Assembly (NCBI GenBank): GCA_026982355.1
Contig: JALSHG010000046.1
Location: forward strand, 5,314 to 69,313
DNA: 64,000 nucleotides
Direction of reading: 5' to 3'
Source of the DNA: Thermodesulfovibrio sp.
GTDB lineage: Bacteria > Nitrospirota > Thermodesulfovibrionia > UBA6902
Position numbers and translations under genes: made by a program. Of this stretch, positions 1 through 64,000 are shown in pieces (the stretch's first letter is position 1; each line of letters opens with the position of its first letter). Below the pieces are notes generated by a model. That model made no database searches and was not told the origin of the DNA. It was given only the letters and a program-made list of their open reading frames with translations.

Positions 1-10617: not shown

Positions 10618-11534
10618 TCATGATTATCCGCAAAGGCATTCCTCTGATATTACTTGCTACGCTGCTGTTTGGCTGCAACGGGCGGCAGCCTGCGGAAAAG
10701 GACGTACCGGAGAAAGTCAGCGTGCCGGCGCCCGCCGTCCAGCCCCCCCCTGCGGAATACGCAGTACTCCTCGGACCGGCCAACGCGACGCGACGGAGTG
10801 TCATATCGTTGAATGCGGACAGGGCGATACTGAAAGATGCCGAGATAAGCTGGTATGTCAATGATACCAGGGTCGAATCCGCAAAGGGAACCCGTTTTGC
10901 CTCAGAAGAATTAAGAAAGGGGGACATTGTCCGCGCGGTGGTGGTCAAAGGCAAAAAGAGATTGCCTTCAAATGAAATAACAATAAAAAATACACCCCCC
11001 GTGACGCTCAGAGCCGAGTTGTCGCCCGCCATGCCGAGGGCCGACTCAACCGTAATAGTTAATATAAAAACCAGAGACATTGACGGCGATAATGTGACAT
11101 TCAAATACAAATGGACCGTAAACGGCAAGTTTGCGGGTGAGGAGGAATTTCTCGACGGAGACCTTAAGAGGGGAGATATAATCACCGTGGAAGTTACTCC
11201 TTTTGACGGCGATGATTACGGACAGACCGTGAGGCTCAAAACGGAGATATTCAACTCCCCCCCGGTTTTCTCGGCAAAACAACCTTACCTGGACGGCAAC
11301 ATCTATAAATACCAGGTCGCCGCCACTGACCCCGACGGCGACAAGCTCACGTATGCACTGAAGGAGAGCCCCGAGGGCATGAGCATTGACCCGGCCACGG
11401 GCATGATCACATGGAACGTCTCTTCGGAAAATGAGGGCGTTTATGACATAAAGGTATCCATAAGCGACAACAACGGCGGGGAGATCATCGTGCCTTTCAG
11501 CACGCGGATAAGCCTGGGCGGGGAATCCGAGTAG
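10614..11534 (+). CDS. lipoprotein with tandem beta-sandwich repeats and C-terminal cadherin-like (Cadg/He_PIG-type) domain
   Basis: ATGA overlap with the pilY1 stop; lipobox LLFGC; internal repeats (ISWYVNDTRVES... / FKYKWTVNGKFAGEE...); C-terminal YQVAATDPDGDKLTYAL...PEGMSIDPATGMITW motif typical of dystroglycan-type cadherin-like domains. Confidence 0.6.
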   Translation: MIMIIRKGIPLILLATLLFGCNGRQPAEKDVPEKVSVPAPAVQPPPAEYAVLLGPANATRRSVISLNADRAILKDAEISWYVNDTRVESAKGTRFASEELRKGDIVRAVVVKGKKRLPSNEITIKNTPPVTLRAELSPAMPRADSTVIVNIKTRDIDGDNVTFKYKWTVNGKFAGEEEFLDGDLKRGDIITVEVTPFDGDDYGQTVRLKTEIFNSPPVFSAKQPYLDGNIYKYQVAATDPDGDKLTYALKESPEGMSIDPATGMITWNVSSENEGVYDIKVSISDNNGGEIIVPFSTRISLGGESE

Positions 11535-11540
11535 GCATTG

Positions 11541-11625
11541 ATGTTGCATAAACCGGCAGGAGAGTCCAACCTAAGACCACCTGACTCTCCTGCCGGCGGG
11601 CGGTGTTTTTATGCCGCTGTAAGGT
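11541..11625 (+). repeat. MITE/REP-like palindromic element, short form (copy a)
   Basis: atgTTGCATAAACCGGCAGGAGAGTCC-15 nt-GACTCTCCTGCCGGCgggcggtgTTTTTATGCcgCTGTAAGGT; a 15-bp perfect stem flanked by inverted TTGCATAA/TTATGC arms; lies in the gap between the lipoprotein gene and queD. Confidence 0.85.
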
Positions 11626-11996
11626 TATGATTCGAAATACGTTGCCGAAGCCCCCTCGTTTTCCCATACCGTAACCGAGGATATGTCGCACCTGTCCTTT
11701 CCGATCCGTTTCCTGATCGACTCGAATATCCACTTGGCGATATTTTCGGAAGAAGGATTCTTTTCGGTGAATGGAAAGACTTCATTTAAAAATGAATGAT
11801 CCAGAGAGGCGATAACCTCGTTTGTTATCTTCTTCAACTCGTGGAAGTCTATAACCATTCCGGCATCATCCAGCCTTTCCGAGGAGACCGTTACCTGCAC
11901 CCTCCAGTTATGGCCGTGCAGTTCTTCGCATTTGCCTTTATATCCCCTGAGTTGATGCGCTGCGGAAAATTGTGATTCCACCATTAGCTCGTACAT
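11625..11996 (-). CDS. queD: 6-carboxy-5,6,7,8-tetrahydropterin synthase QueD
   Basis: 123 aa; FSAAHQLRGYKGKCEELHGHNWRVQV motif of the PTPS/QueD family (CxxxHGH zinc site). Confidence 0.85.
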   Translation of the reverse strand: MYELMVESQFSAAHQLRGYKGKCEELHGHNWRVQVTVSSERLDDAGMVIDFHELKKITNEVIASLDHSFLNEVFPFTEKNPSSENIAKWIFESIRKRIGKDRCDISSVTVWENEGASATYFES

Positions 11997-12011
11997 AAAA
12001 CCTCCCGGAGA

Positions 12012-12332
12012 CTACCGACCGTCTTCAAACTTGAAAATAATTTCGCCCTCTTTCGTGAGACCGTATTCCCTGGCGAATTCCTCGATAAGGGCTGGGTCCT
12101 TTTTCAGGGTCTCTATCCTGTTCCTCATCTCTTTGTTCTGTTTTTCAATCGCCGCGGTCTCCATCAGGAGTTTATCCCTTACATCCCGGAGCTTCATGTA
12201 TCTCACGAGGCCGTTTTCCCCGATGATCAGACTGACCATCAGGTAGATGGAGAGCAGGACGGCAAATGTAACAAAGGCCAGTTGTCTCCTCTTCCTGCTC
12301 TGCTGAACCTGCCTGCGCCTTACGTTACGCAT
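12012..12332 (-). CDS. ftsB: cell division protein FtsB/DivIC (septum formation initiator)
   Basis: 106 aa; N-terminal TM helix then coiled coil (LRDVRDKLLMETAAIEKQNKEMRNRIETLKKD); the position immediately downstream of eno is conserved. Confidence 0.75.
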   Translation of the reverse strand: MRNVRRRQVQQSRKRRQLAFVTFAVLLSIYLMVSLIIGENGLVRYMKLRDVRDKLLMETAAIEKQNKEMRNRIETLKKDPALIEEFAREYGLTKEGEIIFKFEDGR

Positions 12333-12345
12333 TTAACCGGACCCC

Positions 12346-16032
<3,687 letters not shown>

Positions 16033-16138
16033 AGAATACTTTACAACAGTCGCGGTTTTAGTTCAAGATTATTGAAACTCGAGAGCGAATAATTGTAAAA
16101 TTTATCATCTACAGATTATCACGTATCATTAAACCCCG

Positions 16139-16200
16139 GTGTTGCATAAACGGGCAGCGGGGGCCTGCCCGGCGCCGGTGTTTTAAAACAAGTGCAAGGC
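16139..16200 (+). repeat. MITE/REP-like element, degenerate copy (b)
   Basis: gtGTTGCATAAACGGGCAGcgggggcCTGCCCGgcgccGGTGTTTTaaaac...gtgcAAGGc; left arm intact, right arm decayed; in the divergent kdsB/PP-loop promoter region. Confidence 0.6.
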
Positions 16201-16219
16201 AAACCCGGAGATACATGTT

Positions 16220-17248
16220 ATGGCAAAGGCGGTTGCATTATATTCAGGCGGTCTTGACAGCACACTGGCCATACTCGTGATGATGCGGCAGGGTGTCGAG
16301 GTAACGGCCGTGACCTTCTTAAATCACTTCGGCTGCGATGTGGGCGACAAGTCATCCTGTTCAAAGGACCCGTTCGCCGCTTCAGTAAAGTTCGGTTTCC
16401 GGGTCAAGCTCTCGCACCTGTCGGACAAGTTCCTTGAAATAGTGAAAAATCCCGAGCACGGCCACGGCAAAAACATGAATCCATGCATCGACTGCAGGAT
16501 TCTCATGCTGAAGGAGGCAAGGGAATTCATGAAGCTCCTGAACGCCGACTTTATCATCACCGGCGAGGTCCTCGGCCAGAGACCCATGAGCCAGAGAAGG
16601 GAGTGTTTCCCCATGATCGACAAGGCCGCAGGCGTGAGGGGCATAGTCCTCAGGCCCCTGAGCGCAAAATTACTCAATCCTACCATACCCGAGCGGGAAG
16701 GGCTGGTCAACAGGGAAATGCTGCTGGATTTCAGCGGGCGTTCAAGAAAGCCGCAGATGGCCCTCGCAGAGGAATTCGGATTGACGGAATACCCTGCGCC
16801 TGCGGGGGGATGCCTCCTTACAGAGCCCAATTATTCGGCCAGACTAAGGGACCTGCTGGAGCATGACAAAGACCCCGGGCACACGGACATCAACCTCCTG
16901 AGGCTCGGCAGGCATTTCAGGTACTCCCCTGACTGCAAGATTATCGTGGGAAGAAACAGGGAGGAAAACTCCGCCATCGCATCACTCGCCGGTCCGGGGG
17001 ACCGCCTCCTGAGGGTGGAAGGATTCGGGAGCCCACTGACCCTGATGCGGGGCTATGCAACAGGTGACGGGCTGGCTGTCGCGGCGTCTCTGTGCGCGCG
17101 GTACTCCGATGCGAAAAAACTTCCGGAAGTGAACGTGGCGGTCTCGGAAAACGGCAGGAAACATTATCTCCGTGTCCGGCCCGCCGGTGATGAACTGATA
17201 GAGCGTTACAGGATCGGGATGAAAAAGCCGGCCATGGCTCCGGGGTAA
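16220..17248 (+). CDS. PP-loop ATP pyrophosphatase, ThiI-like tRNA sulfurtransferase family, with an extra C-terminal domain
   Basis: SGGLDS PP-loop at the N-terminus; NPCIDCRILMLKEAREFM and ITGEVLGQRPMSQ motifs parallel ThiI (CCxxCK...TGESLGQVASQT); about 130 extra C-terminal residues; no THUMP domain. Confidence 0.55.
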   Translation: MAKAVALYSGGLDSTLAILVMMRQGVEVTAVTFLNHFGCDVGDKSSCSKDPFAASVKFGFRVKLSHLSDKFLEIVKNPEHGHGKNMNPCIDCRILMLKEAREFMKLLNADFIITGEVLGQRPMSQRRECFPMIDKAAGVRGIVLRPLSAKLLNPTIPEREGLVNREMLLDFSGRSRKPQMALAEEFGLTEYPAPAGGCLLTEPNYSARLRDLLEHDKDPGHTDINLLRLGRHFRYSPDCKIIVGRNREENSAIASLAGPGDRLLRVEGFGSPLTLMRGYATGDGLAVAASLCARYSDAKKLPEVNVAVSENGRKHYLRVRPAGDELIERYRIGMKKPAMAPG

Positions 17249-17261
17249 CAGCCACTAAACG

Positions 17262-17345
17262 CCGTGCGGGATATTTCCTGAAGGAATCGCAGATAAAGGA
17301 CTTCCCTGCCCGCAGGCGATGTTTTTATGCCACTGCAAGGTATAT
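17262..17345 (+). repeat. MITE-like element, right half of the long form (copy c)
   Basis: cgccgtgCGGGATATtTCCTGaaGgAATCGCAGATAAAGgacTTCCcTGCCCGCAGGCGaTGTTTTTATGCCACTGcAAGGT aligns with the right half of the long copy at 32290-32410. Confidence 0.7.
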
Positions 17346-17366
17346 TTTGATAACTAAGAAGACATC

Positions 17367-20300
17367 TCATTGAAAGCAAGCACAGGATCCACTGGAATCG
17401 ATCTTCAGTATCCACATATCATTCCAGGTAGACCCTGAGCCGAAAGAACGGGTACTTCCGGAAGCAATGTAGCCGCCATCAGTAATCTTTTTTATAACGT
17501 TTATCACATCATAATGTGCGGTACCATATGCCTTTTGCCACTGGATATCGCCGGCTGAATCAATCTTAAGTACCCATGCATCCTGATTATTAGAAGAGGG
17601 AGGAAAGAGATTGGCTCCTATAATGTATCCGCCGTCACCGGTCGTTTGAATATAGGGATTACCATCAACATCATCGACATTCAGATATTCTTTCTGCCAT
17701 AAAATCGTGCCGTTGCTATCCGTTTTTATAATAATCAGATGCGTTTCTCTAAGATATGGCCATTCTTCACCTTCACCAGGTGGCAATTCACCCTCTCCCA
17801 CCGGAACCACCCCTGGTGGCAATTCTCCAGAGGGCTGGACAGTAACTGTACCGGCAATAACATATCCATTATCATTTGTTGTCTCTATGGATGAGAAATA
17901 AATGTTTTCGTAAACTGTCGAATTATATCCCTTAATCCATTGTATTTCCCCGTCATTATCAAATCCGATTAACACGGGAGTGGAAGGCAATCCACTATAC
18001 TTATTTTCAGTTATCCACCCAACAGCAATAAACCCGCTATCAGCAGTTTGTTTAAAATCTGAAATCCCTGAATCGCTTAAATCGCCCTGATGATGGAACT
18101 TCCACCACTGTGTCTGACCATTACTGCCGAGTTTCAGTAGCATGATGCCATCCTGCCATCTTTCCTGATCTCGAATGTATATTTCCAGTCTGCCGATCAA
18201 TACATATCCTCCATCCATTGTCTGCCTTATCGAGGTAAAAGAGGTATGTCCTATATCATAATCCATCAACCCATATATCATCGCTCCGTTAACCACTTTA
18301 TTCCATATTATGTTTCCGTTTTCATCGAGTTTTATGACGAGCGGACCCGCTTCATTAACCTTAATACTGCCACCCAGCAGGATGTATCCACCATCAGATA
18401 TCTGATGGATCTCAAGAGCACCCTGATGAGCCGGATACCATAGTTGTTTATCCCATTCCACCTTCCCATTTGCAGAAAGTTTGATTGCCCTGATATCCCT
18501 GACATTGTCATTGTCGTACTGAGTGGTGGTTCCGGCTATTATGAATCCACCATCAGATGTCTGTTCAACATAATTGGCATTCATAGGCCCAAACGCCTTA
18601 GACCAGGTGTTATCTCCTTCAATACTAACAGTAGCAGTTGCCTCTAACCCGATACTATCCGTTACCCTCAGAGTCACGGCAGTGCCACCGCACTGAGAAT
18701 ATACTGTTTGCCCTGTATCTATGACTTTTATATCTGAGGGAACTTTCTGATGGAGATCAATACCCATTGGATAGTTCATGATACTACCGCTTTCCACTAA
18801 TGTGGAATCTGCCACCATTGCATCAGTCTCATAACTGATATTACACGGCTGAATGTTTACGATTGCGGTACCATTTCCATTATCAATAAGATTGATTGAA
18901 TCAGGCACAGCCTCATTACCTGTGCCTATCAATTCAAAGGTATAAGGTGGAACACCGCCACTTGCGGAGAATCCCTGTTGATCACCACATTGATCTATCA
19001 GAGCAACCGACGGTGATAACAACAGAGGCGGAACAACCATTATGGTTACGTTAACCTTCGCGCTCCCGCCGTTTGATGTTACGGAAATTGTATGCTGATA
19101 TACGCCTGGCTCAAGCCCTGTACGGTCGACACTTGCTACAAGCCTCTCGAATACTCCGGGGGCTGTCTCACCACTCATTAAGGAGACTGAAAGCCATGAG
19201 GGCAGATCATCAGTAATGCTCCAGTTCAGCATGTCTGTGTCGCTTGTGTTTTGAATGGTAAGCATTGCCTCAACTTCAGTTACGCCCAAGTCTATGGATG
19301 CAGGCTCAACAGACATGAATGGCGGAATACCGTAACCTGACAGGCTTACATGAACCTCGGATTCATCAGGGTCATCCGAGAGGATGGTAAGGTCCGCCCA
19401 GTGGGTGACATACACCTGACTGACCGGATCATAAGTTGCGGTTACAGTACAATTCCCTCCAGGCGGAAGGACGGATGGACAGTTGTTCGTCCGGGAGTAA
19501 TGAATCGACGTGCCGACAGATATTTCACGGATATGAAGATCGGCAAGTCCTGTGTTTGCTATTGTTATGTCCCGTGATTGGGTGGTGCCAAGTGGGACGG
19601 CAGAGAACTCTATACTGTCAGGCGTCACCTGTATATCAGGTCTTGCTATAACATTTGCAGCTATGTTTACATCAAATATTCCCTCATCCGGATCATTGGA
19701 CTTTATGTGTAATGTGCCTCCGTGAATGCCTGCAATAGTTGGTGTAAGTGTAATGGTTGCGGTACAGCTTCCCTGAGGCGGTAGTATCCCCGGACAGTCA
19801 TTAGTCTGGCTTAAAGATGTTGAACCGGTCAGGTATATGGAAAATATCCGTAAATCCGCCTCTCCTGTATTTGTAATTGCAACATCCTGAGTCCGTGTAT
19901 AATCACCTGTAACGTCTCCAAAGTCTATGCTTGCGGGGATGGCGGAGATATCGGGTAGAGTGAAGTTAACGGCAATGGTAAGAGGATTAAGATTCTGATC
20001 GTTTATGAAAACGCCTACGGACTGTATATCAGAAGGCACACAATCATTAATTTTTATCATGAAAGTGTCACGATATTGATAATCCAGATCTGCTTCAGCA
20101 GGAATAATATTGACCGGATATACGCTGTAGGGTGGAGAACCACCAAATATCTTGAACACCTGTCGGTCATTGCACCTGTCCATGGTGACAGTCTCAGGAT
20201 AAACAGTGAGGGGCCATTGTCCCTTGTCCCCTTCATAGAACACATAGAGCATGCCCGAGTAATCCCGCCATGTACCCTGCTCGAAAGGTTCCGGGGCCCT

Positions 20301-23300
20301 TGCAAGGGGGTCAATAATAAGCACATCGTTTCCTGCAAAGGGGTTAAGGTCTCCGATAGTGATAAATGTGCCGAAACCCTGTTTCCAGCCGGGATGTGCC
20401 TGGTCGCCTTTGAACATGAAATCCTCAGGGACACCTGAGCGGTCTGTAAGATGGATCGTTCCAGAAGGGAGTGTATCCGAGCCGTAAAAGCCCCACACAC
20501 TGCCCGGAACCTCTGAGCTTATTCTGCCAGGGGCGCCAACCAGTAAATCCTCGTACCCATCGCCATTGATATCACCGGCAGCCAGAGCTGCCCCGAATCT
20601 TGAGAGCACGGTTGAACCGTATATCTTCGCCATTGCACTGTGAGCTTCTCTTACTCCTGTATCAGATACAGGTCTTATTATCCCTGCCGGGAACTGACTG
20701 CCTGAAAAGATGTATACCATCCCTATCCGGGATTCCTGTATCTTTTCAGTAACAGGAGACCCGGACCATCCTCCACCCACTGTATATTCATAATCAAGAA
20801 ACTCTCCAGGACTTCCAAGAATCAACTCCCCTTTTCCATCCCCATCCAGGTCGGTTATCAGCATTGCCTTTCCAACCTCCCATCCGGGTGTAGCATCGTG
20901 ATACGATTCTCCAAACTCTGGACCAAAGACCACCACATACTGTTCTCCATTGTAAGTATATGCATTCAGAACCCTGTCACTTCCGCCGAAATCATTTCTG
21001 CCATAAAAGATAAATGCAGCACCCTTCCTCAGGAAGCTGTCATAACTCCTGTAATATCGGGGGGCGCCAACCACCAGATCATCCAGGCCATCTCCGTTGA
21101 TATCGCCAACGGCTATCCCTTCACCAAGGCCATCCCCCTTATATTCTGTAGTGAATATCCTCTGCCACTCACTCTCGCCCGTTATGACCACACCGTCTAT
21201 AGATGAAGGAATATTATCTACTATAATGTTTTGCGGCAATTCATTATTGCCGAAGATGACATAGACCTTTCCTGACCAGTCTATATCGGGCTGACCGGGG
21301 TTGAAGGGTTGTCGTGGTGCGGAGACGATAATATCCCCGTAATTGTCACCGTTTAGACTGGCCACCGCAACCTGATAGCCCAATTCCCGAAAGTTATCTC
21401 CTCTGATACGAATATCATATTCACCATAGGGGATATCATACCAGCGATTCCACTGTTCCCTCGGGCGTCCATAATAGATATAGGCAGCACCGCCAGTGTG
21501 GCCTTTGGATCCAACATCTTGATGTGTATCTTGAAAAGTGTCGGGATTTAAAAGATGAGAGCCCTCCTCGTTCAGGTCTGTGCTTCCGATGAGTAAGTCA
21601 TTTATGCCATCCCCGTTTATGTCCCCTGTGGCAAGTGAGTTTCCGATACGCTGGCAGAAATTGCTGTCCGGAGAATAGCAGGCTGTATAATCTCCCGAAA
21701 TGACCACATCCCAGTAGATATCCGTGGCATTTATATCCAGGTCCATGTATTGCTGTCCCGTGGGCAGGGAAACCCCCTCTACAGGACCGAAGGCTATATA
21801 TACTGCCCCCATGTACTGCCCCGGTCCGGACTGGTCCTGTGAGACACCTACAATCAGGTCATTGACTCCGTCACCTGTTATGTCACTGACCACTGCAGAT
21901 CTGATGTAACCGTTCGGTTTTCCAAATGCAATCAAGTCCTGGTCCGCCCAGGCGGCACTCTCGACACCCTTAAGGGCAAATTCCCCGGCAAACTGCCCAT
22001 CCCTCCCATAATCAACATCCAGCATGAGACTCACTTTCAGATTTTCACCCTGAAGTCTGCGAAGCTCCTCCGGCACTATGAATGTAAGTCGATCATAGGG
22101 TGCCCCCTGGCCAATCTCTACACCCAAAACAATCTCAACCGGGTGCGTGGGAGACTCTCCTGGATACCAGTCATTGACCCCGAACCTTACAACCATATCC
22201 TCTGGATGAGGGCTGAAGTGATCGCCAATTATTGATACTCTATCGCCTATGTAACCACTTGAGGGAATAATCTTATGAATGACAAGGTCCTTCCATGGAG
22301 GTAATCCGGTGCTTACTGAAGGGCCTTTTCTCCAGTAATCCTGATTGTATGGATCATCACGATCAACCAGTTTAAGTTCCATCCTGCCGGGATCATCAAA
22401 AATGGAGGTGCACTGAGTCACAAATGAGTCCGTATCAAGTTCAGCTATGCAGGTACAATCGACCTCATCACCGTTCCAGTAGACTTTGAACACATCGCCG
22501 CACATGGTACTAAACCCGAGTCCCCAGACATACCATCCACCATAGATATCATGCCAGTACATTCCATCGATAATCGGCGCCTCAATGACCGTGGTCTCGA
22601 AATGCTCGGGATACTCGGGAGGGTCTGCCAGACATTCAGGAGTCATACAGAGTCTGTCAGGGTAGTGATAAGGACCGCAGGAACCCTGGACATCAATACT
22701 GACATCCATCCTGTCCGTGCCTTCAGGCAGATCATAGACCCGGAGTGTGTGGATGTCTGCACCGATATCAGGATTGTCTCCGGTGGTAATATTACTTACA
22801 AGAGAGGTGTTCAAACTTTGAGCGGTTGACGGAACATTTACATCCTCAATGGTTATCCTGCCGACATCTATATCAAGGAGGTCAAGCACCACCCTGCCGA
22901 TTGTAGAAATCCTGCCTATAAATCTATTGAATCCGCCATTAGAAAAATCGGTATAGAGACCGAGTGTGTCCGAGGTGCCGGTAAACAGGATGCGAGGGTC
23001 CACACCTTCATAAGGACCGACCGCATCAATATACCAGCTTGCAGCATCTGCCTGTGTTGGGACAAGATTGAGGATATCCCTGATTATATAGAGTATATCA
23101 AGAACCCCCTCGACAATCTGTCTTGCGGTCTCTAATACAGGCAAAGCAGGCTGACAGACGAAAAAGCAGATCGCCTCGCCTGCTATCAATGCACGATCGA
23201 CCCAGCGCAGGATTCCTATAATATCATTCAGTATTCCGAGGACTTCACCGACATTGCAGATAGCCTCTCCCGTTGTGGAATGGCTTAGAATCTCATTTAT

Positions 23301-24665
23301 CAGGTCGAGCTTTCCGTTTATGAGGATAAAGATGTCACTGCCGAATATTGAATCCAGTGCTGAAAGCATCTGCGGGTCATAATCAGTGGGGAAGGAGACC
23401 TTCACGTCCTCCAGGAAGGTGATGATACGATTTAAATTCTCCTCAATCTTATTCCATGTCTCCTCAGGCACATAGGGCTTTACGAGTTGCTCCATTTTTC
23501 CGAGTGTCCTCTGTGTCTTGAGAATCAAGAGGTCAAATTCTTCTGAGAGTTCGTTGCCCTGAACATCCGGTGTGGGATCGACCGCAGGGACTACGTTGAA
23601 GGGAAGGGAATTGGACACATCTGTGTCGCTGTACACATAGACCTGAATCTCTTCATCCGTATTCAGAAACACAAATGGAACAACGACCTTCATGATGGTC
23701 TCAGTGGCTTCAAGCACAAATCCTGCGGCCCCCTGTTCAGTTCCCTTGAAATAAACCCCCATCACATTCTTATCAGGGGTGAAGCCCCTGCCTGTGAGGT
23801 TCAGTATCGAGCCTGACTGTCCGGTATCCGGAGAGACTCTCTCAAGGACGAGACCCGGCGCGGTTTGTTTAACATCAACATGGGCAGGATTACTCTCCAC
23901 CCCATTATATTCGGCATATACACCAAGGTGATTCTCCCCGCCGTTGAGCCGGACAGACACCTGAAAATAACCCGTATCAGGATGCGCCTGCCCGTATGTC
24001 TCCTCCGCTCCACCCCTTACGATAACATTTACACCGGGTACAGTACGTCCGCGAAGAATAACCGTCTGCCCGGAACTTACCCGGGGAGGAGGGATAACCT
24101 CCGGGATACCGAGCACTGTGACTGCGACACTGTCAGGGGTACTCTCCGATCCTTTCTCATCCTTTACAACAAGAGTAAAGGTATAAAACCCCTGAGATAG
24201 AGAGAGTACGGGGGTCACCAGATCCTCAGGGTCAGGGTCTCCTGTCCATATGTACCGCGTTATGGTGCCGTCAGGATCACTGGAAGCACTTCCATCAAGC
24301 TGAACATCTGTTGCAGTCTCTCCCTCAGGGAGAACTAAAATCCTGTCCTCCCCTGCATTTGCAACAGGCGGCTGGTTTTCATGAGAGACAATCTCACATC
24401 CGGGGAGTGTACACAGAAGGACAAGTTTCCTTGCATCAAGCCCTGTGATTACACCGTCACCGTCGATATCACATTCAGGGCAATTTTCTGAAGACTGGTT
24501 CCGATACTGCAGAAGGATACGTACGTCATCTCTGTCTATATCATCATCGTTATCAAGGTCCCCGGTAACCGCAGATAATGGAATGGCTGTAAAGATGAGT
24601 GTGAGAAAAACAAACAGACCTTTAATACAATACCTTTGAATTCCGGTAAGATTCCATTTTTTCAT
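17367..24665 (-). CDS. giant secreted multidomain surface protein (2432 aa): dockerin-like, PKD, IPT/TIG, FG-GAP/integrin-alpha repeats, ASH (HYDIN-like) Ig domains, C-terminal ~50-aa tandem repeat beta-propeller-like region
   Basis: Signal peptide; DLDNDDDIDRDDV / CDIDGDGVITGLDARKL dockerin-type Ca loops; DGSASSDPDGTITRYIW (PKD); several GDINGDG(I/L/Y)(N/D/E)DLL(I/V)G(S/A)P FG-GAP repeats; DFGDV...NTGEADL / IANTGLADL ASH domains; 8-9 C-terminal repeats of the TxDGGYIxxG...DxWVLKxDxxGxxxWxK pattern. GC is visibly lower than in flanking housekeeping genes. Confidence 0.8.
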   Translation of the reverse strand: MKKWNLTGIQRYCIKGLFVFLTLIFTAIPLSAVTGDLDNDDDIDRDDVRILLQYRNQSSENCPECDIDGDGVITGLDARKLVLLCTLPGCEIVSHENQPPVANAGEDRILVLPEGETATDVQLDGSASSDPDGTITRYIWTGDPDPEDLVTPVLSLSQGFYTFTLVVKDEKGSESTPDSVAVTVLGIPEVIPPPRVSSGQTVILRGRTVPGVNVIVRGGAEETYGQAHPDTGYFQVSVRLNGGENHLGVYAEYNGVESNPAHVDVKQTAPGLVLERVSPDTGQSGSILNLTGRGFTPDKNVMGVYFKGTEQGAAGFVLEATETIMKVVVPFVFLNTDEEIQVYVYSDTDVSNSLPFNVVPAVDPTPDVQGNELSEEFDLLILKTQRTLGKMEQLVKPYVPEETWNKIEENLNRIITFLEDVKVSFPTDYDPQMLSALDSIFGSDIFILINGKLDLINEILSHSTTGEAICNVGEVLGILNDIIGILRWVDRALIAGEAICFFVCQPALPVLETARQIVEGVLDILYIIRDILNLVPTQADAASWYIDAVGPYEGVDPRILFTGTSDTLGLYTDFSNGGFNRFIGRISTIGRVVLDLLDIDVGRITIEDVNVPSTAQSLNTSLVSNITTGDNPDIGADIHTLRVYDLPEGTDRMDVSIDVQGSCGPYHYPDRLCMTPECLADPPEYPEHFETTVIEAPIIDGMYWHDIYGGWYVWGLGFSTMCGDVFKVYWNGDEVDCTCIAELDTDSFVTQCTSIFDDPGRMELKLVDRDDPYNQDYWRKGPSVSTGLPPWKDLVIHKIIPSSGYIGDRVSIIGDHFSPHPEDMVVRFGVNDWYPGESPTHPVEIVLGVEIGQGAPYDRLTFIVPEELRRLQGENLKVSLMLDVDYGRDGQFAGEFALKGVESAAWADQDLIAFGKPNGYIRSAVVSDITGDGVNDLIVGVSQDQSGPGQYMGAVYIAFGPVEGVSLPTGQQYMDLDINATDIYWDVVISGDYTACYSPDSNFCQRIGNSLATGDINGDGINDLLIGSTDLNEEGSHLLNPDTFQDTHQDVGSKGHTGGAAYIYYGRPREQWNRWYDIPYGEYDIRIRGDNFRELGYQVAVASLNGDNYGDIIVSAPRQPFNPGQPDIDWSGKVYVIFGNNELPQNIIVDNIPSSIDGVVITGESEWQRIFTTEYKGDGLGEGIAVGDINGDGLDDLVVGAPRYYRSYDSFLRKGAAFIFYGRNDFGGSDRVLNAYTYNGEQYVVVFGPEFGESYHDATPGWEVGKAMLITDLDGDGKGELILGSPGEFLDYEYTVGGGWSGSPVTEKIQESRIGMVYIFSGSQFPAGIIRPVSDTGVREAHSAMAKIYGSTVLSRFGAALAAGDINGDGYEDLLVGAPGRISSEVPGSVWGFYGSDTLPSGTIHLTDRSGVPEDFMFKGDQAHPGWKQGFGTFITIGDLNPFAGNDVLIIDPLARAPEPFEQGTWRDYSGMLYVFYEGDKGQWPLTVYPETVTMDRCNDRQVFKIFGGSPPYSVYPVNIIPAEADLDYQYRDTFMIKINDCVPSDIQSVGVFINDQNLNPLTIAVNFTLPDISAIPASIDFGDVTGDYTRTQDVAITNTGEADLRIFSIYLTGSTSLSQTNDCPGILPPQGSCTATITLTPTIAGIHGGTLHIKSNDPDEGIFDVNIAANVIARPDIQVTPDSIEFSAVPLGTTQSRDITIANTGLADLHIREISVGTSIHYSRTNNCPSVLPPGGNCTVTATYDPVSQVYVTHWADLTILSDDPDESEVHVSLSGYGIPPFMSVEPASIDLGVTEVEAMLTIQNTSDTDMLNWSITDDLPSWLSVSLMSGETAPGVFERLVASVDRTGLEPGVYQHTISVTSNGGSAKVNVTIMVVPPLLLSPSVALIDQCGDQQGFSASGGVPPYTFELIGTGNEAVPDSINLIDNGNGTAIVNIQPCNISYETDAMVADSTLVESGSIMNYPMGIDLHQKVPSDIKVIDTGQTVYSQCGGTAVTLRVTDSIGLEATATVSIEGDNTWSKAFGPMNANYVEQTSDGGFIIAGTTTQYDNDNVRDIRAIKLSANGKVEWDKQLWYPAHQGALEIHQISDGGYILLGGSIKVNEAGPLVIKLDENGNIIWNKVVNGAMIYGLMDYDIGHTSFTSIRQTMDGGYVLIGRLEIYIRDQERWQDGIMLLKLGSNGQTQWWKFHHQGDLSDSGISDFKQTADSGFIAVGWITENKYSGLPSTPVLIGFDNDGEIQWIKGYNSTVYENIYFSSIETTNDNGYVIAGTVTVQPSGELPPGVVPVGEGELPPGEGEEWPYLRETHLIIIKTDSNGTILWQKEYLNVDDVDGNPYIQTTGDGGYIIGANLFPPSSNNQDAWVLKIDSAGDIQWQKAYGTAHYDVINVIKKITDGGYIASGSTRSFGSGSTWNDMWILKIDSSGSCACFQ

Positions 24666-24729
24666 TTTTACTCCTCACAGCACTGTCTCCTGATGAATTT
24701 CTAAATACTCACAAGTAATTTGCAGTCTT

Positions 24730-25323
24730 TTACTGCTTCTTTCTTTTTCTTAAAAACCCTATTACTGCCAGACCACTTCCCACAAGCAGTAAAGTGCCGG
24801 GCTCAGGAACCACATTGACATTTCCACTCTGCACAGTAGCATAAAGAGGACTTGCCCAGGCATCAGATAGGGAATTGATATAGACATCTAAAGAACTTGA
24901 CCCTAAGGCAAGGGTATCAAAACTAAGGGTTGCAAGGGTAAAACTCCCCGCCTGCCATGTATCCAGATCATAAGGGGAATCAAAAGAAAGCTCAAAGAGA
25001 TTAACATTGCCATATTCGGGAATGGTATTAGTGTAACTTACAAATCCCGATAGGTCCAGCTGGTCTCCAAGTACGGGATCGCCGTAGACTGCACTGTTGA
25101 AAGAAAGCACAGTCGGATCAAAAAGGATATCAAGATCAAACATGCCAAGAGAAGGTGGTGTATAATCTCCCAGCCCCGATATAACAATATCCACAAAGGC
25201 TTGCTCACCTGAGAGCACATCCTGATCTACAGGGTCAAAGCTGATGGTTACAGCATAAGATGAATTGAGGCTGAAAAGCAGCAGCATCGCCGTTGCCGTG
25301 AATAAAAACAATACCTTTTTCAT
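24730..25323 (-). CDS. PEP-CTERM sorting-domain protein (exosortase substrate)
   Basis: MKKVLFLFTATAMLLLF signal peptide; C-terminal VPEPGTLLLVGSGLAVIGFLRKRKKQ = PEP motif + TM helix + basic tail; 64 bp upstream of the giant protein on the same strand. Confidence 0.85.
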   Translation of the reverse strand: MKKVLFLFTATAMLLLFSLNSSYAVTISFDPVDQDVLSGEQAFVDIVISGLGDYTPPSLGMFDLDILFDPTVLSFNSAVYGDPVLGDQLDLSGFVSYTNTIPEYGNVNLFELSFDSPYDLDTWQAGSFTLATLSFDTLALGSSSLDVYINSLSDAWASPLYATVQSGNVNVVPEPGTLLLVGSGLAVIGFLRKRKKQ

Positions 25324-25439
25324 GACCGGATACCCCCCTTTCCTGCTGAAACCGACGGGTATTTCAATCACTCAATGTGGTGTTGGTTATTTTTTACCAT
25401 ACGGGATGTCACAAACAGGTCACAGAAAGCCCCGATATA

Positions 25440-25490
25440 ACCTTGATGCCACATAAACCGGCAGGGTGGTCTGCCGTAAAAACCCCGGCC
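25440..25490 (+). repeat. MITE-like element, degenerate left-arm copy (d)
   Basis: gatgCcACATAAACCGGCAGGgtGgTCtGCCGTAAAAaCC resembles the left arm plus the start of the long-form insert. Confidence 0.5.
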
Positions 25491-25560
25491 GGAGTTCAGG
25501 GGCCCGCCGGGTATGAGGCAGGGGGATTATTGCGGAAGGGCCGGGGAGGGGGTGAACCGG

Positions 25561-28500
25561 TTATTTCATGCTTTCCCTGTAGACCGCCTCGGTCTCGGGT
25601 GAGGGCTTTACGCGAAGGACGCCGGAGAGTGCATTCAGGCAACTGTAATAGGTCTTTTTCACTTCACCGCGGTAGCCCAGGCGGGCGTAACACTTCATGA
25701 GTTGCTGGTACAGCTCCTCTGCAAGCGGATCCACTTCCAGCCCCCTCCTGCAACATTCTATCGCCCTTTTAAATTGACCGTTCTGCCGGAGGTATTCCCC
25801 CGTACCTGCAATATGCCGCAGAAATCTGTTCCTGAGACGTTCCCGCATGGAGAATGTCCAGTGAAACTCCGCATCTTCCCCGAGAAAATCGCCCTTATAC
25901 ATGCACAGGGCCTTCTCGAATAATTCAAACACCTTTCCGGGGCTCTTCGTGCTCCTGACCCTTGTCTCGATCTCCGAGAGGATTCTTTCAAATGCCCATG
26001 CATCCACCCAGCAGTATAGATGGTCCAGGGTCACCTTGCCTTTACCGACACGGATCGCCGCCTCGTTGCCGAGTATCCCGCGCAGCCGCTGGAGCGTGGT
26101 TGTAAAGGCGCTGACAGCGGCATCACCGTATGTATCGGGCCAGAGTGCGTCGATGAGCCTGCCCGTGCCGACCCCTCTGCCGCCGAATGCGATCAAGGCC
26201 TTCAGCAGGGCTACCGGTTTCTGCCGGGCCTTCTTCAGGAAACGCACCGGTCTTCCGTTTACGAGCAGGCCGAACCGGCCGAGGGTGTATATTTTTACAG
26301 GCCAGGGCCAGTCCTCGACATGAAGGGGGGGTGTGTCGGGGATGAGGTTGTGCCTTTTTACAAGATCAATGACATACTCTCTTTCTATTCCGGCCTCCAG
26401 CGCGCCGACACACAGCCGGGCCATCACACGGGGCCGCCAGAAGATGAAATAAACAAGCCCGTGTCTTCTGCCCAGGGCCATCGCCTGCCTGAGAAAACCG
26501 AGGGCGTTGCGTTTTTTCCCTGTGGCAAGCGCAAAATATGCCCCGGACACGAGGCACATATACTCTATCATGAGGCTCTTCATGCCGCGCCCGATCCCGC
26601 ATGCCGTGGAGAGGGCTTCAGCCGCCTCGTGATGTTCGCCGCGCTCAAACAGCACCTGTGCCATTGCATAGCGGATCATGGCCTCCATGAAAGGGAATCC
26701 TGCCGTGACTACAAGGTCAAGGGCTATGCTTATATGTTCAAAGGCATTCAGCAGGTCATGGCGGAGCATGGCCTCCCATGCCAGCAAATACCGGTAGTAT
26801 GCTGTGTTCATGATCTGCGAATCTCCCGCTTTCCCCTCCGCCTCTTCAAACAGCCTCCTTGCCCCCTCCAGGTCGCCGGTACCGAGGCAGCCGGATGCTC
26901 CGTGCATCAGAAGCTGCAGCAACATCGTATCCACACCGCTGCTCCGCACAACGCCGAGTCCCTCGGAAACCGTCTCAAGGCACAGGCTGTGCATGCCCTT
27001 AAGCGAGTAGCACATCGCCTCGAACGCCTTCAATGTTGTAAAGGCCAGGGGTGAGACGCGCCCGTCCCGCGCCAGGCTCCTGAGCGGGGCGATTACCTCT
27101 TCCGCCTTTGAGAACCGGCCCGTCCACTGGTAATACAGCGACACATCAACCTCCGACAATATCCTGAGACCGGGGTCCCTGACCTCACGGCAGGCGGCAA
27201 GAACGCGCTGCGCCCACTCTTCAATTTCAGGATGAGAGGGCTGTCTCATCAGCAGGGATATAAACATGCTGGATATCGCTCGGCTTTTTGTCTCCGTGGA
27301 GGGGAAACGGTGGCCGGAGCGGAAAAGCCCTTCAAGCACGGCTATCCACTTATCAAGCAATTTGAAATCCGCCTGTTCATATAAAACCGCATCAACCGCC
27401 CCGCAGCAGGACATAAACATTCCGCTGACGTCCTCCTGTGCCGCAAATCGCCTGTAGGCCCGATCAAACAGGACGCGGCTCACCGGTGAATCAAAAGGCA
27501 ACTCGCATACGCCAAGCCAGAAAAGGAGCCATGGAGCATTGTCGAGAAACTCTTCCGGAAGGCTCCTGATCCACTGCCCGAGCATCTGGTTTCTGCCCTG
27601 TGCAACAAGCCCCTCCGCATGCTTCATGATGAGATTTGCAAGCCCCCGCCGGTCCCTTGAAACGATGTAGAGGTGGGCCGCTTCCTCCGTCTCTCCGGCA
27701 TCCTCCAGTAGCAGGGCGGCCTTCCGCCTCAATCTGCGGAGTTCTTTGCGGGGATATGCCCTGTACGCACAGGAAAGGAGGAACTCCCTGAAAAGCGGAT
27801 GATATTGATACTTGTCCTCGGCCCCGGGCCGTTTGGCAATGAAATAGTTTCTCTGATACAGGGCCGCGAGTATCCCGGCGGAACGGTCCAGTCCCGTGAG
27901 TTTCATGGTCATATCAGGGTTCATCACGGGAAGCACGGATGTCTTCAGCAGGAACTCCCTGCTCTCCGCATCGGCATCGTCAAATGTTTCATTGGCGAAA
28001 TAGTCGAATATCTCATCATGGGAGGCGCTTTCAGGGTACTGATATTCCCCGCCGCCTGTGTCTCCCCTCTCAAGCATGAGCACAAGCCCGGCCACCCATC
28101 CGGATGACCGGCGGTGGAGAGTTTCAGCCGTTTCCCTTGGGACATCCCTCCTGATACGGATGATGCCCTCTGCCTCGTCAAGGGTGAGCTGCAGGTCTTC
28201 CCATGCAAGGAGGGAAACCATTCCATTGACCCTGAGGCGCACAAGCTCTTTCGGCATGCTGTCACGGCTGATAATTACAACATTGACCCCTTCGGGAATA
28301 CATGAGAGACCCTCTCTCATAACCACGTGCAGTAACGACCGGCGATCCGCCTCGTGATAGTTGTCAAGCACTATCACAAACGGCTGCCCAAGCCTGCTGA
28401 AAAGCTCCCCGAAGTACCGCCTTGTGAAAGCGGGGATGGATTTCCGGTATTCCGGCGTCAGAACGGGCAGGGGCTGCCGCCTCCGGGGACGGGCTTTCTT

Positions 28501-28758
28501 TGCCGCCAGCCCCATGTAATAAAAGAATGTGGCTGTATCGGAATCATGCTCATCAACCTGATACCACAGGCATGGAAGTCTCCTGGAATCTATATAACTG
28601 TTGAGGAGAGTGGTCTTCCCCGAACCCGGAGGACCCGTTATCCAGATGACAGGCCTGTTGCGTTTGCCGTCAAGCAGGCGGAACAACCTCTCGCGATTCA
28701 GCACTTCCGCATAAACGGGGCGTGTTATCTTTGCCGGATATACTGATTTGCCCTTCAT
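25561..28758 (-). CDS. large STAND-type ATPase transcriptional regulator: N-terminal P-loop NTPase (MalT/NB-ARC-like) + TPR-like helical region + C-terminal SARP (winged-helix + BTAD) domain
   Basis: Start assigned to MKGKSVYPAKI (ATG 28758), since the upstream in-frame extension is low-complexity. Walker A VIWITGPPGSGKTTLL, Walker B FVIVLDNYHE. C-terminal KIYTLGRFGLLVNGRPVRFLKKARQKPVALLKALIAFGGRGVGTGRLIDALWPD (OmpR/SARP wHTH) followed by a BTAD helical domain (LYCWVDAWAFE...). Confidence 0.75.
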   Translation of the reverse strand: MKGKSVYPAKITRPVYAEVLNRERLFRLLDGKRNRPVIWITGPPGSGKTTLLNSYIDSRRLPCLWYQVDEHDSDTATFFYYMGLAAKKARPRRRQPLPVLTPEYRKSIPAFTRRYFGELFSRLGQPFVIVLDNYHEADRRSLLHVVMREGLSCIPEGVNVVIISRDSMPKELVRLRVNGMVSLLAWEDLQLTLDEAEGIIRIRRDVPRETAETLHRRSSGWVAGLVLMLERGDTGGGEYQYPESASHDEIFDYFANETFDDADAESREFLLKTSVLPVMNPDMTMKLTGLDRSAGILAALYQRNYFIAKRPGAEDKYQYHPLFREFLLSCAYRAYPRKELRRLRRKAALLLEDAGETEEAAHLYIVSRDRRGLANLIMKHAEGLVAQGRNQMLGQWIRSLPEEFLDNAPWLLFWLGVCELPFDSPVSRVLFDRAYRRFAAQEDVSGMFMSCCGAVDAVLYEQADFKLLDKWIAVLEGLFRSGHRFPSTETKSRAISSMFISLLMRQPSHPEIEEWAQRVLAACREVRDPGLRILSEVDVSLYYQWTGRFSKAEEVIAPLRSLARDGRVSPLAFTTLKAFEAMCYSLKGMHSLCLETVSEGLGVVRSSGVDTMLLQLLMHGASGCLGTGDLEGARRLFEEAEGKAGDSQIMNTAYYRYLLAWEAMLRHDLLNAFEHISIALDLVVTAGFPFMEAMIRYAMAQVLFERGEHHEAAEALSTACGIGRGMKSLMIEYMCLVSGAYFALATGKKRNALGFLRQAMALGRRHGLVYFIFWRPRVMARLCVGALEAGIEREYVIDLVKRHNLIPDTPPLHVEDWPWPVKIYTLGRFGLLVNGRPVRFLKKARQKPVALLKALIAFGGRGVGTGRLIDALWPDTYGDAAVSAFTTTLQRLRGILGNEAAIRVGKGKVTLDHLYCWVDAWAFERILSEIETRVRSTKSPGKVFELFEKALCMYKGDFLGEDAEFHWTFSMRERLRNRFLRHIAGTGEYLRQNGQFKRAIECCRRGLEVDPLAEELYQQLMKCYARLGYRGEVKKTYYSCLNALSGVLRVKPSPETEAVYRESMK

Positions 28759-28796
28759 GATCTTGCGCTCCCGCCCGCCTGTCTTATGGGCGACAT

Positions 28797-28898
28797 TAAG
28801 TGTAACCTTACAGCGGCATAAAACCACCGCCCGCGGGCAGGAGAGTCCGGAGGTTTTACGCCGGACTCCCCTGCCGGCTTGTGCGACATCAGGGTTAA
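28797..28898 (-). repeat. MITE/REP-like element, short form, inverted orientation (copy e)
   Basis: taaccTTACAGcgGCATAAAAcCACCgcccgcgGGCAGGAGAGTCCGGaggttttacgCCGGACTCcCCTGCCGGCTTgTGCgACatcagggTTAAG; in the divergent promoter region between the regulator and the kinase/pyrophosphorylase gene. Confidence 0.8.
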
Positions 28899-28942
28899 GT
28901 TTTATGTAACACTGACAATATGTTAAAATACTGAATCCGCCT

Positions 28943-31900
28943 ATGTCCAACGTGCTTGTCGAAACAATAGTGAGCGAAGATGAAGCCGTCCGCCATCGCT
29001 CCATTGACTCCCTCCTGCACGACAAAGACAGGGGACAGATACTGAAACTCGCCGGTGAGCTGGAAGCCTTCCGCACATCCTCCGACAATCTCTACCACAA
29101 AGTCAGGGCATCCCTGTTCCTGTTTGCAATCTACAGGTTTCACCTCATGAGAGACCGGAAGACACCCGGGCAGGGGAAAATCCCGTCTGACGGGGTGAAG
29201 GCCGCATTTGCGAGGGATTTCGAAAAATCCATTGCCGTATACTTGAGAGAGATTAATGACAAAGGTGTCCGGAACCGCACCGTGTTCAGCGCGGTCGCGG
29301 ATGCGTACTATAAGCTTTCCTTCAAGTATCTGATCGATCAGGTGAAGCTGTCGATAAGCCGGCGCAGGGAGAATCATCACCTCTACAACATCGACAGCCC
29401 GGATGAATATCCGTTCTCCGTGCCTGCCGTGATGACGGCTCCCGACCCCGTAACCGGCCTGTATCCCGTGGGTATGGATGCATCACCCGTGAGGCTCGAC
29501 CCCTCACACAGCGGGTGGTCGGATATATTTTTTCTCGGTATGGATTTCCCGGAAGGCGCCAGGGTTGTCAATTTGTCGGTTGACCTGAGAATCCACGGCG
29601 GCAATGAGCCGCTGAGGCCGCCGTGTGAATGCTGGTGCCGTTTTATACGGGAGCCGGTCATACATCTGGTCTCCACGGACCTGAGGGCATCCAAGAAGAT
29701 ACACACGCTGCGGGAGCTGTTCAATTTCGGCAATGACCATCTCTCCCTGCTCAAGGCCGGTGTCGTGGCCTCAGGGATCATTCCCCCATGCTTTGAGAAC
29801 AGGGATATCCGGCTGCAGGACATTCTGAAAAGGCTGACCGGCGAAACAGGAGGGATTCAGATAGTCACGAGGGTGAACGGCATACCCAAGGGCTCCAGGC
29901 TTGCGGTAAGCACAACCCTCCTGGCGGCCATCATAACACAGTTGATGAGATTCAGCGGCCAGATAAGAAACCTGACCGGTCCCCTGCAGGAAGAGGACAG
30001 GCGTATTGTGGCCTCAAGGGCGATCCTCGGGGAATGGCTCGGGGGCTCCGGCGGGGGATGGCAGGATTCGGGCGGGCTCTGGCCGGGCATAAAGCTGATT
30101 ACGGGCGTTGCCGCTGCCGAAGGTGATCCCGAGTTCGGCGTAAGCCGGGGCTGCCTGCTGCCCCGGCATCATGTTTTCACCGAAGAAGATATTCCGCCCG
30201 GGGTGGAAAAAAAGATAGTCGACTCCATGGTGCTCGTGCACGGCGGAATATCACAGGATGTGGGGCCGATACTCGAAATGGTCACGGAAAAGTATCTCCT
30301 GAAATATGAAAGGCAGTGGCAGGCCAGGTTGAAGGGAATCAGCCTGTTCGATGAAATAGTCGATGCACTGAAGGCCGGCGACATGAGGGAACTCGGCAGG
30401 CTAACGACAGAGGACTGGGAAGAGGCCATACAGCCCGTCGTTCCATGGGTGAACAATGCATTCACCGAAGACCTGATAAACAGGCTCGGGCATGAATTCA
30501 GGGGTGATTACCTCGGTTTCCTGATGCTCGGCGGAATGTCCGGGGGAGGCATGGCGTTTATAGTCAACCCCGGGGTACGGGATGTATTCAAAAAAAGGGC
30601 CGGTGAGATAATGAACGATCTGAAAGCGGTATACAGCTCTTCATATCCCTTTATTATTGATCCGGTTGTGTATGACTTTGCGATTAATCACGAGGGCATC
30701 ACGGCCGGGCTCTTCACCGGGGGCCTCGCAAAGATGCCAGTTATGCCCCCGGCGCCTGCGGGGGTGATCAATTTAAACACAAGAGAAGGCCCGGGCGAGG
30801 AAGAAATCAGGGAAAAGTACGGCTTCGACCCAGCTTCGCACGAGCACATGAAGGCCATGCTTAAAAGGGGAGAGATCGGGCTTGCAAAAAACCGGCTGCC
30901 GCGGACCGCGGTGATAGAGGATGTCCGGTATGGAGACATACTGCATTTTGAAGATGATGAGGACGCCCTCTCATCCGGCGCACCTTCCGCTTTCCGGCGG
31001 TTTCATGAAGCCGGAATGGAGGCCTTAAGGAAACGCGAGGCCGCGGTGGTCACATTCGCAGGGGGCATGGGAAGCCGGTGGTCCCGCGGGGCGGCGGTTG
31101 TCAAACCCGTTAACCCCTTCGTGAAAATGGACGGAAGATACAGGACGTTTATTGAGATACACCTTGCCAAGAGCAAGCGGACCGGGATGCTGTCGGGCCA
31201 TGAGATACAGCATGTGTTCACCACAAGTTACCTGACCCACCACGCCATTGCCCGGTACCTCCGGAGCTTTTCATATTTCGGATGTGCCGGCCGCATCCAC
31301 CTGTCCCCCTCAAAGACCATCGGCCGCAGGGTCTATCCCATGGAGAGGGACCTGAGATTTCACTGGGAGGGTCAGCTCCGCCAGAAGCTGGATGACAACG
31401 CACAGAAGGTGCTGGATGATACTCATGCCGCGCTGATTGAGTGGGCGAAACAAAGGGGGGAGGGCGAAGACTACAGCGAAAACAGCCCCATACTCAGGTT
31501 TAATCCCCCGGGACACTGGTATGAAATCCCCAACATGTTGAAAAACGGAGTCCTCGCGCGCATGATAAGGGACAATCCCGGTCTGAAATATCTTCTATGC
31601 CACAACATCGATACACTGGGGGCGTATATTGAACCTGTGCTGCTGGGCATGCACATTGCCGGGGAGCAGTGTATTACATTCGAAGTAACCCCGAGACGCA
31701 TTGAAGACACGGGCGGAGGTCTCGCCCGGGTGGACGGGCACATCCGGCTCGTGGAGGGGACGGCGCTGCCCCGGGAGGAAGACGAATTTGAATTAAGTTA
31801 TTATAATACACTTACAAACTGGATAACCGTCGACTCCCTGCTGGAGTTCTTCGGTATTGACAGGGATACCCTTCTTGACGGCAACAGGCGGGATGAGATA

Positions 31901-32170
31901 CTCGATGCGGTCCGGGGGGTTGAGAGAAGAATCCCGACGTACGTGACCATCAAGGATGTGAAATATGTCTGGGGAAGCGGCCAGGAGGATGTATATCCGG
32001 TGGCGCAGTTTGAAAAGCTCTGGGGCGACATGAGCGGGCTGAAGGACCTGAAGGCCGCTTACGTCGCGGTTTCAAGGCACAGGGGGATGCAGTTGAAAGA
32101 GCCTTCGCTGCTTGATATGTGGGCAAATGACGGCTCATTTGAATATGTGAAGAACAGGGCGAGTTTTTAA
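28943..32170 (+). CDS. fusion protein: N-terminal unknown domain + GHMP-family sugar kinase-like domain + C-terminal UDPGP-family (UGPase/UAP-like) sugar-1-phosphate nucleotidyltransferase domain
   Basis: GHMP motif IPKGSRLAVSTTLLAAIITQ (P-x-GS-x-L-x-S-[ST] ATP loop) and GHMP C-terminal glycine motif GFLMLGGMSGGGMAFIV. Downstream, AGGMGSRW (cf. UDPGP LAGGxGTRLG) and CHNIDTLGA (cf. UDPGP N(I/S)DNLGA) motifs. 1075 aa single ORF. Confidence 0.55.
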   Translation: MSNVLVETIVSEDEAVRHRSIDSLLHDKDRGQILKLAGELEAFRTSSDNLYHKVRASLFLFAIYRFHLMRDRKTPGQGKIPSDGVKAAFARDFEKSIAVYLREINDKGVRNRTVFSAVADAYYKLSFKYLIDQVKLSISRRRENHHLYNIDSPDEYPFSVPAVMTAPDPVTGLYPVGMDASPVRLDPSHSGWSDIFFLGMDFPEGARVVNLSVDLRIHGGNEPLRPPCECWCRFIREPVIHLVSTDLRASKKIHTLRELFNFGNDHLSLLKAGVVASGIIPPCFENRDIRLQDILKRLTGETGGIQIVTRVNGIPKGSRLAVSTTLLAAIITQLMRFSGQIRNLTGPLQEEDRRIVASRAILGEWLGGSGGGWQDSGGLWPGIKLITGVAAAEGDPEFGVSRGCLLPRHHVFTEEDIPPGVEKKIVDSMVLVHGGISQDVGPILEMVTEKYLLKYERQWQARLKGISLFDEIVDALKAGDMRELGRLTTEDWEEAIQPVVPWVNNAFTEDLINRLGHEFRGDYLGFLMLGGMSGGGMAFIVNPGVRDVFKKRAGEIMNDLKAVYSSSYPFIIDPVVYDFAINHEGITAGLFTGGLAKMPVMPPAPAGVINLNTREGPGEEEIREKYGFDPASHEHMKAMLKRGEIGLAKNRLPRTAVIEDVRYGDILHFEDDEDALSSGAPSAFRRFHEAGMEALRKREAAVVTFAGGMGSRWSRGAAVVKPVNPFVKMDGRYRTFIEIHLAKSKRTGMLSGHEIQHVFTTSYLTHHAIARYLRSFSYFGCAGRIHLSPSKTIGRRVYPMERDLRFHWEGQLRQKLDDNAQKVLDDTHAALIEWAKQRGEGEDYSENSPILRFNPPGHWYEIPNMLKNGVLARMIRDNPGLKYLLCHNIDTLGAYIEPVLLGMHIAGEQCITFEVTPRRIEDTGGGLARVDGHIRLVEGTALPREEDEFELSYYNTLTNWITVDSLLEFFGIDRDTLLDGNRRDEILDAVRGVERRIPTYVTIKDVKYVWGSGQEDVYPVAQFEKLWGDMSGLKDLKAAYVAVSRHRGMQLKEPSLLDMWANDGSFEYVKNRASF

Positions 32171-32417
32171 TTTTATGCCACTGTAAGGTAAACCTTAATG
32201 TTGCATAAGCAGGCAGGAGAGTCCGCCGTAAAACCTTTATAAAGCGATGGGATATTGGAAAGATGTCCCTGTTGCAGGACGTAACGGAGAGTGAAATTCC
32301 AAAAGACGTTGATATGCCCTGCGGGATATGTCCTGGATGTATCGCAGATAAAGCTTTTCCTCCGGACTCTCCTGCCCGCAGGCGGTGTTTTTATGCAACT
32401 GTAAGGTAAACTTAACG
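32171..32417 (+). repeat. MITE-like element, long form (copy f, about 220 bp) preceded by a 24-bp right-end fragment of a second copy
   Basis: ttTTATGCCACTGTAAGGTAAAcc (orphan right end) then TTAATGTTGCATAAGCAGGCAGGAGAGTCCGCCGTAAAACCTTTATAAAGCGATGGGATATTGG...ATCGCAGATAAAGCTTTTCCTCCGGACTCTCCTGCCCGCAGGCGGTGTTTTTATGCAACTGTAAGGTAAACTTAACG; same ends as the short form plus an internal module of about 140 bp. Confidence 0.85.
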
Positions 32418-32454
32418 ATGCCGCTTTAAGATTGATACAATTTCAGGGGTGCTC

Positions 32455-33486
32455 ATGAATAATAAGAAAAAAGCCGCACTTATAAAAGGAGACGACAGGA
32501 AGGAGAACATCAAAAAATGCCTCTCCCTGATCCGTGAAGACCTCGGGCCGGTGAAAAACGCCGGAAACATCCTCATCAAACCCAATCTCGTGGCGCTTAA
32601 ACCCTGGTTTGCCAACACCCACGTGGAGGCTGTAGAGGCCGTTATTGAATTTATAAGGGACATGGCTCCGGACACGCCCATAGTGGTGGGTGAAAGCTCC
32701 GCGTCCGCTTTTTACAGGGGACTTCCGACGACAAAGGTGTTTGAGGATTACGGCTATTACGGGCTTGAGAAAAAATACGCCAATGTTTCACTCACCCACT
32801 TTGACGATGACAGGGAATACATAAACATACCCATCCTCTCGGTGGTCGGCGATACGCACATGAGGCTGTCCGGGCGCATAACGGAATTCGATTACAAAAT
32901 ATCTCTCGCCATCCCCAAGACGCACAATTTCGCTGTCGCCACGTTCGGGATAAAAAACATGGCCGGCCTTGTGCTGAGGCAGGACATGGCGATGATCCAC
33001 GGCATGAAAGGCGGCATCGAGGTCGACGCCCCCAAGACCTTCATCGACAGGCTGCCCGCCGGGACAGTGTCGATGGCAAGGAGGGCGCTTCCGAACCGGC
33101 TCATCAATTTCCTGTTCAGGCAGTATCCGGCGTACCGCAAGAGTGTGAAAATGATCCACAGGAATATCGTGGGGTTTGCAAAGAAGGCATGGCCCGACCT
33201 CGTTATACTCGACGGCTTTGTCTGCATGGAGGGTGACGGCCCTGTGGACGGTACCGCCGTTGAAATGAAAACAGCCATAGCCTCCGCGGACCCTGTCAAG
33301 GCTGACGGGATCGGCGCGCGCCTGATCGGATTCGAGCCCGAAGACATAGGTTACCTGTACTACCTGCAGAACGAGGAACACATGGGGGAGTATTCCCTGG
33401 ACAACCTGGCGGGGGATGACCTTGACAGTATAAAAAGAAGATTCAGACGCCACGGCACATATGACATACAGAGTCAGTGGAAGTAA
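32455..33486 (+). CDS. DUF362 domain-containing protein
   Basis: 344 aa; ILIKPNLV and DUF362-like core; AGGGGTG RBS before the ATG at 32455 (a GTG at 32449 is also in frame). Confidence 0.6.
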   Translation: MNNKKKAALIKGDDRKENIKKCLSLIREDLGPVKNAGNILIKPNLVALKPWFANTHVEAVEAVIEFIRDMAPDTPIVVGESSASAFYRGLPTTKVFEDYGYYGLEKKYANVSLTHFDDDREYINIPILSVVGDTHMRLSGRITEFDYKISLAIPKTHNFAVATFGIKNMAGLVLRQDMAMIHGMKGGIEVDAPKTFIDRLPAGTVSMARRALPNRLINFLFRQYPAYRKSVKMIHRNIVGFAKKAWPDLVILDGFVCMEGDGPVDGTAVEMKTAIASADPVKADGIGARLIGFEPEDIGYLYYLQNEEHMGEYSLDNLAGDDLDSIKRRFRRHGTYDIQSQWK

Positions 33487-33489
33487 AAC

Positions 33490-33525
33490 CCCATGTGGCA
33501 TAAACGGGCACAGGAGTCCGCCGGC
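33490..33525 (+). repeat. MITE-like element, left-arm remnant (copy g)
   Basis: atGTgGCATAAACgGGCAcAGGAGTCCGCCGG with no matching right arm; in the 87-bp gap before the methyltransferase gene. Confidence 0.55.
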
Positions 33526-33573
33526 TGGATGCCGCGCCACCGCAGGGAAAAACCTGCGGGGTGCTTTAGTGAA

Positions 33574-34236
33574 ATGAAACGCATACCCGAGCATGATTTA
33601 ATGAACGACAGGGCGCAGGCCGAGGCATATGCAGCGGCTGATTTCTCGGAGCCCCACGATGCGTTCGTCTCGCATTTCATGTCGAGGTTCCCGGACTTCT
33701 CAGGCGGCGAGGTGCTGGACCTCGGATGCGGGACAGCCGATGTCATCATACGTTTTGCAAACGCCTTTCCCGGCGCGCGCATAACAGGCGTTGACGGAGC
33801 GCAGGCCATGCTTGACATAGGAATGCGCGATGTGGAAAAAAGAGGTCTCTCACATCAGATCAGACTCAATCTGTGCCGTCTGCCCGACGATGAATTATCA
33901 TCAAAAAAATACGACGCCGTGATATCCAACAGCCTCCTGCATCACCTCTGTGACCCGTTGATACTGTGGGGGGCGGTCGCGGCATGCGCGCGGCACCGCG
34001 CGCCGGTCTTTATAATGGACCTGATGCGTCCGGACAGCCGCCGGAATGCGGAGGAAATGGTCCGGCTCTATGCAGCGGACGCCCCGTCCGTCCTGCAAAA
34101 AGACTTTTACAATTCACTGCTGGCCGCATATACTATAGAGGAGATCCGGCGGCAGTTAAGCCGCGCCGGACTCGATTATCTGACCGTTGAAGCGGTAAGC
34201 GACCGGCATGTGCTGGTATGGGGCGACAAGTCATGA
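33574..34236 (+). CDS. class I SAM-dependent methyltransferase
   Basis: Start at MKRIPEHDLMND (33574), because the upstream part of the six-frame ORF overlaps the repeat. Motif I VLDLGCGTADVII, motif post-I ITGVDGAQAML. Confidence 0.7.
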   Translation: MKRIPEHDLMNDRAQAEAYAAADFSEPHDAFVSHFMSRFPDFSGGEVLDLGCGTADVIIRFANAFPGARITGVDGAQAMLDIGMRDVEKRGLSHQIRLNLCRLPDDELSSKKYDAVISNSLLHHLCDPLILWGAVAACARHRAPVFIMDLMRPDSRRNAEEMVRLYAADAPSVLQKDFYNSLLAAYTIEEIRRQLSRAGLDYLTVEAVSDRHVLVWGDKS

Positions 34237-35045
34237 AAGACGCTGAAAGCAGATTCCTGGGTACCGCATTCAGGGCTGCAATGCTTGCAGGGGATATCAT
34301 CCTTGAAAATCTCGGCAAAATATCAAAGGAGGATATCGACACGAAACAGGCATCCGATTTTGTCACACATGTCGACAGGGAATCGGAGCGTACCATCCTG
34401 TCGGTCATTAAGAAGGAATTTCCCGGGCACCATTTCCTGGCCGAAGAGTCCGTTAAAGATGCGACCGCGGGGGAATACAGGTGGATAATAGACCCGCTTG
34501 ACGGTACCACGAATTTTATTCACGGTTATCCCGCCTTTGCCGTCTCAATAGCCCTTGAATTCAGGGGAGAGATAATCACGGGGCTTGTCTTCGACCCCTT
34601 GCGAAAAGAGGTCTTTACAGCGGAAAAAGGCGCCGGCGCATTTCTGAACGGCCGGCCGGTCAGTGTGTCCGCAATCAGCGAACTGAAACACGGCCTGATT
34701 GCAACAGGCTTCCCTTTCCGCAAAAAAGAGAGGATAGACGAATATCTCAGGCTCTTCAGGAATATCTTTCACAGGGTCAGCGACATCAGGAGGGCCGGGT
34801 CGGCGGCCCTTGACCTCGCCCACCTCGCCTGCGGGAGATGCGACGGTTTCTTTGAAATAGGGCTGAGCCCCTGGGACGTGGCGGCCGGAAGCATCCTGAT
34901 AAAAGAGGCTGGCGGCATTATCACTGATTTCGGAGGGGGCGGGGACTATCTCCTGACAGGCAACATAGTCGGCGGTACCCCGGAGGTTCACGGGAAGATA
35001 CTGGAAGAAGTGCAGGATGTTTTCAGGGGAGTGATTGATAAATGA
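34233..35045 (+). CDS. inositol monophosphatase family protein (SuhB/IMPase-like)
   Basis: ATGA overlap with the methyltransferase stop; metal-binding motifs HFLAEES, WIIDPLDGTTNFIHG, GSAALDLA, WDVAAG. Confidence 0.85.
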   Translation: MKDAESRFLGTAFRAAMLAGDIILENLGKISKEDIDTKQASDFVTHVDRESERTILSVIKKEFPGHHFLAEESVKDATAGEYRWIIDPLDGTTNFIHGYPAFAVSIALEFRGEIITGLVFDPLRKEVFTAEKGAGAFLNGRPVSVSAISELKHGLIATGFPFRKKERIDEYLRLFRNIFHRVSDIRRAGSAALDLAHLACGRCDGFFEIGLSPWDVAAGSILIKEAGGIITDFGGGGDYLLTGNIVGGTPEVHGKILEEVQDVFRGVIDK

Positions 35046-35046
35046 A

Positions 35047-35110
35047 ACTTAATGTTGCATAAACGTGCAGGAGCTGCATTGCGGAGCGCCGCGCGGATTG
35101 CGCCTGAAAT
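35047..35110 (+). repeat. MITE-like element, left arm plus palindrome (copy h)
   Basis: ACTTAATGTTGCATAAACgtGCAGGAGctgcattgcggagcgccgcgcggattgcgc; left arm conserved, GC-rich palindrome follows. Confidence 0.55.
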
Positions 35111-35178
35111 CTGAGTTGAAAAAAAACAAATAAACAGTTAACCTAATCAGATAAATTTTCAAACGAAGGGGGTAACTC

Positions 35179-35475
35179 ATGAGGAAGGGTGATTTAATCG
35201 AACAGGTAGCAAAATCAGCGGCGTTAACAAAGGCAAAGGCGACGATGGCCGTAAATGCAGTATTCGACAGCATCTCGGCATCCCTTAAAAAAGGGAAGAG
35301 CGTCAGCCTTATCGGTTTCGGCACGTTCAGTGTGACGAAGAGAAAAGCAAGAAACGCCAGGAATCCCCGCACCGGAGAGACCATAAAGATAAAAGCCACC
35401 AAGGCGCCCCGGTTCAAAGCAGGTAAAAGCCTCAAGGAAGCCGTATCCGGCAGGAAGAAGCAGTCAATTTCTTGA
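35179..35475 (+). CDS. HU family nucleoid-associated DNA-binding protein
   Basis: 98 aa MRKGDLIEQVAKSAALTKAKATMAVNAVFDSI...GFGTFSVTKRKARNARNPRTGETIKI; HU/IHF signature; AAGGGGG RBS. Confidence 0.92.
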   Translation: MRKGDLIEQVAKSAALTKAKATMAVNAVFDSISASLKKGKSVSLIGFGTFSVTKRKARNARNPRTGETIKIKATKAPRFKAGKSLKEAVSGRKKQSIS

Positions 35476-35535
35476 CTTTTCCGGCAAAAAATGTCACCAT
35501 AAAACAAAAGGGAAAAGTTTTGTCAGCATATAAAA

Positions 35536-35572
35536 GGCCGCAAATACTTTAAACTTTGCGGCCTTTTTTTAA
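35536..35572 (+). terminator. rho-independent terminator downstream of the HU gene
   Basis: AAAAGGCCGCAAAtactttaaacTTTGCGGCCTTTTTTTAA: 10-bp GC stem followed by a T7 tract. Confidence 0.8.
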
Positions 35573-35629
35573 TGAGACCAATTGTTAAAAAAAAACGCTG
35601 CGGAACCTCCCCACGGTTAAAAAGACAAC

Positions 35630-36013
35630 ATGCACAGACAGGATTATTTGAAAAAAATGGAATCAAAGAAGCAGGCCAGGATGGAAGCCGGACTGGTCTG
35701 CGACCGCTACCCGAAGGTATCGGGCATAGTGATTCACATGACGTATTTCCATAAGGCGGAAAATCCCGTGCTCATGGAACGCACGGTCAATATCTTTCCC
35801 TCAAGTCACGCCTTTTTCAACATGGAATGTATGATAAAAGGCTGCGACAACGGCGGCTTTGACCTGACGGATATAATCGCCAGGCAGATCAGGGAGCACA
35901 AGACCATCTCGAGAGGCAGGATGGCCTGCCCGGGCAGGGAAGGCGATATTTCCACAGACCACGCCAGCATCGCCTATCAGATTAATATCAGGTACAATAA
36001 AAGCTCAGCATAA
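35630..36013 (+). CDS. hypothetical protein (Cys-containing, no recognisable family)
   Basis: 127-aa ORF in an otherwise unexplained gap; weak RBS; the start may be at M10 (35657); ECMIKGC...MACPG cysteines. Confidence 0.35.
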   Translation: MHRQDYLKKMESKKQARMEAGLVCDRYPKVSGIVIHMTYFHKAENPVLMERTVNIFPSSHAFFNMECMIKGCDNGGFDLTDIIARQIREHKTISRGRMACPGREGDISTDHASIAYQINIRYNKSSA

Positions 36014-36032
36014 TCATTATCCGACCGGGTGC

Positions 36033-36075
36033 TAATGTTGCAGAGGCAGCGAATGTCCCTGCCTTAACAGTAATG
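36033..36075 (+). repeat. mini palindromic element related to the MITE left arm (copy i)
   Basis: cTAATGTTGCAgAggCAGcgaatgtccCTGccTTAACAG; TTAATGTTGCA arm and a GGCAG...CTGCC stem; sits between the hypothetical ORF and the convergent MCP stop. Confidence 0.45.
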
Positions 36076-36090
36076 CGCCCTTTTTACGAA

Positions 36091-37329
36091 TCAGAAAAAC
36101 GTTACATTTCCCTCTTCTTCTGCAGGGCCCGTCCCATGGGGACCGCAACCACCGGTCGCTGATATGTCAAGTGCCTCCCGAGCCATTTTCCTTTCATGTT
36201 CCATAGTATAAAGAGCTTTAAGCTCCCTGAATATCTCATCTTTTATTCCGATCTGGTTCAAATTATACTCTATCTTTTCCGAGCCGAGCAAGGCATCAAT
36301 ATCTTCTCTGATTCTGCTTATCGCCTCAATTATATGCGATGTCATCTGTTTTGTTATATCTTCAAACTGCATATTAAACGTTATCTCCTTGATTTCTTCT
36401 TTGATTTTGTCCACTGACTGCATTGACGAACCGGTGATATCATTGAATTTTAATGTTGACTCTTTTATGGCATCAAAAACCGTTGCTACTATATTCTGGA
36501 CATCCCTTATCTTCATCTCCTCACTGCTTGCTGTATTCCTGATTTGATCGCCGATCCGGACAACATATTCATTAAGACCCTTGATCTCTTTTTTTATTAC
36601 AGAGGCCTGTTCTGCGGATTTTGCGGCAAGTTTTCTGACCTCGTCAGCAACTATTGCGAATCCTGCACCATATTCACCGGCTCTCGCTGCCTCAATGGAT
36701 GCATTAAGCGCAAGCAGGTTTGTCTGATCTGCGATCTCCGCAACATTATCAGAAAACGGAAGTATGTTGTCCAATACATTATCCATATTTTCAGCATATT
36801 CAGCAGCACTCTTGTATCTTTCAACGCTAACCAACAGTCTCTGCACGGTATCAGTTCCCAATGCCGTGACTTTTTCGAGAACTTTAGGCATATCCGGACA
36901 AATATTCTCCTGTTTCAGGCAGGACTGCAGATCTCTCTTGCAGTTCTCCAGGGCAGATCCTTCAATCGATTGAAGAGAAATGCACATCTTGAATATGGAC
37001 GCCCTGTTAAGGTTCTTAATTTCCTCGATTTGATGTACCAGGTCTGAAAAGCTCCTGACCACCTGTACCGACGACCCTTCTATCCTGTTGCTGGCGCTTA
37101 CAAGCTGACTTTCAACAACAGAAAGAATTTCTTTCGACGTCAAGGCATTTTTCTGAAATGATACGATCAGCTCTGCAATCCCTTTGATATGTTGTCTCTG
37201 TGCCTCACGGTATTCCATGAATTCGTCATTCAGACGCAACTTGTCGTTTCTGCACTTTCTCCATGCAACAACAGCGATTGTAAGCACAGCAATCAGGAAA
37301 ATGTTTATTATCCACAAATAAATATTCAC
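36091..37329 (-). CDS. methyl-accepting chemotaxis protein (membrane-anchored)
   Basis: N-terminal TM helix; signalling-domain signature [37 protein letters not shown]; last gene of the che operon (ATGA overlap with cheA). Confidence 0.9.
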   Translation of the reverse strand: MNIYLWIINIFLIAVLTIAVVAWRKCRNDKLRLNDEFMEYREAQRQHIKGIAELIVSFQKNALTSKEILSVVESQLVSASNRIEGSSVQVVRSFSDLVHQIEEIKNLNRASIFKMCISLQSIEGSALENCKRDLQSCLKQENICPDMPKVLEKVTALGTDTVQRLLVSVERYKSAAEYAENMDNVLDNILPFSDNVAEIADQTNLLALNASIEAARAGEYGAGFAIVADEVRKLAAKSAEQASVIKKEIKGLNEYVVRIGDQIRNTASSEEMKIRDVQNIVATVFDAIKESTLKFNDITGSSMQSVDKIKEEIKEITFNMQFEDITKQMTSHIIEAISRIREDIDALLGSEKIEYNLNQIGIKDEIFRELKALYTMEHERKMAREALDISATGGCGPHGTGPAEEEGNVTFF

Positions 37330-40214
37330 TGATTTCCCCCTCCGGCAGACCGGAAAAGCCTTTCCGGATTTAATATCAGGACCACACTTCCATCACCGAG
37401 AATACTGACCCCGCCGATAATATCTATCATAGAGAGACTATCAGGGACGGGCTTTACGGCAAGCTCCATTTTTTTGTGTAACCTGTCTACAACCAGTGCA
37501 AACTTGGCTGTGCCTGTCTTTAATATGACAACCGGAATTTCCACATCATTTTTCAGTTTATCCCTGCCATTGCCCGTCCCGCTAAGCATGTCACCCAGCC
37601 TTACAGCATGTAATACCTCGTTGCGGCAGTGAAACAATATGTTGTTTCTGTGCTTCCTCAGTTTATTTGTTGTTATCTTTACTGTTTCAACTACGTAATC
37701 CAGGGGTAATGCATACAGCTTACCGTCAGCCTCCACAAGGAGGGCATCGTTTATTCCCATGGTCGTAGGAATGCTGAGGGTTATCTCTGACCCGTTGCCT
37801 TCCTCAGAAACCACTCCAACATCTCCACCAAGAGAAAGCACGGCCGTTTTTACCACGTCCATGCCCACCCCTCTCCCTGAAACATCGGTGACCTCCTTTT
37901 TCGTAGAAATACCGGGCATAAATATATAGTCAAGCAAATTATCATCATCAGGGGAGTCGGCATCAAAACCCATGCTCTTGGCTTTCTCAAAAAGCTTCTC
38001 TCTGTTTACTCCCCTTCCGTCATCAGTAACTCGGATGACAAGATTGCTGCCTTCCTGGGACGCATAAAGAATCACATTGCCTCTTTCAGGCTTTCCTGCC
38101 GCTCTCCTTTCGTCTGGGCCCTCTATTCCATGGTCACATGCATTCCGCACAAGATGGATTAGAGGGTCGGAGAGTTTGTCAGCCACCTGCTTATCTACTT
38201 CGGTATCATCTCCTTCGGTAATAAAATCTATCATCTTGTTCTGTTTTCTTGATATATCCCTTACAACTCTGCTGAATTTCTGGAATATACTTTTAACCGG
38301 AACCATCCTGAGAGACATTACACCATGGTGCATATCATTTGTAACCCTTGCAAGGAGATACATGTTGTCCTTGAGTGACTTGATCATTGATGGCGTAACT
38401 TTGCCTTTTGAAGCAATCTGCGATATAAGATGTTCAAACGTATTTTTTGAGACAAGGAGTTCTCCGGTCATGTCCGAAAGACGTTCTATCTTGCTTTCTT
38501 CAACCCGCATGGTCCTTGTCTCCGGTGTTGCTGATGATCTGGCACGGCCGGCACGATCCATAATTTCATGCTTCCTGACCGCTTCCCCCATGTCTTTTTC
38601 GCCGACATTGTTTTCATCGGTGAGTATCCGGCCTATCTTCTCCTGTCTGGAAAGGGCATCCCTTACATCCTTTTCTGAGACCTTGCCGTCCCTGACCAGT
38701 ATCTCTCCAAGTCTGAGACGCCCCTTCCCGACACCTTCAATGAATATGCTAATGTCCTCCACCGCCTTTAAAACTAACGTGTCATCTGTGCCGCCGATCG
38801 TGCCTAAGGCCTTTTGTATAAGAATGTTCAGTTCTCCGATTTTCATGAAACTTGCAGCTTTGTCCAGACCCTCGAGAGCCCTCCTTACTATCTTTGCCCT
38901 GCAGGAATCCAGCGGCAGAGGCTTAATGTTGTCCCGGAGTATGTCTATATACTGCCTTGCCTGCATTAAAAAAACCTTTTCGGATCCATCCGGCAACAGA
39001 GACACTCGCCCGGCTACCGCTTCGTCCTTTTCTCCAAGATGCCTGCATATACGATCCTGGATACTATGGTGTGATACATGCATATTGTTTTCAATACCGC
39101 TTATCATCTCCTTAAACGCATCGGTACCGGCAAGAAGTGTATCTACGATCTCGGGCGACCTTTTGATCTCGCCTTTGCGGAGACGCTCGAGCAGTGTCTC
39201 TAAAGAATGGGCGACTTCCTTCAGCCCTTTGAGTCCTGTGCATCCCGCATCACCCTTTATGGTATGAACAGCCCTGAACACCTCATTAAGGGCATCCTGA
39301 GAGTCCGTCTTTTCATAATGCATGATAGCTCTTTCCATTGATTCCAGCATGTCGCTGCTGCCTATCAGAAATTCTTTAAGCAGATCCTTGTCGATTCCTT
39401 CCTTACCGGAACAAGTCTTTTCCCCGTCTGTCTTCTCATCAGAGATTCTCAGTTTCCTTATCTCTATCAAGGACGGATCAAAGGACAGATTTTTCAGTTC
39501 TTCCAAGCCCGCATCTGTTGCGACATAAATTGTCGGCTTAAGGCACAGATCAAGCGCCTTAAACTTACTGAGAACCGGGACGGTATGTTCATACGGCTCT
39601 ACATAATAAAACTTAGAGGATTCCCTAAGATTACGAAGCAGAACCAATGGGTCAAATCCGTTTCTAAAGACATCCGATGTATAATTAACCTTGATACGGT
39701 AAATGTTCAGTCCTTTAGACGAGTGGGCTCTGAACTGTTCTTTCAGCCTGCGCGGCACGGCTGGTGACGGCTCGGGCCTTTTTGTTTCTCCTTTATGGAC
39801 CGCACTTTCACTGCTCTTTTTGACGGCCTGGTTTCTTTCACATATGTCTTTGAAACGCCGCATCAGTGTTCTGTCAACGCAGGCTTCGCCTCCGTCGGCA
39901 AGGGTCTCGATCATAAGACTTATATGATCAAACCCTTCGAGAATCACATCTACAATATCAGGTTTCAACAGCAATCTGCCGTTCCTCAAGGCATCGAGCA
40001 GGCCCTCCAGTCCATGCGTGAATTCAGATATTTCACCAAGATCAAACGTCCCGGCACTTCCCTTTATGGTGTGCACTCCCCTGAAAATGGAATTCAGGAT
40101 TTCCTCGTTCCCGGGGTCAGCTTCAACGCGCAATAGATCGTCATTGGCCTTTTCAAGGATGTCTCTTGCTTCATCATAAAACTGTCTCTTGTATAGTTCC
40201 ACATCTGTAGTCAT
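37326..40214 (-). CDS. cheA: chemotaxis histidine kinase CheA with two Hpt domains, dimerisation, HATPase and C-terminal CheW-like domain
   Basis: Hpt signatures FRGVHTIKGSAGTFDL and FRAVHTIKGDAGCTGL; HLVRNACDHGIE, GRGVGMDVV ATPase boxes; CheW-like C-terminus. Start set at the ATG at 40214 (AAGGGGGAAAAG RBS) rather than the upstream ATG at 40238. Confidence 0.9.
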   Translation of the reverse strand: MTTDVELYKRQFYDEARDILEKANDDLLRVEADPGNEEILNSIFRGVHTIKGSAGTFDLGEISEFTHGLEGLLDALRNGRLLLKPDIVDVILEGFDHISLMIETLADGGEACVDRTLMRRFKDICERNQAVKKSSESAVHKGETKRPEPSPAVPRRLKEQFRAHSSKGLNIYRIKVNYTSDVFRNGFDPLVLLRNLRESSKFYYVEPYEHTVPVLSKFKALDLCLKPTIYVATDAGLEELKNLSFDPSLIEIRKLRISDEKTDGEKTCSGKEGIDKDLLKEFLIGSSDMLESMERAIMHYEKTDSQDALNEVFRAVHTIKGDAGCTGLKGLKEVAHSLETLLERLRKGEIKRSPEIVDTLLAGTDAFKEMISGIENNMHVSHHSIQDRICRHLGEKDEAVAGRVSLLPDGSEKVFLMQARQYIDILRDNIKPLPLDSCRAKIVRRALEGLDKAASFMKIGELNILIQKALGTIGGTDDTLVLKAVEDISIFIEGVGKGRLRLGEILVRDGKVSEKDVRDALSRQEKIGRILTDENNVGEKDMGEAVRKHEIMDRAGRARSSATPETRTMRVEESKIERLSDMTGELLVSKNTFEHLISQIASKGKVTPSMIKSLKDNMYLLARVTNDMHHGVMSLRMVPVKSIFQKFSRVVRDISRKQNKMIDFITEGDDTEVDKQVADKLSDPLIHLVRNACDHGIEGPDERRAAGKPERGNVILYASQEGSNLVIRVTDDGRGVNREKLFEKAKSMGFDADSPDDDNLLDYIFMPGISTKKEVTDVSGRGVGMDVVKTAVLSLGGDVGVVSEEGNGSEITLSIPTTMGINDALLVEADGKLYALPLDYVVETVKITTNKLRKHRNNILFHCRNEVLHAVRLGDMLSGTGNGRDKLKNDVEIPVVILKTGTAKFALVVDRLHKKMELAVKPVPDSLSMIDIIGGVSILGDGSVVLILNPERLFRSAGGGNQ

Positions 40215-40232
40215 GGCTTTTCCCCCTTGCAA

Positions 40233-40440
40233 GGGCATAAAACACCGGCGGCTCCGGGCGGGAGAGCCTGCCTGAAAAGTTTTACATGCAATTCCTCAAC
40301 TGAATATTCCCCACGGCATATTGCCGTCTTGATCAATTTTATTTTCCGTTACGTTCTGCAACAAAGGCATGTTACCAACATCCCATCGCTTTATAAAGAT
40401 TTTACGCCGGACTCCGCTGCCGGCTTATGCAACATTGAGG
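40233..40440 (-). repeat. MITE-like element, long form, inverted orientation (copy j), between cheY and cheA
   Basis: The reverse complement reads cGTTGCcTcAATGTTGCATAAGCCGGCAGcgGAGTCCGgCGTAAAAtCTTTATAAAGCGATGGGATgTTGG...tcaggcaggctctcccGCCcGgAGccGccGGTGTTTTATGCcCtTG. Co-linear with copy f, including the internal module. Confidence 0.85.
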
Positions 40441-40447
40441 CAACGTT

Positions 40448-40813
40448 TCACCCGATTATTTTCCTGACAACACCCAGCAGTGCATCCGGCTTGAAGGGTT
40501 TGACCATCCACGCCTTAACCCCGGCATCTTTTCCCTCCTGTTTTTTCCCGTCCTCACTCTCTGTAGTCAACATGACTATGGGGACGAATTTGAATGCAGG
40601 CAATGACTTTAGTGCCTTCACAAATTCAATGCCGTTCATATTCGGCATATTGAGGTCTGTTATTACCATAGACACCTTTTTCCCCTGCAATCTGTTCAGC
40701 GCCTCCTTCCCGTCCGATGCCTCTATTACTTCGTAGCCGCTGTTCCTGAGCGTCATAGCAACCAGTCCCCTCATGGACACTGCATCATCAACTATTAATA
40801 AAGTCTTTGCCAT
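40448..40813 (-). CDS. cheY: chemotaxis response regulator CheY
   Basis: 121 aa; LLIVDDAVSMR...VITDLNMPNMNG...KPF; single receiver domain. Confidence 0.9.
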   Translation of the reverse strand: MAKTLLIVDDAVSMRGLVAMTLRNSGYEVIEASDGKEALNRLQGKKVSMVITDLNMPNMNGIEFVKALKSLPAFKFVPIVMLTTESEDGKKQEGKDAGVKAWMVKPFKPDALLGVVRKIIG

Positions 40814-40909
40814 TTAAACCTCCACATAATGTACACACAATCTCGTTCCATATGTCGTTTAAAGCATGCCTTACAACTCAGGCATGTGGGTAGCCGTGTT
40901 CGATTGAGG

Positions 40910-41191
40910 TCAGGGCATATCGATTCCATATAAATTGAAAATTTCTCTTACTGTCTCAGGCATTTCCGATATTGAAAATTTCCCGCCAGATTCCTTTGAT
41001 GATATCATCAGTGAAAGAAGCAGTTGAAAATAGGCTGTATCCATCTCCTCAACGTCTCTTGCATTAACCTCTATATTTTTTACAGCCTTAAGCAAGGGCT
41101 GAAGTTTTTCAGTGTCAGCTTCTACTTCGGCTATAGTGCATTCCCTCTCCAGCGTAACAGTAACCCTGTTTTTATTTTTTTTCAGTTTCAT
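40910..41191 (-). CDS. STAS domain protein (anti-sigma-factor antagonist-like) in the che operon
   Basis: 93 aa; ...VNARDVEEMDTAYFQLLLSLMISSKESGGKFSISEMPETVREIFNLYGI matches STAS topology; overlaps the upstream receiver gene by 4 nt. Confidence 0.6.
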   Translation of the reverse strand: MKLKKNKNRVTVTLERECTIAEVEADTEKLQPLLKAVKNIEVNARDVEEMDTAYFQLLLSLMISSKESGGKFSISEMPETVREIFNLYGIDMP

Positions 41192-41553
41192 TGCCCTTCT
41201 CCCAGAAGCATTTTTATATGAAGGGCCAGATCAGCGGGCTTTACCGGCTTTACAACGTAAATGTTTGCCCCTGCTTCAAAGCCCTTTCTCCTGTGCACGG
41301 TCTCTTCCTGTGTTGAAATAATGATGATGGGAGTTTCTCTTTCCTCTTCCCGATACTTTGAAATAAAGGTCAGGCCATCCATATTGGGCATGTTAATATC
41401 ACACAGTATAAGGTCATAGTCGTTCGAAAGGGCCTTCTCAAGAGCCTCTATCCCGTCTCCTGCACCGTCTGCCATGAATCCGGACGTTTTTAATATATTC
41501 ATGTGAAAACTCCTGACCACCTTTGAATCATCCACTACAAGCACCTTTTTCAT
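41188..41553 (-). CDS. CheY-like single-domain response regulator
   Basis: 121 aa; VLVVDDSKVVR...LILCDINMPNMDG...KPVKP receiver motifs. Confidence 0.88.
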   Translation of the reverse strand: MKKVLVVDDSKVVRSFHMNILKTSGFMADGAGDGIEALEKALSNDYDLILCDINMPNMDGLTFISKYREEERETPIIIISTQEETVHRRKGFEAGANIYVVKPVKPADLALHIKMLLGEGQ

Positions 41554-41559
41554 TATTCC

Positions 41560-42432
41560 CTACTCCTTCATGTAAACCAAGTAATCCCCGGCCTTTCTGA
41601 CCTTGAAGGCTGTATTGATCCGCCCTACGGACTCACTTGAACCAAGGAAGATATATCCTCCTTTATTAAGGGCTATATAGAAATGGTCTACAACCTGTTT
41701 TCTCGATACATCGTCAAAGTATATAAGCACATTACGGCAGAATATGAAGTCATAGCCTCTCATCTTCCTCATCGCGGCCCTATCCGCAAGGTTGAGATGT
41801 TCAAGTCTTACAAGCTTTTTCACCTCATCACGCAGCCTGTGTGCCCCGTTCAGTCCGCTGTCAAAATATCGTTTGCGGTATTCACCGGGAACGTTCTTCA
41901 CACTCCTGTCGCCGTAGACTGCAAAACGGGCCTTGCTGAGTATATCCATGTCTATATCTGTTGCCGTTATTTCTATATCCCACTCACTGATATCGTCGAG
42001 CATTTCAAGGAGAATAATGGCGAGTGTGTACGGCTCTTCACCGCTGGAACATGCCGCAGACCATATTCTCAGACTCCTGTCACCTGCATAAGCCTTTCTC
42101 TCCGTAACATCCACAAGGGCATGTTCCGCAAAGCTCTGCAACTGGGGGAAGTCCCTGAAAAAGTATGTTTCGTTTATTGTCAGCAGATTCAACAGGTTCT
42201 GCATTTCCATCCCGTCACTGTCAAGAAACCTGAGAAATCTGATATATTCAGAAGGACTTTCCATGCCGAGTTTGTCAAGCCTCTGTTTCACCCTTTTGGA
42301 GAGGAAGTAAATCTTCCTGGACTCAAGCCATATTCCTGCTTTCCTGTATATAAAATCACTCAGCCTCTTATAATCCTCGGCGGTCAATTCCATATTGGCC
42401 GCTCTGTATGCTGTTCTTGCCATTTTATTCAC
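41560..42432 (-). CDS. cheR: chemotaxis protein methyltransferase CheR
   Basis: 290 aa; ETYFFRDFPQLQSF, SAACSSGEEPYTLAI, FCRNVLIYFD motifs. Confidence 0.93.
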   Translation of the reverse strand: MNKMARTAYRAANMELTAEDYKRLSDFIYRKAGIWLESRKIYFLSKRVKQRLDKLGMESPSEYIRFLRFLDSDGMEMQNLLNLLTINETYFFRDFPQLQSFAEHALVDVTERKAYAGDRSLRIWSAACSSGEEPYTLAIILLEMLDDISEWDIEITATDIDMDILSKARFAVYGDRSVKNVPGEYRKRYFDSGLNGAHRLRDEVKKLVRLEHLNLADRAAMRKMRGYDFIFCRNVLIYFDDVSRKQVVDHFYIALNKGGYIFLGSSESVGRINTAFKVRKAGDYLVYMKE

Positions 42433-43492
42433 CTATAACATCTGTACAAAATTCCCTCAGGTCTTCATCGTCCGTATTTTCCATGAAGGACTTTATTCTC
42501 TCCTTGGCCCTGTTCGTGCCGCTTTTTGCGAGCAATTTTATTCCTGAATGGCTAATGCCGTCATAAAGAAGGTTTAGTCCCAGTTTATAAAGCACATTCC
42601 GGGAAACATCGGAAAAGCTCTCATTCAACAGATACTCCACAGCCTGAATACGAATCTCTTCACATATCCATCTGTCGCCTGCAATCTTTATCAGTTTGTC
42701 GATTGCTTCGTCGCACGCCGCACCATCTTTGAAGCGTTTTATTGTTTCTCCGATCAGTTCGATTATATTTTCACTATATGCGCTTATGTCATCTATGTTC
42801 CCCATCAATGTCTTTATATCTTCCAGATTCCCGCTCTTTGCAATGAACGCCGTTACTTCGGGAAGATACAGAGGATCTGTGTTTTTTATTTCTCCTCCCG
42901 GGATGACTATATCCATCGCCCGTCTGATGTGATCATTGCCACCCATTTGTGATATGACCTTCAGTATAGTGATACGCAGCATGGGCTCTGTGTCGTTTGC
43001 CAAGAGGTCGAGAATATCGTTCAGGCTGTCCCTGTCATTAAGCCTGCCCAGATATTCCACTGCCGTTATCCTGACATTCGGGGCATCATCATGCAGAAGC
43101 GCCCTTATGGCCAACCTGGCATCAGGCGTGCCTATTTCGACTATGGCGTCAAGCATGAGTTTCCTGACTTCCTTATCTGTATGATCAAGTTTTTCCCCGA
43201 GATAGTAAAGGGCATTTTCCCCACCTGCACCGAAGATGCTCAAAGCCGCATTTCTCATGAATGCTTCCGGTGAACTGAACATATCAAAGAGCATTCCGTA
43301 TGCCTCCGAACAGTCCATTCTCTTAAGGGCAAAGACTATAGAGTCTTTTACTGCCCGGGAATCTTCTCTTGCCAGTCTCTCCACAAGGTGGACGGCACCT
43401 TCCGGATCGCCAGACTCGAGGATATCTTCCACTGCATAGAGCCTTTCGGCTTCATCATTGCTGTTTAATGCCGTTATAATAAGTTCGTCCAT
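42425..43492 (-). CDS. HEAT-repeat (PBS-lyase type) protein associated with the che cluster
   Basis: 355 aa of repeating ...VRxxAxxALGxIGxxxA... HEAT units (e.g. DAPNVRITAVEYLGRLND, KEVRKLMLDAIVEIGTPDA). Confidence 0.7.
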   Translation of the reverse strand: MDELIITALNSNDEAERLYAVEDILESGDPEGAVHLVERLAREDSRAVKDSIVFALKRMDCSEAYGMLFDMFSSPEAFMRNAALSIFGAGGENALYYLGEKLDHTDKEVRKLMLDAIVEIGTPDARLAIRALLHDDAPNVRITAVEYLGRLNDRDSLNDILDLLANDTEPMLRITILKVISQMGGNDHIRRAMDIVIPGGEIKNTDPLYLPEVTAFIAKSGNLEDIKTLMGNIDDISAYSENIIELIGETIKRFKDGAACDEAIDKLIKIAGDRWICEEIRIQAVEYLLNESFSDVSRNVLYKLGLNLLYDGISHSGIKLLAKSGTNRAKERIKSFMENTDDEDLREFCTDVIGE

Positions 43493-43503
43493 TTTTCTCC
43501 CCC

Positions 43504-44592
43504 TTAAGTTCCCGAGACCGCTTTGACGATCTCATCGGCAATCAGCCAGCTTGGCGCCACTACCCGGGCACCTCCGCGTTCAATGGCCTCACGGGGCATG
43601 CCGTACACTATGGCACTTTCTTCACTTTCAGCTATGGTTATTCCACCGTTCGCTGTTATCTTCACCATACCGGCGGCCCCGTCATCACCCATGCCGGTCA
43701 TCAACACCCCGACCGTGCCGGAACCAAAGACATCAAGAACAGATTCCATCATAATATCCACAGAAGGGAGAAAGGTATGAACAGGTTTTGTAGGGGTCCG
43801 CAGGATGATTTTTCCTGTCAGTTTCTTATAGACAGTCATATGACAGCCTGCTTTGCCGATATAAATGCTGCCGGGTTCGACCACCATGCCAGCCTCTGCC
43901 TCCACACATCTTAAAGGACAGCTTGAATCAATACGTTTTGCAAATGTACTCGTAAAACCGGTGGGCATATGTTGTACAACAAATATTGCTGCATTCAGGT
44001 CAGCAGGAATGAAAGGAAGCACCTCAAATATGGTCTTGGGTCCCCCCGTGGATATGCCTATCGCTACTGCCTTGAAATCCCGAGTGTCTGATGATACTGC
44101 TTCTCTCTCTCGTCTGTTTATCTGCTTGCTCTGATGCAGAGAAGCCTTCCTGATGATATCCGGTTTTTTCCGTCGGAGTTTTTTTATGGTATCTTTCCCG
44201 GAGGCAGCCTTTATCTTTGAGATAAGCTCGTCTTCAACAGTCCTCATGTCTTTTGTTACAGTACCTTCCGGTTTCCCCACATAATCAAAAGCTCCGAGCG
44301 CCATTGCCTCAAAGGTAGCGGTCGCTCCCTCCTGTGTAAGCGAAGAAACCATTATAACAGGAGCAATGGCCTCCTCCACTATTATCTGGAGCGCAGTGAT
44401 ACCATCAATCCCCGGCATGTTTATATCCATTGTTATTACATCGGGGCGAAGCTCTCTGGCCTTTGTTATGGCATCTTCCCCGTCTCTTGCCATGCCGGCC
44501 ACATAAAGCCCCGGAGCCGACTCGATAATTTTTCTCAGCACCTTACGCATAAGGGCTGAATCATCACATATAAGCACTCCGATCTTTCCCAT
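43504..44592 (-). CDS. cheB: chemotaxis response regulator protein-glutamate methylesterase CheB
   Basis: 362 aa; N-terminal receiver (VLICDDSALMR...VITMDINMPGIDG), C-terminal methylesterase (IAIGISTGGP, catalytic-triad context). Confidence 0.93.
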   Translation of the reverse strand: MGKIGVLICDDSALMRKVLRKIIESAPGLYVAGMARDGEDAITKARELRPDVITMDINMPGIDGITALQIIVEEAIAPVIMVSSLTQEGATATFEAMALGAFDYVGKPEGTVTKDMRTVEDELISKIKAASGKDTIKKLRRKKPDIIRKASLHQSKQINRREREAVSSDTRDFKAVAIGISTGGPKTIFEVLPFIPADLNAAIFVVQHMPTGFTSTFAKRIDSSCPLRCVEAEAGMVVEPGSIYIGKAGCHMTVYKKLTGKIILRTPTKPVHTFLPSVDIMMESVLDVFGSGTVGVLMTGMGDDGAAGMVKITANGGITIAESEESAIVYGMPREAIERGGARVVAPSWLIADEIVKAVSGT

Positions 44593-44624
44593 AGCTCATC
44601 TCTTCCCATCTCTCGAAGTTTAAC

Positions 44625-44702
44625 TTTGCAGTTGCATAAAATACCGGCGGCTGAGCAGGGGAGTAAGGTTTTCCGGCAGACTCCTCTGCCCGTTTATGCA
44701 AT
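44625..44702 (+). repeat. MITE/REP-like element, short form (copy k), between the cheW3 gene and cheB
   Basis: cagTTGCATAAAataCCGGCGGctGAGCAGGGGAGTaaggttttccggCAGACTCCTCTGCCCGTTTATGCAAt. Confidence 0.75.
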
Positions 44703-44715
44703 ATTTAGACAACGG

Positions 44716-46749
44716 CTAACATCTTTTCAGCTTTTTATTTCGCGAGTTGTTTGTTTTTTCTGTTCCGGTTTTTGTCTTTTCACCTTCTGGCGCTACAACT
44801 TTTGTCTTTTTCTGCGCTGTATTTTGCGTTTCTTCTGCTGTAATCATCCCTTTTACGTCAGATTCTGTTTGTTTTCCCAGCTTGGCAAGCAGCTTCACTT
44901 CATTTTCATTGAATATCATGCCGAGATCAAGGAGCAAAACTATTCTCCTGCCCTCATCAAGTTTGCAAAGACCATTTATAAATCTGCTTTCTGCATTGGA
45001 TGAAATTATCGAAGGTGTATTCTCTATGTCACTCTTCAATACCGTGAGCACCTCATTTACCTGATCGACTCTCAGTCCCGTCTTCTTGCCTGCAATATCT
45101 GCTATGATGACCCGCGTCCTGTCGTCCACATCATTTTCTTCAAGACCAAAGAGTTTACGGATATTTACTACAGGTATCACATTACCCCGCAGGTTCGTGA
45201 CCCCATCGATAAAAAACGGAGCTCTCGGTACACTCATGACCCCTTCCGGACGATTAATCTCCCGAACATCCACGATGCGAAGGCCGTACTCTTCATCACC
45301 AACAGAGAACGTTACAAGCTGCTCTTCATCCATGCTATCTTCAGCAGACGGTTTTTCCCCTGACCCGGAATTTTCATCAGCGCAGGCGTCACCTGCGGCT
45401 GCCTGTCTGATTATCTCTTCACTTTTCGGAGAGATCAGCGAGGTCTCGTCAATGATCATAATAAGCCTATCCCCTCCATCAAGCTTTGCCACGCCTTTAA
45501 GCTCTTTTTTCTGCGTGGAGACTATTTCAGGGGCTTCATCTATTACTGATTTTAAGATACGGGATACTTCGTTAACGCTATCGACCAGATAACCAACCAT
45601 AAATGTTCCGCTCATTACCACAAGCACCCTCTGGTCTTCGGTTATGTTTTCTTCGATGGATTTTTTCAAGTTGGCAAATCCTTCGAGAACCATTTCCATC
45701 AGAACGCGTGTCTCTTTTTCAAAACATTCAAGTGCTTCTTCGCCGCAGGTCTTGCGCAGATTTATTGTCTTTTCGGCACTGGCGTGAACAAGCGCGTGCG
45801 GTCTCTTCAATCTCTTTATGGCGGTCTGTATTTCCTCGCTTGCAGTATTGTAGTGCTCGAGCCACTTCCCGTAAGAGCATTTTCTCGGATTCATTGTGCC
45901 CTCAAAAGGTGTCCCTGCATCCAGGGAGTGCTTGAGGGTCTCCAGCCATCTCCGGTGTTCATGCTCCATTGCGTCAATAGCTGCTATGCGCTCTTCACTC
46001 AAGTCGGGCAAACCCAGGAGCCTCCTGAGATCGATAACTGGTATTAATTGATCACGAATGGTAAACAACCCCCTTACGTAATCCGGAACATTGGGAACAG
46101 GGGTGATATTCTTGACCTTGAGTATCTCTCTGACTTTTTCAATGTCGAAGGCATATTCCTCTCCTGATACGTGAAACGAGACCAACTGTTCCTCATCCAC
46201 AGATTCCTTATGGGCATCATTTTCCCTCCCATCACAACCCTTACCATCAAGCATATTTTCATTCTTGGATATGTCGACCTTGATAACTTCAGCAAGATTA
46301 AGAGTCAATATCAGCCGCCTGCCCCCGTCCATTTTCACGACACTATCCAGAAATTCCCTGTCAATTCCTTTGCACACTGCTGGGGGATGTTCCACAAGGG
46401 CGTCGCTCATCCGTGTTACTTCTCTCATTTTATCAACCACAAGCCCTGCATTTATACCGTCGTTTTCCACAATCAGCAGGCGGGTATCTTCGGTTTTTTC
46501 GTGCCTTTCCATTGCAAACCGTATTCGCGTATCAATCACGGGCAAGATACCACCGCGCAGGTTGCACACCCCTGATACATAGTCAGGACTTCTTGGTATC
46601 GGGGTCACTTCCGGCAGACGCACGATTTCCCGGACATTGTGAATATTCACGCCGAATTCCACATCATTAAGCTTAAACACAACCAATTGTCCTTCTTTCG
46701 AAGCCATTGTTATTCCCATATCAGATTCACACGTTGTATTTTCGGGCAT
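44716..46749 (-). CDS. triple CheW-domain scaffold protein with a CZB (chemoreceptor zinc-binding) domain embedded in the second CheW domain
   Basis: Three CheW-like blocks (LVVFKLNDVEFGVNIHNVREIV..., LVSFHVSGEEYAFDIEKVREIL..., LVTFSVGDEEYGLRIVDVREIN...). Inserted H-x3-W...C-S-Y-G-K-W...H-x3-H segment (HEHRRWLETL...KCSYGKWLEHY...HALVH) = CZB motif. Confidence 0.75.
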   Translation of the reverse strand: MPENTTCESDMGITMASKEGQLVVFKLNDVEFGVNIHNVREIVRLPEVTPIPRSPDYVSGVCNLRGGILPVIDTRIRFAMERHEKTEDTRLLIVENDGINAGLVVDKMREVTRMSDALVEHPPAVCKGIDREFLDSVVKMDGGRRLILTLNLAEVIKVDISKNENMLDGKGCDGRENDAHKESVDEEQLVSFHVSGEEYAFDIEKVREILKVKNITPVPNVPDYVRGLFTIRDQLIPVIDLRRLLGLPDLSEERIAAIDAMEHEHRRWLETLKHSLDAGTPFEGTMNPRKCSYGKWLEHYNTASEEIQTAIKRLKRPHALVHASAEKTINLRKTCGEEALECFEKETRVLMEMVLEGFANLKKSIEENITEDQRVLVVMSGTFMVGYLVDSVNEVSRILKSVIDEAPEIVSTQKKELKGVAKLDGGDRLIMIIDETSLISPKSEEIIRQAAAGDACADENSGSGEKPSAEDSMDEEQLVTFSVGDEEYGLRIVDVREINRPEGVMSVPRAPFFIDGVTNLRGNVIPVVNIRKLFGLEENDVDDRTRVIIADIAGKKTGLRVDQVNEVLTVLKSDIENTPSIISSNAESRFINGLCKLDEGRRIVLLLDLGMIFNENEVKLLAKLGKQTESDVKGMITAEETQNTAQKKTKVVAPEGEKTKTGTEKTNNSRNKKLKRC

Positions 46750-46792
46750 TTCAACACCTCCATTTCATTGATAATAAACATCATCGCGACTA

Positions 46793-48736
46793 CTACTGCA
46801 TATTCTGCATTTCATCTGCCTGGCTTGATATATCCTCGATAGCCTCGGAGATATTCTGCATGCCCTTGCTGCCTTCCTCTGCCGCCCTTGCCGCTTCTTC
46901 AGCCGCCCGCCTGCTCTCAGCAGCACCTTCCTTTATCTGTTTGACAGCCGTGTTGGCCTGTTCAATAGCCGCCAGGATTTCCGACGTGTTGCTGTTAATC
47001 TCTGCGATTTCTTCATGAACAGTCTCGGTCTCTTTTTCAATAGCTTTAAGGTTTGTCGTTGATGTTTTGGCGTTTTCAACTTCCCGGGAAGCTGTCTTTC
47101 CTGCATGGTTAATATTAGCTGAAGCTTGGATTATCTGGTGTTGCATGTTTCTCACCATATCCTTTATCTTGTCAGCATTCTCTGATGATTCGTTCGCCAG
47201 CGTCCGGATATCGCCTGCGACAACGGAAAACCCCCTTCCAAATTCCCCTGCGCGTGCCGCCTCTACCGAGCCGTTTACGGCCAACATGTTTGTCATCAGG
47301 GTGACATTTACTATCTGATCCACTATTTTGTTGATATTGTTTGTTTTGTCCTCAAGTATGCGGATGTTATCAGAGGACTTACCGGATTTTTCAGCCATTT
47401 CCCCGATACTTGCAATCATGGTATCAATATTATTCTTATTTTTTGTAAGCAATTCCTTGAGCGCCGATATCTTTTCAGCCGATTCTTCGGCTGTATCACT
47501 TGTGCTCTTAGCAGAATCTTTAATCCGCCTGCCTAATTCTTCACTCTCGTTTGCCCTTTTTTCTTGTATCACGGCTGCCCTCGATATCTGTTCTATGGCG
47601 ACCGTTATCTGTTTTGCAGCATTGGTTGCCTCTTCAATGTTGGCGGAGAGTTCTTCGGCTGATGCGGCTATTTCTTCCGCGGATTTCTGGATGTCTGTGG
47701 AGTTTTTAAGTGAATCGGTAAGTTCGGCAAGTTCATTTGAAGCAATCTGCATCTCTGAAAATGCCTTATTCTGCTCCTGTATAGCCTTTGAAGATTCCTC
47801 TGCAGAGCTGGACGCCTCCTCAGCACCTGCGGCTATTTCTTCCGCACTTTTCAGCAACTCTCCGGCTGCTGATTGCATGTCAGCGGCTTTATGGGTTATT
47901 TCCTCACAGCTCTTTACAACACTATCAAAATCTCTGTCAATCTGATTAAGTTCAAGAATTATTGACTCTGCCTTCTCGGCTTCTTCCCTTGCAAGTCTGC
48001 CGGTGCTTTCCACATCCGCCACAACCTGCTGAACCTGCTGTTGTATATCATCGACTACCTCTCTAATGCCCCTTGCGCTTCCCTCGGAGGTCTCTGCCAG
48101 ATTCCTTACTTCATCTGCAACAACTGCAAAACCCCTCCCATGCTCACCTGCACGTGCTGCCTCGATCGCTGCATTGAGAGCAAGGAGGTTTGTCTGGTCG
48201 GCAATGCGGACAACAGCGCCAACAATATCACCAATCTCTTCTGAATGTTTCTCCAGCTCTTTTATCATTTCTGTAGACTTTATGTTTACCTTGGCTGCAT
48301 CGCCCACTCCTTTTATCAAAGCCCTGATATCGACTACCGTCGTGCGGACCAGTTCCTGCAGTTTTCTCCCGTTATCAAGAGAACGTTTCGCTCTTTCTGC
48401 TGCTATTACTGAAGACTTTTCGATCTGGCTGATTGCCGCCCTCGTTTGTTCGGAGGCTGAGGATGCCTGCTCAGCAGCACTCGCTATGGATTGCATATTT
48501 TTCCCTAACTGCTCGGAAGCACTTCCGGCCTCTTCAAGAGACGACGCCATTTCCTCGACAGCAGCAGCCAATCTTTCAGCAAGTTGCTGCTGTCGAGCAA
48601 GGGTCCGTGCCTTAGCCTTTTCCTGCGCCAATCGTTTTGCCTCCTCCCTCTTTCTTGTCATGTCGCCGTTTCCATCTTCTTTTACCGCTCCTATACCTTT
48701 GTTGATTACATCGGGTGATAATAATTTTTTTGCCAT
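46793..48736 (-). CDS. soluble methyl-accepting chemotaxis protein with two tandem signalling (MA) domains
   Basis: 647 aa, no TM segment. Two complete highly conserved MCP cores: [38 protein letters not shown] and [35 protein letters not shown], each flanked by heptad-rich methylation-helix-like sequence. Confidence 0.85.
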
Positions 48737-48849
48737 ATCTTCTCCTCCTTAGCCCCAACACGGTGCTTTGTTTACGATGATAATGTCTATGGTTTTGAGT
48801 GAAGTTGTATTACACTGCATGGTGATGGTGTTTATCCCGCAAGTGGCCA

Positions 48850-48900
48850 TAGCGAAACCCCACCTTGAAAATGTAGCATAAGGAAACCGCGGCATAAAGC
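48850..48900 (+). repeat. MITE-like remnant (copy l)
   Basis: ACCTTgaaaatgtaGCATAAggaAACCGCgGCATAAAGCGCAGCAG; decayed right-end-like fragments. Confidence 0.35.
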
Positions 48901-48996
48901 GCAGCAGAGTATCAATTCTATAAATATTAATGCCTCTGCGCGGTATTAAAACAGGGAAAAATGGAACGGCAAAAAAAGTGAAGTGAGAATACTTTT

Positions 48997-49058
<62 letters not shown>

Positions 49059-49451
49059 AAAAGTCATGCCAAAACTTACATCTGGTCCATATTTGTTTAA
49101 TAAATTGTTATCTGTATGCATGTTTCAAATTATTTTTTGAAATCGAAAATAAAGCCTATCATCCGCCGTTAAAATAAATTCTTCATTTCCTGTAACAATC
49201 CCTTGCATATCTTTACGCTCTGACATAAATTAGTTTTCTTATTACGGCAGTTTTTCGGAAAACTTTACCAGAAAATTTACCTGCTTTGCTATTTTTTTGA
49301 CCGCCTTCCAAAGGAAATGGAAATGGGAAAGGTGTAGGGGCAACAACCAGAGTCTGACCTCCCTGAGCGTGACAACAGTAATGGGAGGTAAGGACAAGGG
49401 ACGGATCAGGAAATCCCGCGGCGGGGATGCACGAGGGATTCGATTACACAA

Positions 49452-49486
49452 CGGCAAAAAGGCGTCCTGAAATATCAGGACGCCTT
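49452..49486 (-). terminator. rho-independent terminator downstream of rplQ
   Basis: Minus strand reads AAGGCGTCCTGAtatttCAGGACGCCTTTTTGCCG: 11-bp stem plus T-run, 35 nt after the rplQ stop. Confidence 0.75.
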
Positions 49487-49519
49487 GTCAACATTGTCTC
49501 GGAAGTCTCTGGAAAAAGT

Positions 49520-49945
49520 TTATTTGTCTTTTTTCTCTTCCTTCTTCGCCTTTTTACGCTCCTTCTTTTCTTCCTTGGCCCCCTTCAACAGGTCATAATC
49601 GACAAATTCAAGAACAGCCATGGACGCGTTGTCGCCGACACGGTTCCGTGTCTTCAGTATCCTCAGGTAACCGCTCTCCCTTGTAATCTTCGGCGCTATC
49701 TCATTAAACAGCTTTGTTATCACCCTGTTGTCGGGAATGCGGGACAGCGCCAGCCTCCTTGAGCTCAAATCTCCTTTTCTTCCGAGGGTGATCACACGCT
49801 CCGCCAGCCTCCTCGCCTCTTTTGCCTTGGCCACCGTCGTCTCTATCCTGAGATGTTCAAACAGCGATATAACAAGCCCGCGTAACAGGGCCTTTCTCTG
49901 ATTGGTGTTCCTGTGGAATCTCCTTCCCGCCACTCTATGTCGCAT
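49520..49945 (-). CDS. rplQ: 50S ribosomal protein L17
   Basis: 141 aa MRHRVAGRRFHRNTNQRKALLRGL...; L17 signature; lysine-rich tail. Confidence 0.95.
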   Translation of the reverse strand: MRHRVAGRRFHRNTNQRKALLRGLVISLFEHLRIETTVAKAKEARRLAERVITLGRKGDLSSRRLALSRIPDNRVITKLFNEIAPKITRESGYLRILKTRNRVGDNASMAVLEFVDYDLLKGAKEEKKERKKAKKEEKKDK

Positions 49946-51080
49946 TTTCCGTCCTCTTCATCGCCGCCAGTTTTTCCAGGTCTTCAGGTTCTATCCTCAT
50001 GTTGAACGACAGTCCCATGGCGCTGATGATTTCCTTTATCTCATTCAGGGACTTGCGCCCGAAATTCTTCGTCCTGAGCATCTCCTGCTCGGTCTTCTGT
50101 ACAAGGTCGGCGAGTGTGCGGATGTTGGCGTTTTTCAGGCAATTATAGGAGCGCACCGAGAGCTCGAGCTCTTCGACATTCTTGAGCAGATTTTCATTAA
50201 GTTCCGGCCGTTCCTCGCTGTAATATTCGGTGTGAGTGCCGGGATTGTGCCCGGCTTCCTCCCGAGGTGCGTCATCGGAAGCCTCCGCAGGCGCATCGGC
50301 GTCTTCTTCTTCGGCAGGAGTCTCCTCGGCAGCGGTCTCGGGCGGTTCCACCGTTTCTTCCTCTTCGGTTCCGGGCGCCTCTCCCCCGTTGAAGGAAAAA
50401 AGCGCTAAATGCTCGTTCAGTATCCCGGCCGCCTCTGTTACGGCGGCCTGAGGGGTGACGCTCCCGTCCGTCCATATCTCCATGACAAGCCTGTCATAAT
50501 CCGTGGAACGTCCCACCCTGGCCCTCTCCACCCAGAAATTGACCTTCCTGATGGGTGTGAAGATTGAATCTATCTCTATTGTATCGATCGGTTCATCCGC
50601 CTTCTTGTTGGCATCCGCCGTGACATAGCCCTTGCCCTTTGCTATGTTCAGTTCCATGGTGAAATCAACGTCTTTCTCCAGGGTTGCTATATGCTGCTCG
50701 GTATTGAGCACCTCGATATGGGCACCCTTTATATCCGCTCCCCTGATCTCTCCGGGACCTTTCATGCTGACCGTGACCGTCTGCGGTGTGTCTGTATGCA
50801 TCCTGAAACGCAGTTGCTTCACGTTCAAAACGATATCCACTATGTCTTCTTTGACGCCGGGCAGTGTGGAGAACTCATGAAGCACCCCCGGGATCCTTAT
50901 GGAAGTCACCGCAGCCCCCTCTATGGATGACAGCAGTATTCTCCTCAGCGCGTTTCCTATGGTTACGGCAAAACCCCGCTCAAATGCCTCTGCCGAGAGT
51001 CTGCCGTATGTATTTGTAAGGCTCTCCGAATCGAAACTGATATTTTCAGGTAGTTGAAAGCCTTTTTTTCTGAGATCCAT
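49935..51080 (-). CDS. rpoA: DNA-directed RNA polymerase subunit alpha (with long acidic inter-domain linker)
   Basis: Start at MDLRKKG (AAGGAGG RBS 5 nt upstream); NTD (GNALRRILLSS), CTD (SVRSYNCLKNANIRTLADL); a block of about 45 residues rich in E/A/P/T/D lies between them. Confidence 0.93.
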   Translation of the reverse strand: MDLRKKGFQLPENISFDSESLTNTYGRLSAEAFERGFAVTIGNALRRILLSSIEGAAVTSIRIPGVLHEFSTLPGVKEDIVDIVLNVKQLRFRMHTDTPQTVTVSMKGPGEIRGADIKGAHIEVLNTEQHIATLEKDVDFTMELNIAKGKGYVTADANKKADEPIDTIEIDSIFTPIRKVNFWVERARVGRSTDYDRLVMEIWTDGSVTPQAAVTEAAGILNEHLALFSFNGGEAPGTEEEETVEPPETAAEETPAEEEDADAPAEASDDAPREEAGHNPGTHTEYYSEERPELNENLLKNVEELELSVRSYNCLKNANIRTLADLVQKTEQEMLRTKNFGRKSLNEIKEIISAMGLSFNMRIEPEDLEKLAAMKRTENAT

Positions 51081-51156
51081 TAAGCCTCCTTGCATAATGT
51101 TTCATTATACTGATTGCTCGGACATGTTTATTCAGCCCGTTTAAATCGCCTGTAAT

Positions 51157-51783
51157 TTATTTGGAGTACAACTCAATTATCAACTGCTCCTGTACAGGCA
51201 GCTCTATTTCATCCCTCGACGGATAATTCAGTATCTTGCCCCTGAGATTGCCCGTATCCATTTCCAGCCAGCCGGGCAGGCCCCTGTGCTCTATCTTGGA
51301 GATGTTTTCCCCGATGATATTGAGCTTCCTGCTTGATTCCTTCAGTGCTATGGTGTCACCGGTGCGAACCAGGTAAGAGGGAATATTGACCCGCCTGTCG
51401 TTCACCGTGAAATGGCCGTGCAGCACGAGCTGCCTCGCCTGCCTGCGGTTTGCGGCGAAACCGAGCCTGTAGACTATGTTATCCAGCCTGCGCTCCAGCA
51501 ATTGCAGGAGATTGCTTCCAGTAACGCCTTTTTTCTTTTCCGCCATATAGAAGTATTTCTTGAACTGTTTCTCAAGCAGGCCGTATGTCTCTTTCGCCTT
51601 CTGTTTTTCCCTGAGCTGCAATGCATAATCGGAAAGCTTCCTTCTTCTCTGGCCGTGCTGGCCCGGAGCGTATTTTCTTCTTTCAACCGCGCATTTGTCC
51701 GTATAGCACCTGTCTCCTTTCAGAAACAGCTTTTCACCCTCTCTCCTGCACAACCTGCACAGCGCATCTCTGTATCTCGCCAC
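51157..51783 (-). CDS. rpsD: 30S ribosomal protein S4
   Basis: 208 aa [32 protein letters not shown]... (C4 zinc form). Confidence 0.96.
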
Positions 51784-52172
51784 TATACTCTTCTCCTTTT
51801 CGGTGGTTTCGTGCCGTTGTGCGGAACAGGGGTTACATCCTTGATAAGGCTTATTTCAAGGCCTGCGGACTGCAGGGCCCTTATGGCCGATTCCCTGCCG
51901 GCTCCGGGACCCTTCACGTATACATTGATATGCCTCATTCCGAAACCCATCGCCTTTCTGGCTGCATTGTCCGCCGCTATCTGCGCGGCATAGGGAGTCC
52001 CCTTTCTTGAACCCTTGAACCCCTGGGCGCCGGCCGAAGACCACGTGATGACATTGCCGTTCTGGTCCGTTATGGTAATAATGGTGTTGTTGAATGTCGC
52101 CTGTATATATGCATCGCCGGAATGCACCGTCTTTTTTTCTTTCTTGCCGCTTTTCTTTCTCTTCTGAGCCAT
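51783..52172 (-). CDS. rpsK: 30S ribosomal protein S11
   Basis: 129 aa; ...[21 protein letters not shown]-terminus. Confidence 0.96.
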
Positions 52173-52175
52173 TAT

Positions 52176-52550
52176 TTAAACACCTCTCTTCTTCATGCCG
52201 CCTATAGCCTTCTTGGGACCCTTGCGGGTGCGGGCATTGGTGCTGGTCCTCTGACCGCGCACCGGCAGCCTGGCCCTGTGCCTCAGCCCCCTGTAACTGC
52301 CGATATCCTGGAGTCTCTTTATGTTCATCGCTATTTCACGCCTGAGGTCTCCTTCAACCTTGCAGTCCCTTTCTATGACGGTCCTTAGTTTGACGCCTTC
52401 TTCATCGGTAAGGTCCCTTGTTTTCTTGTTGGGATCCACGCCCGTTTCCTGCAATATCCTGCGGGATGTGGTTCTCCCGATGCCGAAAATCCTCGTCAGG
52501 CTTATCTCCACCCTCTCATTTTTCGGTAAATCCACTCCTGCTATTCTCAC
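52176..52550 (-). CDS. rpsM: 30S ribosomal protein S13 (GTG start)
   Basis: (M)[24 protein letters not shown]...; GTG start with AGAGG RBS. Confidence 0.95.
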
Positions 52551-52564
52551 CTTGGCATATCCTC

Positions 52565-52678
52565 TCTTATCCCTGTCTTTGTTTGTGTTTCGGGTTGCTG
52601 CATATCACCCTGACCACGCCTTCCCTCTTGATCACCTTGCATTTTGGGCATATGGGCTTTACTGATGAACGAACTTTC
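52565..52678 (-). CDS. rpmJ: 50S ribosomal protein L36 (zinc-ribbon type)
   Basis: Not in the >=60-aa ORF track. Manual translation gives [37 protein letters not shown], 37 aa with the C-x2-C-x12-C-x4-H motif; sits between infA and rpsM as expected. Confidence 0.9.
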
Positions 52679-52687
52679 ATGTCTACC

Positions 52688-52906
52688 TCATTTGAACCTG
52701 TATGTTATTCTGCCTTTTGTAAGGTCGTAGGGGGAGAGTTCCACCGTCACTTTATCCCCCGGCAGTATCTTTATAAAATGCATCCGCATCTTTCCGGAGA
52801 CATACGCCAGTATCCTCTGCTTGTTTTCAAGCTCCACCCTGAACATTGCGTTGGGCAGGTTTTCGATAATGGTTCCCTGAACCTCTATGGCGTCTTCTTT
52901 GGGCAT
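52688..52906 (-). CDS. infA: translation initiation factor IF-1
   Basis: 72 aa [29 protein letters not shown]... Confidence 0.96.
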
Positions 52907-52937
52907 TTTTTTCAGAACTTATAATTATAATTATTCT

Positions 52938-53684
52938 CTATAATTTAGTCAAGATATCATGGCCCTTTTTTGTAATGGCAACTGTGTGCTCGAAATGGGC
53001 CGACAGGCTCCCGTCCTTTGTCACCGCCGTCCAGCCGTCGCTTAATATAACGACTTCCCAGCCGCCTGCGTTAACCATGGGCTCAATCGCAAGCGTCATC
53101 CCTTCCCTGAGCCTCGGGCCCTCCCCGGCCCTGCCGAAATTGGGTATCTGCGGCTCCTCGTGAAGCTCTCTTCCAATGCCGTGGCCCACAAAGTTTCTCA
53201 CCACTGAAAAGCCCTCCGACTCCGCGCAGGCCTGTATGGCGGATGATATGTCAGAGAGCCTGTTGCCGGGCACCGCCCTGTCTATCCCGGCCTCCAGGGC
53301 CTTTTCGGTTACCGCAAGCAGTTTTTCAGCCGGGCCGTTTATCCTGCCCACCGGCAATGTCACGGCGGCGTCTCCGTAAAATCCCCTGTAATACACCCCT
53401 ATGTCAAGGCTGATGATATCGCCGTCCGCCAGCCTGGCCGGTGAAGGGATGCCGTGGACGACCTGCTCATTTACGGATGTGCACACACTCGCGGGATAGC
53501 CCCTGTATCCCTTGAAGGCCGGCCTCGCCCCTTTTGAACGAATAAACGATTCCGCAAACTCATCGAGCTCTTTTGTCGTCACCCCCGGTGCCACGATTTT
53601 TTTTATTCCTTCCAGCACCTCGGCCACGATCCGGCAGGACTCTGCCATACGGTTTATTTCATCTTCCGACTTCAGAACTATCAA
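52938..53684 (-). CDS. map: type I methionine aminopeptidase
   Basis: 248 aa; metal ligands in the AFKGYRGYPASVCTSVNEQVVHGIP...FVGHGIG... context. Confidence 0.95.
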   Translation of the reverse strand: MIVLKSEDEINRMAESCRIVAEVLEGIKKIVAPGVTTKELDEFAESFIRSKGARPAFKGYRGYPASVCTSVNEQVVHGIPSPARLADGDIISLDIGVYYRGFYGDAAVTLPVGRINGPAEKLLAVTEKALEAGIDRAVPGNRLSDISSAIQACAESEGFSVVRNFVGHGIGRELHEEPQIPNFGRAGEGPRLREGMTLAIEPMVNAGGWEVVILSDGWTAVTKDGSLSAHFEHTVAITKKGHDILTKL

Positions 53685-53711
53685 TTATCAGATCAGTGCC
53701 CATCTTCCGGT

Positions 53712-53812
53712 TGTATAAACCTTACAGTTGCATAAAAGCATCGCCCTGCGGGCAGGAGAATGTGCGGCAGGTTTTACGCCGGGCTCTCCTGCCGGCTTAT
53801 GCAACATCAAGT
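53712..53812 (-). repeat. MITE/REP-like element, short form, inverted orientation (copy m) between secY and map
   Basis: ACCTTACAGttGCATAAAAgCAtCGCCctgcgGGCAGGAGAaTgtgcggcaggttttacgCCGGgCTCTCCTGCCGGCTTATGCAACATcAAG; occupies the slot where adk normally lies. Confidence 0.85.
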
Positions 53813-53816
53813 TTAA

Positions 53817-55124
53817 TCAGTGTCTCCTGCCCCGGATCCTGCCTTTTTTCAGAAATCCATCATACGAGCGCGTCACCAGGTGGGACTCCATCTGCGAAAT
53901 CGTATCCAGCGCAACACCTACAATTATAAGTATGGACGTGCCTCCGAAATAAAAAGGCACCTTGAAATATTTTATAAAAAATTCCGGAAGTACGCATACC
54001 AGGGACAGGTACACCGCGCCCCCGAAAGTGATCCTCGCAAGGACGCGGTATATGTAATCAGATGTCTTCTGTCCCGGCCTCACACCCGGAATAAACCCTC
54101 CGTATTTTTTCAGGTTGTCCGCAATATCCACGGGGTTGAAGATAATCGAGGTATAAAAGTAGCAGAAGAAGAATATCATGCTCACGTAAAGCACCGTGTA
54201 AAACGTTGTGCCCGGCGTAAGCTGCCTTGAGAGCGACTGCACCCACGGGACCGAGATAAAGCCTGCTATTGTTGCGGGAAACATTATTATGGATGACGCG
54301 AATATCGGCGGGATAACGCCCGCGGTGTTCACCTTAAGCGGCAGATGGGTGCTCTGGCCGCCGTATACCTTTCTTCCGACCACGCGCTTGGCGTACTGTA
54401 TGGGGATCTTCCTCTGCCCCCGCTCCACATAGACGATGACGGCTATGACCGCTATCATGATGACCACCACGAAGAGGAGCAGCAGGATATGCATCTCCCC
54501 CGCCCTCAGGAGGGATACGGAGCCGATGACCGCATTCGGAAACCTCGCCACTATGCCGGCGAAAATTATAAGGGAAATGCCGTTGCCGATCCCACGCTCG
54601 GTGATCTGTTCGCCGAGCCACATTATGAATGCGGTGCCCGAGGTCATGGTAATCATGGTCATGAGCCTGAACGGCCAGCCCGGGTTCTGGACGAATGCAC
54701 CCTGGTTCATGCTTTCGATTCCGACGGCTATGCCGATTGACTGGACGATGCTTATCAGCACGGTGCCGTAACGTGTATACTGCGTGATCTTTTTTCTGCC
54801 GGCTTCGCCCTCTTTTGCGAGCTTGCCGAGCGCGGGAATAACGACCGTCAGCAGTTGCAGGATGATGGATGCGCTTATGTAAGGCATTATGCCCAGCGCA
54901 AAGATCGTGGCCCTTGACAGCGCGCCGCCCGAGAACATGTCGAAGAACCCCATGAGCGCCCCGCCCCTCTCCATGAGAAACTTGCTCAGTTCCTCTCCGT
55001 TGATCCCGGGGGTGGGGATATGGGCGCCTACCCTGTAAACCGCCAGGAGGGCAAGGGTGAAGATTATCCTGCTCTTAAGCTCTGCTATGCGAAAAACATT
55101 CTGGAAGCTGTTGATGATGCCCAC
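53817..55124 (-). CDS. secY: preprotein translocase subunit SecY
   Basis: 435 aa, 10 TM segments, conserved SecY plug/hinge sequences. Confidence 0.97.
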   Translation of the reverse strand: MGIINSFQNVFRIAELKSRIIFTLALLAVYRVGAHIPTPGINGEELSKFLMERGGALMGFFDMFSGGALSRATIFALGIMPYISASIILQLLTVVIPALGKLAKEGEAGRKKITQYTRYGTVLISIVQSIGIAVGIESMNQGAFVQNPGWPFRLMTMITMTSGTAFIMWLGEQITERGIGNGISLIIFAGIVARFPNAVIGSVSLLRAGEMHILLLLFVVVIMIAVIAVIVYVERGQRKIPIQYAKRVVGRKVYGGQSTHLPLKVNTAGVIPPIFASSIIMFPATIAGFISVPWVQSLSRQLTPGTTFYTVLYVSMIFFFCYFYTSIIFNPVDIADNLKKYGGFIPGVRPGQKTSDYIYRVLARITFGGAVYLSLVCVLPEFFIKYFKVPFYFGGTSILIIVGVALDTISQMESHLVTRSYDGFLKKGRIRGRRH

Positions 55125-55174
55125 GATAAGAAAATCTCAGATATTTTAAGAGTTAAACAAAATCTTCCTGAATT

Positions 55175-55208
55175 TTGAATCTTGAATCTTGAATCTTGAA
55201 TCTTGAAT
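55175..55208. repeat. heptanucleotide tandem repeat (CTTGAAT)x4 plus a partial unit
   Basis: ttgaatCTTGAATCTTGAATCTTGAATCTTGAAT read directly, in the 85-bp rplO-secY spacer. Confidence 0.9.
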
Positions 55209-55209
55209 T

Positions 55210-55647
55210 TCAAATAATCTCCGCGCTTCCCTGTGCCCGCGTTATTTTTTCTTTTGCAGAGGCGCTGAAGGCATGGGCCCTGACCGTGACCGGCCGCGAG
55301 ATGTCCCCGTTGCCGAGTATCTTTATCCCGTCCCGGAGTTTCCTGACGACTCCTTCCTTCAGAAGATACTCCGGTGTGATCTCGGTCTCACCGAGCTTGT
55401 CAAGTGTGCCGACATTTACAATCGCGTATTCTTTCCTGAAAATGTTTGTGAAACCCCTCTTGGGAAGCCTGCGCTGCAACGGCATCTGCCCGCCTTCAAA
55501 ACCGGGTTTGACGCCGCCGCCGCTTCTTGAATTCTGTCCCTTGTGCCCCCTGCATGATGTCTTGCCGTGGCCGGAGCCGGGACCCCTGCCCACTCTCTTC
55601 CTCTTTTTCCTGCTTCCGGGAGCCGGTGCAAGTTCGGATAGTTTCAT
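55210..55647 (-). CDS. rplO: 50S ribosomal protein L15
   Basis: 145 aa [31 protein letters not shown]... Confidence 0.96.
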
Positions 55648-55845
55648 TTATTCCTCCACTGCCTCGCTGACTTCGACCAGATGAGCGGTCTTCTGTATCA
55701 TCCCGCGTATGGAAGGCGTATCCTTATGAATAACGCTCCGGTTGATTTTCCTCAGTCCCAGGGAACGAATGATCCTCCTGTGTTTTTCCGGCCTGCCGAT
55801 GAGGCTTCGCTTTAATGTCACTTTAAGTGTTTTCATCGGAATCAC
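55648..55845 (-). CDS. rpmD: 50S ribosomal protein L30
   Basis: (MIP)[30 protein letters not shown]...; the true start is probably M4 (55836). Confidence 0.92.
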
Positions 55846-56344
55846 CCCTGTTTTTTTCTTCGGTTCTGCCGGTTCTTCTCTGGACGCTTTCAGGGTCCTT
55901 GAGCTTCAGAAGACCGTCCAGGGTGGCCCTTACGGTATTGAAAGGATTGCGGCTTCCCAGTGACTTGGCCACAATATTGCGTATCCCGGCCACTTCCATG
56001 ATCGCCCTGACGGGACCGCCGGCTATGAGGCCCGTCCCCGGCCTGGCGGGAAGCATCACGACTCTTCCCGCCCCGTACTCGCCGTTTATCCTGTGGGGGA
56101 TGGTGCCGTCCTTGACGGGCACCTTCACGAGCGCCCTCTTTGCCTGCTCAACGGCCTTTCGGATGGCCTCGGGAACCTCCGCCGCCTTTCCCTTGCCAAA
56201 GCCTATGCAGCCGCTTTCATCGCCGACGACCACGAGCGCGCTGAACGAGAAACGCCTTCCGCCCTTGACGACTTTGGCGACCCTGTTTATATATATAACC
56301 TTGTCCTTTAATGTTCCGAGACTCTCAGAGTCGATTCTACCCAC
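55823..56344 (-). CDS. rpsE: 30S ribosomal protein S5
   Basis: 173 aa; ...[27 protein letters not shown]... Confidence 0.96.
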
Positions 56345-56361
56345 TATGCCTCCCTTTGAAC

Positions 56362-56724
56362 TTAAAATTCAAGCCCGCCTTCCCGCGCCGCGTCAGCCAG
56401 GGCCTTGACCCTGCCGTGATAGAGGTATCCGCCCCTGTCGAAAACGACTTTTTTTATGCCTTTATCAGCAGCCCTGCCGGCAATCAGCAAACCCACGGCC
56501 TTTGCAGCCTCGATATTGCCTCCCGAGCCGAGCTTTTCCCTGATCTCCTTGTCCAGGCTTGAGGCGGCGGCGAGTGTGTGTCCTGATATATCATCGATTA
56601 TCTGTGCGTATATGTGTTTAAGGCTCCTGAATACGTTAAGCCTGGGCTTGTCGGGCGTACCTGAGACTTTCTTCCTGACCCTGAAGTGTCTGGCTTTTCT
56701 CGCCCTTGCTCTCTTTGATTTCAA
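56362..56724 (-). CDS. rplR: 50S ribosomal protein L18
   Basis: 120 aa [34 protein letters not shown]... Confidence 0.96.
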
Positions 56725-56759
56725 TCTTTCACCTCAAAAACTGTTTTTAGTTCAGGCAG

Positions 56760-64000: not shown

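Follow-up and report, generated by a model that had tools for sequence, protein, structure and literature searches.

A chemoreceptor carrying two signalling domains in tandem was reportedly described in Vibrio cholerae as DosM (VC1403) by Briegel et al. in PNAS in 2016. The two-tandem-head architecture has been known since 2010–2016, has been surveyed over 2781 genomes and imaged by cryo-electron tomography (cryo-ET), and the locus described here changes little in that picture. Chemosensory systems of the F9 class are defined by a receptor of the architecture 'MCP_signal:MCP_signal' (DosM) together with an adaptor of the architecture 'CheW:CheW:CheW', the receptor type being 44H (PMC9321776, S1 and S6 tables; PMC7534058). 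Of 2781 representative species, 64 (about 2%) possess a full F9 cluster, the DosM architecture is tabulated in 72 species, and 98% of the DosM homologues are devoid of a transmembrane or sensory domain (PMC9321776). The canonical F9 gene order is given as [DosM W3 B. R Y A. Y M] (PMC9321776, S6 table). In V. cholerae, cryo-ET combined with flexible fitting portrayed DosM as an extended rod that reaches from one baseplate to another and carries a head at either end (PMC7534058). The protein is essential for the two-layer array of this organism, the thickness of which is reported as 35 nm (PMC7534058, PMC9321776).

The window, a stretch of 64,000 nucleotides from a Thermodesulfovibrio sp. contig (JALSHG010000046.1), encodes a soluble protein that is very probably a DosM orthologue, that is, a sensor-less double-signalling-domain receptor of F9 chemosensory systems. 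Its open reading frame runs for 647 codons without interruption and begins with ATG, with AGGAGG read just 5' of it. The coordinates of this gene, of its neighbours and of the upstream elements are collected in Table 1.

Table 1. Features of the chemosensory cluster and its upstream region in the window.
Feature	Position	Strand	Basis
dosM, 647-aa soluble double-signalling-domain chemoreceptor	46793..48736 (including stop codon)	-	ORF, two MCPsignal, DosM match
Module 1 hairpin, aa ~48-348, tip E198	47693..48595	-	MCPsignal, TM1143 superposition
Module 1 nearly invariant core, aa 177-215	48092-48208	-	
Mid-rod junction, aa 344-348, KNSTD (family consensus KTSTD)	47693..47707	-	AF2 DSSP, consensus
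Module 2 hairpin, aa 349-647, tip E498	46796..47692	-	MCPsignal, PDB match Tm14
Module 2 core, aa 478-513	47198-47305	-	
cheW3, 677-aa adaptor, three CheW domains	44716..46749	-	Pfam, whole protein and fragments
CZB inside middle CheW of CheW3, aa 265-328	45766-45957	-	Pfam
cheB (REC + methylesterase)	43504..44592	-	Pfam; syntenic in relatives
HEAT-repeat protein, unnamed conserved gene between cheB and cheR of F9 clusters	42425..43492	-	Pfam
cheR	41560..42432	-	Pfam
cheY (first)	41188..41553	-	Pfam; tblastn
STAS-domain protein	40910..41191	-	Pfam; equivalent position in relatives
cheY (second)	40448..40813	-	Pfam
cheA, 970 aa: two Hpt, dimerisation domain, HATPase, CheW-like P5	37326..40238	-	Pfam
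MshEN-like motif in CheA (candidate), aa 509-557	38568-38714	-	NCBIfam NF053729 sub-threshold; motif conservation
Second MCP, 412 aa, single-headed, TM anchor aa 3-22, tip E219	36091..37329	-	Pfam, sequence analysis
Intrinsic terminator of rpsD-rpoA-rplQ operon	49456..49484	-	Sequence, fold energy
Candidate sigma54-type -24/-12 element TGGCATGACTTTTGCT	49056-49071 (with repeat 48998..49071)	-	Only window match
Perfect (CT)30 repeat, running directly from the sigma54-type element	48998-49057	-	TRF: 30 copies, 100% match

An earlier note, made from the letters of this DNA, had proposed that the product is soluble and sensor-less and holds two full MCP signalling cores (about aa 175–230 and aa 470–520), each embedded in a long helical arm, and the domain analysis bears this out. 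One correction concerns the strand, which the note left unstated: the gene lies on the minus strand. The whole product matches the Pfam family MCPsignal in two stretches (E 4.3e-65). When the halves are scanned alone, the score is 129.5 bits (E 1.5e-37) for the N half (aa 1–324) and 102.6 bits (E 2.9e-29) for the C half (aa 325–647), so that each far exceeds the gathering score of 34.6 bits by itself, and either match covers profile positions of about 22–169 of 172. The cores found (Table 1) lie close to those proposed, and the arms around each module measure about 150 residues. Hydropathy analysis reveals no transmembrane segment, the highest Kyte-Doolittle mean over 19 residues being 1.08, and the chain contains a single proline. 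Apart from MCPsignal, no Pfam or NCBIfam family, sensory or other, reaches its cut-off; NCBIfam holds no DosM-specific model and all its matches to the product fall far under their cut-offs. Conserved EE/EQ pairs that match the methylation consensus are located at aa 61–62, 68–69, 306–307 and 361–362, and E306, E307, E314, E361, E368, E369 and E614 show little or no variation among the homologues. The N-terminal tail (aa 25–55) is basic and clade-specific.

The tie to the published DosM family is the alignment with DosM of Azospirillum ramasamyi (WP_111069911.1), a protein from a plasmid/chromid collection that is listed as DosM in the literature (PMC9321776, S6 table). The two proteins (647 aa here and 667 aa in Azospirillum) are 39% identical across 590 aa (E 6e-85), and the alignment needs only 4 gap positions. 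Moreover, the best 120 protein matches are, except for a few partial ones, full-length proteins of 631–687 aa with 52–63% identity and an identical layout. Among the matches listed, the closest database proteins reach 63% (full-length) and 83% (one partial). In a scan of genome contigs, the nearest dosM genes were found at 63% identity in metagenome-assembled genomes (MAGs) of Syntrophobacteraceae and Desulfobacterales, and a homologue is present at 15 independent genome loci. The gene is a further divergent DosM, not an uncharacterised oddity. As to the rarity ascribed to the architecture by the earlier note, it is indeed uncommon by the species counts given above, but it has already been described as DosM in V. 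cholerae, and the present protein aligns collinearly with a DosM from the literature.

The geometry of the protein is fixed. The tip-to-tip distance is exactly 300 residues in 58 of 58 homologues and the C arm measures 148–150 residues across them, variation being confined to the N-terminal tail, as expected for a ruler-like scaffold. The AlphaFold (AF2) monomer model is all-helical with a pLDDT of 88.8; DSSP assigns helices to aa 25–343 and 349–645, leaving aa 344–348 as the sole break, exactly 150 residues from each tip. Since DSSP does not mark the hairpin turns, the hairpins are confirmed only by superposing 2ch7, 1qu7 and 6s1k. TM1143 (2ch7_A) superposes on the model over 298 columns at 5.2 Å, and the E. 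coli tip fragment over 99 columns at 1.0 Å. By sequence, the best PDB match of module 1 is likewise TM1143 (2ch7, E 2.8e-24), whose tip the DosM tip resembles, and that of module 2 is the soluble receptor Tm14 (3g6b/3g67). The arms correspond to 21.4 heptads, against 22 heptads per arm expected of the 44H class. By simple arithmetic, a straight helix of 300 residues would extend over about 44 nm, which exceeds the thickness given for the V. cholerae array.

By homology with V. cholerae DosM, the likely role of the protein is that of a homodimeric rod bridging two baseplates of a cytoplasmic array, and the 300-residue central helix with arms of about 150 residues is compatible with this role. 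Each chain would consist of three helices: helix A leads from aa ~48 up to the first tip (E198), helix B spans the 300 residues between this tip and the second one (E498) and is briefly interrupted, in a conserved manner, exactly halfway, and helix C continues from the second tip to the C-terminus. Two chains would associate as an elongated four-helix bundle, a rod whose ends each bear a kinase-control tip, and each tip would enter a CheA/CheW3 baseplate. With its tips inserted in baseplates, the rod would hold together the two opposed receptor layers of an array that is entirely cytoplasmic. DosM would sense nothing itself, so that input must arise in co-assembled receptors or in baseplate proteins. 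Adaptation may proceed through methylation of DosM, as suggested by the EE/EQ pairs that both modules carry and by the neighbouring CheB and CheR. Dimerisation, extended shape, array formation and methylation are all properties that we infer for this protein.

The alternative that survives best is the intramolecular pseudo-dimer raised by the earlier note, in which the chain would fold back at the midpoint and lay hairpin 1 on hairpin 2 with both tips at the same end. The AF2 model suggests two points in its favour and against a rod, namely that the only helix break falls exactly at the module junction, and that the large RMSDs of the model against full-length receptors (113–124 Å) hint at hairpins arranged side by side over end to end. 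The conserved KNSTD motif at this break additionally resembles a helix cap. However, a monomer run offers no partner chain and is therefore biased to burying the dimer interface within the chain. Folding back also differs from the extended rod seen by cryo-ET in V. cholerae, where DosM is required for the two layers (PMC7534058, PMC9321776), and the strictly invariant tip spacing fits the need of a two-baseplate spacer. Hence the pseudo-dimer is considered improbable as compared with the bridging rod. A rather doubtful further possibility is that the conserved midpoint break acts as a hinge, by which DosM would alternate between the folded state (pseudo-dimer) and the extended rod that bridges the layers.

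The presence of two complete modules in a single reading frame had also prompted the idea of a recent fusion of two adjacent receptor genes in this lineage, which is refuted by the module identities. The two halves of the protein are 32% identical by BLAST (E 2e-32). Across 58 proteins, modules 1 and 2 of one protein share 26–39% identity (mean 33%), whereas orthologous modules (1 vs 1, 2 vs 2) share 37–65% across Desulfobacterota, Acidobacteriota, Firmicutes, Alphaproteobacteria and a spirochaete, and the cross-module identity is always under that of the orthologous modules. As orthologous modules are more alike across phyla than the two modules within a protein, the sequences place the duplication as ancient, older than the spread of the DosM family. 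The tabulation of the same architecture in 72 species argues in the same direction, and a recent fusion is thus most implausible. A 21-residue BLAST gap between the two N arms is regarded as spurious after a tip-anchored ungapped alignment, in which the distal methylation-like segments pair with 8/20 identities. An assembly collapse or frameshift joining two genes, for which nothing speaks but the unusual architecture, can be practically dismissed given more than 100 full-length collinear homologues, the residues that are invariant around the junction (A325, E328, A332, K351, E354 and E361), the preserved 300-residue spacing and the occurrence of the gene at 15 independent loci.

The genes downstream of dosM follow the order DosM-W3-CheB-HEAT-CheR-CheY-STAS-CheY-CheA-MCP, all on the minus strand. 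Of 15 related loci, up to 12, namely those whose sequence extends far enough downstream, keep this order, as does one Bryobacteraceae contig, and a HEAT-repeat protein occupies the equivalent position in Azospirillum and Bryobacteraceae. Relatives match the first CheY from residue 14, so the true start of this gene may be later. The second MCP corresponds to the 'M' with which the canonical F9 order ends. It was also considered as a length-matched single-headed partner of DosM and was rejected, being TM-anchored and having arms of about 190 residues. The assignment of the cluster to F9 is a probable one based on gene order and signature architectures.

Two members of the cluster carry additional elements. 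The middle domain of CheW3 is split, CheW profile positions 1–65 being followed by a CZB domain and then by profile positions 65–134; the CZB scores 36.7 bits against a Pfam cut-off of 29.4 bits. The 3His/1Cys zinc site of CZB domains has the form Hxx[WFYL]...Cx[LFMVI]Gx[WFLVI]...HxxxH. The CZB of CheW3 presents H265xxW268, C291-S-Y-G-K-W296 and H318xxxH322, with Y at the hydrophobic position, and thus keeps all four ligands. The strict pattern is unmatched in the CheW3 of relatives, where alignment indicates loss of the ligands with the insert still present; in most relatives the zinc ligands are gone from this CZB-derived insert. As the insert splits the middle domain, the adaptor yields four CheW matches. 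The adaptors published as 'quadruple CheW' (W4) likewise appear to have only three CheW domains, the middle one being interrupted by an insert derived from CZB. CheA has a linker with a candidate c-di-GMP motif of MshEN-like type. It scores 30.1 bits against NCBIfam NF053729, under the 38-bit cut-off, and comprises two copies, of which the second is degenerate.

In agreement with the earlier note, dosM leads its operon. Upstream lie the intrinsic terminator of the rpsD-rpoA-rplQ operon (genes identified by Pfam) and then 780 bp of non-coding leader. The terminator hairpin has a fold energy of -23.3 kcal/mol (z -5.9), is followed by a U-run and insulates the chemotaxis cluster. A 103-aa open reading frame in this region (48749–49060), which has no Pfam match, was rejected as a gene because it reads through the (CT)30 repeat. 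The leader also contains the one sigma54-type match of the window, 0.17 being expected by chance and at least one being found in 14 of 100 shuffles. Among 15 related loci, just 1 has an element of this kind, and the (CT) repeat is absent from all of them. With conservation in so few loci, a sigma54-type promoter of dosM is retained as a weak suggestion.

What the window adds is a divergent DosM from an unsampled lineage, at most 63% identical to any full-length sequence among the matches listed. For F9 arrays in general, the tip spacing fixed across phyla and the conserved midpoint break are of interest, and the CZB of CheW3, intact here, and the MshEN-like motif of CheA are testable candidates for the inputs of sensor-less arrays. 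A rather doubtful extension is that in this F9 subtype DosM serves as a pure structural ruler and that signals enter through the baseplate and not through receptors. If true, a zinc or redox input would be received through the CheW3 CZB and c-di-GMP through the linker motif of CheA.

The locus can be compared with several known systems. CheW-CZB proteins are listed in a bioinformatic survey (Perkins et al. 2021, PMC8262984); CheW3 likewise holds a CZB, which unlike in those proteins lies within the middle CheW of an F9 triple-CheW adaptor. Fusions of MshEN with CheA are also listed in a survey (Wang et al. 2016, PMC5013675), and the candidate in the present CheA shares the MshEN-type 24-residue motif, the two motifs being 1 residue apart instead of 5. 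With TM1143 of T. maritima (PDB 2ch7), an example of the 44H class, DosM shares antiparallel hairpin modules with arms of about 150 residues, but it fuses two such hairpins head to tail via a continuous 300-residue helix and is devoid of HAMP, TM and sensor parts. Azospirillum DosM aligns nearly without gaps and has the same 300-residue tip spacing, although the identity is only 39% and its canonical CheW3 has no insert. The F9 cluster of the acidobacterium Paludibaculum fermentans, [DosM W4 B. R Y S Y A], has the same order with CheY-STAS-CheY before CheA, and those of Sulfurimonas and Sulfuricurvum, [DosM W3 B. R Y. Y A W1], match in order as well (PMC9321776). Unlike these, the cluster of the window ends in a TM-anchored MCP, and the insert in its adaptor is a Pfam-significant CZB with the four zinc ligands that most relatives have lost. 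Above all, the locus resembles the DosM family as represented by V. cholerae VC1403 and its homologues, with two tandem MCPsignal domains, neither TM nor sensor part, a similar length, and a position as the first gene, followed by the triple-CheW adaptor, CheB, the HEAT-repeat protein, CheR, CheY and CheA.

The dosM gene encodes a soluble chemoreceptor in which two complete signalling domains follow one another in a single product, as the earlier note had rightly claimed, although it omitted the strand (minus). The reading frame begins with ATG and AGGAGG stands just 5' of it. MCPsignal of Pfam matches two stretches of the protein (E 4.3e-65), and the check for two separate matches gave 129.5 bits for aa 1-324 alone and 102.6 bits for aa 325-647 alone, both above the gathering score of 34.6 and each covering the profile nearly fully. 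The conserved cores lie at aa 177-215 and aa 478-513, the hairpin-tip glutamates are E198 and E498, and the N and C halves share 32% identity in pairwise alignment (E 2e-32). The protein contains a single proline; no hydrophobic segment was found (maximum 19-residue hydropathy of 1.08), and no family besides MCPsignal exceeded threshold in Pfam or NCBIfam. An AlphaFold2 model built on an alignment of 56 sequences is all helical, with a mean pLDDT of 88.8 and a pTM of 0.62. On superposition it matches TM1143, a receptor of T. maritima, over 298 columns at 5.2 A and an E. coli tip fragment over 99 columns at 1.0 A. Since each half scores alone and the model superposes on known receptors, both are true receptor hairpins.

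Features of the window discussed in the text, with coordinates
Feature	Position	Strand	Description
dosM	46793-48736	minus	single ORF, 647 codons, no interruption
DosM basic helix (aa 25-55)	48574-48664	minus	strongly basic, conserved
cheW3	44716-46749; CZB insert 45766-45957	minus	CheW profile 1-65, CZB, CheW profile 65-134
cheA	37326-40238	minus	970 aa, two Hpt domains (Pfam)
MshEN-like motifs in CheA (aa 509-557)	38568-38714	minus	linker, second Hpt domain to dimerisation domain
Terminal MCP	36091-37329	minus	one N-terminal TM anchor (aa 3-22)
candidate sigma54-type element and (CT)30 repeat	48998-49071	minus	TGGCATGACTTTTGCT, -24/-12 consensus match
2432-aa ORF	17367-24665	minus	adjoins small PEP-CTERM-motif protein; unrelated to DosM
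Small PEP-CTERM-motif protein	24730-25371	minus	adjoins 2432-aa ORF; unrelated to DosM

The two tips lie exactly 300 residues apart in every one of the 58 sequences compared, which represent several phyla (window copy 46796-48736, minus strand). The C arm measures 148-150 residues, and the N-terminal tail is the only part that varies in length. The sole non-helical stretch of the model, KNSTD at aa 344-348 (family consensus KTSTD), lies at the exact midpoint, 150 residues from either tip; the KTSTD-like motif is conserved and helix-breaking. Thus, from the tip spacing and this lone break, three helices are assigned to each chain: A spans about aa 48-198, B runs for 300 residues and is interrupted halfway, and C covers aa 498-647. 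At roughly 150 residues, the arms of DosM are comparable to those of the 44H class, and F9, the chemosensory class with DosM and a triple-CheW adaptor (CheW3), is tabulated as 44H (PMC9321776). Both modules also carry EE/EQ pairs that fit the consensus for methylation sites; several pairs are invariant or almost so, and CheB and CheR are both encoded in the cluster. By arithmetic, 300 residues in one straight helix would measure about 44 nm, more than the thickness of 35 nm reported for the V. cholerae F9 array (PMC7534058, PMC9321776). The basic helix at aa 25-55 (consensus KRxxAKKxAxEKARARTxARQQ) would overhang the module junction and the C-terminal residues, about 24, are acidic, so a mid-rod electrostatic clasp between the two is conceivable; the basic tail is not conserved in Azospirillum DosM.

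By homology with V. cholerae, two DosM chains would most likely form a long four-helix bundle with a kinase-control tip at both ends, each tip would insert in a CheA/CheW3 baseplate, and the rod would join two receptor layers that face each other in a cytoplasmic array. Cryo-ET of V. cholerae depicts DosM as an extended rod that the array requires, in a lattice also containing other cytoplasmic receptors (PMC9321776, PMC7534058). The terminal MCP of the present cluster is an unlikely lattice partner because its arm length is unmatched to a DosM half. An intrachain pseudo-dimer, with the hairpins packed within one chain, had also been proposed, and the monomer model may adopt this shape: its lone break falls at the module junction, and its RMSDs to full-length receptors (113-124 A) are more easily explained by hairpins lying side by side than by hairpins placed end to end. 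However, low weight is given to it because a monomer run is biased towards intrachain packing and the shape was read indirectly, from RMSDs.

A recent fusion of two receptor genes, also suggested in the earlier note, is not supported. A tip-anchored comparison of 281 ungapped positions in 58 proteins gave 26-39% identity (mean 33%) between modules 1 and 2 inside one protein, against 37-65% for like modules (40-65% between module 1 of the window and other proteins' module 1, 37-61% for module 2). These ranges hold for alphaproteobacterial and spirochaete proteins too, and cross-module values are lower in every case. Within-protein identity below like-module identity across phyla therefore makes the duplication older than the spread of the family over phyla. 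Homology search returned >7500 matches, and the best 120 of them are nearly all full-length (631-687 aa, a few partial) and 52-63% identical, their sources including Syntrophobacteraceae, Desulfonema, Bryobacteraceae, Desulfosporosinus and Clostridium. An assembly artefact is ruled out by such full-length homologues with invariant residues in the inter-module region (A325, E328, A332, K351, E354 and E361).

The placement of dosM at the head of its operon is upheld. The rpsD, rpoA and rplQ genes (Pfam) upstream end in a strong intrinsic terminator (-23.3 kcal/mol, z -5.9), a non-coding leader of 780 bp follows, and the genes downstream are co-directional and closely spaced or overlapping, so dosM is the first gene of the chemotaxis cluster. 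The only sigma54 -24/-12 match in the window lies directly 5' of the (CT)30 repeat. Of 15 related loci, only one has a similar element and none has the repeat, the length of which could vary by slippage. A 103-aa ORF in the leader, which reads through this perfect repeat, is spurious. After dosM come the three-CheW gene, CheB, a HEAT-repeat protein, CheR, CheY, a STAS protein, a second CheY, CheA and a TM-anchored, single-headed MCP. This terminal MCP has no periplasmic domain, arms of about 190 residues and a C-terminal tail ending in ...EEEGNVTFF.

Two baseplate proteins carry candidate sensory insertions. The 'four' CheW matches of the adaptor are three domains, because the middle one is split round a CZB insert. 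Every relative examined from the Desulfobacterota, spirochaetes and Bryobacteraceae has a homologous insert, whereas the canonical Azospirillum CheW3 (553 aa) is without it; the published 'W4' (quadruple) label therefore probably reflects this split domain. The window CheW3 keeps all zinc ligands (H265, C291, H318 and H322), unlike most relatives, and CheW-CZB fusions are an already listed architecture (PMC8262984). In CheA, aa 509-532 exactly fit the 24-residue MshEN c-di-GMP motif and a degenerate second copy follows; five related F9 CheAs have near-perfect versions of both. One residue, instead of the canonical five, separates the copies, and the NCBIfam match (30.1 bits) falls under the 38-bit cut-off. 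An MshEN-CheA association was described in 2016 (PMC5013675). Azospirillum F9 CheA is shorter (740 aa), whereas a long CheA is common to Desulfobacterota relatives and that of Bryobacteraceae is long too (920 aa).

A reading of the receptor as rare and unexplained is not supported, as its architecture is that of DosM. The F9 signature is a soluble 'MCP_signal:MCP_signal' receptor, named DosM (VC1403 in V. cholerae), with a 'CheW:CheW:CheW' adaptor (PMC9321776, PMC7534058). Of 2781 representative species, 64 have a full F9 cluster and 8 a partial one, and 98% of DosM homologues have two signalling domains and nothing else (PMC9321776). The two-headed architecture is uncommon yet well described. 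A tblastn search of a plasmid/chromid collection matched Azospirillum ramasamyi, and the gene annotated at the match, WP_111069911.1, is the very accession tabulated as its DosM (PMC9321776); the alignment of the two proteins covers 590 residues at 39% identity and has only four gap positions (E 6e-85). All DosM-family features tested are present, and the window protein is a new, fairly divergent member of this known family. The added value is modest and lies in a ruler fixed at 300 residues, the break halfway along it and the candidate sensory inserts of the baseplate. The gene order of the window recurs in up to 12 of 15 related loci (those with enough downstream DNA), mostly from Desulfobacterota MAGs with one spirochaete, and in one Bryobacteraceae contig. 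Azospirillum and Bryobacteraceae, like the window, have a HEAT-repeat gene between cheB and cheR. The canonical order is tabulated as [DosM W3 B. R Y A. Y M], and the same table lists the window variant, with Y-STAS-Y ahead of A, under Paludibaculum as [DosMW4B.RYSYA] and also under Sulfurimonas and Sulfuricurvum (PMC9321776).
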